The position numbers were made by a program, and so were the translations under genes. Below the pieces are notes generated by a model. That model had not been told where the DNA came from and searched no databases. It saw only the letters and a program-made list of their open reading frames with translations. DNA of 59,959 nucleotides, filler included, from Nitrospirae bacterium CG2_30_53_67 (lineage in GTDB: Bacteria > CG2-30-53-67), in the NCBI GenBank assembly GCA_001873285.1. It is 3 parts of 3 records of this genome, joined end to end, with 100 filler letters (N's around TTAATTAATTAA, not from the genome) between each part and the next. Parts side by side here need not be neighbours in the genome. Positions count along the whole stretch, not along the records: positions 14,670 to 44,844 come from MNYV01000096.1; 2 more parts are not named here. One strand, written 5' to 3'. Positions 1 through 59,959 of the stretch are shown here, one piece after another (the stretch's first letter is position 1; every line of letters begins with the position of its first letter).

Positions 1-99
1 GTCATGGGGGAGCGGCATCTCAGGATCACCATCGGTCTGCCCCGGGAAAATCAGAGGCTGGCCGGGGCGCTGGAGAAGGTGATTGGGGGAAGAATATAA
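1..99 (+). CDS. hisC: 3' end of histidinol-phosphate aminotransferase (partial)
   Basis: Frame 1 reads VMGERHLRITIGLPRENQRLAGALEKVIGGRI*. LRITIG-x-PxEN is the HisC C-terminal motif, and the position upstream of tyrA-aroA is typical. Confidence 0.7.
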   Translation, partial: VMGERHLRITIGLPRENQRLAGALEKVIGGRI

Positions 100-122
100 A
101 ATAACCATAGGAGGTTTTCAGT

Positions 123-273
123 AAATCCTAAATTCGAAATCCGAAATTCTAAACAATATCTAATGACCAAAATTAAAAGTTCGAAACAGTATAATGGGGA
201 GCAGAATTGTTTAGAATATTTGAATTTTGAAATTCGAATTTGTTTAGGATTTAGATATTAGAATTTAGAATTT
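123..273. repeat. AT-rich imperfect palindrome built from ~7-nt units (AAATTCT/AAATCCG)
   Basis: Arm 123-187 is an imperfect reverse complement of arm 209-273. Confidence 0.75.
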
Positions 274-286
274 AAAAAGAGGAAAC

Positions 287-1147
287 ATGCCCGTTCATTT
301 CAAAAGAGTTGTGATCATCGGCGTCGGCCTGATCGGCGGCTCCCTGGCCCTGGCCGGAAAGAAAAAGGGGTTGTTCGGCGAAGTCATCGGGGTGGGGAGG
401 AACAAGGCCAATCTGGATGCGGCCGTGAACATGGGCGCCGTGGACCGGTATGTCCATGATCCCAAAGAGGTCTGCAAGCATGCGGACCTGATGGTGCTCG
501 CAACACCCGTGGAGAGGATCCTCTCCATCGGACGGGAGACCGCCCCCCTTATGCGAAAAGGGGCCTGCCTCACCGACGTGGGGAGCGTGAAGCAGGCCAT
601 TGTCTCGGGGCTGGATGAGATCCTGCCTGACGGCGTGCATTTTGTGGGAGGACATCCCATTGCCGGGAGCGAGGAGTCAGGCGCTGCGGCGGGCCGCTTC
701 GACCTCTTCGAAGGGGCACGGACCGTGCTGACGCCGACCCGTTCCACAGACCCGGAGGCGCTGAGAAAAATCCGGTCCCTGTGGGAGGGGGTCGGTTCCA
801 TGGTGGTGGAGATGGACGCCTCCGAGCATGATGTCATCCTCGCGGCTGTAAGCCATCTCCCCCATATGGCGGCCTATGCCTTGGTCAACACCCTCTCCGG
901 TATGAAGGATCGTCATCCGAGCATTCCGTCATTTGCCGCCGGGGGATTCAAGGATATCACCCGGATCGCCGGGAGCCACCCGGAGATGTGGAAGGAGATC
1001 TGCAGGATGAACAAGAAGAACATCCTGAAGATGATCGGAGACTATACCCGGGCGTTGAACAGCATTCAGGTGAAGATTGAGCAGGATCGTTTTGAGGAGC
1101 TGAGCCGCCTCTTTGAGCAAGCCCGAGGATTCAGAAAGGATCTGTGA
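287..1147 (+). CDS. tyrA: prephenate/arogenate dehydrogenase
   Basis: GVGLIGGS Rossmann motif, DVGSVK, GGHPIAGSE, HD...SHLPH, GGFKDITRIA. Confidence 0.95.
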   Translation: MPVHFKRVVIIGVGLIGGSLALAGKKKGLFGEVIGVGRNKANLDAAVNMGAVDRYVHDPKEVCKHADLMVLATPVERILSIGRETAPLMRKGACLTDVGSVKQAIVSGLDEILPDGVHFVGGHPIAGSEESGAAAGRFDLFEGARTVLTPTRSTDPEALRKIRSLWEGVGSMVVEMDASEHDVILAAVSHLPHMAAYALVNTLSGMKDRHPSIPSFAAGGFKDITRIAGSHPEMWKEICRMNKKNILKMIGDYTRALNSIQVKIEQDRFEELSRLFEQARGFRKDL

Positions 1148-2442
1148 GCATGGAACATTTGACGGTTGGAAAATCCCGGGGCATTCGGGGGGAGATCACG
1201 GTCCCCGGCGACAAATCCATCTCCCACAGGGCTGTGATCCTGGGGGCGATTGCCGAAGGGATGACCGAGGTGAGGGGCCTGCTTCGAGGCGAGGACTCCC
1301 TCAATACGCTCAGGGCCTTTCAGAAAATGGGTGTGGAGATCAGAGACAGCGGGGACCGGATCCTCATCCGTGGCGCAGGCCTTCGGGGTCTTAAGGAACC
1401 CATGGAAGTCCTGGACATGGGAAACTCCGGCACAGGGATCCGTCTTCTGTCCGGCCTGCTTGCGGGGCAGGATCTTTTTGCCGTCCTTGCCGGAGACGCC
1501 TCCCTGAGCCGGCGTCCCATGGGACGGGTCACCCGCCCGCTCCGAGAGATGGGGGCAAAGATTCTCGGCAGGGATGACGGATCTCTGGCCCCTCTTGCCA
1601 TCCAGGGCGGTGAGCTTCACGGCATAGACTATGTCTCTCCTGTGGCGAGCGCCCAAGTGAAATCGGCGCTCCTCCTGGCAGGGCTCAACGCCGAAGGACG
1701 GACCTCCGTGACCGAACCCTCCCTTTCACGGGATCATACCGAGAGGATGCTCCGCCGGTTCGGGGTCCAGGTCGAGCAGAGCGGGACGACTGTATCTGTC
1801 AACGGAGTGGAGCGCTTTTCCGGGACCAGGATCAGTGTCCCCTCGGATTTTTCTTCGGCCGCTTTCTTTATTGTGGCGGCGCTGATTGTGGACGGGTCGG
1901 ATCTCCTCATCAGAAATGTGGGGATCAATCCGACCCGGACCGGCCTGCTTGGGATTTTGAAGAGGATGGGCGCCAGGATGGATCTTGAAAACAGGGATGG
2001 CGGCGAGGAACCCGTGGCGGACATCCATGTGCAGACCTCCCATCTTAAGGGGACCAATGTTGCGCCTGAGGAGGTTCCCGCCGCCATAGACGAGTTTCCC
2101 ATCCTCTGCGTGGCCGCGGCCATGGCCTCCGGGACGACACGGATCATCGGCGCCTCTGAGCTTCGCTTCAAGGAGACCGACCGGATCCGGGCCATGGCCG
2201 TCAATCTCCAGATCGTGGGATCGGAGGTGGAAGAGCTTGAGGATGGGTTGCTGATCCTCGGACAGGAGAGCTTGAAAGAGGGGGAATGCAACAGCTTCGG
2301 GGATCATCGGGTGGCCATGGCCATGGCCGTCGCCGGGCTCCGGTCCGAACCCGGGATCACGATTCTGGATACCGGCTGTATCCGCACCTCTTTCCCTGGC
2401 TTTGAGGAGATGTTGAAGCAAGTTGCAAGGGAGGAAAAATGA
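1144..2442 (+). CDS. aroA: 3-phosphoshikimate 1-carboxyvinyltransferase
   Basis: PGDKSISHR, GNSGT, RRPM, SAQVKS, KETDRI, GDHRVAM. Start is GTG 1144 or ATG 1150. Confidence 0.97.
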   Translation: MSMEHLTVGKSRGIRGEITVPGDKSISHRAVILGAIAEGMTEVRGLLRGEDSLNTLRAFQKMGVEIRDSGDRILIRGAGLRGLKEPMEVLDMGNSGTGIRLLSGLLAGQDLFAVLAGDASLSRRPMGRVTRPLREMGAKILGRDDGSLAPLAIQGGELHGIDYVSPVASAQVKSALLLAGLNAEGRTSVTEPSLSRDHTERMLRRFGVQVEQSGTTVSVNGVERFSGTRISVPSDFSSAAFFIVAALIVDGSDLLIRNVGINPTRTGLLGILKRMGARMDLENRDGGEEPVADIHVQTSHLKGTNVAPEEVPAAIDEFPILCVAAAMASGTTRIIGASELRFKETDRIRAMAVNLQIVGSEVEELEDGLLILGQESLKEGECNSFGDHRVAMAMAVAGLRSEPGITILDTGCIRTSFPGFEEMLKQVAREEK

Positions 2443-3128
2443 AGCGCGGGTCTATCGTGACCATTGACGGGCCCTCGGGTGCAGGAAAGAGTACCGTGGC
2501 GAGACAGCTCGCTGAACGATTGGGATACCGATATATCGACACCGGCGCCATGTACCGGGCGATCGGATGGCTGGCCAGAGAAAGGAAGGTCCCATTTCAT
2601 GACGGCTCGGAGCTCCATGCGCTCCTTGAGAGCGCAAGCCTCTCTTTTGAGGAAAAGGATGGGAGTACCCGTATCCTGGTCAACGGCACGGACGTGACCG
2701 GCCTCATCCGGAAACCCGATATGGGAATGGTGGCCTCGGATATCTCAGCCATTGAGCCGGTCAGGAGATGGCTTTCCTCCCTGCAGAGAAAACTCGGCGA
2801 GCAGGGGAATGCCGTTCTCGAAGGGCGGGACATGGGCACCGTGGTCTTTCCGGATGCGGATTATAAATTTTTTCTCACCGCCTCCCTGTATGAGCGTGCA
2901 AGAAGGCGTGCCGAGCAGATCAAAGAAAAAGGAGATGAGGTTGACTTGGATGCCGTGATCAAGGAGGTCTCCCTGCGTGACAGAAACGACTCCACCCGAT
3001 CCCTTTCCCCCCTTCGCAAGGCCGAGGATGCCGTGGAGATCGACACCACGTCCATGACCATCCAGGAGGCCGTTGAGAGGCTGATCATGGAGATCCGGAC
3101 AGGCCGAGGCAAAAACAGGGGATCATAG
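2439..3128 (+). CDS. cmk: cytidylate kinase
   Basis: IDGPSGAGKST, DTGAMYR, EGRDMGTVVFP. Confidence 0.97.
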   Translation: MKRGSIVTIDGPSGAGKSTVARQLAERLGYRYIDTGAMYRAIGWLARERKVPFHDGSELHALLESASLSFEEKDGSTRILVNGTDVTGLIRKPDMGMVASDISAIEPVRRWLSSLQRKLGEQGNAVLEGRDMGTVVFPDADYKFFLTASLYERARRRAEQIKEKGDEVDLDAVIKEVSLRDRNDSTRSLSPLRKAEDAVEIDTTSMTIQEAVERLIMEIRTGRGKNRGS

Positions 3129-3131
3129 ATC

Positions 3132-3980
3132 ATGGAAATCATTATTGCCGGCCATGCCGGGTTCTGTTTCGGTGTAAAGAGAGCGATTTCGACCGCCTAT
3201 GAAACGGTGGACAAGGCCGGGGGGGAGGTCGGCACCATCGGCCCGCTTATCCACAACCCGCAAGTGGTTTCCCGCCTTGAATCCGTGGGCGTACGGCCCA
3301 TAGAGAATATACGGGATTTCCATGGTGAGGCGCTGATCATCCGATCACACGGTGTCTCCCAATCCATGGTAAAAACAGCGGAAGATGCAGGGATTCGTCT
3401 TGTGGATGCCACATGCCCTTTTGTCAAAAAGGCCCAGGAATACGCCCGTCGGCTCAAAGAGGAAGGCTATACCGTGGTGATCGTGGGAGACAAGAACCAC
3501 CCCGAGGTACGGGGAATCCTCTCCTATGCCGGGGAGTCGGCGCTCGTTGCGGCAATCCCTCAAGACCTTGACGTTCTGAACAAGGTGCGAAAGATCGGGA
3601 TCATCGCTCAGACCACCACCACATTTGAAAAGTTTGAACAGGTTGTGAAGCAATGCCTGCATCAAGCGAACGAGATCAAGATCTATAATACCATCTGCGA
3701 CGAGACTCATGTCCGCCAGCAGGAGGCCCAGGGGATTGCGCGGCGGGTGGATGTGATGCTGGTCGCGGGAGGAAGGAACAGCGGGAACACGACACGGCTT
3801 GCCGAACTCTGCCGCCTCACCGGGACCCGGACCTTTCATATCGAGACCCGGGATGAGATCGATCCGGCCTGGTTTCATGGGGCCGGCAAGGTCGGGATCA
3901 CGGCGGGCGCATCCACGCCCGAGTGGATCATTGAGGAGATGATAGAACGGCTGAATCAAATCTCAGGGGAATCCGTATGA
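3132..3980 (+). CDS. ispH: 4-hydroxy-3-methylbut-2-enyl diphosphate reductase
   Basis: AGFCFGVKRA, IHNPQV, DATCPFV, HPEV, TIC, GITAGASTP. Confidence 0.97.
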   Translation: MEIIIAGHAGFCFGVKRAISTAYETVDKAGGEVGTIGPLIHNPQVVSRLESVGVRPIENIRDFHGEALIIRSHGVSQSMVKTAEDAGIRLVDATCPFVKKAQEYARRLKEEGYTVVIVGDKNHPEVRGILSYAGESALVAAIPQDLDVLNKVRKIGIIAQTTTTFEKFEQVVKQCLHQANEIKIYNTICDETHVRQQEAQGIARRVDVMLVAGGRNSGNTTRLAELCRLTGTRTFHIETRDEIDPAWFHGAGKVGITAGASTPEWIIEEMIERLNQISGESV

Positions 3981-4033
3981 AACATGAGACCCGGCGGTCC
4001 ATGCCATCGGAACGGCAGGTAGGATAAAAAGAT

Positions 4034-4103
4034 GATCATCTCCAAAAGAGTGGGTGAAAACAAAAGGGGCCAAGGGTTCTAAGGATTTTAGGGGTCAAGT
4101 GAA
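4034..4103 (+). repeat. left arm of GGGTCAAG-repeat MITE-like family (family 2)
   Basis: GATCATCTCCAAAAGAGTGGGTGAAAAC is identical to the starts at 21802 and 25717. Confidence 0.8.
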
Positions 4104-4137
4104 CCCCGTTAGAGGTTGTCCTCACACTACAAAAATA

Positions 4138-4166
4138 TTGACAAAACCTCTGAAAAATTTTATGGT
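4138..4166 (+). promoter_or_regulatory. sigma70-type promoter upstream of rpsA
   Basis: TTGACA-17 nt-TATGGT. Confidence 0.55.
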
Positions 4167-4279
4167 TGCAAATGAGGGTACATCCGTTGTAAGATACAAT
4201 ATTTCACGGCGATCCTTTTTTCTGCCGTGACGGAAAGGCTTGCCTTTCTGAAAAAAAAATCAGGAGGTTTCAAGGGATT

Positions 4280-6067
4280 ATGAGCGATCATCAGGAAGAG
4301 AAAAATCATTCAACGATTGACAATGGCGTAAAGGAGGATCTCAATCCCGGCGTATCCACCCGGGAGGAAGATGAGTTTACCCCCGATCTGATGGCCAAAA
4401 TGTACGAGGAGACGTTTAAGAACGCCAAGGAAGGATCCGTCATTAAAGGCAGGGTTCTCAAAGTGACCAAGGATCATGTGGTCGTTGATATAGGGTTCAA
4501 GTCCGAGGGATTGGTCCTGAGCGAAGAGTTCATGGCCGATGGAGAGTTCAAGATCAAGGTCGGCGACGAAGTGGACGTCATGATCGAACAGGTGGAGGAC
4601 AGCGAGGGCCAGATCGTTCTTTCCAAGGAGAAGGCGGACCGCCTCCGGGTTTGGGAGAATATTTCCAAGGCTTATGAAGAGACTAGGAGCGTGGAAGGGG
4701 TGGTCCTTTCGAGAATCAAGGGGGGCCTCTCCGTGGATATCGGCATCCGGGCTTTTCTCCCCGGTTCTCAGGTGGATATCCATCCTGTGCGGAACCTGGA
4801 AAAATTCATCGGCAAAAAACTCCAGATGAAAATCATCAAGATGAATCAGAAGCGCGGGAATATCGTCCTCTCCCGAAGGGCGCTCCTTGAGGAAGAACGC
4901 AAGCTGCTCAAGGTGGATACCCTGAAGAACCTGGAGGAGGGGAAGGTCATCAAGGGGATCGTCAAGAACCTGACCGAGTACGGCGCCTTTATCGATTTGG
5001 GAGGAATAGACGGCCTCCTTCATATTACGGATATGTCATGGGGCCGTGTCCACCATCCATCCGAGCTTTTTTCACTCGGTGATGAAGTGGAAGTCGTTGT
5101 TCTCAAGTTCGACAGGGAAAACGAACGGGTTTCCCTCGGCTACAAGCAAAAGTCACGGGACCCCTGGGAATCCGGGGAAAAGAAGTACCCGGTGGGGAGC
5201 CGCGTCAAGGGTAAGGTGGTCAGCCTGACCGATTACGGCGCCTTTGTTGAACTGGAGGAAGGACTGGAGGGCCTGGTTCATGTCTCCGAGATGTCCTGGA
5301 CACAGAAGATTCGAAACCCATCCAAGGTGGTATCCGTGGGTGACATCGTTGAATCCGTGGTTCTCAATATTGATGTCAAGAATAAGCGGATCTCGCTCGG
5401 GATGAAGCAGGCCGAGAGCAATCCGTGGGATATTATCGTGGAAAAGTATCCTGTCGGTGCCAGGATCAACGGCGCCGTGAGGAACCTCACGGATTTTGGA
5501 GCATTCATCGGCCTTGAGGAAGGGATTGACGGGCTGGTCCATATCTCCGATATGTCCTGGACCCGGAGGATCAAACATCCCTCGGAGATCCTGAAGAAAG
5601 GGGAAACCATCGAGGCGGTTGTCCTCCATGTGGACAAGGAAAAGGAACGCCTATCCCTCGGGATCAAACAACTGGTTCCCGATCCATGGACTGACGTTGC
5701 TGAGAAATTCCGGATCGATTCTGTCGTAACCGGCCGGGTGATCAAGATCACTGATTTCGGCGTGTTTGTCGAATTGGAGAACGGAATCGAAGGTCTCATT
5801 CATATCAGTGAAGTGGATCTGGATCCGCATGCCAAGGTCGAAAACATTCTTTCCATCAACACGGACATCAAGGCCGCTGTGGTCAAAATAGACGCCGAGG
5901 AGCGCAAGATCGGCCTTTCCATCAAAAAATATCTTGAAGGTCTTGAATCGGCGGAGCTCAAAGAGTATATGGAGAGCCATGAGGCGATGCGGACGACCAT
6001 GGGGGATCTCATGGGAGGATCTTCAGGAACCGAGCCCTCTTCGGCAACTGAAACCAGTGAAAATTGA
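4280..6067 (+). CDS. rpsA: 30S ribosomal protein S1
   Basis: Six S1 repeats (AFLPGSQVD, YGAFIDLGGIDGLLHITDMSW, GLVHVSEMSW); AGGAGG RBS. Confidence 0.98.
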   Translation: MSDHQEEKNHSTIDNGVKEDLNPGVSTREEDEFTPDLMAKMYEETFKNAKEGSVIKGRVLKVTKDHVVVDIGFKSEGLVLSEEFMADGEFKIKVGDEVDVMIEQVEDSEGQIVLSKEKADRLRVWENISKAYEETRSVEGVVLSRIKGGLSVDIGIRAFLPGSQVDIHPVRNLEKFIGKKLQMKIIKMNQKRGNIVLSRRALLEEERKLLKVDTLKNLEEGKVIKGIVKNLTEYGAFIDLGGIDGLLHITDMSWGRVHHPSELFSLGDEVEVVVLKFDRENERVSLGYKQKSRDPWESGEKKYPVGSRVKGKVVSLTDYGAFVELEEGLEGLVHVSEMSWTQKIRNPSKVVSVGDIVESVVLNIDVKNKRISLGMKQAESNPWDIIVEKYPVGARINGAVRNLTDFGAFIGLEEGIDGLVHISDMSWTRRIKHPSEILKKGETIEAVVLHVDKEKERLSLGIKQLVPDPWTDVAEKFRIDSVVTGRVIKITDFGVFVELENGIEGLIHISEVDLDPHAKVENILSINTDIKAAVVKIDAEERKIGLSIKKYLEGLESAELKEYMESHEAMRTTMGDLMGGSSGTEPSSATETSEN

Positions 6068-6083
6068 CGGATCTTCGAATCCA

Positions 6084-6180
6084 CAAGGAGCGGAACTTGG
6101 ATCCGCCCGCCCTATGATCCTCCCTGCCTGCCGGCAGGGGAGGTCGCTGCGTCGCCATATTTAAGAACAGGACCGCTTAG
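6084..6180. repeat. degenerate partial copy of MITE family 1 with a nested CCTGCCTGCCGGCAGG palindrome
   Basis: CAAGGAGCGGAACTT matches the 49534 copy and CCATATTTAAGAACAGGACCGCTTAG matches the end of the 30280 copy. Confidence 0.6.
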
Positions 6181-6198
6181 GCTGCGAGGAAAACGACC

Positions 6199-7095
6199 AT
6201 GAAAAAGAACGCTGTCATCCGTTTTTTAACTCTGGCCGTCGGGCTTGCTCTCTTTGTTTTCATTACGGTTTTTATCCTTTCCTCAATCCTGGGTAAAAAA
6301 GATCATGGTATGGCCGCGCTCGGACGGGAAAAGATCGCCGTGATCGAGATTCAAGGGATTATTCTTGATTCCAAGGATATCCTTGATCATCTGAAGCTTT
6401 TCAGCGAAGACAGAAACGTCAAGGGGATCATCCTCCGCATTGACAGCCCCGGTGGCGCCGTGGCCCCGTCACAGGAGATTTATTCCGAGATCAGGAAGAT
6501 CCATGAGAAAGGCGAGAAGAAGGTTGTCGCCTCTTTTGGGAACGTGGCCGCATCGGGGGCCTATTACATCGCCTCTGCAACGGACAAGATCGTATCCAAC
6601 CCCGGGACCATCACGGGCAGCATCGGCGTGATTATGGAGATGTCCAATATTCAGGAACTCCTGGACAAGATCGGGGTTGAGAGCTATGTCGTCAAAAGCG
6701 GGAAATACAAGGATATCGGTTCCATCACTCGGCCTATGAGTGAGGAGGAGAGCCAGATCCTGCAGAGCGTGCTTGATGATGTCCATATGCAGTTTATGGA
6801 GGACGTATCCAAAGGACGCGGGATGGCCATGGACAAGATTAAAGAGATCGCAAACGGGAGTATCTTCTCAGGGAGGCAGGCCCTCGGCCTCGGTCTTGTG
6901 GATAAACTGGGCAGTTTTCAGGATGCCGTGGATCTGACCAAGGAACTTACGGGTATTAAAGGGGAGCCCGACCTGATCTACGAGAAAAAGGAAAACCTGA
7001 AATGGCTGGACCTTCTGAAAAAGGGGGCGGTCGGGGATCTGATTCAGAAAAAAATAGGCAAAGTGAGTTCAGGGGCGCTTTATCTCATGCCCTGA
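6199..7095 (+). CDS. sppA: signal peptide peptidase SppA (36K type)
   Basis: N-terminal TM, RIDSPGG, AASGAYY, TGSIGV, KSGKYKD. Confidence 0.93.
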   Translation: MKKNAVIRFLTLAVGLALFVFITVFILSSILGKKDHGMAALGREKIAVIEIQGIILDSKDILDHLKLFSEDRNVKGIILRIDSPGGAVAPSQEIYSEIRKIHEKGEKKVVASFGNVAASGAYYIASATDKIVSNPGTITGSIGVIMEMSNIQELLDKIGVESYVVKSGKYKDIGSITRPMSEEESQILQSVLDDVHMQFMEDVSKGRGMAMDKIKEIANGSIFSGRQALGLGLVDKLGSFQDAVDLTKELTGIKGEPDLIYEKKENLKWLDLLKKGAVGDLIQKKIGKVSSGALYLMP

Positions 7096-7106
7096 TCCGG
7101 CTTGGA

Positions 7107-7520
7107 TCAATTATTTTTCCCCGCTTTCGCAGGTTCTTTGGTCTCGTCTTTGACCGCCGGCTCGGACTCTGAAGAGATGCCGAGTCCATGGATCCTCCCC
7201 TCGTACTCTTCCCTGATGCGGTCCATATCCTGCTGAAGTTTATTCACATCTTCCTGAATCCTGTCAGCCTCTTTGAAGAGATCCTGGATGGTTCCGTCAT
7301 GAAAGACATTGGACTGGCTGTCCTGTGTTCGGAGTGTGTACAACCGATTCCCCATCTTCGCCATGACGCCGTCCATCTCTTTTTTCAAAGTGTTGCTCCT
7401 AAGGTTCATCCGGGTCAGTTTTGTTTTTTCCTCTGCCTTGAGGGTGATCTTGGAGGTTGCGGTCTTGATCCCCTGATAGGCATCATCCATGCCTTTTTTG
7501 ATTTTTTCCCACATATTCAT
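7107..7520 (-). CDS. hypothetical coiled-coil protein
   Basis: ORF with GGAGG RBS before ATG 7520; helical and Lys/Glu-rich. Confidence 0.65.
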   Translation of the reverse strand: MNMWEKIKKGMDDAYQGIKTATSKITLKAEEKTKLTRMNLRSNTLKKEMDGVMAKMGNRLYTLRTQDSQSNVFHDGTIQDLFKEADRIQEDVNKLQQDMDRIREEYEGRIHGLGISSESEPAVKDETKEPAKAGKNN

Positions 7521-7532
7521 CCCTCCTTTTTT

Positions 7533-7657
7533 ATACAGAGCGACATAACTTTGCATACCTTTGTTGCTTCCTCGTCTCGTCGCTGCGGCGTACTATCAGT
7601 ACGCCTCACTCCTCGACTTCGTCGCGCCTCGGTCTGCTTTGTTCTATCCCTCTGTAT
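7533..7657. repeat. palindromic MITE/REP-like element (GCGGCGTAC...GTACGCC core)
   Basis: Ends ATACAGAG / CTCTGTAT are inverted. The core hairpin resembles that of MITE family 1. Confidence 0.55.
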
Positions 7658-7809
7658 GCGAGTTTATTTATTACTCTATGTGTATAGCAATATCATAACC
7701 AAATATATCTCATATTTTCTGTTTTGCAAGTGCGTAAAACACCATCCTTCTTCATGAGCCTGTTTGAGCCCGTTCGGGACAGGGAGAGGCCGGAGGCAGC
7801 AACCCCTGG

Positions 7810-8391
7810 CTACTCTGAGCAGGGGATACAGAGTTTTCTCCCTTTGTCTTCCTTAATCCGGGAGGACATGACTTTTTCGCCGCATTTCTCGCAGCGCAGG
7901 CTCGGATAGATCCGGGCCATGGGCGGAGGCTCGTACTCGATTTCATGGATCCTGAGGATTTGCTCATCGTCCGCGGTTAAAATCTCCTCAACCTTCCGCG
8001 CCTTGAGTTCCCGGACCCGTTTGACCAGGTCAGGGTTTCGCTCACCGGAGAGATACCTTTCCCAGGCCTTTTTGTCCTCGGGGGATTCCCTGGGTGTGTA
8101 ATCCACGGAAATCCTGAGCCCTTTGCCGGCGGATCGGCCGAAAAAAGTATAGACTTGTTTGCCGAAATCCTTGAAGATGAGATTCCCTTTGCCGAAGGTG
8201 CACCCGGTCATGACTTGGATGGCATCCACTGAACAGGAGTCGTTCTCCACAACGGCCACGATCTCTTCATCCGCGGAGCGCTCGCCCAGGGCCTTCAATG
8301 CCGCTTTGGCCGCGCGGTAGCCGTAGGCCAGTCCCGGACAGATGTGCCCATGGAACTCGATCACCTTCCTGAGTGTGTCGTCGTATTCCAT
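7810..8391 (-). CDS. FmdE-family protein with C-terminal zinc finger
   Basis: FHGHICPGLAYG, ENDSCSVDAIQ, GCTFGKGNL, CxxC...CxxC. Confidence 0.9.
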   Translation of the reverse strand: MEYDDTLRKVIEFHGHICPGLAYGYRAAKAALKALGERSADEEIVAVVENDSCSVDAIQVMTGCTFGKGNLIFKDFGKQVYTFFGRSAGKGLRISVDYTPRESPEDKKAWERYLSGERNPDLVKRVRELKARKVEEILTADDEQILRIHEIEYEPPPMARIYPSLRCEKCGEKVMSSRIKEDKGRKLCIPCSE

Positions 8392-8566
8392 ATCCGTTCC
8401 CCTTCAAGGATCAACGTGTTGTCAAAACCTGACCACAGAGAACACAGGGTATTTCTCTCAGCACTCTGTGGTTATCTCTCCCTCCCTCTGGTGTGCCTCG
8501 AGAGGAATACGGTTACTATAACATAGTTATGGGAATCCGGCTATTCTGAATCGGATATTCTCAAGA

Positions 8567-8595
8567 TTGACAGCGGACGGCCGTTTATGTATGGT
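8567..8595 (+). promoter_or_regulatory. sigma70-type promoter of the ABC-2 operon
   Basis: TTGACA-17 nt-TATGGT. Confidence 0.5.
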
Positions 8596-8669
8596 GTAAC
8601 GGGTGAATGGCATGGCGGCTTCCCGGCCGAGGACAGAAACCGGGGGGACTTTTCCAGCAGGGTATTTTA

Positions 8670-9524
8670 ATGGACGAATGGATGATCCGGACGTTTGATC
8701 TTACAAAAAAGTTCGGGAGCTTGACTGCCGTAAACCGGTTGAATCTCTCGATTCATCAGGGGGAGATCTTCGGCCTTCTCGGGCCCAACGGCGCCGGCAA
8801 GACCACCACGATCCGAATGCTGACCACCCTCGCAAAGATTTCAGACGGCCGCGCCTTTGTAAGCGGTATCAACGTGGAGGATCGCCCGCTGGAGGTGAAG
8901 AAGATCATCGGCGTGGTGCCTCAGGGGTTGAACCTCGAGATCGAACTCACGGCAGAGGAGAATCTGGACTTTCACGGCCGGCTTCATAAGATGCCGAAGA
9001 AACAAAGGCGGGATCGGGCCTCGGAGATTCTCGGCTTTGTCGGACTCGATGATAAAAGCAAGGTCCAGGTCGATCATTTTTCAGGGGGGATGAAACGGCG
9101 GCTCCTGATCGCCAGGGCATTGATGCACAGGCCCAGGATCCTGTTCATGGACGAACCTACCGTCGGCCTGGATCCGCAGATCCGGAGAAAGATCTGGGGC
9201 CTGATCCAGGATCTCAAGGACCAGGGGATCACCATCCTGATCACCACGCACTACATCGAAGAGGCCGAGGCCTTATGCCATCGGGTCGGGATCCTGCGGA
9301 AAGGAGAGCTGATAGCCTTGGATTCCCCGAACGGACTCAAGCGGGATCTGGGCGAGTATGCCGTGGAATGCCAGAACCGCAACGGATGCGATGTCCGGTT
9401 TTTCAAGGAGCGCAGGGAGGCCGTGGCCTATGCGGGGAGCTTGAATCAGGACCTGATGATCCGCCAGACCAACCTGGAGGATGTGTTTTTGAATCTGACC
9501 GGAGAGAAGATCCATCATGAATAG
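8670..9524 (+). CDS. ABC-2 type exporter ATP-binding protein (DrrA/NodI-like)
   Basis: GPNGAGKTT, FSGGMKRR, MDEPTVGLDP, TTHY. Confidence 0.92.
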   Translation: MDEWMIRTFDLTKKFGSLTAVNRLNLSIHQGEIFGLLGPNGAGKTTTIRMLTTLAKISDGRAFVSGINVEDRPLEVKKIIGVVPQGLNLEIELTAEENLDFHGRLHKMPKKQRRDRASEILGFVGLDDKSKVQVDHFSGGMKRRLLIARALMHRPRILFMDEPTVGLDPQIRRKIWGLIQDLKDQGITILITTHYIEEAEALCHRVGILRKGELIALDSPNGLKRDLGEYAVECQNRNGCDVRFFKERREAVAYAGSLNQDLMIRQTNLEDVFLNLTGEKIHHE

Positions 9525-10260
9525 CCCCGGATTCTACACGATCTTCTGGAGGGAGATGCTCTCCATCCGGAAGAAATTCTGGAAATTTCTGGCCGGCAGC
9601 CTGGTCATGCCGTCCCTGTATCTCGTGACCTTCGGATGGGGGCTCGGGCGGGGGATCAACGTGCATGGATTAGACTATCTGGTCTTCGTGCTTCCCGGCA
9701 TCATTGCCCTCTCCGCCATGAACAACAGCTTTTCAGGCGTTGCGGTCACATTGAATATCAGCAAGCTTTATTACCGGACCATTGAAGAGATCCTGGTCTC
9801 CCCGGTAAGCCACTGGTCCATCGCCCTCGGACGCGTTCTATCAGGCTGTTTTAAGGGACTCTTCTCCGCCTTGCTCCTGATCCTGATCAGCCTGATGCTC
9901 CACATTCAGATCCGATACAACGCGGCCTTTTTCGGGATCCTTTTTTTAACCTGTTTCATCTTTGCATCTCTCGGCGTTCTGGCCGCCATGCTGGCCAAGT
10001 CGCACGAGGACATGACCAACTTCACTAATTTTGTGATCCTCCCCATGTCTTTTTTATCCGGAACCTTCTTTCCTCCCGAACGTCTTCCGGAACCCTTCGC
10101 GACGCTCATCATGGTCTACCCCCTGACCCACGCCGCGGTGTCCTTGCGCAGCCTGGTGGCAGGAAACGGCGTCCCCTTCATCTCACTTCTTGTGATCCTC
10201 TTTTATGGGGTGGTTTTATTCATCCTGGGCGGCAAAGCGATAAAACGGCTGGAGCTTTGA
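9517..10260 (+). CDS. ABC-2 type exporter permease
   Basis: About six TM segments, FVLPGII, PMSFLSGTFFP, PLTHA. Confidence 0.9.
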   Translation: MNSPGFYTIFWREMLSIRKKFWKFLAGSLVMPSLYLVTFGWGLGRGINVHGLDYLVFVLPGIIALSAMNNSFSGVAVTLNISKLYYRTIEEILVSPVSHWSIALGRVLSGCFKGLFSALLLILISLMLHIQIRYNAAFFGILFLTCFIFASLGVLAAMLAKSHEDMTNFTNFVILPMSFLSGTFFPPERLPEPFATLIMVYPLTHAAVSLRSLVAGNGVPFISLLVILFYGVVLFILGGKAIKRLEL

Positions 10261-10269
10261 ACCGATGCA

Positions 10270-10875
10270 TCAGCCCCTGTTCTTGATCACTCCCTGATGC
10301 TTCTGGATAAAAGAGACAATCTTCTGAAGGCATTCCGTGGCATAGTCTTCGATCATCTCTTCGATCTGGTGAAGGTCTCCGATATTACGGGTCAGGAACC
10401 GGTCCAGGAGGTTGTCCTGTCCGATGATCAGCGGGCTCCCGTAGCGTCCGATGCGTCGTGAGAGGACGTGATGGAGGGGGATACCGATATTCCGGTAGAG
10501 GAGCAGAATCTCTTTGGCCTCTTTTTCTTCAATTAGATGATCGAGGCGGAATTTATGGATGTACCCTTCAAAAGGGAGGATGCTCTGTCCGGAAAACCTG
10601 ACGGGTCCCATATCCCGTGGATTGTCGCCATCCAGGTCTTCCTCCCTGTAATGGACGATCAGGAGATCATGGACGAACATGTCGAGAAACGAAAAGGCAA
10701 GACTCAACGCCCCGATCAGGATACCGGTTTCCAGAGAGCGTGTGATCCCGGAGATCATGTATCCGGCAGAGCCGCCCTTGAGCGTCAGACGGAGATTTTC
10801 GTATTCCTTCTGAAGTTTCTTGATTTCAGCGACCTTTTTAGGTTCAAACTGTTTTTCCAGTGGTCGGATCGGCAT
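10270..10875 (-). CDS. hypothetical protein
   Basis: Long ORF filling the interval; ATG 10875 has a purine-rich RBS. Confidence 0.55.
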   Translation of the reverse strand: MPIRPLEKQFEPKKVAEIKKLQKEYENLRLTLKGGSAGYMISGITRSLETGILIGALSLAFSFLDMFVHDLLIVHYREEDLDGDNPRDMGPVRFSGQSILPFEGYIHKFRLDHLIEEKEAKEILLLYRNIGIPLHHVLSRRIGRYGSPLIIGQDNLLDRFLTRNIGDLHQIEEMIEDYATECLQKIVSFIQKHQGVIKNRG

Positions 10876-10994
10876 GACACCCCTTTCTTCCTGCATTCTG
10901 AGAAGGTACTTTCTTATATCACAGAATGGGGGAAGTTCCAAGAACAAATCAACACCCCGCCAAAGATGCGGTTTCTCAATTTAGGATAGGGCCA

Positions 10995-11163
10995 CTAAGT
11001 GGTCCTGTTCGTAAATATGGTAACGTACCGAGAGTGCCGTAGAGCAGTCTCATCAAGGCGCGCGACTGCGGCGTACCCCTCTGGTACGCCGCAAGGAGTG
11101 GAACGCCGAGGAGACTGCCCTACGGCACTCGAATGCGACCGTATTTACGAATAGGGCACTAAG
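10995..11163 (+). mobile_element. MITE family 1, full copy
   Basis: ~23-bp terminal inverted repeats (GTGGTCCTGTTCGTAAATATGGT), CTAAG at both ends; near-identical copies at 30280 and 49534. Confidence 0.85.
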
Positions 11164-11291
11164 GTAAGCAGGGCCTTCAGGACGGCGTCCACAGTGCCCT
11201 CTGCGGCCTCACAATCGTCCGGGTCCATGAAAAAGAGCCGCCGCGCCCGCTGCCAGGGTTCGGGGAACCCGGCACGAATGAAACAGCGGAT

Positions 11292-11320
11292 TTGACAAGG
11301 TTCACGAAATCGGTTTTAAT
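11292..11320 (+). promoter_or_regulatory. sigma70-type promoter of the redoxin gene
   Basis: TTGACA-17 nt-TTTAAT. Confidence 0.5.
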
Positions 11321-11370
11321 AAGAAGTGTTAAGAAACTGGAGATACCCGAAAATTCAAAGGAGTGATACC

Positions 11371-11925
11371 ATGACACTGACGGCTTCCAACATGCTTCCT
11401 TTGGGCACGATCGCTCCTCCCTTCACCCTTCCGGACCCGGTGGAGGGGGACGAGAAGCGCCTCAATGAACTCAAATCGGACAAGGCCACGGTGGTCATGT
11501 TCATCTGCAACCATTGCCCCTATGTGAAGCATATCCGGGAAGAGCTGGTCAGTGTCTCAAGTGAATATATCAAGAAAGGGATCTCCTTCGTGGCCGTCAA
11601 TGCCAATGATGCGGGAAACTATCCGGACGACTCGCCGCAACGGATGAAGGAGGTAGCGGAAGCATTCGGCTATCCTTTCCCCTACCTCTATGATGAATCC
11701 CAGGAGACCGCCAGGGCCTATAAGGCCGCCTGCACCCCGGACTTTTATGTCTTTGACGGGGATTTGAAGCTCGTCTACCGCGGGCAGTTCGATGATTCGA
11801 GGCCGGGGAGCGGAATCCCGGTGACCGGAAAGGATTTGCGCGGCGCCCTGGATCGGATCTTGCGGGGCGAACCCGTCAGTCCGGACCAGAAGCCGAGCAT
11901 GGGGTGCAACATCAAGTGGAAGTGA
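11371..11925 (+). CDS. thioredoxin-fold AhpC/TSA (redoxin) family protein
   Basis: FICNHCPYV, AACTPDF, YRGQFDD, PSMGCNIKWK. Confidence 0.92.
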   Translation: MTLTASNMLPLGTIAPPFTLPDPVEGDEKRLNELKSDKATVVMFICNHCPYVKHIREELVSVSSEYIKKGISFVAVNANDAGNYPDDSPQRMKEVAEAFGYPFPYLYDESQETARAYKAACTPDFYVFDGDLKLVYRGQFDDSRPGSGIPVTGKDLRGALDRILRGEPVSPDQKPSMGCNIKWK

Positions 11926-11995
11926 CCCGCAGGCCGTGTGGGCTGCAGGGGATCTATATTTCAGAAGAGGCATCCGATATCAAAAGGAGATCCAT

Positions 11996-12553
11996 ATGGC
12001 AAGGGTAGTCCTGATTCTTGCGGATGGGTTTGAGGAAGTGGAGGCCATGGCCGTCGTGGATGTGCTGAGAAGGGCGGAGATCGAGGTGCTGATCGCCGGC
12101 CTGCATCAAGGGCCCGTGACAAGCGCCCGCAAGGTCAAGGTCATTCCCGACACGGTGGTGGATTCCATACGGGTTGAGGACTTTGATATGCTTGTCCTGC
12201 CCGGCGGACAGCCAGGCTCAGACCATCTCAATGCCGACAGGCGGGTAAGGGATCTGATCAGGGACTTCCATGATAAAGGGAAGCTTATCGGAGCGATCTG
12301 CGCGGCGCCTTATGTGCTTGCCGATGCAGGCATCCTCGACGGAAGGCGTGTGACCTCCTACCCCTCTTACAGGGACAAGCTCGGCGCCGCTCTCTATGAG
12401 GAGAAGACCGTGGTCGAGGACGGGAACATCCTGACCAGCCGGGGGCCCGGCACGGCGCTCTGCTTCGGCCTCGCGATTGTCCGGAGGATGATCGGGAAGC
12501 AAAAGGCGGAGCAGATCAGGGAGGCCATGCTGGCGCCGCAGGTCTGCGAGTGA
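11996..12553 (+). CDS. DJ-1/PfpI family protein (YajL/ThiJ-like)
   Basis: GFEEVEA, VLPGG, AICAAP, TSRGPGTA; AGGAG RBS. Confidence 0.92.
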   Translation: MARVVLILADGFEEVEAMAVVDVLRRAEIEVLIAGLHQGPVTSARKVKVIPDTVVDSIRVEDFDMLVLPGGQPGSDHLNADRRVRDLIRDFHDKGKLIGAICAAPYVLADAGILDGRRVTSYPSYRDKLGAALYEEKTVVEDGNILTSRGPGTALCFGLAIVRRMIGKQKAEQIREAMLAPQVCE

Positions 12554-12575
12554 AGTCTCTTCATCCGCGGGATCG

Positions 12576-12941
12576 TCACTTTTTTGCTTGTGAACCCATG
12601 AACCGTATATAGATAAAGAGATTGAAGGCAAGAACCAGGATGCCCAGGAGGACCTGAATCTTCCGCGTGAGCATCCCGGGATAAAGGACCGGAAGAATGT
12701 AGTGTTCTACAAACCCGCCCGAATAGCCTGCCTCTCCGCCCATCATGCGGAGCCGGTTTTCTAATGGGGTAAGCGGGCAGACCCACCCCGCAAATTCAAT
12801 AAGCGCGGCCCAAATCACGGCCGGCACATGCAGCCAAATGATTTTCGGCCGGCTGAATGTCAGCGCCGCGCCGAAAACCGCGAAGAGGATGAAGGCGACG
12901 TGGCCTATCACAAGGAGATCTGCAAGGAGACGGTAGGGCAT
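12576..12941 (-). CDS. DUF2784-like membrane protein
   Basis: LADL..HVAFILF, WLHVPA, WVCPLTPLEN, GFVEHY. Confidence 0.85.
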   Translation of the reverse strand: MPYRLLADLLVIGHVAFILFAVFGAALTFSRPKIIWLHVPAVIWAALIEFAGWVCPLTPLENRLRMMGGEAGYSGGFVEHYILPVLYPGMLTRKIQVLLGILVLAFNLFIYIRFMGSQAKK

Positions 12942-13082
12942 GGTTTTATACTCCACAAACGCCGTATCCGAATTATTGCATAAAACATGGTCCGTGTGAA
13001 TAATAAACAACACTCTTCCGCGATGACCCAAAAGATAAGCGATGGTCAAAATAATGTAGTTACAGATTGTAAATCGTATTGA

Positions 13083-14129
13083 CAATTTGTAAAACTGGAA
13101 GAGCCGGACCAAATGGAATTTGCCAATGAAGACCCGCGGGGCTTTCTTGCCGGATATCCTGACGGGGCGGTGCTGGATGAGGTCCAACGCTGCCCTCCAT
13201 TATTTTCTTACCTCCAGGGAATCGTGGATAAAAAAAGAGAGGCGGGTCTGTTTGTCTTGACCGGCTCCCGGCAGTTTGGTCTCATTTCCGGAATTACCCA
13301 GTCGCTTGCAGGCCGAGTGGGCATTCTGCATCTGCTGCCTTTTTCGCTGACGGAGCTCAAAACCGGCAAAATAGCGCCCGAAGGTTTGAATGAAATGCTC
13401 TTTAAAGGATTCTATCCCCCTCTCTATGACCGTGAGCTTTCACCTTCGGGGTGGTATGCCAATTATGTTTTTACCTATGTTGAGCGGGACGTCCGGCAGA
13501 TGATCAGCGTGCGGGATCTGAGCGTCTTTCAGAGGTTTGTCCGTATGTGCGCTGCCAGAACCGGACAGATCCTGAATCTCTCCGGACTGGCGAATGACTG
13601 CGGTATTACCCACAACACGGCAAGGGCGTGGCTATCGGTATTGGAGGCGAGTTATATCATATTTTTACTCCAGCCCCATCACAGAAATTTTGGAAAGAGA
13701 CTGATAAAAACCCCCAAGCTTTATTTTTACGATACCGGTCTTGCGGCATGGCTCTTGGGTATCCAGGATATCGGGCAAATGTCTATACACGCCATGCGGG
13801 GTTCTCTTTTTGAAAGCTGGGTTGTCAGTGAGTTGTTAAAGGGGAGATACAACAGGGGACTGGCTTCAAACCTTTATTTCTGGAGAGACAACACGGGAAA
13901 TGAGATTGATGTGCTGGTTGAAAAAGCGGATACCCTTATTCCAATAGAGATAAAATCAGGCCAGACCATAACAAAGGACTACTTTGCAGGGATTAAGAAG
14001 TGGCTCAAGATCACTGACAATGTTGCGAAACACCCCTATATTGTATACGGCGGCAACGAAGGCCAAAGACGACTGGGTGTAGAGGTCTTGCCTTGGAGAG
14101 ATATAGGAAAGGTGTCTGCAAAGGTATAA
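13083..14129 (+). pseudogene. 5'-truncated AAA_14/DUF4143 ATP-binding protein
   Basis: Has LDEVQR, LTGS, SLAGR and KTPKLYFYDTG but no Walker A. The frame is closed by TGA at 13080; first ATG is 13113. Confidence 0.7.
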
Positions 14130-14241
14130 TGTATTTGTTTTTTGCGCTCACAGATTTGTTCTTGAAAGGGGGCCGGAATAAGGGTAAGGTATTCACCTAC
14201 CCAATAATGAATGTTTTCATAACGTCGGACAGTGCAGCCTT

Positions 14242-14569
14242 ATGTTATTGAAGAGAAAGACGGCCCTAAGTTTTTTTATCAGCGCCTCGATCATTGCCAT
14301 ACTGGTAGGCTTTGAGTATGTCAGCTTCGTTAAAATCAGAAATGAAATCCATCTCCTTGAAATTACGGACACCATCAGGAGTGAGTCCTTACAACTCAGA
14401 CGGCATGAGAAGAATTTTTTCCTTTACCCTCTTAAGGCGGAAGAGGAATCAGAGGCCGTCTTCAAGCGTATCGGCGTGCTGAAGAGTATCCTGAAAGATC
14501 ATCTTTCCAAGGACAATACCGGTAGGTTTCCCCGCTTGCAGATCTACATCCAGGAGTACGAGCAGAGAT
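14242..14569 (+). CDS. membrane sensor protein N-terminus, probable histidine kinase (cut by contig end)
   Basis: TM segment followed by LQLRRHEKNFFLY helical sensor motif. Confidence 0.6.
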
Positions 14570-14669
14570 NNNNNNNNNNNNNNNNNNNNNNNNNNNNNNN
14601 NNNNNNNNNNNNNTTAATTAATTAANNNNNNNNNNNNNNNNNNNNNNNNNNNNNNNNNNNNNNNNNNNN
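14570..14669. other. artificial contig linker
   Basis: 44 N + TTAATTAATTAA (stops in all six frames) + 44 N. Confidence 0.98.
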
Positions 14670-14763
14670 CCGGTCAAGCCCCGGTAAACCGAGGGCAAGC
14701 CGGACAATGACAAACTAATTACGACTTCTGTCACTGTGTATATTTACGAATTGGGCCGCTAAG
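14670..14763. repeat. end of REP-like element (CAAGCCGGACAATGAC) plus MITE family 1 terminal repeat
   Basis: TATTTACGAATTGGGCCGCTAAG (14741-14763) matches the family-1 TIR. GGACAATGAC is the reverse complement of the start of the 58533 element. Confidence 0.6.
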
Positions 14764-14768
14764 GTTTC

Positions 14769-15785
14769 CTATTTTTTCTGCACTGCGACATCGATCATCT
14801 CTTTTATCACATCCTGGATTTTGTAGCCGCGCTCTTTTGCCGACATGATAAACCCCGAGTCAGAAGCAATGCACGGATTGGCATTCGCCTCGATCACATA
14901 GACCTTCCCTTCCGGACTCAAACGAATATCCACCCGTGCGTATCCCCGCAGGTTGAACGCATGCCAGCAGTCTAATGCCGTCTCTTTGATGGCTTCGATG
15001 GGGGCGTTCTCAGGGTTGAACGTTCTCACCGTATGGTGATATTCAAAGGAGTTTTTGTCCCACTTCGCATGGTAGTTGACGATCCTCGGTTTTTTTTCGG
15101 GCCAGCTTTCAAAGACCATTTCAGCCACGGGCAGGACCTCCACGGTCCCGTCTCGATGTTCGAGCAATGAGATGTTGAACTCTCTCCCATCGATGAACTG
15201 CTCGATCAGGAGCGGCTGGCCTTTGTGCCTTTTGTATATTTCGGGAAGTTCAGGGAGAAGCGCCGCAAGGTCATGGAACACGGAACGATCATCTATGCCT
15301 ACGGATGCATCCTCGCAGGCGGGTTTGATGATGACGGGCGGGTTGAGTGCGATCCGGAAATCAGGACCGCACGCCGGGTTACTCCTGTACTGATCCCAGG
15401 AAGGGGTGGGGATGCCCCGGGCCGTCAGGATGGACTTGGCGAGGATCTTGTCCGTGGTGGTCTGAAGGGCGTCAAATGGGGAACCGGTATGAGGGTAACC
15501 CGAAATTTCAAAGAACGAGGCGACTACGGGGAAATACCTCTGCTGGTCCCTCACGCTTTCGACCAGGTTAAAAACCACGTCAGGAGAGTGCCGTTTTAAC
15601 TGTTTGAGGAGAAGGCAGAGTTCCTCGCTTAATGCGCAGGTCTGAGATCCGCCGTCGAGAATAAAGGTTTCATAATCATATCCGAGATGATCCAGGGCAT
15701 CGATGATCAGCTCCACTTCGTCGAGCACGTCCTCTGAATCGGGTTTGCCGGTGATGGGTTGATTGTAAAAAAGCGCGACTTTCAT
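14769..15785 (-). CDS. D-Ala-D-Ala ligase-like ATP-grasp enzyme (2)
   Basis: VFNLVES, TDKILAK, KPACEDASVGI, EQFIDGREF, YARVDIR, EANANP. Confidence 0.9.
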   Translation of the reverse strand: MKVALFYNQPITGKPDSEDVLDEVELIIDALDHLGYDYETFILDGGSQTCALSEELCLLLKQLKRHSPDVVFNLVESVRDQQRYFPVVASFFEISGYPHTGSPFDALQTTTDKILAKSILTARGIPTPSWDQYRSNPACGPDFRIALNPPVIIKPACEDASVGIDDRSVFHDLAALLPELPEIYKRHKGQPLLIEQFIDGREFNISLLEHRDGTVEVLPVAEMVFESWPEKKPRIVNYHAKWDKNSFEYHHTVRTFNPENAPIEAIKETALDCWHAFNLRGYARVDIRLSPEGKVYVIEANANPCIASDSGFIMSAKERGYKIQDVIKEMIDVAVQKK

Positions 15786-15803
15786 ATAAAAAGAGTGACC
15801 TGA

Positions 15804-16838
15804 CTAATTGAGCGTAGATGTGCGGGAGTCATGTTTAAACACGCGGTCTTTTGCTTTCCTCTCACGAGCGGAACGAATGATATCCGAGATCAGTTGTCTG
15901 TACCCGATTCCCGCCTTGCTGCACAGGATGGGAAGGTCGGAATGGGTCGGGTTAAGGCCGGCCAGAGGATTCATTTCGAGGAAATAAAGCTTCCCGTTCT
16001 TGTCGGCTTTGAGATCCAGCCTGCCTGCATCCCGGCATCCAAGCGCCCGGTATGCCCTGATCGCGACATCCGATGCCTCTTGGATGATCGCCTTGTCCTT
16101 CACAAGGAGATACTCCACCCTCTCTTCGCAGAACTCCTTATTGGCGAAGGTATAGACAAGCGGTTCCGCGTTCTGGTTGAGCTTGACCTCGAGAACTCCG
16201 ATCACCCTGGCCTGGTTTTCGGTCCCCACGATGCCGATGGTGAATTCCCTGCCGGGGAGATAGGTCTCGACGAGAACGGGCTGGTGATACCGGATGAGCA
16301 GCGCCGAGCACTGCCTCTTCAATGCGTCCATGTCCCATACGATGGATTCGGCGGTGATCCCTTTGCCGGTCCCCTCGGAGACCGGTTTGGTAAAGAGCGG
16401 GAAGGAGGTCCCAAGGCTGATGGCGCTCTTTTCCAGGTTTTGCATGGAGTCCACGGTGAGGGATTCCGGTGTGGGAATCCCCGCGTCCCTGACCACGCTC
16501 TTGGCCACGGCCTTGTCCATACAGACGGCAAGGGTTAAGGGATCGCTGAAGGTGTAGGGGATTTGATAGGCCTCGAGGAGCGCGGGCACCTGGGCCTCCC
16601 TGTTTCTTCCGTGACACCCTTCCGAGATGTTGAAGACGAGGTCCCATCTTTCGCCTGCGGATAGCCGTCTGGACAGTTCAAATATATTGCCGACCCTGAC
16701 GGCTTCGTGATCCAGGCTGCTCAGGGTCTCTTCAAGGGCACGGATGGTCTCCTCGCTGTCGAACTCGGCGGTCTCCTCTTCAGTGAATCCCATTTCAAGA
16801 TATTCTTTCCTCAGATCATAGGTCAGACCGATCTTCAT
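15804..16838 (-). CDS. D-Ala-D-Ala ligase-like ATP-grasp enzyme (1)
   Basis: VFNISEG, REAQVP, KPVSEGTGKGI, ETYLPGREFT, GRLD, EMNPLAGL. Confidence 0.9.
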   Translation of the reverse strand: MKIGLTYDLRKEYLEMGFTEEETAEFDSEETIRALEETLSSLDHEAVRVGNIFELSRRLSAGERWDLVFNISEGCHGRNREAQVPALLEAYQIPYTFSDPLTLAVCMDKAVAKSVVRDAGIPTPESLTVDSMQNLEKSAISLGTSFPLFTKPVSEGTGKGITAESIVWDMDALKRQCSALLIRYHQPVLVETYLPGREFTIGIVGTENQARVIGVLEVKLNQNAEPLVYTFANKEFCEERVEYLLVKDKAIIQEASDVAIRAYRALGCRDAGRLDLKADKNGKLYFLEMNPLAGLNPTHSDLPILCSKAGIGYRQLISDIIRSARERKAKDRVFKHDSRTSTLN

Positions 16839-18307
16839 CTGGTCTCTCCTTGTATCTTGAAAAGAGAGTTTTTCTGTTTTCTCCTTCGGTATCTCGGGTT
16901 TTCCTCCGGGACCAAGGCCTGCTTATTCCCACGGATGAGCTGAGCGGCGCCGGAATCCTTGCCGTTGCCGTTACCGTTCTTCCGTCTCGGCCTTATAAAG
17001 TCGTTCTCCTGAGGATTGTAATACTTCACAATCATCCCCTCATAATTTCTCAGGATCACATCCTTGTCTATGGTGGACAGGAGATAGAATGGCTGCAGTG
17101 GAATCTTGCCTCCTCCGCCGGGGGCATCCACGACAAAGGTGGGGATGCAGAGGCCGCCGGTATAGCCGCGCATCAGCTCGATGATTTCCATCCCTTTCCA
17201 GATGCTGGTCCTGAAATGTTCAACCCCTTTCACCGGGTCGCATTGGAAGAGATAATACGGCCTGACCATGATCCTCTGCAGGGCGTGGCAGAGTTCTTTC
17301 ATCACTTCCACCGAGTCGTTGATGCCCTTCAGCAGGACGGATTGGTTGGAGACCGGGATGCCGGCCCGGAGGAGCTTGTCGCAGGCCTCCTGCGCCTCGG
17401 GGGTCACCTCTCTGGGATGGTTGAACTGGGTATTCACCCAGAGGGGCCTGTGTTTTGCAAGCATCTTTGCAAGGTCGTCCGTGATCCTCATGGGAAGCAC
17501 CACGGGGGCCCGAGTGCCGATTCTCAGGACTTCGACGTGGGAGATCTTCCTGAGTTCACCCAGGAACCAGTCGAGCACGTCCAGGTTCATCATGAGGGGA
17601 TCGCCGCCTGAGACGATGACCTCTCTCAACTCCGGCGTGGCCCGGACGTACTCGATCATGGCCAGAAGGTCGGTCCTGGATCGGATGGTCTCACCTTCGT
17701 GCCATATCCTCTTCCGGGTACAATGCCGGCAATACATGGCGCAGGTGTTCGTAATGACCGCGAGCACCCGGTCGGGATACCTGTGAACCAGCCCGGGCGC
17801 CTGCATGTCTTCTTCTTCTTCAAGGGGGTCATTGTCGCCGACCATCTGAAAGTCCACTTCCTTAAGATCGGGAAGACACTGTTTCATGATCGGGTCCTCA
17901 GGGTTGGACCAGTCAATGAGGGACAGGTAATACGGCGTGATGGAGTAATGAAACGTCTCGATCAGCCGTTTGTATTTTGGGATCTGATAGGGTTTCAGAT
18001 TAAGAATCTCGGCCAGGGTGTCGATCTTTCTGATTCTGTTGGCCGCCTGCCACCTCCAGTCGTTCCATTCCTCCTGGGTGACGTCCGGCCATAACTTGCC
18101 GACCCAATCATCATTTTTGAAGAGTTCTTCATTTTTTTGAGGTGAAATGTAATGGATTTTACAGCCTTGGATTCCGAGAGGGGTCTTTTTCCCATTTCCG
18201 TTTTTCGGGCAGGAGAGCAACGTACTGGGAGGTTGTTCATCTTCTATGGTTGTAGTGCTTTGACTGGGAGGTTGATCGTCTTCTTTTGTTAACACCTGAT
18301 GCTCCAT
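16835..18307 (-). CDS. kamA: KamA-family radical SAM aminomutase (lysine 2,3-aminomutase-like)
   Basis: HRYPDR, CAMYCRHC, SGGDP, NQSVLLKG, PYYLFQCD, PGGGGK (PLP Lys). Confidence 0.92.
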   Translation of the reverse strand: MEHQVLTKEDDQPPSQSTTTIEDEQPPSTLLSCPKNGNGKKTPLGIQGCKIHYISPQKNEELFKNDDWVGKLWPDVTQEEWNDWRWQAANRIRKIDTLAEILNLKPYQIPKYKRLIETFHYSITPYYLSLIDWSNPEDPIMKQCLPDLKEVDFQMVGDNDPLEEEEDMQAPGLVHRYPDRVLAVITNTCAMYCRHCTRKRIWHEGETIRSRTDLLAMIEYVRATPELREVIVSGGDPLMMNLDVLDWFLGELRKISHVEVLRIGTRAPVVLPMRITDDLAKMLAKHRPLWVNTQFNHPREVTPEAQEACDKLLRAGIPVSNQSVLLKGINDSVEVMKELCHALQRIMVRPYYLFQCDPVKGVEHFRTSIWKGMEIIELMRGYTGGLCIPTFVVDAPGGGGKIPLQPFYLLSTIDKDVILRNYEGMIVKYYNPQENDFIRPRRKNGNGNGKDSGAAQLIRGNKQALVPEENPRYRRRKQKNSLFKIQGETR

Positions 18308-18611
18308 GGCCTTCTCCTTAATAAATTCAGATCGTCATAGGGATCATCTTTAGTCTCCCCTGTGGTTACTTACGATCTGTTGGGTTTAGAGAGTCTGTAC
18401 CATACAATATATGGTGATGTCAAGGGCAAATCTAAAAAAATAAACAATGTCCTCATTTTTTATCAGAACCGGCGCTGAACGATCGGGTCAGGCCGCTGAG
18501 CTTTCGATCTATCCATGCTTCATATCACGCTTTTATGACATATTATATCAGATTTGATTGGTCATTTCTAATTTTATTTATAAAAAAGAAAGAAAATATT
18601 TTGAGCCCTTA

Positions 18612-18664
18612 TGTCAACATACATCCTCTTCGATGTTGACAATACCCGGATTTGTCTTTACACT
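18612..18664 (+). promoter_or_regulatory. BirA-type operator overlapping the sigma70 promoter of the bio operon
   Basis: TGTCAAC-N16-GTTGACA (18612-18641). Its right half is the -35 TTGACA, followed by 17 nt and TACACT. Confidence 0.8.
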
Positions 18665-18742
18665 CTTGAAAAATAAGGGCCGAGCGTCATCGGGTTAAAG
18701 GGTTTCAGTTTTTTCCTCTTGAGAGTTTGCTTGCGGTTCAAT

Positions 18743-18766
18743 ATTTCACTTGAACCCTTGAACCCT
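18743..18766 (+). repeat. fragment of the family-2 right arm
   Basis: ATTTCACTTGAACCCTTGAACCCT is identical to 25961-25984. Confidence 0.6.
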
Positions 18767-18819
18767 AATACAGATCTTGCTGCCTGTGTGCCGTGTATAA
18801 GGGAAGGTCGGAGTCTGAA

Positions 18820-19803
18820 ATGCATGCAGAGATTAAAGCGGTTCTGAAGGGAGTCCTTGATAGAGATCCCTTGACCCGGGAGCAGGCCCTGATGTTGGCC
18901 GAAACCCCGCCCCAGGACCTCCCGGAAATTCTAAACGCCGCACGACGCGTCCGTGAGACCCATCGGGGAGACGTGGTGAGTCTCTGTGCCATCATCAATG
19001 CCAAATCCGGGCGCTGTTCCGAGGATTGCCGCTTCTGCGCCCAGTCCCTGCGGTATCAGACCGGGGTCAAGGCCTATCCGCTGATCCCCGATCAGAGGAT
19101 CCTGGATGGATGGGAGCGTTCGGCGCAGGATGGGGTGAGTTTTTTCTGTATCGTGACCAGCGGGAGGCGCGCCGAGCCGGATGAGCTGGAGAGGATCCGG
19201 GGGGTCCTGCAGAGGATGCGGGAGGCGGGGAAGGTCCGCCCGTGCGCCTCTCTGGGGGCGCTAAACCTTGAGGACCTCGTAGGGCTCAGGGAGGCCGGCC
19301 TCGTCCGTTACCATCACAACATTGAGACCGCCCGCAGTTTTTATGCATCGGTCTGCACCACCCATTCCTATGACGAGCGCGTGCGGACCGTGCTGAATGC
19401 CGGGAAGGCGGGACTTCAGGTCTGCTCAGGAGGGATCCTCGGCATGGGGGAGACCATGGCGCAGCGGGTCGAGATGGCCATGGCCCTTCGGGACCTGCAG
19501 GTCGATTCCATCCCCCTGAATTTTTTGAACCCGATTCCAGGAACTCCCCTGGCGGGGAAGGGAATTCTGGCCCGGGATGAGATATTGAAGACCGTGGCCC
19601 TGTTCCGCTTGATCAACCCGGATCGCGAGATCCGCGCCTGTGCAGGACGGGAGGTCCATCTGGGCGAGGAGCAGGGGATGCTCTTTGATGCCGGGGTCGA
19701 CGGGATTCTGACCGGGGATTACCTGACCACAAAAGGAACCCCTCCGGGAAAAGACCGGGAGGTCATCCTATCGCATGGTTTGAGGGTCGCGCCTGATGCG
19801 TGA
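18820..19803 (+). CDS. bioB: biotin synthase
   Basis: NAKSGRCSEDCRFCAQS, YHHNIET, CSGGILGMGE, PLNFLNP, GDYLTT. Confidence 0.97.
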   Translation: MHAEIKAVLKGVLDRDPLTREQALMLAETPPQDLPEILNAARRVRETHRGDVVSLCAIINAKSGRCSEDCRFCAQSLRYQTGVKAYPLIPDQRILDGWERSAQDGVSFFCIVTSGRRAEPDELERIRGVLQRMREAGKVRPCASLGALNLEDLVGLREAGLVRYHHNIETARSFYASVCTTHSYDERVRTVLNAGKAGLQVCSGGILGMGETMAQRVEMAMALRDLQVDSIPLNFLNPIPGTPLAGKGILARDEILKTVALFRLINPDREIRACAGREVHLGEEQGMLFDAGVDGILTGDYLTTKGTPPGKDREVILSHGLRVAPDA

Positions 19804-19863
19804 GGGGATGCAGGAGAGAGAACGCTACAGTGTCCGGATGCACATTGATCACGGAGATCAGTG

Positions 19864-21048
19864 ATGTTTGAGCAGGAGCTTCAATCCCTCAAGGCCAAGG
19901 GACTTTACCGGCGCCTCCATGAAGTGGAGACGGCCCAGGGGCCGAGGATACGGATGAACGGCCGGGAGATGATCTCCCTCGCCTCCAACAATTATCTGGG
20001 CCTTGCCTCCCATCCCAGACTGAAGGAGGCGGTCTGTGAGGCTGCGAACCAATACGGCGCCGGGAGCGGGGCATCCAGACTCCTCTCCGGGACATGCGTG
20101 CTCCATACGAGGCTTGAGGAGGAAATCGCCGGGTTCCTGGGGGAAGAGGCCGCTCTGATTTTCAATTCAGGGTATGCGGCGAATACCGGAATCCTTTCAG
20201 CCCTCTGCGGTAAGGAAGACCTGATTCTCTGCGATGTATTGAATCATGCCTCCATCGTGGACGGGTGCCGCCTCTCTCGATCGGATGTCAAACTCTACAG
20301 GCATCTTGATTGCGATATGCTGGAGGATCGGCTTAAAAGATCGAATAAATATCATTACAAAAGGCGGTGGATCGTGACTGAAAGCCTCTTCAGCATGGAC
20401 GGGGATTTGGCGCCCCTTCCGGAACTGGCCGCTCTTGCAGAACGGTACGGGGCGCATCTCTACCTGGACGAGGCCCATGCCATAGGGGTCCTGGGGGACA
20501 AGGGGAGGGGGAGCGCCTCCCTTTTCGGCGTGGAAGACCGGATTACCCTCCGGATGGGGACGCTGAGCAAGGCGCTCGGTTCCTTCGGCGCTTTTGCCGC
20601 GGGAGACCGGGAGATCATCAATCTTCTGATCAACCGGGCGAGGTCCCTGATCTACTCCACGGCCCTTCCTCCTCCGGTACTGGCCGCATCTCGCGCCGCT
20701 CTTGAACTGGTCCGGACCGACCAAGGGGACCGGTTGAGGAAGAGGCTCTTTTCCAATATCCGCCGGCTGGCCCGTGGATTAAAAGGCATAGGGTTTGAAG
20801 GGATAACGGGGGAGACGCCGATCCTTCCTCTGATCCTGGGTCCGGTTAACAAGGCCCTTGCCGCCGCCCAGGCCCTGTATGAGGGCGGGGTCTTCGCTCC
20901 GGCTATCCGCCCCCCCACGGTTCCCAAGGGGAAGTCAAGGCTCCGCTTCTCAGTTATGGCACAGCATACGGCTGAGGATCTGGATACCGCAGTCTTGGTC
21001 CTGGGACGGTTTTTAAGGGGGCCGTCGGCTGAGGGACCGGGCTTGTGA
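19864..21048 (+). CDS. bioF: 8-amino-7-oxononanoate synthase
   Basis: SNNYLGL, GSGASRL, NHASIVDG, SMDGD, DEAHA, TLSKA, IRPPTVP. Confidence 0.95.
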   Translation: MFEQELQSLKAKGLYRRLHEVETAQGPRIRMNGREMISLASNNYLGLASHPRLKEAVCEAANQYGAGSGASRLLSGTCVLHTRLEEEIAGFLGEEAALIFNSGYAANTGILSALCGKEDLILCDVLNHASIVDGCRLSRSDVKLYRHLDCDMLEDRLKRSNKYHYKRRWIVTESLFSMDGDLAPLPELAALAERYGAHLYLDEAHAIGVLGDKGRGSASLFGVEDRITLRMGTLSKALGSFGAFAAGDREIINLLINRARSLIYSTALPPPVLAASRAALELVRTDQGDRLRKRLFSNIRRLARGLKGIGFEGITGETPILPLILGPVNKALAAAQALYEGGVFAPAIRPPTVPKGKSRLRFSVMAQHTAEDLDTAVLVLGRFLRGPSAEGPGL

Positions 21049-21058
21049 AGGATTTTCC

Positions 21059-21793
21059 ATGACCGAAAATCATCAAGTGGTCCTGATCACCGGGGCTTCG
21101 CGGGGTCTCGGGAGGCATCTTGCGCTCGGTTTTGCCCGTCCCGGCTATCGAGTGGCCGTGCACTATGGTTCCCGGTCCGGCGAAGCCGAAGAGGCGGCGG
21201 CGGCGATCCGGAAGCACGGGGGAGAGGCGCTAACCCTGTCTGCCGATTTCGCTGAACCTGCACAGGTGGAAGAGATGGTGCGCCGCATCCTTGAGATATG
21301 GGGAGGGATTCATATCCTGATCAACAACGCTGCGATGATCAGGGACGCCCCGGCCGTCTCCATGTCGGAGAAGGACTGGGATGCGGTGATGGACGTGGAT
21401 CTCTCCGGGCCGTTCCATGCCATGCGGGCCGTGTCCGGACCCATGCGTGAGCAGGGCGGGGGGGAGATCATCAATATGGTCTCCATCTCGGGGGTTCGGG
21501 GGAGCAGGGGACAGGCCAATTACGCGGCGGCCAAGGCCGCTCTCATCGGTCTGACTAAATCTGCGGCCAGGGAATGGGGGAAGTATCATATCCGGGTGAA
21601 CGCCGTCTGTCCCGGTTTCATGGAGACGGATATGACCCGCTCTGTTCCGGAAGAGGTCAGGAGCCTTGCACTGGGGCAGAGCTGTCTTTCCGGGTTTTGC
21701 GATCCCGGGGACCTGGTCCGCTTTGTCAGGGCGCTCGTCCGCATGCGGACGGTCACCGGGCAGGTCTTTCATCTGGACAGCAGGATTATTTAA
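21059..21793 (+). CDS. SDR oxidoreductase, FabG-like 3-oxoacyl-ACP reductase
   Basis: TGASRGLG, NNA, YAAAK, PGFMETDM. Confidence 0.88.
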   Translation: MTENHQVVLITGASRGLGRHLALGFARPGYRVAVHYGSRSGEAEEAAAAIRKHGGEALTLSADFAEPAQVEEMVRRILEIWGGIHILINNAAMIRDAPAVSMSEKDWDAVMDVDLSGPFHAMRAVSGPMREQGGGEIINMVSISGVRGSRGQANYAAAKAALIGLTKSAAREWGKYHIRVNAVCPGFMETDMTRSVPEEVRSLALGQSCLSGFCDPGDLVRFVRALVRMRTVTGQVFHLDSRII

Positions 21794-21801
21794 GAATTGG
21801 A

Positions 21802-22051
21802 GATCATCTCCAAAAGAGTGGGTGAAAACATAAGGGTCCAAGGGGTCAAGGAGTCAAGGGGTCAAGTGAAGTGCTTTTCAAGAACTTGAGGGTCCGAGTG
21901 AAAAGCTTAGCAAGAAACTGAGGGGTTAACAGATCGAGAGCCCCGGGGGTAGGTGAGATGATAGAAGAAATACCTAAATCAAAAAAAACACTTGACCCCT
22001 TGAACCCTGGAATCCTCGAACCCTTTTTAACCACTATATGGGAGAAGAACC
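21802..22051 (+). mobile_element. MITE-like family 2, full copy
   Basis: Left arm GATCATCTCC...GGGTCAAGTGAA and inverted right arm CACTTGACCCC...GGGAGAAGAACC, both shared with 25717-26027. Confidence 0.75.
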
Positions 22052-22108
22052 AGAATTTGAAATTTGAGATTTGAAATCAAGAAACGTAAAATCAAGAGAT
22101 TTGAAATC

Positions 22109-23494
22109 ATGCGCTATACCATCCAGACGCTCGGGTGCAAGGTGAATCAGGTGGATTCGATTTTCGTCGCGGAGGCGCTCGATGGGCTTGGATTGCAAAA
22201 GGCCGCCCTTGGGGAGCCTGCGGATCTCTGCATTGTCAATACCTGCACCGTGACCGCAAGGAGCGATACTCAGTGCAGGCAGATGATCCGGAAGGCGGTC
22301 AGGGAGAATCCCGGCGCCCGCGTGGTCGTGACCGGTTGTTATGCAGAGATGGATCCAAATGCGGTGCGCGCCATCCCGGGTGTGACCATGGTGGTCGGGA
22401 GCAGGGACAAGAGGAGGATTCCGGAGATGCTTGCCGGAAATCTCAATGCCGACAAGGTCGGTCTTGAGGAAGAAAATGGGCCGAGACGGCCTGAGGACCT
22501 GTCTGCCGCCTGCCTGCGCGACGGCAGACAGGTGACACCGGCACAGACAGGCGGGCAGCGTGGACGTGAATCATCCGAAAGTCAAAGGCTGATCCAGGGC
22601 GCAGGCGGGAGATCCAGGGCCTTTGTCATGGTCCAGGACGGATGCCGGGCCTTCTGTGCCTACTGCATTGTTCCCCAGGCCAGGGGCCCTTTCAAAAGCG
22701 TGGATGCCGAGCAGGTTGAAAATCAGGTCCGGGCCCTAATTGAGAAGGGCTTTCCTGAGATTGTCCTGACGGGGATCCACCTCGGGGCGTACGGCGTGGA
22801 CCGGCATGAGCGCCGGGGACTTCAGAGACTGATCCTCCGGCTGATCCGGATTCCGGGAGACTTCCGCATCCGGCTCTCTTCGATCGAGCCGGCGGAGGTG
22901 GACGATGAACTCATCCATCTGATTACGGGAGAGGAGAAACTCTGCAACCATCTCCATATCCCCGTTCAAAGCGGGGATGATGCAATCCTCAGGCGCATGA
23001 GGCGGCCCTATACCACGGATGCGTTTTTTGATCTGGTTTTTCGTCTCCGTGCCCGGGATCCCGAGATGGGGATCGGCACGGACCTGATCGTCGGCCTCCC
23101 CGGGGAGACCGGCGGATCCTTTGAGCGGACCTGCCGGTGGATCGCATCCCTTCCACTGACCCATTTCCACATCTTCCCTTATTCTCAGCGGCCGGGGACC
23201 GAGGCCTATGCCATGGATGGGCAGGTAGATCAGGCCGCAAAAAAGGAACGGGCCGCCCGGCTCAGGGAGATATGCCGCGCCATGCAGGTAAAATTCCTGA
23301 GCGGGATGAAAGGCAAAACCCTGAGAGCCGTTCCCACCTCCAAACCCGGCCCCGCAAACAAAACCCTGAGCGTGCTGACCGGCAATTACCTTTCCGGTCG
23401 GCTCATGGATCCCTACGACCTCCCCTCGGGAATCTTTTCAGTAAAGGTTTCAGGGATCTCTGACGATAAGTTATTGGTTTATAGGGTGAGGTAA
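22109..23494 (+). CDS. mtaB: tRNA t6A37 methylthiotransferase
   Basis: TLGCKVNQ, NTCTVT, VTGCYA, QDGCRAFCAYC, LTGIHLG, RLSSIEP, HIFPYS. Confidence 0.93.
   Translation: MRYTIQTLGCKVNQVDSIFVAEALDGLGLQKAALGEPADLCIVNTCTVTARSDTQCRQMIRKAVRENPGARVVVTGCYAEMDPNAVRAIPGVTMVVGSRDKRRIPEMLAGNLNADKVGLEEENGPRRPEDLSAACLRDGRQVTPAQTGGQRGRESSESQRLIQGAGGRSRAFVMVQDGCRAFCAYCIVPQARGPFKSVDAEQVENQVRALIEKGFPEIVLTGIHLGAYGVDRHERRGLQRLILRLIRIPGDFRIRLSSIEPAEVDDELIHLITGEEKLCNHLHIPVQSGDDAILRRMRRPYTTDAFFDLVFRLRARDPEMGIGTDLIVGLPGETGGSFERTCRWIASLPLTHFHIFPYSQRPGTEAYAMDGQVDQAAKKERAARLREICRAMQVKFLSGMKGKTLRAVPTSKPGPANKTLSVLTGNYLSGRLMDPYDLPSGIFSVKVSGISDDKLLVYRVR
22498..22551. repeat. nested CCTG(T/C)CTG...CAG(A/G)CAGG palindromes inside the mtaB coding sequence
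   Basis: 54 bp = 30-bp outer + 24-bp inner element; a related free copy is at 47185-47211. Confidence 0.75.
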
Positions 23495-23504
23495 AAGGTC
23501 TGAT

Positions 23505-23960
23505 ATGATTCGTAAGGTCTTGTTTATCCTTGTTTATTCATGCATCCCATGGATAGGGACCAGCCCGGCCTTGGCCGTTCAGGAACATGGAGGGGCCGAG
23601 GGGCTTTATTCCCATCAGATCGCCCACCTGATCTTTCTTACGGCCATGATTTATTTCTGTATCCGGCTCATCCGGTCCGGAGAGTCTGCCCGCAAGGGGT
23701 GGCGGTGGATCTTTTTCTCCGCGCTCCTGTTTGCCTGCTGGAATGCCGATACCTTTTTAGTCCATCAATACCGGGAGGTTCTCAATCCCCAGGCCGTTTC
23801 CGGGAATATTTCCGGTTTTGCATGGACCTTCCACGCACACTCGGTTCCCGAGCTCCTCTATTATCTGGGGACCTTTGACCACATCCTCTCCTTTTCGGCC
23901 TTGTTATTGTTTTTCATCGGGATCCGGGAATTGATCCAGGTGCAGAGGGAGAGGCCATGA
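23505..23960 (+). CDS. hypothetical His-containing membrane protein
   Basis: Signal-like N-terminus plus three TM segments; ATGA overlap with the downstream kinase. Confidence 0.75.
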   Translation: MIRKVLFILVYSCIPWIGTSPALAVQEHGGAEGLYSHQIAHLIFLTAMIYFCIRLIRSGESARKGWRWIFFSALLFACWNADTFLVHQYREVLNPQAVSGNISGFAWTFHAHSVPELLYYLGTFDHILSFSALLLFFIGIRELIQVQRERP

Positions 23961-25510
23961 ATCTTACGCTCCCCATGTGGCCCGTCTATCTGGTGGACAT
24001 TGCCGGGTCCTCACTCTCGATCTTCCTTGCATTCGGAGCGGTCTTCTTGTCCCGGAAGCTCTCCCGAAGCGACACGGCCAATGCCCTCTTAACCTATCTC
24101 TTGTGGATCTCCATCGCCTTTGGGATCTTCACCCTATTCCGTTCAGTGAGCCGTCTGCTCAAATTCATCCTGATCATATTCGGATACAAGTCCGTATGGA
24201 AGGCCCTCTCTCCTTTTGCCGGGGCCGTTGAATCCATCACCCTGGTATTTGTGGCCGCATTGACCTTCTACTATGAACGGGTCAAGAAGAGCTATCGGTC
24301 TCTTATCCGGGAGATGGACCTGCTCCAGGATGCCCAGGAGGAGATCGGTCTTCTAAACAAAAATCTCGGAAGGGAGATGGATCGGATACGGGAGTCGGAG
24401 TGCAGGCTGGAGAATGCGCATGAGGAGATCTCCAAACTGATCGACCAGGTCCGATCCGGCGGGGATCTCTCCATACGGTATAAAAATACCAACCTGATCC
24501 GCTGCTGGGAGATCAAGGACTGTGTTTACGAGAACTGCCCCGCCTATCAGTCAGACCACCTCCGCTGCTGGCATCTCGGCAAGGTTTACTGCTGCAGGAT
24601 CAAGGCCGGGAAGTCCGGAAAGGAGTGTAATTGTGAATCGTGCGAGATCTATATCTCAGCCCATAAAGATCCCCTGGCGAGGCTTGGAGAGCGGTTCAAC
24701 GACATGATGCATTTCCTGGAGAACCAGCAGAAAGAACTTCAGGAAGCCAACAGGGATCTCAAGGAGATGGACAGGAAAAAGAGCAAGTTCCTGGACATTG
24801 TGGCCCATGACCTCCGGACACCCCTTACCTCCATCCTGGCCTATGCCGACCTCCTTCTCAGGTATAAGTCCGAATCCGCTGGGACCAGGGATGAATTCCT
24901 GCGCACCATCGTTCACGAAAGCAGGCGTCTCGGCGACCTGATCAATGACTACCTGGATCTTTCCAAGATCGAGTCCGGACTCATGGAGTATCAGGTGGAG
25001 CCCTTCAATTTCAGAGAGGTGATTGATCATGTGGTCTCGGTCTATAGCGGGATCTGCATGCAGAAGAGGATTAAGATCCATACCAACGGCCTTGTACAGG
25101 ACCTCCCTATCTTAGGTGACAAGAAACGTCTCACTCAGGTCATGAGCAACCTGATGAGCAACGCCTCCAAGTTCACCCCGGCTGAAGGGAAGATCAGCAT
25201 ATCGGCCGGTTTTGATTCGAACGGGGAAGAGATCCGAATCTCGGTTTCGGATACCGGCCCGGGGATCCCGGAGACCCATCTTGAAGAGATCTTCAAGAAG
25301 TTTACCCAGCTTCAGAAAGGGGATCTGCATACCGTCGGAGGGACCGGCATCGGCCTTTCCATTTGCAAGGAGATCGTGGAGTTCCACAATGGAAGGATCT
25401 GGGCGGAGAACCGAGACGAAGGCGGGGCCCACTTCCGTATGATTCTTCCGGTCCAGGGACCTGAACGGTCCGGCAGTCTCCTCACGTCGAAGAGCGCCTC
25501 AGAGGGGTGA
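23957..25510 (+). CDS. membrane sensor histidine kinase with Cys-rich (CW) domain
   Basis: TM N-terminus, AHDLRTPLT, NLMSNASKF, DTGPGI, GTGIGL. Confidence 0.92.
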   Translation: MNLTLPMWPVYLVDIAGSSLSIFLAFGAVFLSRKLSRSDTANALLTYLLWISIAFGIFTLFRSVSRLLKFILIIFGYKSVWKALSPFAGAVESITLVFVAALTFYYERVKKSYRSLIREMDLLQDAQEEIGLLNKNLGREMDRIRESECRLENAHEEISKLIDQVRSGGDLSIRYKNTNLIRCWEIKDCVYENCPAYQSDHLRCWHLGKVYCCRIKAGKSGKECNCESCEIYISAHKDPLARLGERFNDMMHFLENQQKELQEANRDLKEMDRKKSKFLDIVAHDLRTPLTSILAYADLLLRYKSESAGTRDEFLRTIVHESRRLGDLINDYLDLSKIESGLMEYQVEPFNFREVIDHVVSVYSGICMQKRIKIHTNGLVQDLPILGDKKRLTQVMSNLMSNASKFTPAEGKISISAGFDSNGEEIRISVSDTGPGIPETHLEEIFKKFTQLQKGDLHTVGGTGIGLSICKEIVEFHNGRIWAENRDEGGAHFRMILPVQGPERSGSLLTSKSASEG

Positions 25511-25716
25511 AGGGACCGCTTCCTCCGGGTTGTTGAACCGTCACAACGCTCTTATAGGCGTACGGGTCTGACATCGAGCGGGCTCGCTCAGACAGGCCCC
25601 CCTTTGAGACACGGATCCACCCCATTCCCCTCCTTGCAAAGGATGGGAAAAAGAAATTCCTCCCTTTCAAATTTTTTTTGACAATCGAGAGAAGGATAGA
25701 CTAATATTAAAAAATG

Positions 25717-26027
25717 GATCATCTCCAAAAGAGTGGGTGAAAACATCAGGGGTCAAGGGGTCAAGGATTCCAGGGGTCAAGTGAAGTGCTAAAAACATAA
25801 GGGACCGAGGGTCATAGGGGTCAAGGGTTGCGCTTAGCGTGTCCCGCTTTTCTATTATACTTGCCGTCTGCGACGGCTACTACATTAAGGCATCTTGGGG
25901 TCCGGTGTTTTTCTCTGGAGATTTCGTTTGCGTTCTTGTACTCGGTTTACCGGCATCAGTATTTCACTTGAACCCTTGAACCCTGGAATCCTCGAACCCT
26001 TTTTACCCACTAAATGGGAGAAGAACC
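25717..26027 (+). mobile_element. MITE-like family 2, full copy with a different interior
   Basis: Same arms as 21802-22051. Confidence 0.75.
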
Positions 26028-26072
26028 TAAAAAATTTGGGTATGTGTTTTTCAGAACTACGGAACGGATACG

Positions 26073-27881
26073 ATGACGGCAAGAGAACGAATACGCAACT
26101 TCTCCATTATTGCGCACATTGATCACGGAAAATCCACTCTCGCCGATCGGATTCTGGATTTGACCGGGGCGCTGACCGACCGGGAGAAGATGAGCCAATT
26201 TCTGGACCAGATGGACATCGAACGGGAGCGGGGGATTACCATCAAGGCCCAGACCGTCCGTCTCCGGTATCTGGCCCAGGACCGGAAGGAGTATTGCCTG
26301 AATCTGATTGATACCCCCGGGCATGTGGACTTTAATTATGAGGTGTCGCGCAGTTTGGCCGCCTGTGAGGGGGCCCTTCTGGTGGTGGACGCGGCCCAGG
26401 GGGTTGAGGCCCAGACCGTGGGAAATGTCTATCTCGCCATCGACCACAACCTGGAGATCATCCCGGTGATCAACAAGATTGATCTTCCCAATGCGGATGT
26501 GGAGAAGACCCGAAAGGAGATCGAGGACGTCATCGGACTGGACACGTCTCACGCCCTTTCCGTGAGCGCCAAACTGGGAACCGGGGTCAGGGATGTCCTG
26601 GAATCGATCGTCCGTCTGGTCCCCCCTCCGAAGGGCGATCCTGATGCGCCTCTGAAAGCGCTTCTCTTTGATTCCTGGTTCGACCCCTATATGGGCACGG
26701 TCTCTCTGATCCGGGTCATTGACGGGGTGATCCGAAAAGGCATGCGCATACGGCTGATGTTTACGGACAAGGACTACGAGGTCCAGCAGGTCGGTGTCTT
26801 TACCCCGCACCCCACCGTGATGGAAGGTCTTTCCGTGGGTGAGGTCGGTTTCTTCATGGCCGGGATCAAAAATGTTCAGGATACCCGTATCGGAGATACG
26901 GTCACCGAATCGGGAAATCCGACCCGGAACGCTCTACCCGGGTTCAAACATGTCAAGCCCATGGTCTTTGCGGGGCTCTACCCGGTGGACAGCAATCACT
27001 ACAAGGAATTGCAGGATGCGATGGAGAAGCTCAGTCTCAACGATTCCTCCTTTTCCTACGACAAGGAGACCTCCAACGCCCTCGGTTTCGGATTCCGGTG
27101 TGGTTTTCTCGGTCTGCTCCACATGGAAATCATTCAGGAGAGGCTCGAGCGGGAATTTTCCATCCCCCTGATCAGCACCTCTCCTACGGTGGTCTATAAG
27201 GTTTTGATCCAGTCCGGGGAAGAGCTGATGATCGAGAACCCCTCCAAGCTCCCGCCGGTTCAGAAAATCGAGAAGATTTTTGAGCCGCTGATCCTCGCCA
27301 CCATCATGCTCCCGGCGGAGTACATGGGTTCGGTGATCACCCTGGCGCAGGAGAGGAGGGGCGTACAGAAAAAAATAGACTACCATGGAACAAGCAGGGT
27401 GACGATTCAATATGAGCTTCCGCTGAATGAAATCGTGGTGGACTTCTATGACCGTCTCAAGTCCACAAGCCGGGGGTATGCGTCCATGGATTATGAATTC
27501 GCCGGGTATCGGGAGGCGGCTATGGTCCGGCTGGATATCCTGATCAACGGAGAAATAGTGGATGCCCTTTCCCTGATCGTCCACAAGGACCGCGCCTATC
27601 ACAAGGGAAGAAAGCTTGCCGAAAAGCTCAAGAAGATCATTCACCGCCAGATGTTCGAGGTGGTGATCCAGGCCTCCGTGGGAAACAAGGTCATCGCTCG
27701 GGAGAGTATCTCCGCATTGAGAAAGAACGTGACGGCCAAGTGTTACGGCGGTGACATCACCCGAAAAAGAAAACTGCTGGAAAAACAGAAAGAGGGGAAG
27801 AAACGGATGAAGAGCGTCGGGAGCGTGGAGATTCCGCAGGAAGCCTTCATGTCGGTTCTGAGCATGGACGATGAAGAGTGA
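26073..27881 (+). CDS. lepA: elongation factor 4
   Basis: [48 protein letters not shown]. Confidence 0.98.
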
Positions 27882-27951
27882 TGTAATTGGGTCTTGCTTT
27901 TAAAGATAAAAAAACTTAGGATCTTCTCAAAGCAAGCGGCTGGAAGCGTGA

Positions 27952-28103
27952 GGGTCCAAGGGGTCAAGGATTCCAGGGTTCAAGTGAAATGCCAAGACAC
28001 GGCTGAAATGACTGGTAAAGAAGCCCTTGAACCCTTGAACCCTTGAACCCTTGAACCCTTGAACCCTTTGAACCCTTTGAACCCTTTGAACCCTTTGAAC
28101 CCT
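27952..28103. repeat. family-2-related element with tandem array (CCCTTGAA)5(CCCTTTGAA)4
   Basis: Units counted at 28024-28063 and 28064-28099, inverted to the GGGTCAAG arm at ~27952-27988. Confidence 0.9.
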
Positions 28104-28127
28104 ATTTATAGAAGGATGGATAACGTT

Positions 28128-28769
28128 ATGCCGAATAAGAAAGAGCAGGAAACGGAGAAAATACAGGCAGGCAAGAAGTCGTTCTGGCGAGAGAACTTCG
28201 AAGCCATTCTCATCGCTTTGGTCCTGGCCCTTTTCATCAGGACCTTCGTGGTGCAGGCATTCAAAATTCCTTCCGGGTCCATGCTGGAAACCCTGCAGAT
28301 CGGTGATCATATCCTGGTCAATAAATTTATATACGGAATCCATGTTCCGTTTACGAACGTATCCTTTCTCCATTTTTATAAACCTGAGAGGGGGGATATC
28401 ATCGTCTTCAAGTACCCGAAGGATGAGAAAAGAGATTTCATCAAACGGGTGGTCGGCGTTTCGGGAGATACCGTGGAGGTCCGGGACAAGATCGTTTATG
28501 TCAACGGCGAGAGGCTTCGCGATGAGGACTTTGTGGCCCACAGGGATTCCGTCATGATACCGGGTCCTCGGGACAACTTCGGTCCGGTGACCGTACCGCA
28601 GGGCTGCTATTTTATGATGGGGGACAACCGGGACGGGAGTTACGACAGCCGGTTCTGGGGATACGTTAAAGAGGAAGAAATCCTCGGCAAGGCGCTGATC
28701 ATCTACTGGTCATGGGACCGGGAGAATCTCAGGCCGAGGCTGGGGCGGATCGGGAAAATGATTCGTTAA
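28128..28769 (+). CDS. lepB: signal peptidase I
   Basis: IPSGSM, GDHILVNKF, RGDIIVF, FIKRVVG, GDNRDGSYDSR; follows lepA. Confidence 0.96.
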   Translation: MPNKKEQETEKIQAGKKSFWRENFEAILIALVLALFIRTFVVQAFKIPSGSMLETLQIGDHILVNKFIYGIHVPFTNVSFLHFYKPERGDIIVFKYPKDEKRDFIKRVVGVSGDTVEVRDKIVYVNGERLRDEDFVAHRDSVMIPGPRDNFGPVTVPQGCYFMMGDNRDGSYDSRFWGYVKEEEILGKALIIYWSWDRENLRPRLGRIGKMIR

Positions 28770-28785
28770 ATCATGCAACAAATCA

Positions 28786-28815
28786 TTGACGAATTTTAAT
28801 TTAACATGGTAAAAT
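28786..28815 (+). promoter_or_regulatory. sigma70-type promoter upstream of the rSAM cluster
   Basis: TTGACG-18 nt-TAAAAT with extended -10 TG. Confidence 0.5.
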
Positions 28816-28874
28816 TCAGTCCGCCCCCGAGCCTTCGAGCCTTCGTGAACCGAGTAAGAGGTGTACCTGATACC

Positions 28875-30284
28875 ATGAAAAAAGAATGCCTGTTAATCTC
28901 CTCTCCCGCTGAATTAAATATCTTTCCTCGCGGCATTATGGAGATTGCCACATTTCTGAATCAACAGGGCTGCCCCACATCTGTTTTGCCATTGGGTTAC
29001 TACTTTCAAAAAGACTATGCTGCGGATTCATCAGGGTATATTATCGGGGATATCGACCGGAATGAACTTTATGCCATCCTGCAGGATGTGATCAGAGAGA
29101 TCGCCCCACAGGTGATCGGCGTCAGCAACTCCTTTACCAAAGACTTCCCATACTGCATTGAGATTATTAAAATCTGTAAGGAAATCAATCCCAAAATCGT
29201 CACGGTGATGGGAGGCCAGCATGTGACATTTTGTGACCAGGAAGCTCTTCAGACGCCGGAACTGGATGTGGTGGTAAGGGGGGAAGGTGAATGGATCATG
29301 CTGAATCTGCTTCGTGCCGTAACGGGGAAAAAAGAGTTGAGTGGTGTCCGGGGGATCACGATCAGGCAGAATGGGGGGATTGGGCGAACCCCACCGGAGC
29401 CCCTCGGCAAACTGGAAGAGATCTCCGCTGTAGATTTTGCTTTATTACCTTCGGATTTTGTGCGGAAAGCATGTATCATCGGCATTTCATACAGGGGCTG
29501 TGCTCACCACTGCAAATACTGTGTGGAGGAGAAATTCTGGGCCAGGCCGCGTGCGTACACGCTTGAAAAACTCATTACAGAGATGAAAGTATTGCAAAGA
29601 GATTATCAGACTCAGATCATCGGCCTTGGGGAAAGCATGCTGGATATGCGATCAAAAATATTTTATGACCTCTGCCGGGGAATTCGAGACAATGAAATCA
29701 CGCTTCCGCCGGACTTCTTTATGACAACCCGCATAGACACGGTGACGGATCAAGGAGTAGATTGCCTGGCTAAGACCGGCATAAAGTCCGTTAGTGTGGG
29801 GATCGAAAATTTCTCTCCAAAGGTCCTGAAGATGATGGCAAAGAACCAGAGTATGGACGTCATTCTTGAAGGCTGCGAAAAATTCATGAAAAAGGATATA
29901 TGGCTGCTGAGCTACTGGTTGATCGGACATCCCGGCGATAATGCAGATGAAGCTGACTACAACTACAGCAAGTTTAAGGAATTCTTTGAAAAGGGTCTCT
30001 TGAAAAGAGGGACGGCATTCATTTTTGTTCCCTATCCCGGTACCGACTACTTCAATCATCCGGAACAATACGGAATCAGGATATCCTCATACGACTGGAA
30101 ACAGTGGAACCGCTGGACAAAAGATCCGGTAAGTTGGCTGGATGATTTTCCAAAACCTGAAATCGTCGCGGCTTATGATCGAGCCCATGAATTGCTGCGC
30201 GGTTATAATGGTCTTAACAATTTTCTATATTACATGAGCGCTTTCGATCGTTCCGCTTATCTGTCTATGACGCGTTCATCTTAG
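28875..30284 (+). CDS. B12-binding domain radical SAM protein (class B methyltransferase-like)
   Basis: GGQHVT and VVRGEGE (cobalamin-binding domain), RGCAHHCKYC, GIEN, PYPGT. Confidence 0.88.
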   Translation: MKKECLLISSPAELNIFPRGIMEIATFLNQQGCPTSVLPLGYYFQKDYAADSSGYIIGDIDRNELYAILQDVIREIAPQVIGVSNSFTKDFPYCIEIIKICKEINPKIVTVMGGQHVTFCDQEALQTPELDVVVRGEGEWIMLNLLRAVTGKKELSGVRGITIRQNGGIGRTPPEPLGKLEEISAVDFALLPSDFVRKACIIGISYRGCAHHCKYCVEEKFWARPRAYTLEKLITEMKVLQRDYQTQIIGLGESMLDMRSKIFYDLCRGIRDNEITLPPDFFMTTRIDTVTDQGVDCLAKTGIKSVSVGIENFSPKVLKMMAKNQSMDVILEGCEKFMKKDIWLLSYWLIGHPGDNADEADYNYSKFKEFFEKGLLKRGTAFIFVPYPGTDYFNHPEQYGIRISSYDWKQWNRWTKDPVSWLDDFPKPEIVAAYDRAHELLRGYNGLNNFLYYMSAFDRSAYLSMTRSS

Positions 30285-30450
30285 TGGCCCTATTCGTAAA
30301 TACGGTCGCATTCGAGTGCCGTATGGCGGTCTCCTCGGCGTTGCGCTCCTTGCGGTGTACCACAGTGGGTACGCCTCAGTCGCGCGCCTTGATGAGACCG
30401 CCCTACGACCCTCTCGGTACGTTACCATATTTACGAACAGGACCACTTAG
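30280..30450 (-). mobile_element. MITE family 1, full copy (inverted relative to 10995)
   Basis: Same TIRs, CTTAG at both ends; the left CTTAG contains the TAG stop of the upstream gene. Confidence 0.85.
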
Positions 30451-30496
30451 TCATCCTCCCTCTGATAGATGGCATTGATACGCGGGAAAGGACGGG

Positions 30497-31063
30497 TTGA
30501 AGGTTTTAGCAGATCAGATATTCAATTTAAAAGAACGGATCCTCTTTGAAACGCTTCAAGAAGAAGGGATTGTTTTTCATTTGGGCAATCGCATGGTTCA
30601 TACACTGAACCGGACGGGCGCGGGAATCCTTCATCTCCTGGATGGACATAGAAATGTGAGAGAGGTGATCCAGGCCTTCTCCAGGATGTGTGAACAACCT
30701 GAAGAGGTTTTAAGAAAGGACGTGGAGCATTTTCTTTCAGACCTTTACGAAAGGGGTTGGTTGATGTTAAACGAGCGCCATAATTTATTGATCAATCAGG
30801 AGATTGTATTAAGAGAAGAAGAAGGAGGAGCCTTTTTGTTTGAACCGGACACGGGCCGGCTATGTCATCTCAACGCCTTGGGGACGAGCATTTGGAAATT
30901 ATGCAGAAAACCTATCACCTCCGCGCAGATCATTGATGAAATATGCAAGGAGTACCCTGCAACGCCGCAGGAACAGATCTCTAAGGATTGCTTGCTTTTT
31001 CTGGAAGAGTTGGATCAATTAGGATTTTTCGCAAACCGTGAAGATCATGAGAGGGATTCATGA
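30497..31063 (+). CDS. scmD: tandem PqqD/RRE peptide chaperone (ScmD-like)
   Basis: Two PqqD repeats: LNRTGAGILHLLDG...DVEHFLSDL and VLREE...LFEPDTG...LNALGTSIWKLC...DCLLFLEEL. Confidence 0.85.
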   Translation: MKVLADQIFNLKERILFETLQEEGIVFHLGNRMVHTLNRTGAGILHLLDGHRNVREVIQAFSRMCEQPEEVLRKDVEHFLSDLYERGWLMLNERHNLLINQEIVLREEEGGAFLFEPDTGRLCHLNALGTSIWKLCRKPITSAQIIDEICKEYPATPQEQISKDCLLFLEELDQLGFFANREDHERDS

Positions 31064-32205
31064 GCAACAACATGGACCAGCAGCCCAAACATCCTTTACG
31101 GTCTATTTATTTTTATCCAACCGAATCGTGCAATTTAAAATGCATCCATTGCTGGATACGTCCGGCCTATGCGCCGGATGAGAAATCCTATCAAAGGCAG
31201 AACCAGGAGAATGTCTCTGTTGAAGTCATGGATCGGGTGGTTCGGGACGCCCTTCCCTTGGGTTTGTCCCATGTAAAATTTACCGGAGGAGAGCCCTTTG
31301 TCCATCCGGGGCTTTTCGAATTTATCGACTGCTTCTCCGGCCATGGACTTTCCTTGAGCTTTGAAACCAACGGCACATTGCTCTCTGCCGGCATGGTTCA
31401 AAGACTTTGCAAGCACAACGTGACGCAGATTTCCGTCAGCCTTGATGGAAGTCATGCTGATATCCATGAGAGGATCCGGGGGGTGAGGGGAAGCTTCGAG
31501 AAAGCCGTAAACGGGATTCAACTTCTTATGGAACATCAGATCGATCCGCAAGTCATTTTCTGTCTCCAGAAAATCAACGCCCATGATCTTGAGAACACGA
31601 TCCGCCTGGCCTACAAGATGAAAGTGAAATTATTTGAAATCAATCCCATGATTTTTGTCGGGATCCGGGAATCGTCTGAGAATGGGTGCGAAGGTTTGTC
31701 CCTTAAAGAGCTGCTGGACCTTGAAAACAAAGTGGAAACCGAATACGCGGATCGCTATCCGAATATGCATATTGATCTCTACCTTCCCCCGGCACTGAAA
31801 GGAATGCGGGAACTGGCTCGACATCCGATATGTTCCTGCGCGATCTTTAATATCTGCGGGATTCTTTCCAACGGGGACGTTTCGATTTGCGGCATTGGAA
31901 GCAGAAACAGGGAACTGGTCATGGGGAATGTCAAAGAAAAAAGTGTCTCTAAGATATGGGAAGAGGGCATCCTTTTTAAGGAAATTCGGGAACAGGTCCC
32001 GCTGCATCTGAAAGGCGTATGCAGACGATGTCTTTTCAAGCATCATTGCCTCGGCTTCTGCCGCGCCGACGTGATCTCTCATGAGAAAACGGTCTTGAAT
32101 TCTTATCAGGTCTGTGAAGAGGCATGCCGGAAAGGCCTTTTCCCGGAGTCCAGACTGTTGGAAGAGAGTGAATTGTCCAGAGTCCATGGGGAATGGAATT
32201 CATGA
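31060..32205 (+). CDS. scmF: radical SAM/SPASM peptide maturase, ScmF-like
   Basis: PLRSIYFYPTESCNLKCIHCWI, FTGGEP, SPASM ICGIG...CRRC..KHHCLGFC, GLFPESR. Confidence 0.85.
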   Translation: MSNNMDQQPKHPLRSIYFYPTESCNLKCIHCWIRPAYAPDEKSYQRQNQENVSVEVMDRVVRDALPLGLSHVKFTGGEPFVHPGLFEFIDCFSGHGLSLSFETNGTLLSAGMVQRLCKHNVTQISVSLDGSHADIHERIRGVRGSFEKAVNGIQLLMEHQIDPQVIFCLQKINAHDLENTIRLAYKMKVKLFEINPMIFVGIRESSENGCEGLSLKELLDLENKVETEYADRYPNMHIDLYLPPALKGMRELARHPICSCAIFNICGILSNGDVSICGIGSRNRELVMGNVKEKSVSKIWEEGILFKEIREQVPLHLKGVCRRCLFKHHCLGFCRADVISHEKTVLNSYQVCEEACRKGLFPESRLLEESELSRVHGEWNS

Positions 32206-33278
32206 ATATTTTTTCCGCGCCGCAAAAGGTCACCCTGAATGTTACCAACCGATGCAACCTGAACTGCCTCTATTGCGGCGTCTCTTCCACAAAGAATGCG
32301 CCCGGCGACCTGAACCTTGAAGAATGGAAAGAGGTGGTGGATGAACTTGCGCGCATCAAAGTCTTCCGTTTGCTGATTTCCGGGGGCGAACCTTTTATAT
32401 ATCCTGATCTTCCCGATCTGCTGACATACATTCTTCAATATCCGTTCAGAATTTCAATCAACACCAATGGAACCCTTCTCAATGCAAAGATACTCTCCAT
32501 GCTTTCCGGCTCTCGCCGTCTGGAGAACGTTCAGGTTTCTTTAGACGGTCCGAATTCAGAGGTTCATGATTTTATCCGCGGTAAAGGATCGTTTGCAAAG
32601 AGTATGGAAGGCATTGATCTCCTTCGCCGATACCATATTCCCTTTAGTTTTTTTGTTGTTGTTTCCAAGAACAATCAAGACGTTCTCCATGAGATTGTTG
32701 AATTTTCGAATCAGGTCGGCGTGTCAGAGATTACATTCTCGTCTTTATTACCCCAGGGGAGCGCGCTATTCCATTGGAAAGATCTTTGCCTTAGCTTTCA
32801 AGAGCAGAAGAGAGTCGAAGGTGAATTGAGGCGGCTAAGGAGCCGATACCCGAAACGGGTCGGAGGATCATTGGTCAATGCGATTGCGATGATGGATCGC
32901 ATTTCTCAATTGGATGTCACGGAGCGGCAGCCCTCAGATTCGAATAAGATCACGAGTTGTGGTGGAAGTGTGGAGGAATGTTCCATCCGTCCGGATGGAT
33001 GGGTGATCCCCTGCGATCGTCTATGGGACTATAAAGTGGGGAATGTGAGAACGGAATCTTTTAGGGATATCTGGCAGCACTCCCAAGGGATGCGTCAGTT
33101 CCGGACGCGTTATTCTCGCAGCATGGATTCCTTCAAAGAGTGCCATGATTGCTTATATGCTTATTTATGCAGAGGGGGATGCCCGGCAGTTCCTTATAAC
33201 ATGGGAAGAGGGATTGACGGTTGGGACCCGCTTTCTTGTTATAAAGTTTTCATCGGTCAAAAGAACAGCTATGTCTAA
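32202..33278 (+). CDS. scmE: radical SAM/SPASM peptide maturase, ScmE-like
   Basis: TNRCNLNCLYC, SGGEP, SPASM SCGG...DGWVIPC...CHDC...CRGGCPA...SC. Alternative start at 32193. Confidence 0.85.
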   Translation: MNIFSAPQKVTLNVTNRCNLNCLYCGVSSTKNAPGDLNLEEWKEVVDELARIKVFRLLISGGEPFIYPDLPDLLTYILQYPFRISINTNGTLLNAKILSMLSGSRRLENVQVSLDGPNSEVHDFIRGKGSFAKSMEGIDLLRRYHIPFSFFVVVSKNNQDVLHEIVEFSNQVGVSEITFSSLLPQGSALFHWKDLCLSFQEQKRVEGELRRLRSRYPKRVGGSLVNAIAMMDRISQLDVTERQPSDSNKITSCGGSVEECSIRPDGWVIPCDRLWDYKVGNVRTESFRDIWQHSQGMRQFRTRYSRSMDSFKECHDCLYAYLCRGGCPAVPYNMGRGIDGWDPLSCYKVFIGQKNSYV

Positions 33279-34317
33279 TTTACCGAACACCATGGAAAAA
33301 CAGATGGATGTGGAGATAGGAGGCGAAGTCTTTCATCTCTATTTTGAAAAATGGAATCATCGGTGGAACCATGCATTGGGAAAAAACTACGGCGATTATA
33401 TAACCCATTCGAAAAAAACGGGCTGTCATGTACAGGTGATCCCATATTCTGACGGCCGGCATTTTATTTGGAAGCCATCCGAACTGGAGAGATTCAGAGA
33501 ATTTTTTCTAAACATTCATCAACGGTATCCAGGGAATGGACCCGTGGAGGAAGCCGCGGAAAGTTCGCTTGATATTTTGCAAACCCTTGATCCGGAAAAA
33601 AATTCGATGAAGGATATACGTTCCTGTATGGATGAACCCCAAACCCTGATCTATTTGAGGATCGGGTCTGATCTCTATTTTATTGATATCCAATCAAGAA
33701 ACGCCTATTTTTTTATTCGAGAAAGAACCCGGCAAATCCCATGGTTAAACGTTCTCATCAAGAATCGGTCCTCGGAAGATATGGGGATGATGAACGGAAT
33801 GATGTTCCTCCTTTCACATCGATTAATCCATCATGGAGGATTATTGCTTCACGGCGCAGCGGTCCGGAAAGAAGATCAGGCCGTTCTGTTTCTTGGACTT
33901 TCAGGCGCCGGGAAATCTACTGTGAGCCGCCTATGCAGGCCTGATGTTTGTTTCTCGGATGATGGGACGATTATCAAGAAAGAAGAGGGTCGAGTTTATG
34001 CCTATCATTCACCCTTCAGGCAATATAAGATAAAAGAGAGATCTGTGGAATCCGTGAAAGGAGAGATCAAGAAGCTCTTTCTGATAGAGCAAAGTACGGA
34101 AAATCTGATCAGACCCATAAAAAAAAATGAACTGATGAGTACGATCCTTCTGCATCTGATTCATTTTTACAAATACTTGGATCAAGAGACTGCACGGATG
34201 GGTTTTTATCTGGTCAAGGATATCTTAGAGACCCTTCCGGCTTACCGATTGCAATTTGCCAAGAAAAGTGATATATGGAATCACCTATTTCAAATGGAGG
34301 AAAATTGTAATGACTGA
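33271..34317 (+). CDS. scmC: HPr kinase-like P-loop protein (ScmC-like)
   Basis: GGLLLHGAAV, GLSGAGKST, FSDD, SPF. Confidence 0.75.
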   Translation: MSNLPNTMEKQMDVEIGGEVFHLYFEKWNHRWNHALGKNYGDYITHSKKTGCHVQVIPYSDGRHFIWKPSELERFREFFLNIHQRYPGNGPVEEAAESSLDILQTLDPEKNSMKDIRSCMDEPQTLIYLRIGSDLYFIDIQSRNAYFFIRERTRQIPWLNVLIKNRSSEDMGMMNGMMFLLSHRLIHHGGLLLHGAAVRKEDQAVLFLGLSGAGKSTVSRLCRPDVCFSDDGTIIKKEEGRVYAYHSPFRQYKIKERSVESVKGEIKKLFLIEQSTENLIRPIKKNELMSTILLHLIHFYKYLDQETARMGFYLVKDILETLPAYRLQFAKKSDIWNHLFQMEENCND

Positions 34318-34519
34318 TCAGCCAAACAACAAAAAAGATTATGAGCCTCCGAAGGTTAAAGAAATAGGAGGGATCTATGAACAAGCTATGGGGATATCCA
34401 AGTGCCAAACCGGCGGCACTTTTGCCGCAAGCTGTCGTGCCGGGAATCGCGCGTCAAGTTGTCTTGCTGGGTCTACTCCCGGGCCAGGGACATCGTGTTC
34501 CATGGGAAACCCGGTATGA
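34310..34519 (+). CDS. candidate RiPP precursor peptide, 69 aa, with four CxxG motifs
   Basis: GGAGG RBS, overlap with the upstream stop, YEPPKV leader motif, Cys/Gly/Ser/Thr-rich core. Confidence 0.8.
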   Translation: MTDQPNNKKDYEPPKVKEIGGIYEQAMGISKCQTGGTFAASCRAGNRASSCLAGSTPGPGTSCSMGNPV

Positions 34520-34561
34520 TAAATTTTTTTTATGGCCCTTCAAGATCGAGAGGATAAAACT

Positions 34562-35005
34562 TCACTCCTGATTCGGCTCGACCCTCTTCTGAAATGGTAA
34601 GATCCGCTTTAATACATTCTTGGCTTTAAATTCCAGTGCGCCAGGCGTCAGGCCCATGCGGCTAAGGGCGGCATAAAGCCTTTTGAACCTTGATCGGGGG
34701 CCGGAGGCCACCGAAATCAGCCGTCTCCTTCTCACGATGAGTTCCACCTTGCCGGCAGCCTTTGAAAGATCAACCCGTTCAGGGTCCGGTGCAAGGAGCG
34801 CGTCTCCCTTAGTCATTCCGCATTTCAGGCCGATCCGTTTGATCAATCGATGCACCATTAAGCGGCCATAAGTGTTCCGGACCGCAATCATATCTCCAAC
34901 TTCAAGGCAAGCGGGCGGGACCTTCCTGACAATCAATCGGTCCCCGGGTTTGAGACAGGGATACATGGAGTATCCGGTGAAGGGCAAAGTGAAAAATTTC
35001 ATCAT
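34562..35005 (-). CDS. S24/S26 family peptidase
   Basis: GYSMYPCLKPGD, VHRLI, TKGD. Confidence 0.8.
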   Translation of the reverse strand: MMKFFTLPFTGYSMYPCLKPGDRLIVRKVPPACLEVGDMIAVRNTYGRLMVHRLIKRIGLKCGMTKGDALLAPDPERVDLSKAAGKVELIVRRRRLISVASGPRSRFKRLYAALSRMGLTPGALEFKAKNVLKRILPFQKRVEPNQE

Positions 35006-35188
35006 ATCAAAGTGGATCCATCTATATGTCAAACTCACAGAATAGAAGAGGTTTTATCGGATTCTATAATAATTATAACCCGTTCTGAAAATATACGTCA
35101 ATGTTTTGTTGCTGTTGCCATGTGTTATAAGCGCACTTTCTCATCATAAACTTTTTCACGCCCGACATCCCCTTTATTAAATAATGAT

Positions 35189-35325
35189 TATGTAATCTGT
35201 TACCCAACTATGTAACGCGTTACATAGTTTTTCTTTTGTTCATTTTTAAGCCATCCATGTAAACCAAGAAAAAGCAATGACTTAGACAGAAATGCTTCGC
35301 ATGTCTTTTTGGCATGTTTATTGCT
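35189..35325 (+). promoter_or_regulatory. sigma54 promoter with upstream palindromic activator sites
   Basis: TGGCATGTTTATTGCT (GG 35311, GC 35323). Perfect palindrome at 35206-35229 and a second GTAA-N4-TTAC at 35192-35203. Confidence 0.75.
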
Positions 35326-35376
35326 CTATTGTCCCATAGATCTATGGAAAGTTTTATCCAATGGAGGAGAGGATAT

Positions 35377-35715
35377 ATGTTTAAAGATAAAAAAATTTCA
35401 AGCCGTGAGACAAATTTTCATCGTGCAGGATACCGCATCGCCTTTATTATTTTTATCATTTCTCTTTTAAGTGTTTTTACCATCTCCCTGGGGTATGCGG
35501 AAAAAGTCACTGTTGTTGAAGGAATCATAGAAAATGTGACGGAGCATTCCATAAAAGTTCGAAACAATAATTATGAAGTGATCGGGGTTCCTCTCCTCAA
35601 AAGCTCAGGGGAGGCACTATCGTATGATGCGCTCCGGCGGGGGAAAAAAGTGGAGATCTTTTTTCATGACAAAAAAATCACATCCATAATTATTCATGAA
35701 GATATGGTGGAATAA
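35377..35715 (+). CDS. hypothetical exported protein, first gene of the pilY1 operon
   Basis: Strong RBS, hydrophobic signal/TM segment, small beta-rich domain. Confidence 0.65.
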   Translation: MFKDKKISSRETNFHRAGYRIAFIIFIISLLSVFTISLGYAEKVTVVEGIIENVTEHSIKVRNNNYEVIGVPLLKSSGEALSYDALRRGKKVEIFFHDKKITSIIIHEDMVE

Positions 35716-35725
35716 GGAGTTGAAT

Positions 35726-38700
35726 ATGAAACGATGCATTTTATTTATTTTTTTGTCCTTATCTTTAATATTTTGTTCTTTTGAAAACTCGGATGCCGTC
35801 ATGGAGGACTACTGTCTTGTTCCTCCTTACGTAGTTCAGAATATTTCTCCCAACGTCATGATTGTTCTGGATAATTCCGGAAGTATGTTTAATTTTGCCT
35901 ATTCCGACGGCTTTACTACAACCACAACGGCAGATGACAATCCGTGTTACAGTTCAGGCAGCCCCTGTACAGAATTTTCAACACCCGGCGCCTATCCTGC
36001 CTACCAATATTACGGCTATTTCAACCCTGACTACTGGTACGATTACCAGAGTAACAGGTTTATCCCAACTGCTCCAAAAACAGGAAGCGGGCTTACAGGC
36101 GAGAGGGCAAAGCTCTCCTCAGAATGGGATGGCAATTTTCTTAACTGGCTGACCATGAGAAGGATAGATATTATAAGAAAAGTCATGACTGGGGGGAAGA
36201 CAACCACGGGCGAAGGCTCAGGCTTCGACAGACTCAATGGGGAAGTAGCGGATTGCGACAGCAGAGGAAAATACAAAAAGATAACAAATGCAGATCTCTA
36301 CACGCCTTACAGTGGAACTCGGAAACTCTATGTTTATTCTGCAAGTGCCGGCTGCGGTGGCGGTGGATCTGGTACATCTTCATTCTCCATCAGGAACGAC
36401 ACTGGAGGGAGTGATGGCACTGGTAATGAAGGAACCTGGAATGTAACAGTCAGGGTGCCATCTCCCGTGGAAGGTGTTGTCCAGAGTGTCGTCGGTACCA
36501 GGGCACGACTGGGGCTTTCATTTTATAAGACGAATGCCCCCAGGCCGCAGGGCGGTTTTGTTCAGGTCAACGTCTCTGGTGGAAGTCTTTCAAGTACGGT
36601 AAACCAGATCAATCTCACCAGGCCGAGCACCAACACGCCCTTAGCTGAAACGTTATGGACGGTAGCCGGTTATTTTGCCCAGACGGCAAGCATGGAAAGC
36701 GGCCCCGGGCCTCGCTACAGCAGCGCGGATTATACGATCAACAACACAGCGGATCCTTACAATTATGGCACAGGCGGTCAGCCCAGCTACCCAAGCTGTG
36801 CCAAGAGTTTTGTGCTGTATATCACCGACGGAGAGCCGTGTGCGGACGGTTATCTGCCGGCAACTTTAAAAAGTTATGCCAACGGCAGATCCAACTATGA
36901 TTGTTATGACTTAAATCCCGGCAATCCCGGCAGGGGTGGTTATTGTCCGGCTGTGGGAAGCTTTGCGGCATCCACCTTTCCGACATGCAATGGAGGCTGG
37001 CAGGGCGGATATGTCTCCGGCATGGAAGATGTGGCATTGTATGTTCATACCAACGATCTCAGGACAGCGGCAACCAAGGATATAACCGGCAAACAGGTCT
37101 TAACGCTTTATTCAGTATTTGCCTTCGGCAAGGGGTCCACACTGCTTCGATATGCAGCGATTAATGGCGGGTTTGAAGATTTTAATGGGAATGACGTCCC
37201 GGATCTTCAGTCCGAATGGGACAACAACGGCGACGGCGAACCCGACAACTTCTATGAGGCCGTAGACGGCCAGGAACTCGAAAAATCCATTCGGGATGCT
37301 TTTTCAAGCATACTCAAGAGGGCCGCTTCGGGCACGGCAGCCTCGGTTCTTGCCTCCGGTGAGGGTAGCGGGGCCAATCTTATCCAGGCGGTATTTTATC
37401 CGAGAAAGAGGATCGGAAACGATATTATCGGGTGGGCCGGTGTGGTTCAGGACCTTTGGTATTATGTGGACCCGCTGTACACAAACAGCAGTGTCAGAGA
37501 AGATACGGTTAAAGACAATATCCTCAGCCTTCCTGACGATAATATCGTGAGTATTTACTTCGATACCACTGATCAAATGGTCAAGGCCAAAAAATACGAC
37601 AGCGATCAGGATGGAAACATTGGGGCGCTCAATTCGACAATTCTTTTTGAGGATCTGAAGAATTTATGGGAAGCCGGCAAGATCTTGTGGCAGCGGGATC
37701 TTACCGCGGAGCCAAGGACGATCTACACCACAACCGACGGAAGCAGTTTGTTCGACTTCTCAGTAGCCAATGCCGGGTCACTGAGCGCCCTTCTCGATGT
37801 TCAGGATGAAAACAGTGACTTAAATAGAACCGATGACGCTGAGTATCTCATCCGGTATATCCACGGCGAGGACTTCATTGGTATGGACCGCAACGTTGAC
37901 GGGACGGATGATTTCCGGTCAAGGACGGTTTCGATGGACGGCGTTTCGAATACGTGGAAGCTCGGGGATATCATTAACTCGACTCCTAAGATTGTCTCAT
38001 GGTATCGGTTGAACCGGTATGATCGAGATTATGGGGATACCACATACGGGCCTTGTGATGATCCACTTGCATATTGTCAGGATCCGTCTCAGAGCGATAC
38101 GGCAGACCCGAACCATTTTATCACAACCCAGGCTTATAAGGACCGGGACACGGTCTATGTGGGCGGGAACGACGGGATGCTTCACGCCTTTAGACTCGGG
38201 ACCTTGAGGCTCAAATGGGCCGGAAAGGGGAACTATGAAGCGGCGTCGCTGGACAGTTCGGGGGAGATGACAGGGTTGGGCGAGGAACGATGGGCCTTTA
38301 TCCCCAAGAATGCCCTGCCTTATCTCAGATACCAAAAAGAGCAGGACTACTGTCATCTGTATACGGTAGATCTCACCCCCACGGTTTTTGACGCCAGTAT
38401 CAATGGAAGTGCGAGTGCTGTAAGGGACGTAAACAGTTGGAAAACCATCCTGATCGGCGGCATGAGGCTGGGCGGCGCCAGCAGTAACGCCGGTTCAGCC
38501 TGCACGGATTGCGTGAAGACACCCATCAACGGCGTGGGCTATTCATCCTACTACGCCCTGGATGTGTCGGATGAGAACAATCCTCAGCTTCTCTGGGAAT
38601 TTACCAATCCGGACCTTGGTTATGCGACCACAGGACCTGCCGTTATCCGGATAGGGGCCAAAGACACAAACGGCAGTTGGTTTGTGGTACTGGGCTCCGG

Positions 38701-39703
38701 TCCCACCGGACCCATCAGCTCTACAGGTTACCAATTTATGGGGCGGTCCGACCAGAACCTCAAGCTCTTTATCCTTGATTTGAAGACAGGCGCCCTGTTG
38801 ACAACGATCGATACCGGACTGACGAATGCCTTTGCAGGCACCCTGATCAATTCCAACAATGATGTGGACGACAACTACCAGGACGAAGTTCTCTATATCG
38901 GCTACGTGACGAGAAACAGGGTAGGTAGTAATTATTTCTGGAACAACGGAGGGATAGGCAGGCTGGTTACCAAGGAAGATGCCAATCCGGGCAACTGGGT
39001 CTGGAGCAAGGTCATGGACGGCATCGGGCCGGTCACAGCGGGGATCACCCGTCTGCGGGATAAAAAACAGGATAGACTCTGGCTCTTCTCAGGTACGGGA
39101 CGATATTATTTCTCTCTCGATACCGAAAACGACGATCCGGACGGCCAGAGATATATTTTCGGTTTCAAAGACCCCTGCTATGTGCCGAACTCGGGGTATG
39201 ATAAGTTAGGGCTATGTACAACTACGGTGGATTTTAACACTTTTGATCTTCGAACCGTGACAGGCTTCAGCGCTGGTGGATGGGCGGAACCCAGCACCGG
39301 CTGGAAATGGGCTTTGGATGGCCAAGGGTCCGGTACCTATCCCGAAGGCGATCCTGCCGTGGACGTCACGAAAAACTATTTTTCCGAAAGGATGGTTTCC
39401 GATCCCTTCACCTCCAAGACCGGGTGCACATTCTTTACGACCTTCAGACCCTATAATGAACAATGTTCCATTGGAGGGGAATCCTTTATTTGGGTGCTTG
39501 ATTATAAAACGGGAGGCCGCCCTAACTGTGATGGTAAGTTGACATTCCAGGTCTCCACAGGGGCCATACAGGAAGTCAATATCGATGATATCCCAGGGCC
39601 CAAGTCTGTCGGAACGGACGGTCAAACCCCCGATGGGCAGGGAGCGGCGCTTCAGTCCGGAGCGGACCCCACCAAGTTGCTTATTCACAAAAGGAAGAAA
39701 TAA
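35726..39703 (+). CDS. pilY1: type IV pilus adhesin PilY1/PilC
   Basis: Signal peptide, vWA-like DNSGS and ITDGEP, KLGDIINSTP, GGNDGMLHAF, ERWAFIP, DxDxDG loops. Confidence 0.92.
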   Translation: MKRCILFIFLSLSLIFCSFENSDAVMEDYCLVPPYVVQNISPNVMIVLDNSGSMFNFAYSDGFTTTTTADDNPCYSSGSPCTEFSTPGAYPAYQYYGYFNPDYWYDYQSNRFIPTAPKTGSGLTGERAKLSSEWDGNFLNWLTMRRIDIIRKVMTGGKTTTGEGSGFDRLNGEVADCDSRGKYKKITNADLYTPYSGTRKLYVYSASAGCGGGGSGTSSFSIRNDTGGSDGTGNEGTWNVTVRVPSPVEGVVQSVVGTRARLGLSFYKTNAPRPQGGFVQVNVSGGSLSSTVNQINLTRPSTNTPLAETLWTVAGYFAQTASMESGPGPRYSSADYTINNTADPYNYGTGGQPSYPSCAKSFVLYITDGEPCADGYLPATLKSYANGRSNYDCYDLNPGNPGRGGYCPAVGSFAASTFPTCNGGWQGGYVSGMEDVALYVHTNDLRTAATKDITGKQVLTLYSVFAFGKGSTLLRYAAINGGFEDFNGNDVPDLQSEWDNNGDGEPDNFYEAVDGQELEKSIRDAFSSILKRAASGTAASVLASGEGSGANLIQAVFYPRKRIGNDIIGWAGVVQDLWYYVDPLYTNSSVREDTVKDNILSLPDDNIVSIYFDTTDQMVKAKKYDSDQDGNIGALNSTILFEDLKNLWEAGKILWQRDLTAEPRTIYTTTDGSSLFDFSVANAGSLSALLDVQDENSDLNRTDDAEYLIRYIHGEDFIGMDRNVDGTDDFRSRTVSMDGVSNTWKLGDIINSTPKIVSWYRLNRYDRDYGDTTYGPCDDPLAYCQDPSQSDTADPNHFITTQAYKDRDTVYVGGNDGMLHAFRLGTLRLKWAGKGNYEAASLDSSGEMTGLGEERWAFIPKNALPYLRYQKEQDYCHLYTVDLTPTVFDASINGSASAVRDVNSWKTILIGGMRLGGASSNAGSACTDCVKTPINGVGYSSYYALDVSDENNPQLLWEFTNPDLGYATTGPAVIRIGAKDTNGSWFVVLGSGPTGPISSTGYQFMGRSDQNLKLFILDLKTGALLTTIDTGLTNAFAGTLINSNNDVDDNYQDEVLYIGYVTRNRVGSNYFWNNGGIGRLVTKEDANPGNWVWSKVMDGIGPVTAGITRLRDKKQDRLWLFSGTGRYYFSLDTENDDPDGQRYIFGFKDPCYVPNSGYDKLGLCTTTVDFNTFDLRTVTGFSAGGWAEPSTGWKWALDGQGSGTYPEGDPAVDVTKNYFSERMVSDPFTSKTGCTFFTTFRPYNEQCSIGGESFIWVLDYKTGGRPNCDGKLTFQVSTGAIQEVNIDDIPGPKSVGTDGQTPDGQGAALQSGADPTKLLIHKRKK

Positions 39704-40191
39704 TGAACGGCAAAGGGTTTACTCTCATAGAACTGATTGTGACAGTTACTATTATCGGTATCCTCTCCCTCGTTCTGGGAACTTCGTTTCAAGGGAGCAT
39801 CGCCGCAAACAGGATTGAAGGTCAGGTCAAAGAGCTGCACGCTGACTTGATGACTGCAAGGGCCCGGGCCATGCAGCGGAATCGGATCTATTTTGCCGTG
39901 GTGGGCGCCGGCAGTTACCAGATCTGGGAAGATACGGACCAGGACGGCGTGCAGGATCCCGCCCCTGCGGATACTCCCCTGTTTGCCGTCCCGAAGCTGT
40001 TTGACGATCCGGTTTCGGCCGGGGCTGGGACGATTGTGATGAATGTCACGGGAATCGTGACCACGCCGGGAACCGTACAGTTTGATATCTCAAGGGCTTC
40101 AAGCACTCCGCCGGATTATGACTGTATTGAATTGACGCAGACGAGGATCAAGATGGGGCAGATGAATGGAGGGACGTGTAATGTCAAATAA
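39703..40191 (+). CDS. fimT: FimT/FimU/GspH-like minor pilin
   Basis: G|FTLIEL prepilin site, ARARAM. Confidence 0.88.
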   Translation: MNGKGFTLIELIVTVTIIGILSLVLGTSFQGSIAANRIEGQVKELHADLMTARARAMQRNRIYFAVVGAGSYQIWEDTDQDGVQDPAPADTPLFAVPKLFDDPVSAGAGTIVMNVTGIVTTPGTVQFDISRASSTPPDYDCIELTQTRIKMGQMNGGTCNVK

Positions 40192-40567
40192 CAAGGGTTT
40201 CAGCCTGATCGAGATCATGATTTCCCTGGTGGTCCTTCTGGTGATATTCATCGGGCTGATGCAGGGCGCATTGGTTTCCATAGATTCGAATATGAGGGAC
40301 AACCTGAGGGAGGAGGCGATCAGTATCGCCAATTCACAGATGCTGACTGCCAGAGACATGAGTTTTGCCGCTTTGGATTCGTTCACGACCACGGTAAACA
40401 TCAATAAAAACTTCAGGAATATGCCTCCTTTCCCTTTTACGGTTACACCGGCAGTCAGTATTCTCGACGCGAATAATAAGGAAGTGACGATTACCGTATC
40501 ATGGACGTGGAAAGGCCAGGTTTATTCCCATTCCGTGGCCTCGATTGTGAGAAACCCAGCAGCATAG
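40181..40567 (+). CDS. pilV: PilV-like minor pilin
   Basis: G|FSLIEI, VTITVSW. Confidence 0.85.
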   Translation: MSNNKGFSLIEIMISLVVLLVIFIGLMQGALVSIDSNMRDNLREEAISIANSQMLTARDMSFAALDSFTTTVNINKNFRNMPPFPFTVTPAVSILDANNKEVTITVSWTWKGQVYSHSVASIVRNPAA

Positions 40568-40582
40568 TGAGGTAATCAAATC

Positions 40583-41650
40583 ATGAAGCGCGAAGCCGGA
40601 TTCAGCCTGATCGAGTTAATGGTCGCTATGACCGTATTTATTTTAGCCATCGCTGCCGCCTCGAATGTCTTTCTGGGCCTTCTGGGCCAATTCAAGCAGC
40701 AGTCCAGCATATCAGAATCCAATATGGAAGGGATGATCGGATTTGAGATACTGAAGAGAGATATCGAACTGGCCGGAGACGGGCTCCCTTGGACACCGGT
40801 CGGCACTTTCTATCCCGAATGCACTAACCCGAGTTATAATGATTCCTCCGCCGTTGCCCCGAGGTCAATCGTAAGTGACAACGATAATCCATCACTGTTC
40901 AATGGGTCGGATTATATCGTAGTCAAAGGGATCGGTGTGGCCAGCAATAACGTGGCCCAAAAATGGACTCGGCTGGGGGCCGGCGGGACAACCAGAGTAT
41001 GGGGGGCCGCTTCAGAGGATTTTTCGGGCGCCGACTATGTGGTTGTCTACGATCCTTTTAACCATGCGTTGGTGACGAATGGGGGGAGCTTTTCCACGCA
41101 ATATAATGCAGTTTCCGGTTTTGCGCCTACGGGGTCTCTAACCTATATCGTCTACGGAATAAACCCCAGTAGCATACAAATGCCGTTTAACCGTGCGGAT
41201 TATTATATCTCGGACGGGAGTGTCCCCTATGCCTCAACGACTGTTGTGCCTTCCAAATGTGCTCCAGGCACAGGTGTGCTGGTCAAGGCCGAGGTGAGTC
41301 AAGCGGACGGCACTTTAAATGAGCTGCCCCTGATCGACTGCGCCGCCGATATGCAGGTGGTCTATGGTTTGGATAGCGATGGCACCAATGATGGCGTTGT
41401 AGATTTATACATGAACGACATCTCCGCGTTGACCGCTCAACTCATCCGAGATCAGTTGAAGGAAGTCAGACTCTATGTCCTCGCCCACGAAGGGGCGTTG
41501 GACATGAAATACACCATGTCGAACAGTTCCATCACCGTTGGAGAGTTCGGATTGGGGAGGGACTTTGACTTAACGACCATTACGAATGGAGTTAATTACC
41601 GATGGAGGGTTTACACCCTTGTGGTCAGAAAAGACTATCTGACGAAATAA
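40583..41650 (+). CDS. pilW: PilW-like minor pilin
   Basis: G|FSLIEL, RDIELAG, MQVVYGLD. Confidence 0.88.
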   Translation: MKREAGFSLIELMVAMTVFILAIAAASNVFLGLLGQFKQQSSISESNMEGMIGFEILKRDIELAGDGLPWTPVGTFYPECTNPSYNDSSAVAPRSIVSDNDNPSLFNGSDYIVVKGIGVASNNVAQKWTRLGAGGTTRVWGAASEDFSGADYVVVYDPFNHALVTNGGSFSTQYNAVSGFAPTGSLTYIVYGINPSSIQMPFNRADYYISDGSVPYASTTVVPSKCAPGTGVLVKAEVSQADGTLNELPLIDCAADMQVVYGLDSDGTNDGVVDLYMNDISALTAQLIRDQLKEVRLYVLAHEGALDMKYTMSNSSITVGEFGLGRDFDLTTITNGVNYRWRVYTLVVRKDYLTK

Positions 41651-41672
41651 TCATAAAATCCTTGAGGTGATC

Positions 41673-42359
41673 ATGAAAGAAAAAAGTCTTAAAAGAGGAC
41701 TCCTAAAATTGAGAATTACCGTCATACGGCGGGGCACAACCGTGCATTCAGAACAGGGGATCGTTCTGGTGATGGTTCTGATCCTGGCTGCGATTTCTCT
41801 TGCCTTTATGTCGGCGCTTATGCTGATGGTGACCTCGAGCGCACAGATTTCAGGCGGTCACAAAAGGTTTGCTTCCGCCTGCGAGGCCGCGGAGGCAGGG
41901 GCTCAAGTTGCGCGCCAGATGGTTGATGCTCAGGACGCTCCCAACGTATCGGCATCCCTTGCTTCCTTCTCCCTTCCTGCAGATACGCTCATGAGCGGGC
42001 TCCTGGACCAGTACGGAACTCCTATGTCCTGTCTGGACGCTAAACTTAAAAACGGCACGAGTGATTGGAGTGCAACCTGTAACGATTCCCTGATCATTGA
42101 TCCGGCCGACAGCGCAACCTATGATATGTCCTTTGATCTTGGAAGCAGTCCGACCTACAGCATCTACTCAAAAATTGTGGATACGGTGCAAGGGAATACA
42201 GGCAGCGATCCCAATGTGGAGCAGAGTACCGGCGTGGTCAACTCCATTAATGAAATCCAAACTGTGCCGGTCCCTTTAATTTACACCATCGAAGTTATTG
42301 CTCAAGCGCAGACAGGTACTGCTGAGAAGTGCAGGATATCCATGCTTTATAAATATTAG
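41673..42359 (+). CDS. pilX: PilX-like minor pilin
   Basis: EQG|IVLVMVL lacking Glu5, AAEAG; start uncertain. Confidence 0.82.
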   Translation: MKEKSLKRGLLKLRITVIRRGTTVHSEQGIVLVMVLILAAISLAFMSALMLMVTSSAQISGGHKRFASACEAAEAGAQVARQMVDAQDAPNVSASLASFSLPADTLMSGLLDQYGTPMSCLDAKLKNGTSDWSATCNDSLIIDPADSATYDMSFDLGSSPTYSIYSKIVDTVQGNTGSDPNVEQSTGVVNSINEIQTVPVPLIYTIEVIAQAQTGTAEKCRISMLYKY

Positions 42360-42377
42360 TCAACAAAGGAGATAACC

Positions 42378-43127
42378 TTGTCAAAAATACTCTATCTTTT
42401 TATGATTCTGACTTTTTTGTTTTCGTGCTCATCGGAGAGGTCTTTTAAACTGAACCATCAGGAACGCCTGGGTGTTGGAAAAGATGACGTTGCAAAGAAA
42501 AAGGAAGACTCAACGACTGATTTAACTGACCATGGCAGAGAAGCCGATACGAATGCGGATCAGACAAAAAATACACCTCCAAAAATCAAGAGTGTTTATT
42601 TTATGCCCGAGGTCTTTCATCCGGGCGATGCACTAAGGATTGAGGCGGCCGGCGCCGATGCGGATGGAGACCCGGTGACCCTGCTCTATGAATGGAGGGT
42701 CAACGGGGAGTCGGCAGGCGAGGGGAGCGCTCTGGACGTTCCCGTTCGGAGAGGTGATAAGATTTCCGTGAAGATTACACCCTTTGACGGCAAAGAAAAT
42801 GGGCCTTCTGTGGTCCTGGACCGGGAGATTGTGAACATGCCGCCCATGATTGTTGAGGATAATAATTTTGAATTTGATGGAAAGACCTATACGTACCAGG
42901 TCAAAGCGAGTGATCCGGATAAAGATTCCTTGACCTATTCCCTGAAATCAGCCCCTGAGTCCATGTGGATATCACCGACCTCAGGACTGATCCTATGGGA
43001 CGTTCCGAAAGAGTTCAACGGTTCGACCAAGGTGTCGGTCCTGGTGGATGACGGGCAAGGCGGCAGATCCGAATATGAGATGAACATCAACATCATGGAA
43101 GAAAAACCTGTAGAAAAAAATATGTGA
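42378..43127 (+). CDS. lipoprotein with Ig-like/cadherin-like domains
   Basis: Lipobox LFSC, DADGD, ASDPDKDSLTYSL, VDDGQGG. Confidence 0.8.
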   Translation: MSKILYLFMILTFLFSCSSERSFKLNHQERLGVGKDDVAKKKEDSTTDLTDHGREADTNADQTKNTPPKIKSVYFMPEVFHPGDALRIEAAGADADGDPVTLLYEWRVNGESAGEGSALDVPVRRGDKISVKITPFDGKENGPSVVLDREIVNMPPMIVEDNNFEFDGKTYTYQVKASDPDKDSLTYSLKSAPESMWISPTSGLILWDVPKEFNGSTKVSVLVDDGQGGRSEYEMNINIMEEKPVEKNM

Positions 43128-43181
43128 TAACGCTGAACTGTGCGGTGGCTATTTGCCATCCGCACGAGTAAATTGTTATGC
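43125..43181 (-). mobile_element. integron attC recombination site (57 bp)
   Basis: Minus strand: R'' GCATAAC, 5 nt, L'' ACTCGTGC, hairpin, L' GCACAGT, 5 nt, R' GTTATCA. Extrahelical base in L''; the brnA stop lies in R''. Confidence 0.8.
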
Positions 43182-43454
43182 CTTAGAGTATGCATCAAGT
43201 TCTTCTTCAATGCGTTCCGCCAAAAAAATCTTTACCAGCGATTGATAAGGTACATCTTTTTTATTTGCCAGCAGCTTTAGTTCTTCAAGCATTGCTTCGG
43301 GAAGGCGAAGAGAGATTGTCTTGACCGACGGTTTCAAATTTGGCAGCAAAGTTCTCTTTGCCTTTTTCCAATCAATAAACTCGGTTGAGTCATGAGTTGC
43401 CCAAAACGCTCTTTCCACATCTTCATTTTTAAACTTAGGTATTTTCTTCTTCAT
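43176..43454 (-). CDS. brnA: BrnA/CopG-family antitoxin
   Basis: IPKFKNE..ERAFW.THD, ISLRLP, VPYQSL. Confidence 0.88.
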   Translation of the reverse strand: MKKKIPKFKNEDVERAFWATHDSTEFIDWKKAKRTLLPNLKPSVKTISLRLPEAMLEELKLLANKKDVPYQSLVKIFLAERIEEELDAYSKA

Positions 43455-43764
43455 GAGCTTGATGCACTCTCCTTTCTTTTCGATTCATATCCCTTGCTGA
43501 TATTACCCGGATTTTATTATTTCGAACCGTGAAAACCACAAATAAAAATCTTTCCGCATCAGTTTGACCAAGGGCAAAGAAACGGTTTTCCTGCTCTGAA
43601 TGTTTAACATCGTCAGCAACAATCAACGGGAGATTGAAAAATATCTGTTCGCAGTTTGACAGAGAAACGTGATGCTTAAGCCAAATCTTATCTGCGTTAT
43701 GACTGTCCCATTCAAATCCAGTGCATTTTGTCAAAATATCAAAGGATGTCACAAAGGATGTCAT
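43435..43764 (-). CDS. brnT: BrnT-family toxin
   Basis: GFEWD, KHHVS, HSEQENRF, IRVISAR. Confidence 0.9.
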   Translation of the reverse strand: MTSFVTSFDILTKCTGFEWDSHNADKIWLKHHVSLSNCEQIFFNLPLIVADDVKHSEQENRFFALGQTDAERFLFVVFTVRNNKIRVISARDMNRKERRVHQAHEEENT

Positions 43765-43770
43765 GATGGT

Positions 43771-43800
43771 AGTATATGACTATAATATACAATTCGTCAA
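43771..43800 (-). promoter_or_regulatory. sigma70-type promoter of brnTA (near-leaderless)
   Basis: TTGACG-18 nt-TATACT, 6 nt before the ATG, with a GTATA...TATAC palindrome. Confidence 0.6.
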
Positions 43801-44033
43801 GGGCTTTTTTCTATAATGACTGCTTAACAAGGTGGTTAATAAACGCATAAAATATCCAACCAGGTCCAGGCCATCCTTTTTTTGATTTTTTTTTAACTTG
43901 CCATCCTGAAATTTTTCTGGTATATTCCAGCCGTATTTAACAATAAAATCATCACCTGGTGTCAAATAATAATTTATATTATTTGACGATTTATACAATA
44001 CGAATCGAATATCATAAATAGATTTATTACACT

Positions 44034-44555
44034 ATGATGATAAGACCTTCTAATCAGGCAGGTTTCACAATCATCGAACTGATCATGGTTGTTTGCATGA
44101 TTGCGCTTGTCATGGCCTTTGCCGGACCGTCGCTTGATGGATACACACAGGAAATGAGGACCAAGGCCGTGGCCAGAGAGATCTATACCATGCTTCAGCA
44201 GGCAAGGCTCACGGCTATCAAGGAGAATACGAGCATTACTGCCGATTTTACCCCAGCCGGGGGAAATGACTCGAAAGGGATCTATTCTGAAAGAGGCAAG
44301 CTGGAGATTCCCTACCCTGATGGCACCTACCCTCATGGCAAGTACCCTAATGGCACGGCCGTACTGGATCTGTCGTCCAATTCTGATTTTTTCGGCACAA
44401 AAATCATGCAGAATGGGTCAACTATTGATATGACGTTTACTAATAAAGGGACGGCAAACACTCAAACAGTCTCAGTGATGCATGATGATGTTTCGGTCAA
44501 AGGATATGATATTGTGACTAACGACGCCGGGGGGATACGGATTGAGAAAAAGTAG
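44034..44555 (+). CDS. second FimT/GspH-like minor pilin
   Basis: G|FTIIEL, QQARLTAIKEN. Confidence 0.85.
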   Translation: MMIRPSNQAGFTIIELIMVVCMIALVMAFAGPSLDGYTQEMRTKAVAREIYTMLQQARLTAIKENTSITADFTPAGGNDSKGIYSERGKLEIPYPDGTYPHGKYPNGTAVLDLSSNSDFFGTKIMQNGSTIDMTFTNKGTANTQTVSVMHDDVSVKGYDIVTNDAGGIRIEKK

Positions 44556-44844
44556 TAGGACAAATTCATCCCAGGCACACGGATTTACATTGGTCGAACT
44601 TCTCATCACCCTGGTGGTGCTCTCCATCGGCCTGCTTGGGCTGGCAGGCTTTCAGACACAGATGATCCATGCCAATTCCTTCAGCCGCGACATGACCATT
44701 GCCAACAATATCGGCACGGACCTCCTTGAAGAGGCCAAGGAGGTGGGTGTTTCAGGAATAGGGAACCTCTTTACTACATTGAGCAATAACTTCTCGGATA
44801 GTGTCCCTTACGGGGATATGGACAAAAACGGAATTCTTGATACA
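44542..44844 (+). CDS. second PilV-like minor pilin (cut by contig end)
   Basis: G|FTLVELLITLVVLSIGLLGLAG. Confidence 0.82.
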
Positions 44845-44944
44845 NNNNNNNNNNNNNNNNNNNNNNNNNNNNNNNNNNNNNNNNNNNNTTAATTAATTAA
44901 NNNNNNNNNNNNNNNNNNNNNNNNNNNNNNNNNNNNNNNNNNNN
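44845..44944. other. artificial contig linker
   Basis: 44 N + TTAATTAATTAA + 44 N. Confidence 0.98.
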
Positions 44945-45235
44945 ACATAAACCGACGGAGAATATCCCCGATTGCTGCCGGGCTGCGGCAATTGGGACTC
45001 CACAAGGGCATTCAGGCCAAGACCCTCATTGAACTCGGAGAGCAGGGATAATCCCCCATGGGCCGTTAAAGCCTCGGATGTCGATTCTAACTTGAAAGGA
45101 AACACGGTTTGTTGTATCATCTCATCACCCCTTTTGGTTGGCGGTTTCACCTTACAGGTGAGTATTATACTCACCAGAAACCTATAAACCAAGAGGGTTT
45201 TTTGTTCTTAATGATTTTCTATCGCTGATTTAGGG
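44945..45235 (-). mobile_element. left end of IS1380-family element with transposase 5' fragment (ATG 45120)
   Basis: MIQQTVFPFKLE...LTAHGGL...GSNRGY; putative terminus CCCTAAATCAGCGATA at 45235; located at a contig break. Confidence 0.75.
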
Positions 45236-45357
45236 AATAACCTCGCGGTATTTTCGAAGCCGGGTGGAGAAAACTCCTTGACAAAGATGTGAACTTCATA
45301 TAAATAAAGAAAAAATCAGTACCGCCCGCCACAAAATAAAGAGCTGAAGGGATTTTT

Positions 45358-46422
45358 ATGACCGCTTCGCCGGAATGGCCAAGTATGTTGAAACAGTGTG
45401 TGATCGCCGTAGGCGGAGGAAAAGGCGGAACAGGAAAGAGCCTCCTGGCCGCCAACCTCGGAATCGCCCTCGCTGAAATGAGACAGCAGGTCATGGTGAT
45501 CGATCTGGACCTGGGCGGTGCGAATCTCCATACCTGCCTCGGGATACGATCCCCCAAAACCACGCTCGGCGACTTCCTGCAAAAAAAAGTTGATTTGATC
45601 GAAAAGGTCCTCATACCGACCCCAATGGAAAACTTGAAACTCATTAACGGGTCCAATGATCCTCTTGAAATCACGAACCTTCCCTATGCCCAGAAGGCCC
45701 GGCTGATTCATCAATTCAAGAAGCTGAAAGCGGATTACATCATCCTGGACCTCGGCGCCGGCACTTCCTTGAACATCCTTGACTTCTTTTTAAGCTCCGA
45801 TTATGGGATTGTGGTCACCACTCCGGAACCGACCTCCATAGAGAACGTCTCCCTCTTCATCAAGTGTTTCATCATGCGGCATCTGAAGATTCTCCTGAAG
45901 CAATTTCCCATAGAGAACCTCAAGAACCGGATCAAGGACCCCAGAAATCTCGATACCGCCCGCACCTTCAGAGATCTGCTGCGCCTGATCCGATCTTTTG
46001 AAAAAGAGACCGCCGAAAAGATCGAGAGGGAAATAGAGGGTTTCAAGTTCGGCTTGGTGATGAACAAGCTCCGAGAACACAGCGAAACCCGGATCGGGGA
46101 CTCGTATAAAACCATGATCCACAAATGCATGGGGATTCAGATGGACTACCTGGGACAGATCTACTATGATGAAAAAATACCCATGTCGGTCAAGAAGATT
46201 CAACCTCTTCTTTTGGAACACCCGCATGCCAAGGCCTCCCATGCCATCCGGCTGATGGCCAAGAGGATTCTGGGTATGAATCGCCTTTCGTTCCCCATGC
46301 AGAGGGAAATTTCCCTCTTCGACTGGAAAAAGAAAGAAAAGAACTCATCCTCTTCGGTCAAGGGAGCCCCCATGAAAACCCCACAAAAGGACCTGCCGCT
46401 TGGCATCCGTTTCTACCTATGA
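45358..46422 (+). CDS. MinD/FlhG/ParA-family ATPase
   Basis: GGKGGTGKS, DLDLGGANLH, DLGAGT, TPEPTSIEN. Confidence 0.9.
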   Translation: MTASPEWPSMLKQCVIAVGGGKGGTGKSLLAANLGIALAEMRQQVMVIDLDLGGANLHTCLGIRSPKTTLGDFLQKKVDLIEKVLIPTPMENLKLINGSNDPLEITNLPYAQKARLIHQFKKLKADYIILDLGAGTSLNILDFFLSSDYGIVVTTPEPTSIENVSLFIKCFIMRHLKILLKQFPIENLKNRIKDPRNLDTARTFRDLLRLIRSFEKETAEKIEREIEGFKFGLVMNKLREHSETRIGDSYKTMIHKCMGIQMDYLGQIYYDEKIPMSVKKIQPLLLEHPHAKASHAIRLMAKRILGMNRLSFPMQREISLFDWKKKEKNSSSSVKGAPMKTPQKDLPLGIRFYL

Positions 46423-46555
46423 ACACGAACCCGATCACTAAGCATCCGAGAAAGAGGCATGCCGGGGCTGAGAATCAACGCTTATATGGCTGTTCGACTT
46501 TGAAGAACAAAGGCCCGGCAAAGATTAATCCCTTGTTTTGGTGGAGATACACAGA

Positions 46556-47152
46556 ATGAAAGACCTGGAGGCATGCAATTATTACGAACTTTTAGAAATC
46601 ACGGAAGAAACCCCAAAAAACATCATACAGGAGGCTTATCAATCCTACTGCACCCTCTTTGATAAAGACTCGATTGTCTCGTACAATTTTATCTCTCCGC
46701 ATGAGCGGGAAGAGATGTTGAATCGTATCCGGAAGGCCTATGAAATCCTCATGGACGATCAAAAAAGAATCCAGTACGACAAGAAGATCTTCAACCGGAT
46801 CGGCAGATGGCACCATGCCGCCGCAGAGGGATCCGTACCAGGAGGGCAAGGCTCAACCGAAACGCCGGGCAAAAGGATCGAACAAATCCGAATGGAGGAT
46901 TTTATTGAAGAAACCGGCCAGGTCTCCCTCAGAAGGCTTCGAGAGTCCATCGGAATCACCATAGAGAAGGTCTCGATGATCACGAAAATCAGGATCCCCA
47001 TTCTCCATGCCCTGGAAAACAGAGATTTCAGCAGACTCCCTTCGCCGATTTACGTCAAAGGGTATCTGAAATCCTATGCCCGTGTGGCCGGCATCGAGCC
47101 CGAGAAATTGATCCAGGCCTATGGGCCCTTGAGCGCCCCTATTCGTCGATGA
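46556..47152 (+). CDS. J-domain-like plus RodZ-type HTH protein
   Basis: NYYELLEI...AYEIL.D..KR..YD (no HPD), LRRLRES, LPSPIYVKGYLKSYA. Confidence 0.82.
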   Translation: MKDLEACNYYELLEITEETPKNIIQEAYQSYCTLFDKDSIVSYNFISPHEREEMLNRIRKAYEILMDDQKRIQYDKKIFNRIGRWHHAAAEGSVPGGQGSTETPGKRIEQIRMEDFIEETGQVSLRRLRESIGITIEKVSMITKIRIPILHALENRDFSRLPSPIYVKGYLKSYARVAGIEPEKLIQAYGPLSAPIRR

Positions 47153-47184
47153 TGAAACCGCCCCCTAAGACCTGTCTTTCGTGC

Positions 47185-47211
47185 CCTGTCTGCCGTGCCG
47201 GCACAGGCAGG
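47185..47211. repeat. short REP-like palindrome between convergent genes
   Basis: CCTGTCTGCCGTGCCGGCACAGGCAGG. Confidence 0.65.
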
Positions 47212-47225
47212 CCCTCTCTCGTCCG

Positions 47226-48128
47226 TCACCCCTGTTTACGAACAGGATCCTTTAGCCCGCATCGTTCGTAACTGCATATCCTGTATAGCGGGCAGACCTC
47301 ACATTGTTTGAGATCCCTTTTTTTCGTACACTGTTTGAGTATCCCCAGGCGGGCCAAGGCGAAATCGTACTTGACAGGATCGGAAGGGTCCAGGATTCTA
47401 AGGTTCCGGGTCACCTCCCTGGCTGTTTCCCAATCCGGTGAACGCCTTCGAGTCAGGCCGATCCTTGCAGAAATCCGGAAAAGGTGTGTATCGAGCGGAA
47501 TGACCAGCTTGGACGGAGAAACCTCTCTCCATAATCCCAGGTCCAGCCCGTCATCCCTCCGGACCATCCATCTTAAATACATGTTCAGCCTTTTGCAGGC
47601 GCTCCGGTTCTTCGGAGAAGGGAATAAAAACCTTACGCCTGCATCCTTGGGGAGCGCCTTTTTTCCCAAAATCGGCGAATAGTCCATATTCAGGAAGCGC
47701 TCCACAAAGGCGGAAAGGGCTTCCCCGATATCCTCATGCCCTGAGTCATATCCTTTTAGAAACAGATTCTTGATGCTGCCGTATTTCTTCAGCGCTTTTT
47801 TAATACCGAGGATCAGGCAGAGGATGTCGGTCTCATCGTTAAACCTGTGGACGATCCCATGGAAACGTTCAGCGTCCTTCCTTGGATCGAACCCTCGGAT
47901 AAAGGCACAAGGCGAACCATCCATGCGGTCGAGAATCGTCCGAACCGTCTTCTGGATCTGACCGACCCTGCCATAAGCAAATACGGCGGCAATCAGACCG
48001 GCCACTTCCTGGTCTTCGGGCCGTTTGAAACCATGAACCAATACAAGAGGATCGGAGGAAATATGGTGGATATCATAGGTATGATAAAGACGGTCCAGGG
48101 TTTCTTTGAGATCCAGAACCTGCATCAT
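47226..48128 (-). CDS. TIGR02757/DUF2400 family protein
   Basis: FAYGRV, SACKRLNMYLRWMVR, IPLDTH, DPVKYDFAL. Confidence 0.9.
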   Translation of the reverse strand: MMQVLDLKETLDRLYHTYDIHHISSDPLVLVHGFKRPEDQEVAGLIAAVFAYGRVGQIQKTVRTILDRMDGSPCAFIRGFDPRKDAERFHGIVHRFNDETDILCLILGIKKALKKYGSIKNLFLKGYDSGHEDIGEALSAFVERFLNMDYSPILGKKALPKDAGVRFLFPSPKNRSACKRLNMYLRWMVRRDDGLDLGLWREVSPSKLVIPLDTHLFRISARIGLTRRRSPDWETAREVTRNLRILDPSDPVKYDFALARLGILKQCTKKRDLKQCEVCPLYRICSYERCGLKDPVRKQG

Positions 48129-48187
48129 GGAAAACCTTGAGAAAAACCACATCCTCGTACCAAACACATCCGCCCGTCGGGCTGGGA

Positions 48188-49704
<1,517 letters not shown>

Positions 49705-50324
49705 GTTTAAACGACAGCATTCTTATCATATACCTTAATCCATGTCACGTCTTTTTCATTGAGCGCGCTTAAGCAGCCCTAAAAGAAACATTTTCATTTA
49801 TAATGCTCTATGTGGAATCCTAACCTTCATTGCAGAGGAACATGCTGTATCCTTTTCTATCCTTATTCAGAAAAGAGTAATGTTCAACAATAGAAATAAG
49901 AATAAAGCGTTTTTTAAAATATTTTGCCTGCATTTTTTCTTATTTTCTATAAAACATCATTTGCAACCTGAAAACTATAATGTTAGTCTTTATAAAATTT
50001 TAGGTCTCTACCTAAAACTTCCGGTTGATTTCTGCATGAGTCATCGATCCGCCGGATGGTGCCGTCGACGAATGTCCATGGGCGCCGGCATGGAACAGAA
50101 CCCGTTGAGGCGTGAGTCAGGATGTGTGAAAATTTTCACCCAATAAGAGAAAAAGTTTTCCCTTTTTCTGTAAACTTTTACACACTTGCAATAAATATTC
50201 CATTTCAGCGGCATCCCGTTTAGGCATGGATTCAAAAAAAATAAACTTCTAATCCCTTGTTTTACTAAGGTTAGCAAGCCAGGATGCTGTTCGAATGTCA
50301 CAAGAGAAAGCTTTCAATCTAAAT

Positions 50325-50341
50325 TTGGCATGGCTTTTGCT
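50325..50341 (+). promoter_or_regulatory. sigma54 promoter
   Basis: TTGGCATGGCTTTTGCT (GG-N10-GC), ~100 nt upstream of 50439. Confidence 0.7.
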
Positions 50342-50438
50342 TAAAATATTAGTGTTTACATACAGGAAACCTTTTTTTAGAAACACCGCCATTGGAAAAG
50401 GGCGATAACAGATCCTAAGCGGGTTATGGATAAGGAAC

Positions 50439-52619
50439 ATGTCTGAGTCGAGTCAATACAACATGGACGATCAAATAGCAAAGAACTACATCCTTGAGGT
50501 CTCTCCTGACATCAATCAAGAGTTTGCCTCAAAGAAGTTCAGGGAAATCAATATCCTTCTCAAATCGAATTTAATTTCCAACCTGAACATGGAATTCAAG
50601 GTCTCCCTGCATGTGCTTTGCGATCTGGTCCTCGAGATGATTCATTACGACAAGGCCCTTCTTTACCTTTGGGACAATGATCTTGAGGTCCTCACCCCCT
50701 ACATCACCCGGGGATTTTCCGAAAATCCGCCGGAAAAGCGCATGGAGAGGAATATATTTGCGGATTGGTGTATACGTCACGGGAAAACTCTGTTTATTCC
50801 CTTCAGCAGCCACCCGAATGTCACAAGGGCATTGGAAGAAGTCAACAGCAAATCCATGATATCGGTCCCAATTTATGAAAGCAATCACATCATCGGTACG
50901 CTGCAACTCTATAGTCAACAGTCCAATTTTTTCTCAAGAGAGGATGCAAAACTTCTCTGGCTTCTCATCATACACTCCGAAGCGCTTTTCAGAAACTACG
51001 AAAATCTGGAGCGGATCAGAACCCTTTCATCTACAGGCATGCCTTTCGGCCAAACCCATATTTCGGAGTTCCACGAACAGTTGGAACGGGAAATCGGACG
51101 GGCAGACCGCCGGAAGACCCCCATGTCTCTCCTTTTGATCGAAGTGGACCGTCTTCCCGAATACATCCGCAAATTCGGCCACCTAAAAAGAGAGGAGGCC
51201 TTCAATGAAATCGGCTCCTTGATGATGAATCAGATCCGGCAAATTGATGCCTTTTCACGCTATGGAGAGGATCGTTTCGCATTGATCCTTACGGAAACAG
51301 ACCGCAAAGGCGGGACAATCTTTGCAAATCGTCTGAGAGAAAACATCGGCCGGCATCTCATTCAGGATGAGAAGGGAGAAAAGACCATACGGATGACCAT
51401 CAGTTCCGGACTGGTTACTTTTCCTTTTGATGCCAAGGAGAAGATCCACCTGCTCCAAGCTGCAGAGCAGGCTTTACATAAGGCCATCGATGCGGGAGGC
51501 GACCAAGTGTGCCTCTATACGGAACTGGACAGCGCCATCCAATCCTCTCCCGGGCATGACCAACACGAAGACTTGGACCGGATCAGTCAGACCATTCATT
51601 CCATTTTCAATCTGGATCTGCTCCTCGAATTGGTGGTTCAGATCTGCATGGAGACCCTCCAGGCGGAAAAGGGCTCTTTACTCTTATTTGCTGAGGAACT
51701 TGACTGTTTTATCCTCAGAGTCGCCTGTGGTTTCGGGAAATATACCGACTTGATCAAAAATACCCGGGTCCCCCTGCAGGGAACCATCACCGGATGGGTT
51801 GCCGCCCTCAAAAAGCCCGTTGTCTCTGCAAACATCGAGGAAATTTCAGAGGTGCCCAAAAGCCTTTACAAAGATTACAGGAACAATTCATTTCTTTCTG
51901 TTCCGCTGGTCTCTGAAGATAAGACCATCGGCGTGGTGCATCTCTCAAATAAAAGAGCAGAAGACGGAATCTTTACGAACCATGACCTTGAACGGATCCT
52001 TTCCCTGAGTGAACACCTGACTCTTTTCCTCAAGCAAGGGATCCGTTTCGAGGAAACACAGCACCGTTTCTCAAAAACAGCCTTATTGTTCCTGAACCGG
52101 ATACTGGAGGAAAAGGATCCTTACAACAGAGATCATTCGGAAAGAGTGGCCCTTTATGCGGAAAAACTTGCCCGCCGTTTTAATTTCAGCCAGAAGGAGA
52201 TCGAGAAGCTGACCCTCTCCGCCCGGCTTCACGATATCGGCAAGATCGCCATCCATGACGAAATTTTTCACAAACCGGATAAATTGAGTGAAACGGAAAC
52301 CGCCATTGTTCGCCGGCTCCCCTTTTTCAGCTGGAAGATTCTCGATGCGCTTTCTGCAAATGAAGAAGAGTTGAAAAATACGGTTCTGAAACTCCATGAG
52401 AAACTTGACGGATCAGGCTATCCTTACGGCCTGGTCGGGGAACAAATCCCTCTGCCGTCCCGCATCCTCAGCGTGGCCGACACCTTCGTCTCCATGACAT
52501 CGAACCGTTCATTTCGGCCCCCCTTCAGCAAGGAAGAAGCCCTGAAGAATATGAACGCCTTGGCTAATGTCCACTATGACCCTGAAGTCCTGCAACAGCT
52601 AAATAAGATCGTCCAATAA
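50439..52619 (+). CDS. GAF-GGDEF-GAF-HD-GYP signalling protein (degenerate motifs)
   Basis: RQID...RYGEDRF, HSERV, LHDIGK, DGSGYP, two GAF-like domains. Confidence 0.88.
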   Translation: MSESSQYNMDDQIAKNYILEVSPDINQEFASKKFREINILLKSNLISNLNMEFKVSLHVLCDLVLEMIHYDKALLYLWDNDLEVLTPYITRGFSENPPEKRMERNIFADWCIRHGKTLFIPFSSHPNVTRALEEVNSKSMISVPIYESNHIIGTLQLYSQQSNFFSREDAKLLWLLIIHSEALFRNYENLERIRTLSSTGMPFGQTHISEFHEQLEREIGRADRRKTPMSLLLIEVDRLPEYIRKFGHLKREEAFNEIGSLMMNQIRQIDAFSRYGEDRFALILTETDRKGGTIFANRLRENIGRHLIQDEKGEKTIRMTISSGLVTFPFDAKEKIHLLQAAEQALHKAIDAGGDQVCLYTELDSAIQSSPGHDQHEDLDRISQTIHSIFNLDLLLELVVQICMETLQAEKGSLLLFAEELDCFILRVACGFGKYTDLIKNTRVPLQGTITGWVAALKKPVVSANIEEISEVPKSLYKDYRNNSFLSVPLVSEDKTIGVVHLSNKRAEDGIFTNHDLERILSLSEHLTLFLKQGIRFEETQHRFSKTALLFLNRILEEKDPYNRDHSERVALYAEKLARRFNFSQKEIEKLTLSARLHDIGKIAIHDEIFHKPDKLSETETAIVRRLPFFSWKILDALSANEEELKNTVLKLHEKLDGSGYPYGLVGEQIPLPSRILSVADTFVSMTSNRSFRPPFSKEEALKNMNALANVHYDPEVLQQLNKIVQ

Positions 52620-52697
52620 TCCTCGGCAGATGAGAACCGGAGAGGCTAAAAGAGATTTGTGCTCCGTTTCATGGAGCCTCTTTAGCAAAACAAAATT

Positions 52698-52841
52698 TCA
52701 ACGGGGATCTTGATCCTTGCAGTCCTTGGAACTCCCTGACCGGGAGGAACGGTTCGCCATTCACGTTCCACCCTTGAAGGAAAGAACGCCCACTAAAGCA
52801 ATCCATACCGCAGCGATGACCCATACCCATATTTCGTTCAT
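52698..52841 (-). CDS. small single-TM protein, candidate selenoprotein (UGA 52761-52763)
   Basis: MNEIWVWVIAAVWIALVGVLSFKGGT-U-MANRSSRSGSSKDCKDQDPR; AGAAGG RBS; SECIS-like hairpin after the UGA. Confidence 0.6.
52732..52746 (-). promoter_or_regulatory. SECIS-like hairpin
   Basis: CUCCC-GGUCA-GGGAG; the loop begins 19 nt after the UGA. Confidence 0.55.
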
Positions 52842-52866
52842 GTGACGCCTTCTATCGCGCCTGTTT

Positions 52867-52880
52867 CCTGCGACCGCAGG
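52867..52880 (-). promoter_or_regulatory. SECIS-like hairpin
   Basis: CCUGC-GGUC-GCAGG; the loop begins 20 nt after UGA 52896-52898. Confidence 0.55.
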
Positions 52881-52886
52881 TCTTTT

Positions 52887-53102
52887 TCAATGTGCTCAAG
52901 AGAATCCCCCTTGAGATGGACACCCCCCGCCGGCTTCGCTTTTACAGACACTTCCGCCCTGGAAAACGGAGACGGACATCAGTTTTTCGCACGGTAGCCC
53001 ACCGCATACGGGACAGCTCAACCCCTGGTTATCTGCGCCGATTTTTTGTAAAACCTCAAAAACTTCTCCGCAATCAGCACAGCGGTATTCGTAATAAGGC
53101 AT
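52887..53102 (-). CDS. FmdB-family zinc-ribbon protein, candidate C-terminal Sec (ends 52896 if UGA is a stop)
   Basis: MPYYEYRCADCG...CPVCG, GGAGG RBS, tail GGFS-UGA-AH-UGA. Confidence 0.85.
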
Positions 53103-53250
53103 AATCCTGAACTCCTCCAGCATAAAATCCCTATCCGGGATTTTATAATCATATAATCATTTAAATAATAAAGCAAGTTCATTAGTTCATTTCCTGTTCA
53201 CAATAGAATTTTTTTATGGTATTTTGAAATATCTTTTATAGGCAGGATCC

Positions 53251-54162
53251 ATGATTGATTTCAGGCTGCTCATCTTTTTAAAATCCGCTGAAAAATTAAG
53301 CTTCTCCGAAGCCGCCGAGGAACTCTTCATCACACAACCTGCCGTAACCTTTCAGATCAAAAAGCTCGAGGACCATTTCGGAATTCCCCTGTTCTACCGC
53401 GAAAAGAACAGGATCTCTTTAACCGAGGCCGGAGAAACCCTCTTTCAGGAAGCAAAGAAAATTCTCTCCTGCTACGAGGATGCGGAAAGAGCCGTAGGCC
53501 GGATCAGCGGGGTCGTCCAGGGGAGAATGGTGGTCGGCGCAAGCACCACCATGGGGGAGTATATCCTTCCGCAAATTCTGGGAGACTTCGAAGCTCGTTA
53601 TCCTGATGTGGAGACCCTTTTGGAAATAGGGAATTCAGACCGTATCTTAAACGGGGTCTTGAGCCGGTACCTGGATGTCGGGATTCTGGCTGAAGAAGTG
53701 AAAAACCGGGAACTCCATCAGGAAAAGATTATTGAGGATGAATTGGTTCTGATCGCATCCCCCAAGCACCCGCTTTCCCCAAAAAAGAAGATCGTTCTGA
53801 AAGATCTGGAAGACCAGAGGTTCATCGCCAGGGAAAGAGGATCCGGAACACGCAAGGAGATTGAATCGCACCTGAAAAAGGCCGGGATCCATGCCCAAAG
53901 GCTTCGGACCACGATGTGGCTTGGGAGCAGCGAGGCCGTCAAGGGCGCCGTGGAAGCAGGACTCGGAATCTCCATCCTCTCCCGATGGGCCATTCAGAAA
54001 GAGCTTCGCCTGGGAACCCTCAAAGAATTACCGATCCGGAATCTCCGTATGGTTCGGGAGTTCAAGCTGATCCACTACAAAGGAAAACGCCTTTCCCATC
54101 CAATGGGAGTCTTCGTAAAATTTCTGCAGGAATACGATTGGGGCCGTCTTTGGAAAAAATAA
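53251..54162 (+). CDS. LysR-family regulator (CysL-like)
   Basis: SFSEAAEELFITQPAVT, GASTTMGEY, RERGSGTR, SSEAVK. Confidence 0.93.
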   Translation: MIDFRLLIFLKSAEKLSFSEAAEELFITQPAVTFQIKKLEDHFGIPLFYREKNRISLTEAGETLFQEAKKILSCYEDAERAVGRISGVVQGRMVVGASTTMGEYILPQILGDFEARYPDVETLLEIGNSDRILNGVLSRYLDVGILAEEVKNRELHQEKIIEDELVLIASPKHPLSPKKKIVLKDLEDQRFIARERGSGTRKEIESHLKKAGIHAQRLRTTMWLGSSEAVKGAVEAGLGISILSRWAIQKELRLGTLKELPIRNLRMVREFKLIHYKGKRLSHPMGVFVKFLQEYDWGRLWKK

Positions 54163-54872
54163 ATTTCGAGCCGCAAGACAAACCGAATATCTCGATCATT
54201 GTCCCCGTGCTGAACGAGGCGGAAAGAATCTTGTCCATGATCCGGCAGGTTCAATCATTGAACCCGTTCGAATACTGGATCGTTGACGGGGGGAGTACCG
54301 ACGGGACTCCTGATCTCGCCGGAAAACATACGGACCGGGTTCTCTTCGTTTCAGGCGGGTTACCTGCACAACTGAACCTTGGAGGCTGGAAGGCAAAAGG
54401 AGATATCCTCTTTTTTGTCCATGCAGACTCCCGAATTCCCGAGAACGCCCTTCAATCCATCTCTCAGTCCATGAAAGACCCTCGGGTGGCGGGAGGGGGA
54501 TTTCACCTGAAAATCCGTTCAGACCGCAGGATGATAGAAACAATCAGCCGTTTGGCCAACCTCCGTGCCCGCATTTTGGGCGCCCCGCTGGGAGATCAGG
54601 GTATATTTGTCCGGAAAGAAGTTTTTATTCGTCTAAACGGCTTCCGTTCGGACGTGCTGCTCGAAGACCTGGATTTTTCCCTTCGCATGAAGAAACAGGG
54701 GCGCGTGGTTTTGCTCAGCGAGCAGATCATCACATCCCCGAGGAAATGGGAGCGTTACGGCGTGCTTGGAACAACTCTCGCCCACCTGCGTTTCCTCATC
54801 GGACATTTCATCCATGCAAATCCGGAAGAACTAAAAAAGAGATATGCGTCCTTCAAAAACCGGGCCCGGTAA
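54150..54872 (+). CDS. GT2 glycosyltransferase, TIGR04283-like
   Basis: SIIVPVLNE, VDGGSTDGT, FVHADS, GDQGIFV, LLED, TSPRKW; start uncertain. Confidence 0.85.
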   Translation: MEKINFEPQDKPNISIIVPVLNEAERILSMIRQVQSLNPFEYWIVDGGSTDGTPDLAGKHTDRVLFVSGGLPAQLNLGGWKAKGDILFFVHADSRIPENALQSISQSMKDPRVAGGGFHLKIRSDRRMIETISRLANLRARILGAPLGDQGIFVRKEVFIRLNGFRSDVLLEDLDFSLRMKKQGRVVLLSEQIITSPRKWERYGVLGTTLAHLRFLIGHFIHANPEELKKRYASFKNRAR

Positions 54873-54932
54873 GGATGCGGCTCCTTATAAAAAAGATTAC
54901 CCGGTTTTTTCTGAATAAATTTAGGAACGGAT

Positions 54933-57362
54933 CTATTTCTTCGCCGCAGGTTTTTTCCTTGAAGATCCGGCTTTTCGGGATTTACTCTTTCTCCTGGGCA
55001 GCAGGGCGATCTCCAGGACCTCATCCATCTCTGCCACCGGCATGAATTCAAGACTTTTCTTAACCTTTGGAGGAAGCTCCAGAAGATCTTTTTCATTCTT
55101 TTTCGGAATAATCACCTGCTGGATTCCCGCCCGCATGGCAGCCAGAGCCTTCTCCCTTAATCCCCCGATAGGAAGCACCCGGCCGCGCAAGGTCACCTCT
55201 CCGGTCATGGCCAGATTCTTTTTAATAGGCCGGTCTGTAAAGATGGAAGCAAGGCAGGTAGCCATGGTGATACCCGCAGAGGGCCCATCCTTGGGAATGG
55301 CCCCGGCCGGTATATGCACGTGGATATCATGTTGTGAAAAAATATTCTCTTTAATTCCCAGCAGCTGCGCCCTGGACCGGATGAAACTCATCGCCGCGTG
55401 AGCCGATTCCTTCATCACATCCCCCAGATGCCCGGTGAGAACCAGGTTCCCTTTCCCCTTCATCTTGGTCGCCTCGATAAAGATAATCTCCCCCCCGCTC
55501 TGGGTCCAGGCAAGCCCTGTGGCAACACCGACCTGGTCTTCCCCCACTTCGACCTCCGGAAGGTATTTGGGAGCCCCCAGAAACTTATGAAGGTTCTTCG
55601 CATGAATCAGGTACTTTTTTTCTTTCCCCTCGGCTATATGTTTTGCGATCTTCCGGCATAGGCTGGCAATCTCCCGTTCCAGATTCCTAAGACCGGCTTC
55701 CTGCGTATAGTAGGTAATCATATTCAGAATCGCGGAATCCGAGATCGACAAATGTTTCTCGCTGATCCCATGCTCCTCCATCTGTCTTGGAATCAGGTAG
55801 CGGTGGGCGATCATGAGCTTTTCTTCATGCGTGTAGCCGGAAAGATAGATCACCTCCATCCTATCCCTCAAGGCCGAAGGAACCGGATCCAACAAATTGG
55901 CCGTGGTAATGAACATGACATTAGAAAGATCAAAGGGAACATTCAGATAATGGTCCGAAAAGGAATTATTCTGCTCCGGGTCCAGGACCTCAAGCAATGC
56001 AGACGAGGGATCGCCCCGGAAATCCGAACCAAGCTTGTCGATCTCGTCCATCATGAACACCGGGTTGTTGGAACCGGCCTGCTTGATTCCCTGAATCACC
56101 CGCCCCGGAAGCGCCCCCACATAGGTTCTTCGGTGGCCGCGGATTTCAGCCTCGTCCCGGACCCCGCCCAGGGAAATCCGGACAAACTGCCTTCCCAGTG
56201 CACGAGCGATGGATCGTCCGAGAGAGGTTTTGCCCACCCCGGGCGGTCCGACAAAACAAAGGATCGGACCTTTCATCTTCTTTTTAAGCTTTCGCACACT
56301 GAGATATTCCAGAATACGCTCCTTAATCTTTTCCAGGTCGTAGTGATCTTCATTCAGGACGGTTTTGGCCTTTTTGATATCCAGGGAATCCTTACTGCTT
56401 TTTTGCCAAGGCATGTCAATGAGCCACTCCAGATAGGTTCGTACGGTGGTCGCCTCAGCAGAGTCGGGGTGCATCTTCTCCAGCCTCTTAACCTGTTTCT
56501 CGGCCTCCTGCTCCACCTTCTTCGGCATCTTCGCCTTCCGGATCTTCTCACGCAGTTCATTGACCTCTTCGGTCCGCTCATCCACCTCCCCCAGCTCTTT
56601 CTGGATGGCCTTGAGCTGTTCCCTAAGAAAATACTCCCGCTGGATCTTGTCCATTTCTCCTTTGGCTTCGGCCTGAATCTTCTGCTGTACCGAAAGGAGT
56701 TCGATTTCCTTGTTCAGATATTCACTGACCTTCTGAAGCCTCTTGACGGGATTTCCAAGCTCCAGAATCTCCTGGGCCTGATCCACCTTCAACCCGATAT
56801 TGGATGTGATCAGGTCCGCCAGCCTTCCGGGATCTTCGATGTTTTCCGCAATGATCAGAATATCCGGAAGGATCATCTTTCCCAAGGAAACCATATGCTC
56901 CAGCTGTTCCTTCACGTTCCGCATCATGGCTTCCACTTCCACGGTGACCTGGGTTGAGACCTCCTCGGGTATTTTTTCAATAGCAACCTTGAAGAACGGC
57001 CGGGTCGAGATGAACTCTTTGATCTTAGCCTTGGCAAGCCCCTGGACCAAAATCTTGATCCTGCCGTCGGGAAGCTTCAGCATCCGCATGATGGTGGCCA
57101 CCGTTCCTATGGAATTGACCCCTTCTGCCGTGGGGTCTTCCTCCTCAATCTTCTTCTGAGTACAAAGTAGAATCAGACGATCCTGTGCAAGGGCCTCGTC
57201 AATGGCCCGGATTGAAACCTCCCGGCCGACAAAGAGAGGAAGGATCATGTAGGGAAAGACCACCACGTCCCGGACCGGCAGAAGCGGAATCTGTTCGGGA
57301 ATCTTAATCTCTTCTTCCTTTTGTGTCTTGCTCTGTTCATCCTGCTTTTGTTCTTCGGCCAT
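54933..57362 (-). CDS. lon: Lon protease
   Basis: [34 protein letters not shown]. Confidence 0.98.
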
Positions 57363-57466
57363 TCCATTCCTCCAGTTCCCATGTGGGATGACTACGACTG
57401 CCGCATTTGGTCAAACAGAGGGGAAAACGTATTCCAGATAAAATTCATTCAAAACAAGCCTGCCGT

Positions 57467-58351
57467 CTAAAATGCATCAAGATCCAGTCCCTTGAGATAG
57501 GACTTGAATATCGGCCCCAATTCGGGGTTCTTAAGACCGAATTCCACGGTGGCCTCAAGGAATCCGATCTTGCTTCCTGCATCATAGCGCTTCCCTTGAA
57601 CAATGTACCCGTAAACAGGCTCGACCTCCGCCAGCCTCTGAAGGGCATTGGTCAGCTGGATCTCGCCCCCGACGCCTTTCTCCTGCCTTTCCAGGAATTC
57701 AAAGACCCTTGGGGTCAGGATGTAGCGTCCGATGATTGCGAGATGGGATGGCGCATCCTCTTTCCGGGGTTTTTCGACCATGCTCTTAACCTCATAGATC
57801 CCTTGCCCCATGGGTTTTCCCTGGATCACACCATACAGGTGAATCTGGTCTTCGGAAACCTCCTGAAGAGCCAAAACCGAATAATGGTACCGATTGAATA
57901 TCTGAAGCATCTGCTTGAGGGCAGGTATTTCGGAAGCGATAATATCATCCCCCAGGAGAATGGCAAAAGGTTCGTCCCCTACGATATCCTTGGCACACAA
58001 AACCGCATGCCCGAGACCCAGAGGTTCTTTTTGACGGACATAGATAAAGTTTACCAGATTCGAAATCTGTTCAATGTCTCGAAGGGCACGGGTCTTTCCT
58101 GTGGCCTCAAGATAAAACTCCAATTCCACGTTTTTGTCAAAGTGGTCTTCGATCGCCCGTTTGCCCCGGCCCGTAATCATGATGATATGCTCCATTCCGG
58201 AGTTCACCGCCTCCTCCACCACGTACTGGATCATGGGCTTGTCCACCAGGGGGAGCATCTCCTTGGGAGAGGCCTTGGTGGCGGGAAGAAACCGGGTGCC
58301 AAGTCCTGCGGCAGGGAAAACCGCCTTGCGAACTATCTTATTCGAATACAT
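57467..58351 (-). CDS. galU: UTP-glucose-1-phosphate uridylyltransferase
   Basis: PAAGLGTRFLPATKASPKEML, LGLGHA, VEKP, GEIQLT. Confidence 0.97.
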   Translation of the reverse strand: MYSNKIVRKAVFPAAGLGTRFLPATKASPKEMLPLVDKPMIQYVVEEAVNSGMEHIIMITGRGKRAIEDHFDKNVELEFYLEATGKTRALRDIEQISNLVNFIYVRQKEPLGLGHAVLCAKDIVGDEPFAILLGDDIIASEIPALKQMLQIFNRYHYSVLALQEVSEDQIHLYGVIQGKPMGQGIYEVKSMVEKPRKEDAPSHLAIIGRYILTPRVFEFLERQEKGVGGEIQLTNALQRLAEVEPVYGYIVQGKRYDAGSKIGFLEATVEFGLKNPELGPIFKSYLKGLDLDAF

Positions 58352-58486
58352 TCAGACCCCTTTTATGATGATGCATACGGCCGGTTCTTCTCGCTTCAAG
58401 ACGAAGTGAATGCACAGCTTTCACATTAAAAAATTGAAAGAATTATATAGAACTCGTCCTTTGGAGTCAAGGCAAAGTTGCCGATA

Positions 58487-58708
58487 GGGTCTGCGACAAA
58501 TTTATGGGTACACATCAGGGTTACATATGTTTGTCATTGTCCGGTCCCCCGATCGGACAATCCATGGTTCGACAAGCTCACCATGACAATTGTCACCCTG
58601 AGCCTGTCGAAGGGTGGATTCCCCGATCAAGCCTGCCCTCGACTGCGATCAGGGGTCGGGGAATGACGCTCTTAGAGAAATATTTACCCATAAATTTGTC
58701 GCACACCC
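58487..58708. mobile_element. MITE-like element with nested REP-like palindromes
   Basis: 24-bp TIRs with one mismatch (58487-58510 / 58685-58708) enclosing GTCATT...GGAATGAC (58533-58667), which carries two further inserts. Confidence 0.75.
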
Positions 58709-58722
58709 CCGAATGGGGCAGA

Positions 58723-58751
58723 TTGACAACCAGACCAAACAACGGTATAAA
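58723..58751 (+). promoter_or_regulatory. sigma70-type promoter
   Basis: TTGACA-17 nt-TATAAA, 10 nt before ATG 58762. Confidence 0.55.
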
Positions 58752-58761
58752 ATTCGGTACT

Positions 58762-59529
58762 ATGTTCTTTACCCTGTCCAAAATTTTCTCATGTTTTCTT
58801 TACCCGGTCGGATTCTCGATCCTGCTCCTGGCCGTTTCATTCTTTTTCCTTAGAAAAAGTCCCAGGGCTGCCCGAGTCCTCGGCGTATCCGCGGTTATCT
58901 TCCTCTGGATAAGCTCCACGGAGTGGTTCTCCTCCTTGCTGATTGACCCCCTGGAATCAAGATACCCGAGGAGTCCCCTGATCGAAAAGGCCGATGCCGT
59001 TGTGGTCCTGTCCGGCATGGCTGACCTGAAGCTCTCAGGCCAGGGAAGCGTCGAACTGGAAGCGGGCTCGGACCGGATCATCGAGGGGATCCTGCTGGCC
59101 AGGAGATTCCCGGATAGTCTCCTGATCATCAGCGGAGGGAGCGGAAACCTGCTCGATCAGGAGACAAGTGAGGCGGCCCTCCTGTCCAGATACCTTGTAC
59201 CGCAGCTCGGCATTCCCATTGAGCGGATCATGGTCGATGCTACATCCAAAAATACCACTGAAAACGCCGTCAATACCCGGAAGATCCTCAGCAGGAACGG
59301 CATTGAACGGTTTGTCCTGATCACCTCGGCCTCTCATATGCCCAGAGCCATGGCCTGTTTCCATAAAGCAGGCCTTGATCCGATCCCCTGGCCCGTGGAT
59401 TTCAGGTCTCACAAGAATAACCTGGACGCATTTTCTCTCCTGCCTGGAACCGGCTCTCTCGTGCGGACCGACGCCGCCATCCATGAGTATATCGGCCTTG
59501 TCCTCTACAAACTCATGGGTTATATCTGA
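58762..59529 (+). CDS. YdcF/ElyC (DUF218) family protein
   Basis: VVLSG, DRIIEG, ISGG, SKNTTENA, ITSASHMPRA, HEYIG. Confidence 0.9.
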   Translation: MFFTLSKIFSCFLYPVGFSILLLAVSFFFLRKSPRAARVLGVSAVIFLWISSTEWFSSLLIDPLESRYPRSPLIEKADAVVVLSGMADLKLSGQGSVELEAGSDRIIEGILLARRFPDSLLIISGGSGNLLDQETSEAALLSRYLVPQLGIPIERIMVDATSKNTTENAVNTRKILSRNGIERFVLITSASHMPRAMACFHKAGLDPIPWPVDFRSHKNNLDAFSLLPGTGSLVRTDAAIHEYIGLVLYKLMGYI

Positions 59530-59602
59530 CGGCTTTGTCATCATTTCGATCATTGCAAAGCCGGCATGATCAGAAGTGTACCTCAATTTGCACTTGATTT
59601 TA

Positions 59603-59959
59603 TCAAAACAATTTATTTTGACTTGAATGTATTTTTATTCTTTGATTGGAAAGTGCCACATACTCGGGTTCGATGTCATACCCTATATAATGCCTTGCAT
59701 CCTTCAAGGCCGCAAGGCAGGCGGTTCCGCTGCCGCAAAACGGGTCCAGGACCACGTCTCCCTTGAAGGAATATAGCTGAATCAGACGGTGGGGCAGTTC
59801 TTCCGGAAAGGGCGCCGGGTGCCCGATACTGCGGGCCGAGACCGCCGGAAAGTTCCAAACGCTTTTTGTCCATTCAAGAAAATCTTCTCTGGATATGGTA
59901 TTTTCTTTCTTTCCCCGTTTCCTTGAGAAAGACTCTTTTGAGAACACAAGAATATATTC
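59603..59959 (-). CDS. N4/N6 DNA methyltransferase C-terminus (partial)
   Basis: [24 protein letters not shown]. Confidence 0.9.

Follow-up and report, generated by a model that had tools for sequence, protein, structure and literature searches.

A trimmed gene cluster for a putative radical-SAM-modified peptide, related to the SynChlorMet cassette, in Nitrospirae bacterium CG2_30_53_67

A set of radical SAM (rSAM), PqqD-type and kinase-like genes next to a small Cys/Gly-rich peptide gene raises the question of whether the locus is a complete SynChlorMet (Scm) cassette, as an earlier note on this DNA had suggested, and what it might make. Within the window (the whole stretch of DNA analyzed, 59,959 nt), the locus occupies positions 28875–35038 and comprises a B12-radical-SAM gene, five overlap-coupled genes (a fused tandem PqqD, ScmF-like, ScmE-like, ScmC-like and a 69-aa peptide) and a convergent peptidase gene. 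With a probability of roughly 0.65, it is a real, though trimmed, cluster that specifies a ribosomally synthesized, rSAM-modified peptide, belonging to a distinct clade of the Scm superfamily. The gene content, family and fold assignments, synteny, peptide motifs and missing accessory genes were observed directly, and the features are as follows.

28786..28815, + strand: sigma-70-like promoter match (TTGACG-18-TAAAAT with TG), a consensus match only
28875..30284, + strand: class-B (cobalamin-binding) radical SAM enzyme; Pfam B12-binding 59.9 bits, Radical_SAM 60.6 bits
30280..30450, no strand: MITE-like dispersed repeat, palindromic, 171 bp, separating the B12-rSAM gene from scmD
30497..31063, + strand: ScmD-like protein, two PqqD/RRE domains fused in tandem; Pfam PqqD matched in two stretches, 103.6 bits
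31060..32205, + strand: ScmF-like radical SAM/SPASM enzyme; TIGR04251 297.6 bits, cut-off 400; 4-bp overlap with the preceding gene
32193..33278, + strand: ScmE-like radical SAM/SPASM enzyme; TIGR04250 236.6 bits, cut-off 400; 13-bp overlap
33271..34317, + strand: ScmC-like P-loop protein of two domains, kinase fold of PEPCK/HprK type; TIGR04249 40.3 bits, cut-off 125; 8-bp overlap
34310..34519, + strand: 69-aa ScmA-like precursor peptide with a Lys-rich YEPPKVKEIGGIYEQAMGIS leader and four C-x-x-G units; 8-bp overlap
34562..35038, - strand: stand-alone S24/S26-clan peptidase domain, 158 aa; TIGR02228 36.8 bits, E 3e-9, below cut-off
35072..35101, - strand: promoter-like site (TTGACG-18-TATAAT, 11/12 matches) upstream of the peptidase gene, a consensus match only

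The ORFs, overlaps and family matches bore out the arrangement first described, namely five overlap-coupled genes preceded by a B12 rSAM gene and faced by an S24/S26 peptidase; the proposed roster of precursor, RRE, two rSAM/SPASM enzymes, candidate B12 methylase, kinase-fold protein and peptidase was likewise supported. All seven ORFs are intact and their start/stop overlaps are kept. Four metagenome contigs (L102–L105) share the arrangement at 99.7–99.9% DNA identity, and it is therefore not an assembly artefact. The AT-richness that had been remarked on is real: the GC content of the cluster is 46.9% vs 53.1% for the genome, and GC is this low in just 3.2% of 728 genomic segments of 6.2 kb. 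The B12-rSAM ORF spans 28806–30284, and its start is probably at 28875, since homology to relatives begins at about residue 22–24; the promoter-like match at 28786 lies ~60 nt upstream of this likely start. Promoter-like sites in the region numbered 17, against 11.2 expected from shuffles. A look for RNA runs containing the locus listed none.

The SynChlorMet cassette is a database-defined system, represented in NCBIfam by ScmA (TIGR04252), ScmC (TIGR04249), ScmD (TIGR04248), ScmE (TIGR04250) and ScmF (TIGR04251); no experimental paper on SynChlorMet was found. TIGR04252 is named ‘SynChlorMet cassette protein ScmA’, so the earlier view that the cassette was described without an identified precursor was wrong. 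When the Scm models were run, the same five components were recovered and every protein scored best to its own Scm model, although all five scores fell below the curated cut-offs (16.6/35, 40.3/125, 62.3/100, 236.6/400 and 297.6/400 bits for ScmA, ScmC, ScmD, ScmE and ScmF, respectively). In the trees, ScmE-like and ScmF-like proteins occupied their own separate, well-supported clades (12 rows with 99/100 support and 11 rows with 100/100 support, respectively). The assignment to the SynChlorMet type thus stands as to best model, whereas strict membership does not. The window also differs in having two PqqD domains instead of one, an additional B12-rSAM and, in its relatives, an additional PRMT-like methyltransferase (MT). 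The cluster is a divergent relative of the SynChlorMet cassette, predicted to make an uncharacterised cysteine-repeat modified peptide.

The peptide gene carries a GGAGG Shine-Dalgarno (SD) sequence 8 nt upstream of its ATG. Its product matches TIGR04252 weakly (E 0.0067), and hhalign of the peptide family against ScmA-type peptides gave 98.9% probability (E 1.9e-17); the latter peptides adjoin the L030 and L034 cassettes, in which ScmE, and in L030 also ScmF, scores above cut-off. Profile comparison thus makes the window peptide and the ScmA-type peptides distant homologues. Both precursors share a (P)YEPP leader and a C-x-x-G repeat core; the window family has the leader KxYEPPxVKEIGGxFEQAMGxS, ending in KEIGGxFEQAMGxS where ScmA-type leaders end in DLGGGVAYAQ, and irregular repeat units vs C-x-x-G-S-x-A. 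Small residues stand at -1 and -3 of the leader–core junction, with A-x-A there in ScmA-type peptides. Across 20 aligned peptides (alignment A7), Y11, P14, E18–G21, E24–A26 and G28 are invariant in the leader, as are C32, G35, C42, G45, C51 and G54 in the core. Every Cys is followed by x-x-Gly (20/20), Cys spacing is 8–11 residues, and the tail behind the last Cys is 6–7 residues long in 19 of the 20. The window peptide has four Cys units, like L112, vs 5–6 in 17 of its 18 A7 relatives, and a 69-aa variant occurring elsewhere (P0001) is 93% identical to it.

Peptide homologues were located directly 3′ of ScmC at 6 genome and 17 metagenome loci. The peptide-anchored metagenome scan returned 23 loci, four of them from the same organism; among the remaining 19, ScmC lay directly upstream in 17 and the other two had no upstream DNA. 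Comparison of homologous neighbourhoods, which had been recommended as a check, showed the order PqqD-PqqD-ScmF-ScmE-ScmC-peptide to be conserved (L020, L023, L024, L026, L109, L121 and L122); L025 has the same order up to a contig end inside ScmC, and ScmF is shifted downstream of the peptide in L022 and L106. A synteny exception is L021, where a full-length ScmC homologue occurs without any cassette. The PqqD domains are fused only in the window, being separate genes in L020 and L022–L026. The fused protein, for which TIGR04248 was the best match, is predicted to be a leader-peptide chaperone.

Pfam Radical_SAM and SPASM domains were found in both rSAM/SPASM enzymes. The ScmF-like translation shows CxxxCxxC and a CX2CX5CX3C SPASM motif, and a SPASM motif is also present in the ScmE-like one. 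PqqE and NirJ/Ahb, the families set beforehand as a refuting alternative, scored 88–102 and 98–148 bits, both under the Scm matches; ScmF and ScmE scored best and the assignment was not refuted. The next-best families were WgkB (148 bits for ScmF-like, 176 for ScmE-like), which we take to be a C–C cross-linker, MftC and AhbD; synthases of sactipeptides and ranthipeptides were not among them (AlbA 65–99 bits; PapB 92 bits, ScmE-like alone), so it is the Cys-repeat core that carries a thioether reading. A SCIFF maturase match was obtained for the ScmE of relative L028 only (75 bits) and was absent among the matches listed for the window proteins. This ranking, together with the lack of any conserved acceptor residue apart from Gly at Cys+3, is what might be expected if the two enzymes installed other modifications (C–C or C–O cross-links, epimerisation) and the cysteines were metal ligands or disulfide partners. 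However, Cys and the +3 Gly are the sole invariant core features, in 4–6 regular repeats, a pattern of repeat-wise Cys modification, and the Cys-rich rSAM/SPASM substrates SCIFF, PapA and the sactipeptides carry thioether links; we hold the non-thioether alternative to be unlikely, and thioethers are preferred.

Ranthipeptide and sactipeptide systems (SCIFF/CteB, freyrasin PapA/PapB, subtilosin AlbA) resemble the window in their Cys-rich, repeat-like core, in a maturase of the rSAM/SPASM type that has two auxiliary-cluster motifs and in RRE-dependent leader recognition (predicted for the window); all three families turned up among the weaker matches. They differ from it in that the window RREs are discrete proteins, the maturases are two and the PapB and AlbA scores are low; to our knowledge, such systems have no kinase-fold protein or signal-peptidase-like protease. 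The third-best match of the ScmE-like protein, the mycofactocin maturase MftC (165 bits, cut-off 265), the PqqD-type chaperones and the absence of an exporter from the cluster in the window genome would fit an intracellular peptide-derived cofactor like PQQ or mycofactocin instead of a secreted natural product. This is most improbable, given that an ABC exporter lies within the clusters of relatives (L020, L024, L026, L038, L107, L111, L114, L115, L121 and L122), that core length and sequence vary (4–6 units), unlike cofactor precursors, that partner oxidoreductase genes are not conserved beside the cluster, and that patchy distribution and low GC are as in an accessory trait.

The best NCBIfam matches of the B12-rSAM protein were BchE (121.4 bits), ApyD (86.8 bits) and RiPP C-methyltransferase (82.7 bits), all far under cut-off, and the protein is a candidate peptide C-methyltransferase. 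In L022, L024, L110, L119, L121 and L122, the PqqD genes are immediately preceded by a B12-rSAM gene 52–62% identical to this one; in L022 and L024 the gap is merely ~60–75 bp where the window has the MITE-like repeat. In blastn, this 171-bp repeat gave 128 HSPs spread over 65 of the 183 contigs; its boundaries are sharp, at 30280 and 30450, and it folds as a single long hairpin (-84.6 kcal/mol, z = -6.8); an Rfam search with it gave no match. A 64-aa ORF (30284–30478) was rejected as a gene, since it belongs to the repeat.

The ScmC-like protein contains the Pfam family PF27840 ‘ScmC’. Its AF2 model (pLDDT 88) matched ATP-PEPCK (E 8e-8) and HprK/P 1knx (E 2e-4) best in Foldseek, and the Walker A GLSGAGKST, H194 and D230–D231 columns are invariant across 30 homologues. 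Unlike SynChlorMet ScmC, it has an added conserved N-terminal part of ~170 aa; distant ScmC-like genes match its residues ~175–340 only. One report describes HPr-kinase homologues (paeninodin PadeK) that phosphorylate lasso precursors and a nucleotidyltransferase (pseudomycoidin PsmN) that adds hexose to the precursor phosphate, several such nucleotidyltransferases being fusions with the B2 leader protease (PMC8498205). The window is similar in that an HprK/PEPCK-fold P-loop protein adjoins a RiPP precursor, and in its relatives NTP_transf_5 is fused to a candidate leader peptidase; of 53 candidate peptides picked by regex in distant systems that pair a single rSAM with an HprK-like gene, 34 have Ser as their last residue. 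It is a C-terminal Ser that lasso kinases phosphorylate, and none of the 20 window-type peptides has one, so any phosphate acceptor must differ from that of lasso peptides. The window further lacks a lasso cyclase and a B2 cysteine protease, its protease being of the S24/S26 clan, and the nucleotidyltransferase was not found in its genome; the lasso-kinase analogy for ScmC is imperfect.

The peptidase ORF aligns just to the N-terminal ~150 aa of 515–624-aa peptidase-NTP_transf_5 fusions and ends within the region aligning with their inter-domain linker; it is probably, by this alignment, a remnant of such a fusion gene. Its columns G22, S24, M25, H63, R64, G78, D79 and D85 do not vary among 18 sequences. 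The AF2 model (pLDDT 84) retrieved LexA/UmuD/cI, SEC11 and SipA as top Foldseek matches (E 5e-3 to 0.1), and its predicted fold matches clan SF peptidases with Ser/His-type motifs, which makes it a candidate leader peptidase. On the opposite strand, L020, L024, L121 and L122 carry the fusion, the ABC exporter and the MT together, while L026 and L038 are without MT and L110 and L119 without ABC. In the genome, which is 95% complete, the fusion and MT proteins of L020 and L024 retrieved nothing else as queries; the best match to their ABC exporters was just 30% identical, and a PF14907 family search gave only two weak partial matches (31 and 24 bits). The cluster is incomplete, not ‘complete-looking’ as first described: of the convergent accessory functions, the peptidase domain alone is kept. 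The loss of these genes, the truncated fusion, the MITE hairpin between the first two genes and a peptide among the family's shortest would all suit a decaying remnant whose genes are still open but which has given no mature exported product since the deletion and MITE insertion. We nevertheless find decay a doubtful explanation: besides the unbroken ORFs and overlaps, the peptide retains a strong SD and ends in C-[ST]-x-G-x-x-x, as is typical of its family, the peptidase retains all invariant residues and its own promoter-like site, stand-alone S24-like genes adjoin HprK-like genes elsewhere (L027, L045, L047, L073 and L096), and the P0001 variant exists.

For a trimmed but genuine cluster, we infer both the chemical steps and their order. 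A single transcript would start at the promoter-like site (28786), cross the B12-rSAM gene and MITE hairpin and continue into scmD-F-E-C-A. The fused PqqD/RRE protein would bind the conserved leader and offer the core to the pair of rSAM/SPASM enzymes, which lack an RRE of their own and would work on four C-x-x-G-x(5–8) units. The likeliest product would have one thioether per Cys, in which the sulphur is bonded to a carbon of one of the ~6 residues that follow, a range suggested by the conserved tail behind the last Cys; the other rSAM/SPASM enzyme may install a second type or a subset of links. The B12-rSAM would put a C-methyl group on the peptide, and ScmC may move phosphate from ATP to a peptide hydroxyl, the precedent being the lasso-peptide kinases. 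The Ser/His signal-peptidase-like domain would cut the leader off at the small-residue site A-M-G / G-x-S. The nucleotidyltransferase domain, ABC exporter and PRMT-like methyltransferase of the ancestral cluster were lost in this lineage, probably through one deletion.

Weak secondary matches were also obtained to the HPr-rel-A (TIGR04352/TIGR04353; HprK_rel_A 29.0 and PqqD_rel_X 35.2 bits) and GeoRSP (TIGR04302/TIGR04303; PqqD 59.0 and rSAM 88.8–113 bits) systems. All were weaker than the Scm matches and nearly all far under cut-off, the exception being PqqD_rel_X, which matched at its own cut-off of 35.

The cluster was found well within contig C114 (positions 14670-44844 of the window, 30,175 bases), which belongs to a genome of 2.37 Mb in 183 contigs that is 95% complete; the remainder of the window lies off this contig, with runs of N starting at about 14570 and ending at about 44944. 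Mis-assembly was excluded, because four metagenome contigs showed the identical arrangement at 99.7-99.9% identity. The stretch was present in 24 sequencing runs, all of groundwater or aquifer DNA and with no RNA run among those listed, although all 24 may represent the source campaign. The gene positions proposed in the earlier note agreed with the open reading frames and their translations, and the following features were assigned:

26073-27881, lepA-like gene, upstream of the cluster
28059-28769, lepB, signal peptidase I (179.9 bits), upstream of the cluster
28786-28815, promoter-like site before the B12-rSAM gene (consensus match)
28806 onwards, 492-codon ORF with probable start at 28875, B12-rSAM protein (B12-binding and Radical_SAM domains; rSAM, radical SAM)
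30497-31063, tandem PqqD protein, 188 aa
31060-32205, rSAM/SPASM protein, ScmF-like
32193-33278, rSAM/SPASM protein, ScmE-like
33271-34317, ScmC-like protein, 348 aa
34310-34519, precursor peptide, 69 aa, with GGAGG 8 nt before the ATG
34562-35038, minus strand, S24/S26-like ORF, 158 aa, convergent with the peptide gene, with an 11/12 promoter match upstream

The start of the B12-rSAM gene was placed at 28875 as the probable one, since homology to its relatives starts at residue 22-24. The genes from the tandem PqqD gene through to the peptide gene overlap by 4, 13, 8 and 8 bp, and the stop codons of the peptide gene and the peptidase ORF are 42 bp apart. The AT-richness of the block was confirmed, with 46.9% GC versus 53.1% for the genome; when the genome was cut into 728 windows of 6.2 kb, only 3.2% were as low.

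Each of the five core proteins was compared with the NCBIfam models, and for each the best model was that of the corresponding SynChlorMet (Scm) family: 297.6 bits for ScmF (TIGR04251; cut-off 400), followed by WgkB with 148; 236.6 bits for ScmE (TIGR04250; cut-off 400); 62.3 bits over two stretches for ScmD (TIGR04248; cut-off 100); 40.3 bits for ScmC (TIGR04249; cut-off 125); and 16.6 bits (E 0.0067) for the precursor ScmA (TIGR04252; cut-off 35). The earlier assignment to this cassette held as to the best matches, but strict membership was not supported, as all five scores were under the curated cut-offs. The two rSAM enzymes did not score better with the PqqE (88-102 bits) or NirJ/Ahb (98-148 bits) models, so that the refuting outcome named for them in the earlier note did not occur. 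At the Pfam level, the ScmC-like protein has a precomputed match to PF27840, whose Atlas name is ScmC. The cassette architecture, in which PqqD, two paralogous rSAM/SPASM enzymes, a ScmC-type protein and a Cys-repeat peptide are neighbours, was present and is kept in relatives. The statement that the cassette was without an identified precursor proved wrong or outdated given the ScmA model, and, contrary to what had been thought, the peptide is not the first precursor to be discovered.

The Scm equivalog models are narrow. At L030, a genome locus where both ScmF (539.7 bits) and ScmE (577 bits) were over their cut-offs, ScmD reached 97.5 (just short of its cut-off), the HprK-like protein 22 and the adjacent peptide 15.7 bits. 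ScmE was also over its cut-off at the genome loci L034 (554 bits) and L036 (635 bits). TIGR04249 is narrow as well: the HprK-like genes adjoining above-cut-off ScmE/F reached just 22-39 bits. A maximum-likelihood tree was built from 74 ScmE/F-like rows, with four same-organism loci, two near-duplicates and five rows with a stop inside the tblastn match omitted. ScmE of the window fell in a clade of 12 rows (support 99/100) and ScmF in one of 11 rows (100/100), and the above-cut-off ScmE proteins of L030, L034 and L036 fell in a separate clade of 8 rows (100/100). The window represents a distinct clade with extra parts, namely a second RRE (leader-binding PqqD-type protein), an N-terminal ScmC domain and the B12-rSAM.

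To describe the precursor, 20 window-type peptides were aligned. All have an N-terminus rich in Lys, and their shared leader reads YEPPxVKEIGGxFEQAMGxS, with no variation in the columns Y11, P14, E18-G21, E24-A26 and G28. In 20/20 peptides x-x-Gly comes after each Cys, the Cys-Cys spacing is 8-11 residues, and the tail past the last Cys is 6-7 residues long in 19/20. The window peptide has four such units; five or six were found in 17 of the 18 relatives, and four in the remaining one (metagenome locus L112). The twentieth row (P0001) is a variant 93% identical to the window peptide. When 1.84 billion representative proteins were searched with the peptide profile, 50 matches reached E <= 0.001 and 4 of them reached E <= 1e-10, counts that are a lower bound because small ORFs are under-called, and the distant matches formed a continuum of YEPP-leader, C-x-x-G peptides. 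The peptides beside other ScmE/F pairs carry (F/L)PYEPPxIxDLGGGVAYAQ, then many C-x-x-G-S-x-A-x(4) units; the profile-profile comparison of the window family with these ScmA-type peptides gave a probability of 98.9% (E 1.9e-17, 83 columns), a value that may be inflated by the Cys/Gly composition.

The search with the ScmC-like protein gave 72 matches at E <= 0.001 in a set of 5.8 billion proteins. When one genome per species was scanned, 80 loci were kept; eight of these matched over the full length (L020-L026 and L038) and the others only over ScmC residues ~175-340. No full-length match was found in the eight same-family genomes, including the same-genus genome G001, the one ScmC match among them being in G005 (E 7.6e-4). 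At seven of the eight full-length loci the cassette was present. Its order was PqqD, PqqD, F, E, C, peptide at L020 and L023-L026, with L025 ending within ScmC before any peptide; at L022 F is displaced to behind the peptide, and L038 starts within ScmE. In a separate scan of metagenome contigs, anchored on the peptide motif alone, 23 loci were obtained, four of them from this organism; ScmC lies directly upstream of the peptide at 17 of the other 19, and the remaining two have no upstream DNA.

Several variants were seen among these loci. At L021 a full-length ScmC-like gene (7980-9059, 49% identical) stands as an orphan: the 8 kb to each side contain neither rSAM nor PqqD nor peptide genes, and the unrelated genes around it are a RimK-like ATP-grasp gene and response-regulator diguanylate cyclases. 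The metagenome loci L110 and L119 are hybrid cassettes with window-type B12-rSAM, two PqqD, ScmF, ScmC and peptide genes and no window-type ScmE; a ScmE gene lies upstream on the opposite strand (L110, 2482-3540, minus; L119, 2528-3577, minus), that of L119 groups in the tree with the above-cut-off ScmE proteins, and the second, ScmE-like rSAM copy of L110 has one mid-gene TAA. Two related cassettes stand in tandem in the L038 genome, since a second, different PqqD-PqqD-ScmF set (7236-8927; ScmF 37% identical to that of the window) adjoins the window-type cluster. Selenocysteine in the ScmF homologues of L029, L038, L027 and L110 was considered and rejected, as the codons are ordinary stops at the natural C-terminus that were read through by tblastn.

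In the translations of both rSAM/SPASM enzymes, the CxxxCxxC motif and the SPASM motif CX2CX5CX3C were readable; the Radical_SAM scores were 91.2 and 107.4 bits, and the SPASM scores 36.8 and 45.8 bits against a cut-off of 21.5. The PqqD domains were present, and a YxxP-type motif is conserved in the peptide leader. In the pathway that we favour, the RRE would guide ScmE and ScmF to the unit-wise cross-linking of the Cys residues. One main rival is that these enzymes perform non-thioether chemistry. For the ranthipeptide and sactipeptide classes, which are marked by thioether links from Cys sulphur to carbon, the feature seen here is a Cys-repeat core.

The B12-rSAM protein carries the two domains of class B enzymes (PF02310, 59.9 bits; PF04055, 60.6 bits), and among the equivalog models none was reached, the best being BchE (121 bits; cut-off 481). 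It is a candidate class B (cobalamin) methyltransferase that would provide the C-methylation step of the favoured pathway. Its gene lies directly upstream of the PqqD genes at L022, L024, L110, L119, L121 and L122, and was not found in the visible upstream DNA of L020, L023, L025, L026 and L109; no peptide residue tracking its presence was evident by eye.

The AlphaFold2 model of the ScmC-like protein was confident (pLDDT 88, pTM 0.88). The top Foldseek matches were ATP-dependent PEP carboxykinases across both domains (E 8e-8, TMq 0.43-0.48), and HPr kinase/phosphatase (1knx) was matched at E 2e-4; sequence comparison with solved structures gave P-loop-level matches only. The Walker A motif GxSGAGKS[T] and the columns H194 and D230-D231-G232 were invariant among 30 homologues, positions that probably correspond to catalytic residues of HprK/P. 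By its model, the protein has the P-loop kinase fold of the HprK/PEPCK type, and its Walker A motif is intact; it would phosphorylate the peptide.

A comparable system is known from lasso peptides, for which a review describes precursors phosphorylated at the C-terminal Ser by HPr-kinase homologues, and a nucleotidyltransferase that adds a hexose to that phosphate and is fused to the B2 leader protease in several clusters (PMC8498205). Just this kind of pairing was found in the relatives of the window cluster, as a protein of 515-624 aa in which an S24-like domain at the N-terminus is joined to NTP_transf_5 (PF14907, 144 bits) at the C-terminus. However, whereas the acceptor of the lasso kinase is a C-terminal Ser, the window peptide ends in Val and Ser is the last residue in 0 of 20 window-type peptides, so a simple transfer of the lasso mechanism is disfavoured. 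Distant single-rSAM systems (within L027-L099), from Acidobacteriota, Elusimicrobiota, Bdellovibrionota, Nitrospirota and other hosts, pair the HprK-like gene with short peptides that have 2-4 Cys and YxxP leaders. In these systems a C-terminal Ser was found in 34 of 53 candidate small ORFs at 45 loci, the candidates coming from a regular-expression scan written for this analysis, with false positives kept in the count.

The S24/S26-like ORF of the window aligned with the first ~150 residues of the fusion proteins only, and its last residues aligned with the inter-domain linker of the L038 and L024 fusions. Ten residues, G22, S24, M25, G32, D49, H63, R64, G78, D79 and D85, were invariant in 18/18 sequences; we take the resulting GxSMxP, HR and GD...D motifs to be the boxes of the ER/archaeal-type (Sec11/SipW) Ser/His signal peptidases. 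In clan SF (S24 LexA-like and S26 signal peptidases), the nucleophilic Ser belongs to the GxSMxP box and the general base is Lys, or His in the ER/archaeal type. The AlphaFold2 model (pLDDT 84) gave LexA/UmuD/cI C-terminal domains, human SEC11 and SipA as top folds, all weakly (E 5e-3 to 0.1); the HMM scores were under their cut-offs (36.8 versus 51.85, 18.9 versus 22.9 and 18.5 versus 23.3), and nothing meaningful was found by sequence among solved structures. At the leader-core junction, small residues occupy positions -3 and -1 (A-M-G or G-x-S; A-x-A in ScmA-type peptides), which fits the established specificity of signal peptidases as applied here. The peptidase domain would accordingly be a candidate for leader removal.

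The S24-NTP_transf_5 fusion is encoded on the strand opposite to the peptide at L020, L024, L026, L038, L110, L113, L119, L121 and L122, and most fusion loci also encode an ABC exporter of 560-570 aa, a PRMT-like methyltransferase, or both. When the proteins of the relatives were searched by tblastn against the whole 95%-complete genome, neither a methyltransferase nor any other match to the fusion protein was found; the best ABC match was 30% identical and on another contig, and PF14907 had two weak matches elsewhere in the genome (31 and 24 bits). Contrary to the supposition of the earlier note, the cluster is not complete and represents a trimmed version of the full cluster of its clade. 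The present state would be accounted for by one deletion that reached from the fusion-gene linker as far as the end of the methyltransferase gene; a different history of the stand-alone peptidase gene is also conceivable, since stand-alone S24-like genes occur in more distant systems. The other main rival to the favoured pathway is that the window copy is a decaying remnant.

The gene-level parts of the favoured pathway were observed directly, whereas all of its chemical steps are inferred. In a bolder and less likely reading, to which a probability of 0.3 is given, the clade of the window, together with the wider HprK-linked family, would form a RiPP class of its own, in which C-x-x-G units are cross-linked by two rSAM/SPASM enzymes, a lasso-like kinase and nucleotidyltransferase module acts, and the leader peptidase is of the Sec11/SipW-like Ser/His type and fused to the nucleotidyltransferase; the window would be a natural minimal version that has lost the exporter, nucleotidyltransferase and methyltransferase. 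We know of no RiPP with a leader peptidase of this type and, to our knowledge, the kinase and nucleotidyltransferase module is known only from lasso peptides; the kinase, taken with the fusion of nucleotidyltransferase and protease in the relatives, suggests that the module moves between RiPP classes.

Models in TIGRFAMs/NCBIfam and Pfam already define the Scm kind together with its precursor, and as far as the searches show the cassette exists as database models only. In the open literature, that is, outside subscription journals and supplements, no experimental or descriptive paper on the cassette was found, nor any that named SynChlorMet or the TIGR accessions, paired HprK with PqqD, or brought together HPr kinase, radical SAM, SPASM and RiPP. 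The locus, together with its ~25 relatives, extends these models by a precisely defined precursor family with its leader motif, a repeat rule (x-x-Gly after each Cys and a 6-7-residue tail past the last) and a parts list for the clade, comprising two RREs, two rSAMs, the kinase-fold protein, an optional B12-rSAM, the peptidase-nucleotidyltransferase fusion, the exporter and the methyltransferase. The orphan rSAM family therefore becomes a directly testable system. The window is a good entry point to this uncharacterised RiPP family; with its copy trimmed, a full-set relative of the L024/L121 type is the better experimental start.

Between the B12-rSAM gene and scmD, a 171-bp palindromic dispersed MITE-like repeat was found at 30280-30450; the corresponding gap is ~60-75 bp at L022 and L024. 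By blastn, the repeat gave 128 HSPs on 65 of the 183 contigs at 87-95% identity, with a self-match in reverse of ~70%, and it folded into one hairpin (-84.6 kcal/mol, z -6.8); Rfam gave no match at E <= 1 on 28000-36000. Several contigs end in this repeat, which probably explains part of the assembly fragmentation. A 64-aa ORF at 30284-30478 was rejected as a gene, its sequence being that of the repeat.

Past the cluster lies a 1335-aa ORF (35696-39703) whose product has a beta-propeller domain of the PilY1 type (37.2 bits); ahead of it come an AT-rich spacer (35001-36000, 37% GC) and a 133-aa ORF that has no family match. No link of these to the cluster was seen. Upstream, five genes follow lepB on contig C40 of G001 (L129), and their orthologues (83-93% identical) are on contig C64 of the window genome. 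Island borders were therefore not drawn from G001, and the region past lepB was rearranged or inserted in this lineage, because C64, and not the lepB flank, has those orthologues. The listed lepB ORF starts with (NPL)x5 at 28059-28110, with (RVQ)n on the opposite strand, which indicates that the lepA-lepB spacer contains a short tandem repeat of 9 bp, and the true lepB start is probably further downstream.

Follow-up and report, generated by a model that had tools for sequence, protein, structure and literature searches.

A probable precursor gene closing an SCM-like operon

The 59,959-nucleotide stretch of Nitrospirae bacterium CG2_30_53_67 DNA analyzed here (the window) contains a same-strand operon of radical SAM enzymes with overlapping neighbors, whose last gene is a short, Cys-containing open reading frame (ORF). 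This raises the question of whether the ORF encodes the peptide substrate of the operon and, if so, what the adjacent enzymes would make of it. The features are collected in Table 1. A preliminary description had read the ORF as a 69-aa precursor peptide behind a GGAGG ribosome-binding site, and the site, its 9-nt spacer, and the translation all agree with that reading. An 8-nt overlap joins the ATG at 34310 to the TGA (34315 to 34317) of the ScmC-like gene before it; the stop codon of the ORF itself (34517 to 34519) is directly followed by TAA.

As also pointed out there, a mechanical ORF list engulfs the frame in a TTG-started ORF of 87 aa (34256 to 34519). We give very little credit to the idea that this longer form is the true product or that the frame is open by chance. 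It is the form that the mechanical list supplies, and the window peptide misses the cutoff of the curated precursor model ScmA, but the peptide family is conserved at the protein level, with a purifying signal in three close pairs of relatives (dN/dS of 0.139, 0.113, and 0.255). Moreover, the conserved stretch starts at the Lys-rich segment before YEPP, the relatives have no matching N-terminal extension, and the ribosome-binding site precedes the ATG. The relative P0002 (93% identity) is annotated at the identical length of 69 aa and differs from the window peptide at noninvariant positions only. Judged from this sequence evidence, the ORF is a real, conserved, protein-coding short gene.

Structure prediction for the isolated peptide returned no fold (mean pLDDT of 45, pTM of 0.12, alignment of 13 rows), which is expected of a substrate peptide and, because the alignment was shallow, is weak evidence. 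A scan of positions 28500 to 35400 was uninformative, with 13 promoter-like and 8 terminator-like sites (shuffled sequences gave 9.5 ± 3.7 and 6.8 ± 2.6, respectively), and it contained no terminator-like site 3' of the precursor ORF.

Table 1. Features of the precursor gene and its operon, in positions of the window
Feature	Position	Strand	Basis
B12-binding radical SAM enzyme, putative methyltransferase class, first gene	28806..30284	+	Pfam B12-binding and Radical_SAM
Fused tandem PqqD/RRE protein, 188 aa	30497..31063	+	PF05402, 103.6 bits, two stretches
ScmF-like radical SAM/SPASM enzyme	31060..32205	+	TIGR04251 best family, 297.6 bits (cutoff 400)
ScmE-like radical SAM/SPASM enzyme	32193..33278	+	TIGR04250 best family, 236.6 bits (cutoff 400)
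HPr-kinase-like ScmC relative, Walker A GLSGAGKST	33271..34317	+	TIGR04249, 40.3 bits (cutoff 125); TIGR04352, 29 bits
Shine-Dalgarno-like GGAGG	34296..34300	+	Read from sequence; 9 nt before ATG
Precursor peptide gene, 69 codons and TGA	34310..34519	+	Sequence, translation, homologues, dN/dS
Proposed leader, Met1 to Gly28	34310..34393	+	Invariant columns in family alignment; leader/core boundary inferred
Proposed core, Ile29 to Val69, four CxxG units	34394..34516	+	Translation, family alignment
Convergent S24/S26-fold serine peptidase, 158 aa, candidate leader peptidase	34562..35038	-	Weak Pfam S26/S24; TIGR02228, 36.8 bits

Proposed leader and conserved CxxG repeats

The proposed leader consists of a Lys-rich N terminus followed by Y11-E-P-P-x-V, E18-I-G-G, and E24-Q-A-M-G28, and Y11, P13, P14, E18, I19, G20, G21, E24, Q25, A26, and G28 are invariant alignment columns. 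The YxPPxV motif singled out in the preliminary description is a family trait, since Y-x-P-P recurs in 88 of 92 database relatives. The CxxG motifs claimed for all four Cys were likewise found: Cys32, Cys42, Cys51, and Cys63, spaced by 10, 9, and 12 residues, each have Gly at +3. Ser had been noted before three of the Cys; it does precede Cys42, Cys51, and Cys63 (Lys precedes Cys32), but the residue before Cys is highly variable among 15 family peptides. A functional Ser-Cys motif was therefore rejected as a peculiarity of the window copy.

Among the 92 relatives, 500 of the 501 Cys residues after the leader stand in CxxG and 408 of 409 Cys-Cys intervals measure 9 to 12 residues. For comparison, Gly occupies +3 of Cys in 207 of 2,266 cases (9.1%) in the ORFs of at least 150 aa from the window and 21 related loci. 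Series of at least four CxxG units with precursor-like spacing were seen in 16 of 7,340 six-frame ORFs, every one of which is a short ORF adjoining an Scm-like cassette. The CxxG pattern thus exceeds chance. Cys is the sole invariant reactive side chain in every repeat, and Gly is the only possible acceptor conserved across repeats; position +6, for example, varies, with Asp (28%), Phe (21%), and Ala (15%) among its residues. The number of repeats ranges from 4 to 26 across the family, with the window peptide at the minimum, shared with few others (4 Cys in only 4 of the 92 relatives).

Enzymes of the operon and a possible leader-binding domain

The preliminary description had linked the leader motif to PqqD/RRE domains, and the cluster encodes two discrete ones in a single fused protein; in close relatives, the pair is formed by two separate overlapping genes. 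The N-terminal half passes the cutoff of the PQQ PqqD model TIGR03859 (60.9 versus 46), and the C-terminal half matches lasso PqqD models with E values of 2.7e-12 and 4e-11, under their cutoffs. Neither maturase has an N-terminal RRE according to Pfam and to alignment with solved structures, and the radical SAM domains of both begin at residues 16 to 20. In the ScmF-like enzyme, conservation covers the CxxxCxxC motif and the Cys columns of SPASM; among solved structures, its best relative is cytosylglucuronate decarboxylase rather than an enzyme that forms thioethers. The solved structures nearest to the ScmE-like enzyme are SkfB (E = 2.9e-23) and 5wgg (E = 9.6e-17), which we take to be CteB, with alignments that begin at residues 108 and 94, respectively, past the N-terminal domains of those proteins. 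A strong secondary match is the mycofactocin maturase (165 bits). Ranked by NCBIfam score, the SPASM families nearest to the maturases include this enzyme, heme b synthase, and WgkB, which forms a Trp-Lys cross-link. Both enzymes combine Radical_SAM and SPASM beside a Cys-containing precursor, the gene context of sactipeptides and ranthipeptides.

All NCBIfam matches of the B12-binding radical SAM enzyme are under cutoff, and among the relatives a homologue is adjacent only in loci L006, L009, and L010. The ScmC-like gene, given from 33145 in the mechanical ORF list, more likely starts at Met43 (33271), where it overlaps the stop of the ScmE-like gene by 8 nt, a start chosen from its translation and from the lengths of the gene in relatives. 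Pfam scans of 14 neighbors found neither an ABC transporter in the window cluster nor other pqq or mft genes, and no NTP_transf_5 domain lies beside it; PF14907 has two weak matches elsewhere in the genome, on other contigs, and none near the cluster.

Binding of the leader by the RRE, as suggested earlier, was also examined by structure prediction. The modeled complex scored 0.36, against 0.14 for the best of three controls, with an uncertain fold of the partner (partner pLDDT of at least 41; contact agreement between runs of at least 58%). Of 157 solved complexes, 116 reach the mark applied to this score, as do 2 of 215 mismatches; at scores of 0.60 or less, only 18 of the 157 solved complexes reach it, together with both of the passing mismatches. 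Because similar RRE-leader complexes have already been solved, the pass may reflect mere likeness, and the model lends weak support to binding of the leader by the cluster RRE.

Relatives and the SynChlorMet cassette

SCM-type cassettes are widespread and were defined by curators from genome context years ago; to our knowledge, they are experimentally uncharacterized. The NCBIfam/TIGRFAMs models of the SynChlorMet (SCM) cassette comprise ScmA (TIGR04252), ScmC (TIGR04249), ScmD (TIGR04248), ScmE (TIGR04250), and ScmF (TIGR04251), and all five are among the best NCBIfam matches of the window cluster. Like SCM cassettes, the window operon and the related loci bring together a PqqD homologue, two radical SAM/SPASM enzymes, an HPr-kinase-like protein, and a short Cys-rich peptide. 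Unlike them, the window clade adds a second PqqD domain (fused here), an S24/S26-fold peptidase, and sometimes a B12-binding radical SAM enzyme.

None of the window proteins reaches the corresponding cutoff. The maturases stay below the 400 bits demanded by TIGR04250 and TIGR04251, each still having that model as its best family, and the ScmD match (62.3 bits, cutoff 100) and the ScmC match fall short as well, as do the enzymes of four related loci (L007, L015, L017, and L018). The window peptide scored 16.6 bits against ScmA (E = 0.0067, cutoff 35), its residues 23 to 57 aligning with profile positions 10 to 47, and the 87-aa form had no match. Of the 47 peptides of relatives (11 + 36), none attained the ScmA cutoff, the best scoring 25.1 bits. 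In relatives, the stretch matched by the ScmA profile opens at YEPP and extends into the CxxG repeats (residues 7 to 52 of P0225 align with positions 1 to 45). By its sequence, we place the window peptide as a sister of NCBIfam ScmA. A curated precursor model already exists for this type of cassette, which lowers the novelty of the peptide; most of its family escapes that model.

The preliminary description had made comparable ORFs beside other Scm cassettes a test of its reading, and the reading withstood it. Such ORFs adjoin all 10 close loci whose contigs reach the expected place, and four more distant loci as well; the other two of the 12 close-clade loci, L006 and L008, reach the contig end before the place where the ORF would be expected. 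When the peptide was compared by phmmer with six-frame ORFs of 21 related loci, 12 matches were obtained in 11 loci (E ≤ 1.2e-8), all on the strand of the cassette. The enzyme set beside the ORF is constant: both maturases (ScmE-like and ScmF-like), an HPr-kinase-like protein, and a single or double PqqD domain. A profile search yielded 92 database clusters (39 representatives at 50% identity), all without a name or called only "hypothetical protein," while a single-sequence search returned P0002 alone; the family thus surfaced only through genome context and the profile.

The genome has no second copy of the peptide. A search for expression data turned up no RNA run among the 24 runs listed. 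At E ≤ 1e-40, the ScmF-like enzyme was found in this genome and in none of 13 other genomes of the phylum, and the cassette was therefore probably acquired. The GC content of the cluster (0.45 to 0.49, versus 0.50 to 0.57 in the flanks) is compatible with acquisition, not proof of it. Carriers of related cassettes are anaerobe-type uncultivated lineages.

A search of the accessible literature found no publications on the SynChlorMet cassette or on a CxxG precursor with radical SAM enzymes. Haft and Basu (2011) is cited in PMC10114670, and a term search of PMC10288494 gave no mention of Scm.

A convergent peptidase and possible leader removal

The candidate leader peptidase lacks a hydrophobic anchor. 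Its invariant residues S24, H63, R64, K77, G78, and D79 fall in GYSMxP (with the Ser), HR, and KGD motifs, and its predicted structure (pLDDT of 81.3) resembles the LexA C-terminal domain and signal peptidases. Homologous peptidase domains were found in L005, L007, L010, L011, L012, L015, and L017, and none in the available flanks of L003, L004, and L009. Among relatives of the window cluster, the peptidase domain is fused to an NTP_transf_5 domain and accompanied by an ABC exporter, five relatives carrying the exporter in the convergent operon. We know of no description of a soluble, ER-type (Ser-His) signal-peptidase-like leader peptidase for RiPPs.

Residues 1 to 28 of the peptide are hydrophilic, without any hydrophobic stretch, so that the hydrophobic core of a Sec signal peptide before an Ala-x-Ala-type site is absent; the resemblance to Sec-type sites is limited to the small residues at -3 and -1 (Ala26 and Gly28). 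The leader would be cut after this Ala-x-Gly. Cleavage near AMG, as the preliminary description had proposed, is favored indirectly by the invariance of Ala26 and Gly28 and by the recurrence of the S24/S26-fold peptidase. Cleavage after Gly-Gly (Gly21) was considered less likely, because distant relatives have lost E-I-G-G and kept Q-A-x-G (23 of 32) and because a C39 peptidase domain was not found: the exporters of the relatives (567 to 587 aa) show ABC_membrane and ABC_tran only, lacking the C39 domain that would mark a double-glycine exporter.

Proposed pathway and alternative readings

We consider it highly probable that the product of the ORF is a ribosomally made precursor, the substrate of an SCM-like radical SAM RiPP cassette, for which we propose the following route. 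The tandem PqqD/RRE protein would hold the hydrophilic leader (Met1 to Gly28, with Y-E-P-P-x-V and E-Q-A-M-G) and present the core to the RRE-less pair of maturases. Both would modify the core at the four CxxG units, and the rings may be divided between them. The B12-binding radical SAM enzyme could add an optional methylation and the kinase-like protein an optional phosphate on Ser, for instance on the near-invariant Ser30. The soluble S24/S26-fold Ser-His peptidase would remove the leader behind Ala26-x-Gly28.

The likeliest product, which we name tentatively, would carry cross-links from Cys sulfur to carbon (thioethers). That each CxxG unit closes a Cys(i)-to-Gly(i+3) alpha-thioether ring is a narrower and rather doubtful proposal. 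Less likely than thioether formation as such, and still a serious contender, is a true precursor on which the maturases make no thioethers and CxxG serves as a recognition or turn element. The chemistry could then be C-C or C-O cross-linking, epimerization, oxidation of Cys into formylglycine, or, with the B12 enzyme, methylation. The company of the maturases fits such chemistry, as WgkB, mycofactocin maturase, and heme b synthase are near by NCBIfam score and the ScmF-like enzyme has a decarboxylase as its best solved relative; the B12-binding radical SAM gene lies within the operon, and no acceptor besides Gly is conserved across repeats. On the other hand, the only invariant reactive side chain of each repeat is Cys, almost always in CxxG, and the solved structures nearest to the ScmE-like enzyme, SkfB and 5wgg, are thioether synthases. 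Most related cassettes do without the B12 enzyme, which therefore cannot supply the core chemistry.

Improbable, in our judgment, is a small Cys/Gly-rich peptide that binds a metal or cluster, or a cofactor precursor like PqqA or that of mycofactocin, rather than a secreted cross-linked product. The regular spacing of the Cys would suit it, and so would the PQQ PqqD match above its cutoff, the strong mycofactocin maturase match of the ScmE-like enzyme, the window cluster without an exporter, and the anaerobe-type lineages of the carriers. The ABC exporter of five relatives speaks against it, together with a repeat number of up to 26, which is unusual for a cofactor precursor, and the 14 neighbors free of further pqq or mft genes.

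Two regularities, Cys in CxxG almost without exception and a repeat period of about 10 residues, constrain the family sharply, and the chemistry should be readable by mass spectrometry after coexpression. The window peptide offers a concrete, testable substrate for an SCM-type radical SAM peptide cassette and, as the smallest natural version with four repeats, a convenient first one.

Comparison with known systems

Among characterized products, type 2 sactipeptides (streptosactin made by GggB and QmpA made by QmpB) have small, unnested alpha-thioether rings from Cys to a nearby residue, installed by radical SAM enzymes. One acceptor in streptosactin is Gly at +3, and a CxxG unit could give a ring of type 2 size. 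The window peptide differs in having 4 to 26 units across its family at a period of about 10 residues, a pair of maturases without a fused RRE, and separate PqqD proteins. A distinct class of "beaded" sactipeptides, with four-residue Cys-to-Gly alpha-thioether rings, a shared tandem PqqD, and a soluble, ER-type peptidase cutting after Ala-x-Gly, is an unlikely outcome. Such peptides would have 4 to more than 20 rings at a period of about 10 residues, made by two radical SAM/SPASM enzymes without RREs.

SkfB and CteB (PDB 6efn and 5wgg) share with the ScmE-like enzyme the radical SAM and SPASM/twitch architecture and act on Cys-containing peptides; their N-terminal peptide-binding domain has no counterpart in the window enzymes, and identity is low. 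In the PQQ pathway (PqqA/PqqD/PqqE), as proposed here, a separate PqqD presents a short peptide to a radical SAM/SPASM enzyme without an RRE. PqqE is nevertheless a merely distant match of either maturase, the 14 neighbors include no other pqq genes, and the window peptide has no Glu-x-x-x-Tyr core.

Lasso peptide clusters such as those of paeninodin and pseudomycoidin resemble the window cluster in their Y-x-x-P-type leader, PqqD-family RRE, and kinase homologue, and its relatives in the NTP_transf_5-peptidase fusion and ABC exporter. They differ in that the window cluster has an S24/S26-fold protease and a Cys/Gly-rich core without the Asp/Glu pattern for ring formation; neither an asparagine-synthetase-like lasso cyclase nor a transglutaminase-type B2 protease was found by Pfam among the 14 neighbors. 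PMC8498205 describes HPr-kinase homologues that phosphorylate lasso precursor peptides, as well as lasso clusters in which nucleotidyltransferase and leader protease are fused and an ABC exporter is present. The recurrent soluble S24/S26-fold peptidase and the kinase/nucleotidyltransferase module point to processing along a route that decorated lasso peptides also use.

A short conserved gene in an Scm-like operon

The ORF translates as MTDQPNNKKDYEPPKVKEIGGIYEQAMGISKCQTGGTFAASCRAGNRASSCLAGSTPGPGTSCSMGNPV, a peptide of 69 residues with Gly at position +3 of each of Cys32, Cys42, Cys51, and Cys63 and Ser directly before three of these four. The ribosome-binding site, ATG, peptide length, and four CxxG motifs of the preliminary description are all present in the sequence, as is the 87-aa TTG form (34256-34519) that a mechanical ORF list gives in place of the 69-aa ATG form. 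From its ATG, the ORF overlaps the upstream ORF, which stops with TGA at 34315-34317, by 8 nt. Structure prediction gave no fold for the peptide alone (mean pLDDT of 45).

Neighboring genes were annotated with Pfam (14 proteins) and NCBIfam (9 proteins), the latter including the Scm families of the SynChlorMet cassette. The genes from 28806 to 34519 all lie on the plus strand, either overlapping or a short distance apart. The sole NCBIfam match of the short ORF is the precursor model ScmA (16.6 bits, E value of 0.0067, cutoff of 35).

Features of the cluster, in window coordinates
Feature	Position	Strand	Remarks
B12-binding radical SAM enzyme	28806-30284	+	NCBIfam matches under cutoff
188-aa protein with two PqqD domains	30497-31063	+	PF05402, 103.6 bits
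Radical SAM/SPASM enzyme, best family ScmF	31060-32205	+	297.6 bits, cutoff 400
Radical SAM/SPASM enzyme, best family ScmE	32193-33278	+	236.6 bits, cutoff 400
HPr-kinase-like protein, best family ScmC	33145/33271-34317	+	40.3 bits, cutoff 125; Walker A GLSGAGKST
GGAGG	34296-34300	+	9-nt spacer before ATG at 34310 (read from sequence 34280-34530)
Probable precursor ORF	34310-34519	+	ATG at 34310, TGA at 34517-34519, TAA directly after
158-aa S24/S26-like peptidase gene	34562-35038		Convergent on the ORF, 42 nt apart

The mechanical ScmC-like ORF shares 134 nt with the ScmE-like gene (33145-33278). A start at Met43 (33271) leaves an 8-nt overlap as for the precursor and a length that fits the relatives, and it is probably the true one. 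The PqqD genes of close relatives are two separate genes overlapping by a few bases; the window has an apparent in-frame fusion with its junction near residue 90, a form also seen in locus L017.

A search with the peptide sequence alone returned only one relative (P0002, 93% identity, also 69 aa), and the family was therefore sought via the enzymes. For the ScmF-like protein, the database holds 531 relatives at an E value of 1e-30 or better, among them a clade at 50 to 63% identity, mostly from uncultivated Desulfobacterales-type genomes, several members of which bear the JGI label ScmF. We aligned 21 ScmF-like relatives (alignment A1) and retrieved 21 loci, 12 at 55 to 62% identity and 9 at 27 to 43%. 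Searching every six-frame ORF of these loci with the peptide (phmmer) gave 12 matches (E values of 1.7e-15 to 1.2e-8) in 11 loci, on the cassette strand in every case. Comparable ORFs do stand beside related cassettes: of the 12 close loci, 10 have one in gene maps, that is, 10 of the 10 with long enough sequence, because L006 and L008 end at a contig edge (in ScmF or shortly past it, or within ScmC). Seven loci match the window in having the ORF after ScmC (with two copies in L010); L003 and L004 have it between ScmF and ScmE, and L009 has it ahead of ScmF. Weaker peptide relatives occur in L023, L018, and L015.

A profile of 13 peptides (A5) matched 92 clusters in a collection of 5.8 billion proteins, all unnamed or called "hypothetical protein," and 39 representatives in a library of 1.84 billion at an E value of 0.001 or better. 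For three close pairs, dN/dS (Nei-Gojobori) was 0.139, 0.113, and 0.255. These results show the window ORF to be conserved, protein coding, and positionally linked to the cassette; the peptide, its conservation, and its enzyme partners are established. Conservation and cassette linkage bear out the proposal of a precursor peptide of an Scm-like cassette, which we now consider very likely.

Anatomy of the peptide family

Invariant columns of A5 are Y11, P13, P14, E18, I19, G20, G21, E24, Q25, A26, and G28 in the proposed leader and C32, G35, F38, C42, G45, C51, and G54 further on; K17, M27, S30, C63, and G66 are conserved at 90% or more. Among the 92 database members, 88 have Y-x-P-P, and 500 of 501 Cys after this motif are in CxxG, the lone exception being at a C-terminal end. 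The spacing from Cys to Cys is 9 to 12 in 408 of 409 intervals. Most members have 5 or 6 Cys (87 peptides) and four have 4 Cys, the minimal type to which the window peptide belongs. Outside Cys and Gly(+3), the repeat has no position with overall conservation; at +6, Asp accounts for 28%, Phe for 21%, and Ala for 15%. The Ser noted before Cys is real for three Cys of the window copy but does not generalize; since the residue preceding each Cys varies widely among relatives, it is a peculiarity of this copy.

A set of 32 short, more distant representatives has 163 of its 181 Cys in CxxG and retains Y-x-x-P in 32/32 and Q-A-x-G in 23/32 but not E-I-G-G. Locus L018 encodes, between its ScmF-like and ScmC-like genes (3026-3733, plus strand), a 236-aa member with a Y-I-P-P leader, 28 Cys, and 26 CxxG units, so family members carry anywhere from 4 to more than 20 repeats. 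As a control, at least four spaced CxxG units were found in 16 of 7,340 six-frame ORFs of the window and loci, and all 16 are cassette peptides; in the background, 9.1% of Cys were in CxxG. The family-wide rule of one CxxG about every 10 residues, with the window peptide as a minimal four-unit substrate, is of value, as is the possible new kind of leader peptidase. The core part of the peptide profile also matched P0220 (504 aa) and P0245 (1,062 aa) 8 and 13 times, with 19/49 and 47/59 Cys in CxxG, respectively; these may be unrelated Cys-rich repeat proteins.

Relation to known systems

Among known systems, the SynChlorMet cassette of NCBIfam, with the precursor model ScmA already part of it, comes closest. 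The window cluster has the identical gene content and appears to work alike, but all five window proteins score under the curated cutoffs. The same holds for the enzymes of four related loci tested (L007, L015, L017, and L018) and for 47 of 47 relatives' peptides tested against ScmA (11 + 36; best score, 25.1 bits). The cluster is therefore a sister variant of SynChlorMet and not a member. A literature search on the SynChlorMet cassette found no publication in the collection covered; to our knowledge, this kind of cassette is defined bioinformatically and experimentally uncharacterized. Decorated lasso-peptide clusters have a processing module in common with these loci, comprising RRE (a PqqD-type leader-binding domain), kinase, nucleotidyltransferase-protease fusion, and ABC exporter, but neither a lasso cyclase nor a B2 protease was found by Pfam among the 14 neighbors in the window.

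Proposed leader recognition and removal

The radical SAM domain begins at residues 16 to 20 in both maturases, the ScmF-like and ScmE-like enzymes (Pfam), and alignments of the latter with two solved thioether synthases, SkfB and 5wgg, begin only past the first ~100 residues of the solved chains. The maturases thus have no peptide-binding domain of their own, and we infer that the PqqD proteins must supply one. PqqD supplies peptide binding for PqqE. By this analogy, the PqqD halves would hold the leader and serve both maturases in place of an own RRE. When the two PqqD halves were modeled in complex with the peptide, the score was 0.36 versus 0.14 for the best control (peptide replaced, 0.00 twice; C-terminal PqqD half replaced, 0.14), which the modeling tool grades as weak support. 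Similar complexes are already solved, so the score may reflect likeness only. In calibration, 116 of 157 solved complexes and 2 of 215 mismatches passed the mark; 18 of the 157 and both passing mismatches were at 0.60 or under. Contact agreement between runs was at least 58% and partner pLDDT at least 41.

Invariant residues of the peptidase, which may represent a new type of leader peptidase, are Ser24 (in GYSMxP), His63-Arg64, and Lys77-Gly78-Asp79. Its model is confident (pLDDT of 81.3), with a fold like that of LexA C-domains and of signal peptidases from bacteria and human; the protein has no hydrophobic anchor. Signal peptidases favor small residues at -3 and -1, and because Ala26 and Gly28 are invariant, we propose that the S24/S26-fold peptidase would remove the leader after Gly28. 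A Sec signal function of the leader was rejected, as its sequence has no hydrophobic core.

Homologous peptidase domains recur near the related cassettes. L005, L007, L010, L011, and L012 have one in fusion with an NTP_transf_5 domain, next to an ABC exporter, and L015 and L017 have a stand-alone one; gene maps show none in the available flanks of L003, L004, and L009. In the five loci with the fusion, a convergent minus-strand operon ~0.1 to 5 kb downstream of the precursor encodes the fusion protein (517 to 629 aa) and the exporter (567 to 587 aa), with DUF5838 in L007 and a PrmA-like methyltransferase in L005 and L010. Only the peptidase domain of this set is kept in the window cluster.

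Possible core chemistry and decorations

Cys is the only invariant reactive residue of the core, and the solved enzymes closest to the ScmE-like one are makers of Cys thioethers. On these grounds we favor thioether formation at the core Cys by the maturases, at somewhat less than even chances. The nearest solved relative of the ScmF-like enzyme is a decarboxylase, so the two maturases may differ in task. That Gly at +3 is invariant points to either a required turn or a role as the acceptor. In the latter case, every CxxG unit would close to a 4-residue α-thioether ring, a ring size described for streptosactin (PMC9389541); we regard this outcome as rather unlikely.

Lasso precursor peptides are described as phosphorylated by HPr-kinase homologues (PMC8498205), which makes the near-invariant Ser30 a candidate phosphorylation site; by analogy, the kinase-like protein may phosphorylate it as a decoration. 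The B12 enzyme is present only in the window, L006, L009, and L010 in gene maps and is therefore accessory.

Origin and genomic setting

Of the phylum's 14 genomes, only that of the window itself yielded the ScmF-like enzyme at an E value of 1e-40 or better, and the enzyme's nearest relatives (~60% identity) are from other lineages. GC content of the cluster is ~5 points under that of its flanks. The cluster was likely acquired by transfer. Window DNA was found in groundwater and aquifer metagenomes; no RNA runs were among the runs listed as carrying it.

Contig C114 of the genome covers window positions 14670-44844 only, and the rest (1-14669 and 44845-59959) is N or other contigs, so the window is composite. 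Upstream of the cluster are lepA and lepB and downstream is a type IV pilus operon, neither related to the cluster. A 133-aa ORF at 35314-35715, within the low-GC stretch 35000-35999, had no match in Pfam or NCBIfam. The pilus minor-pilin operon (35696-41650) encodes a 1,335-aa PilY1-like protein, a GspH/FimT-like pilin, and two further pilins with the N-methyl motif, one of them PilW-like. Between it and the cluster, GC content falls to 0.372 (35000-35999), possibly at the boundary of an acquired segment.
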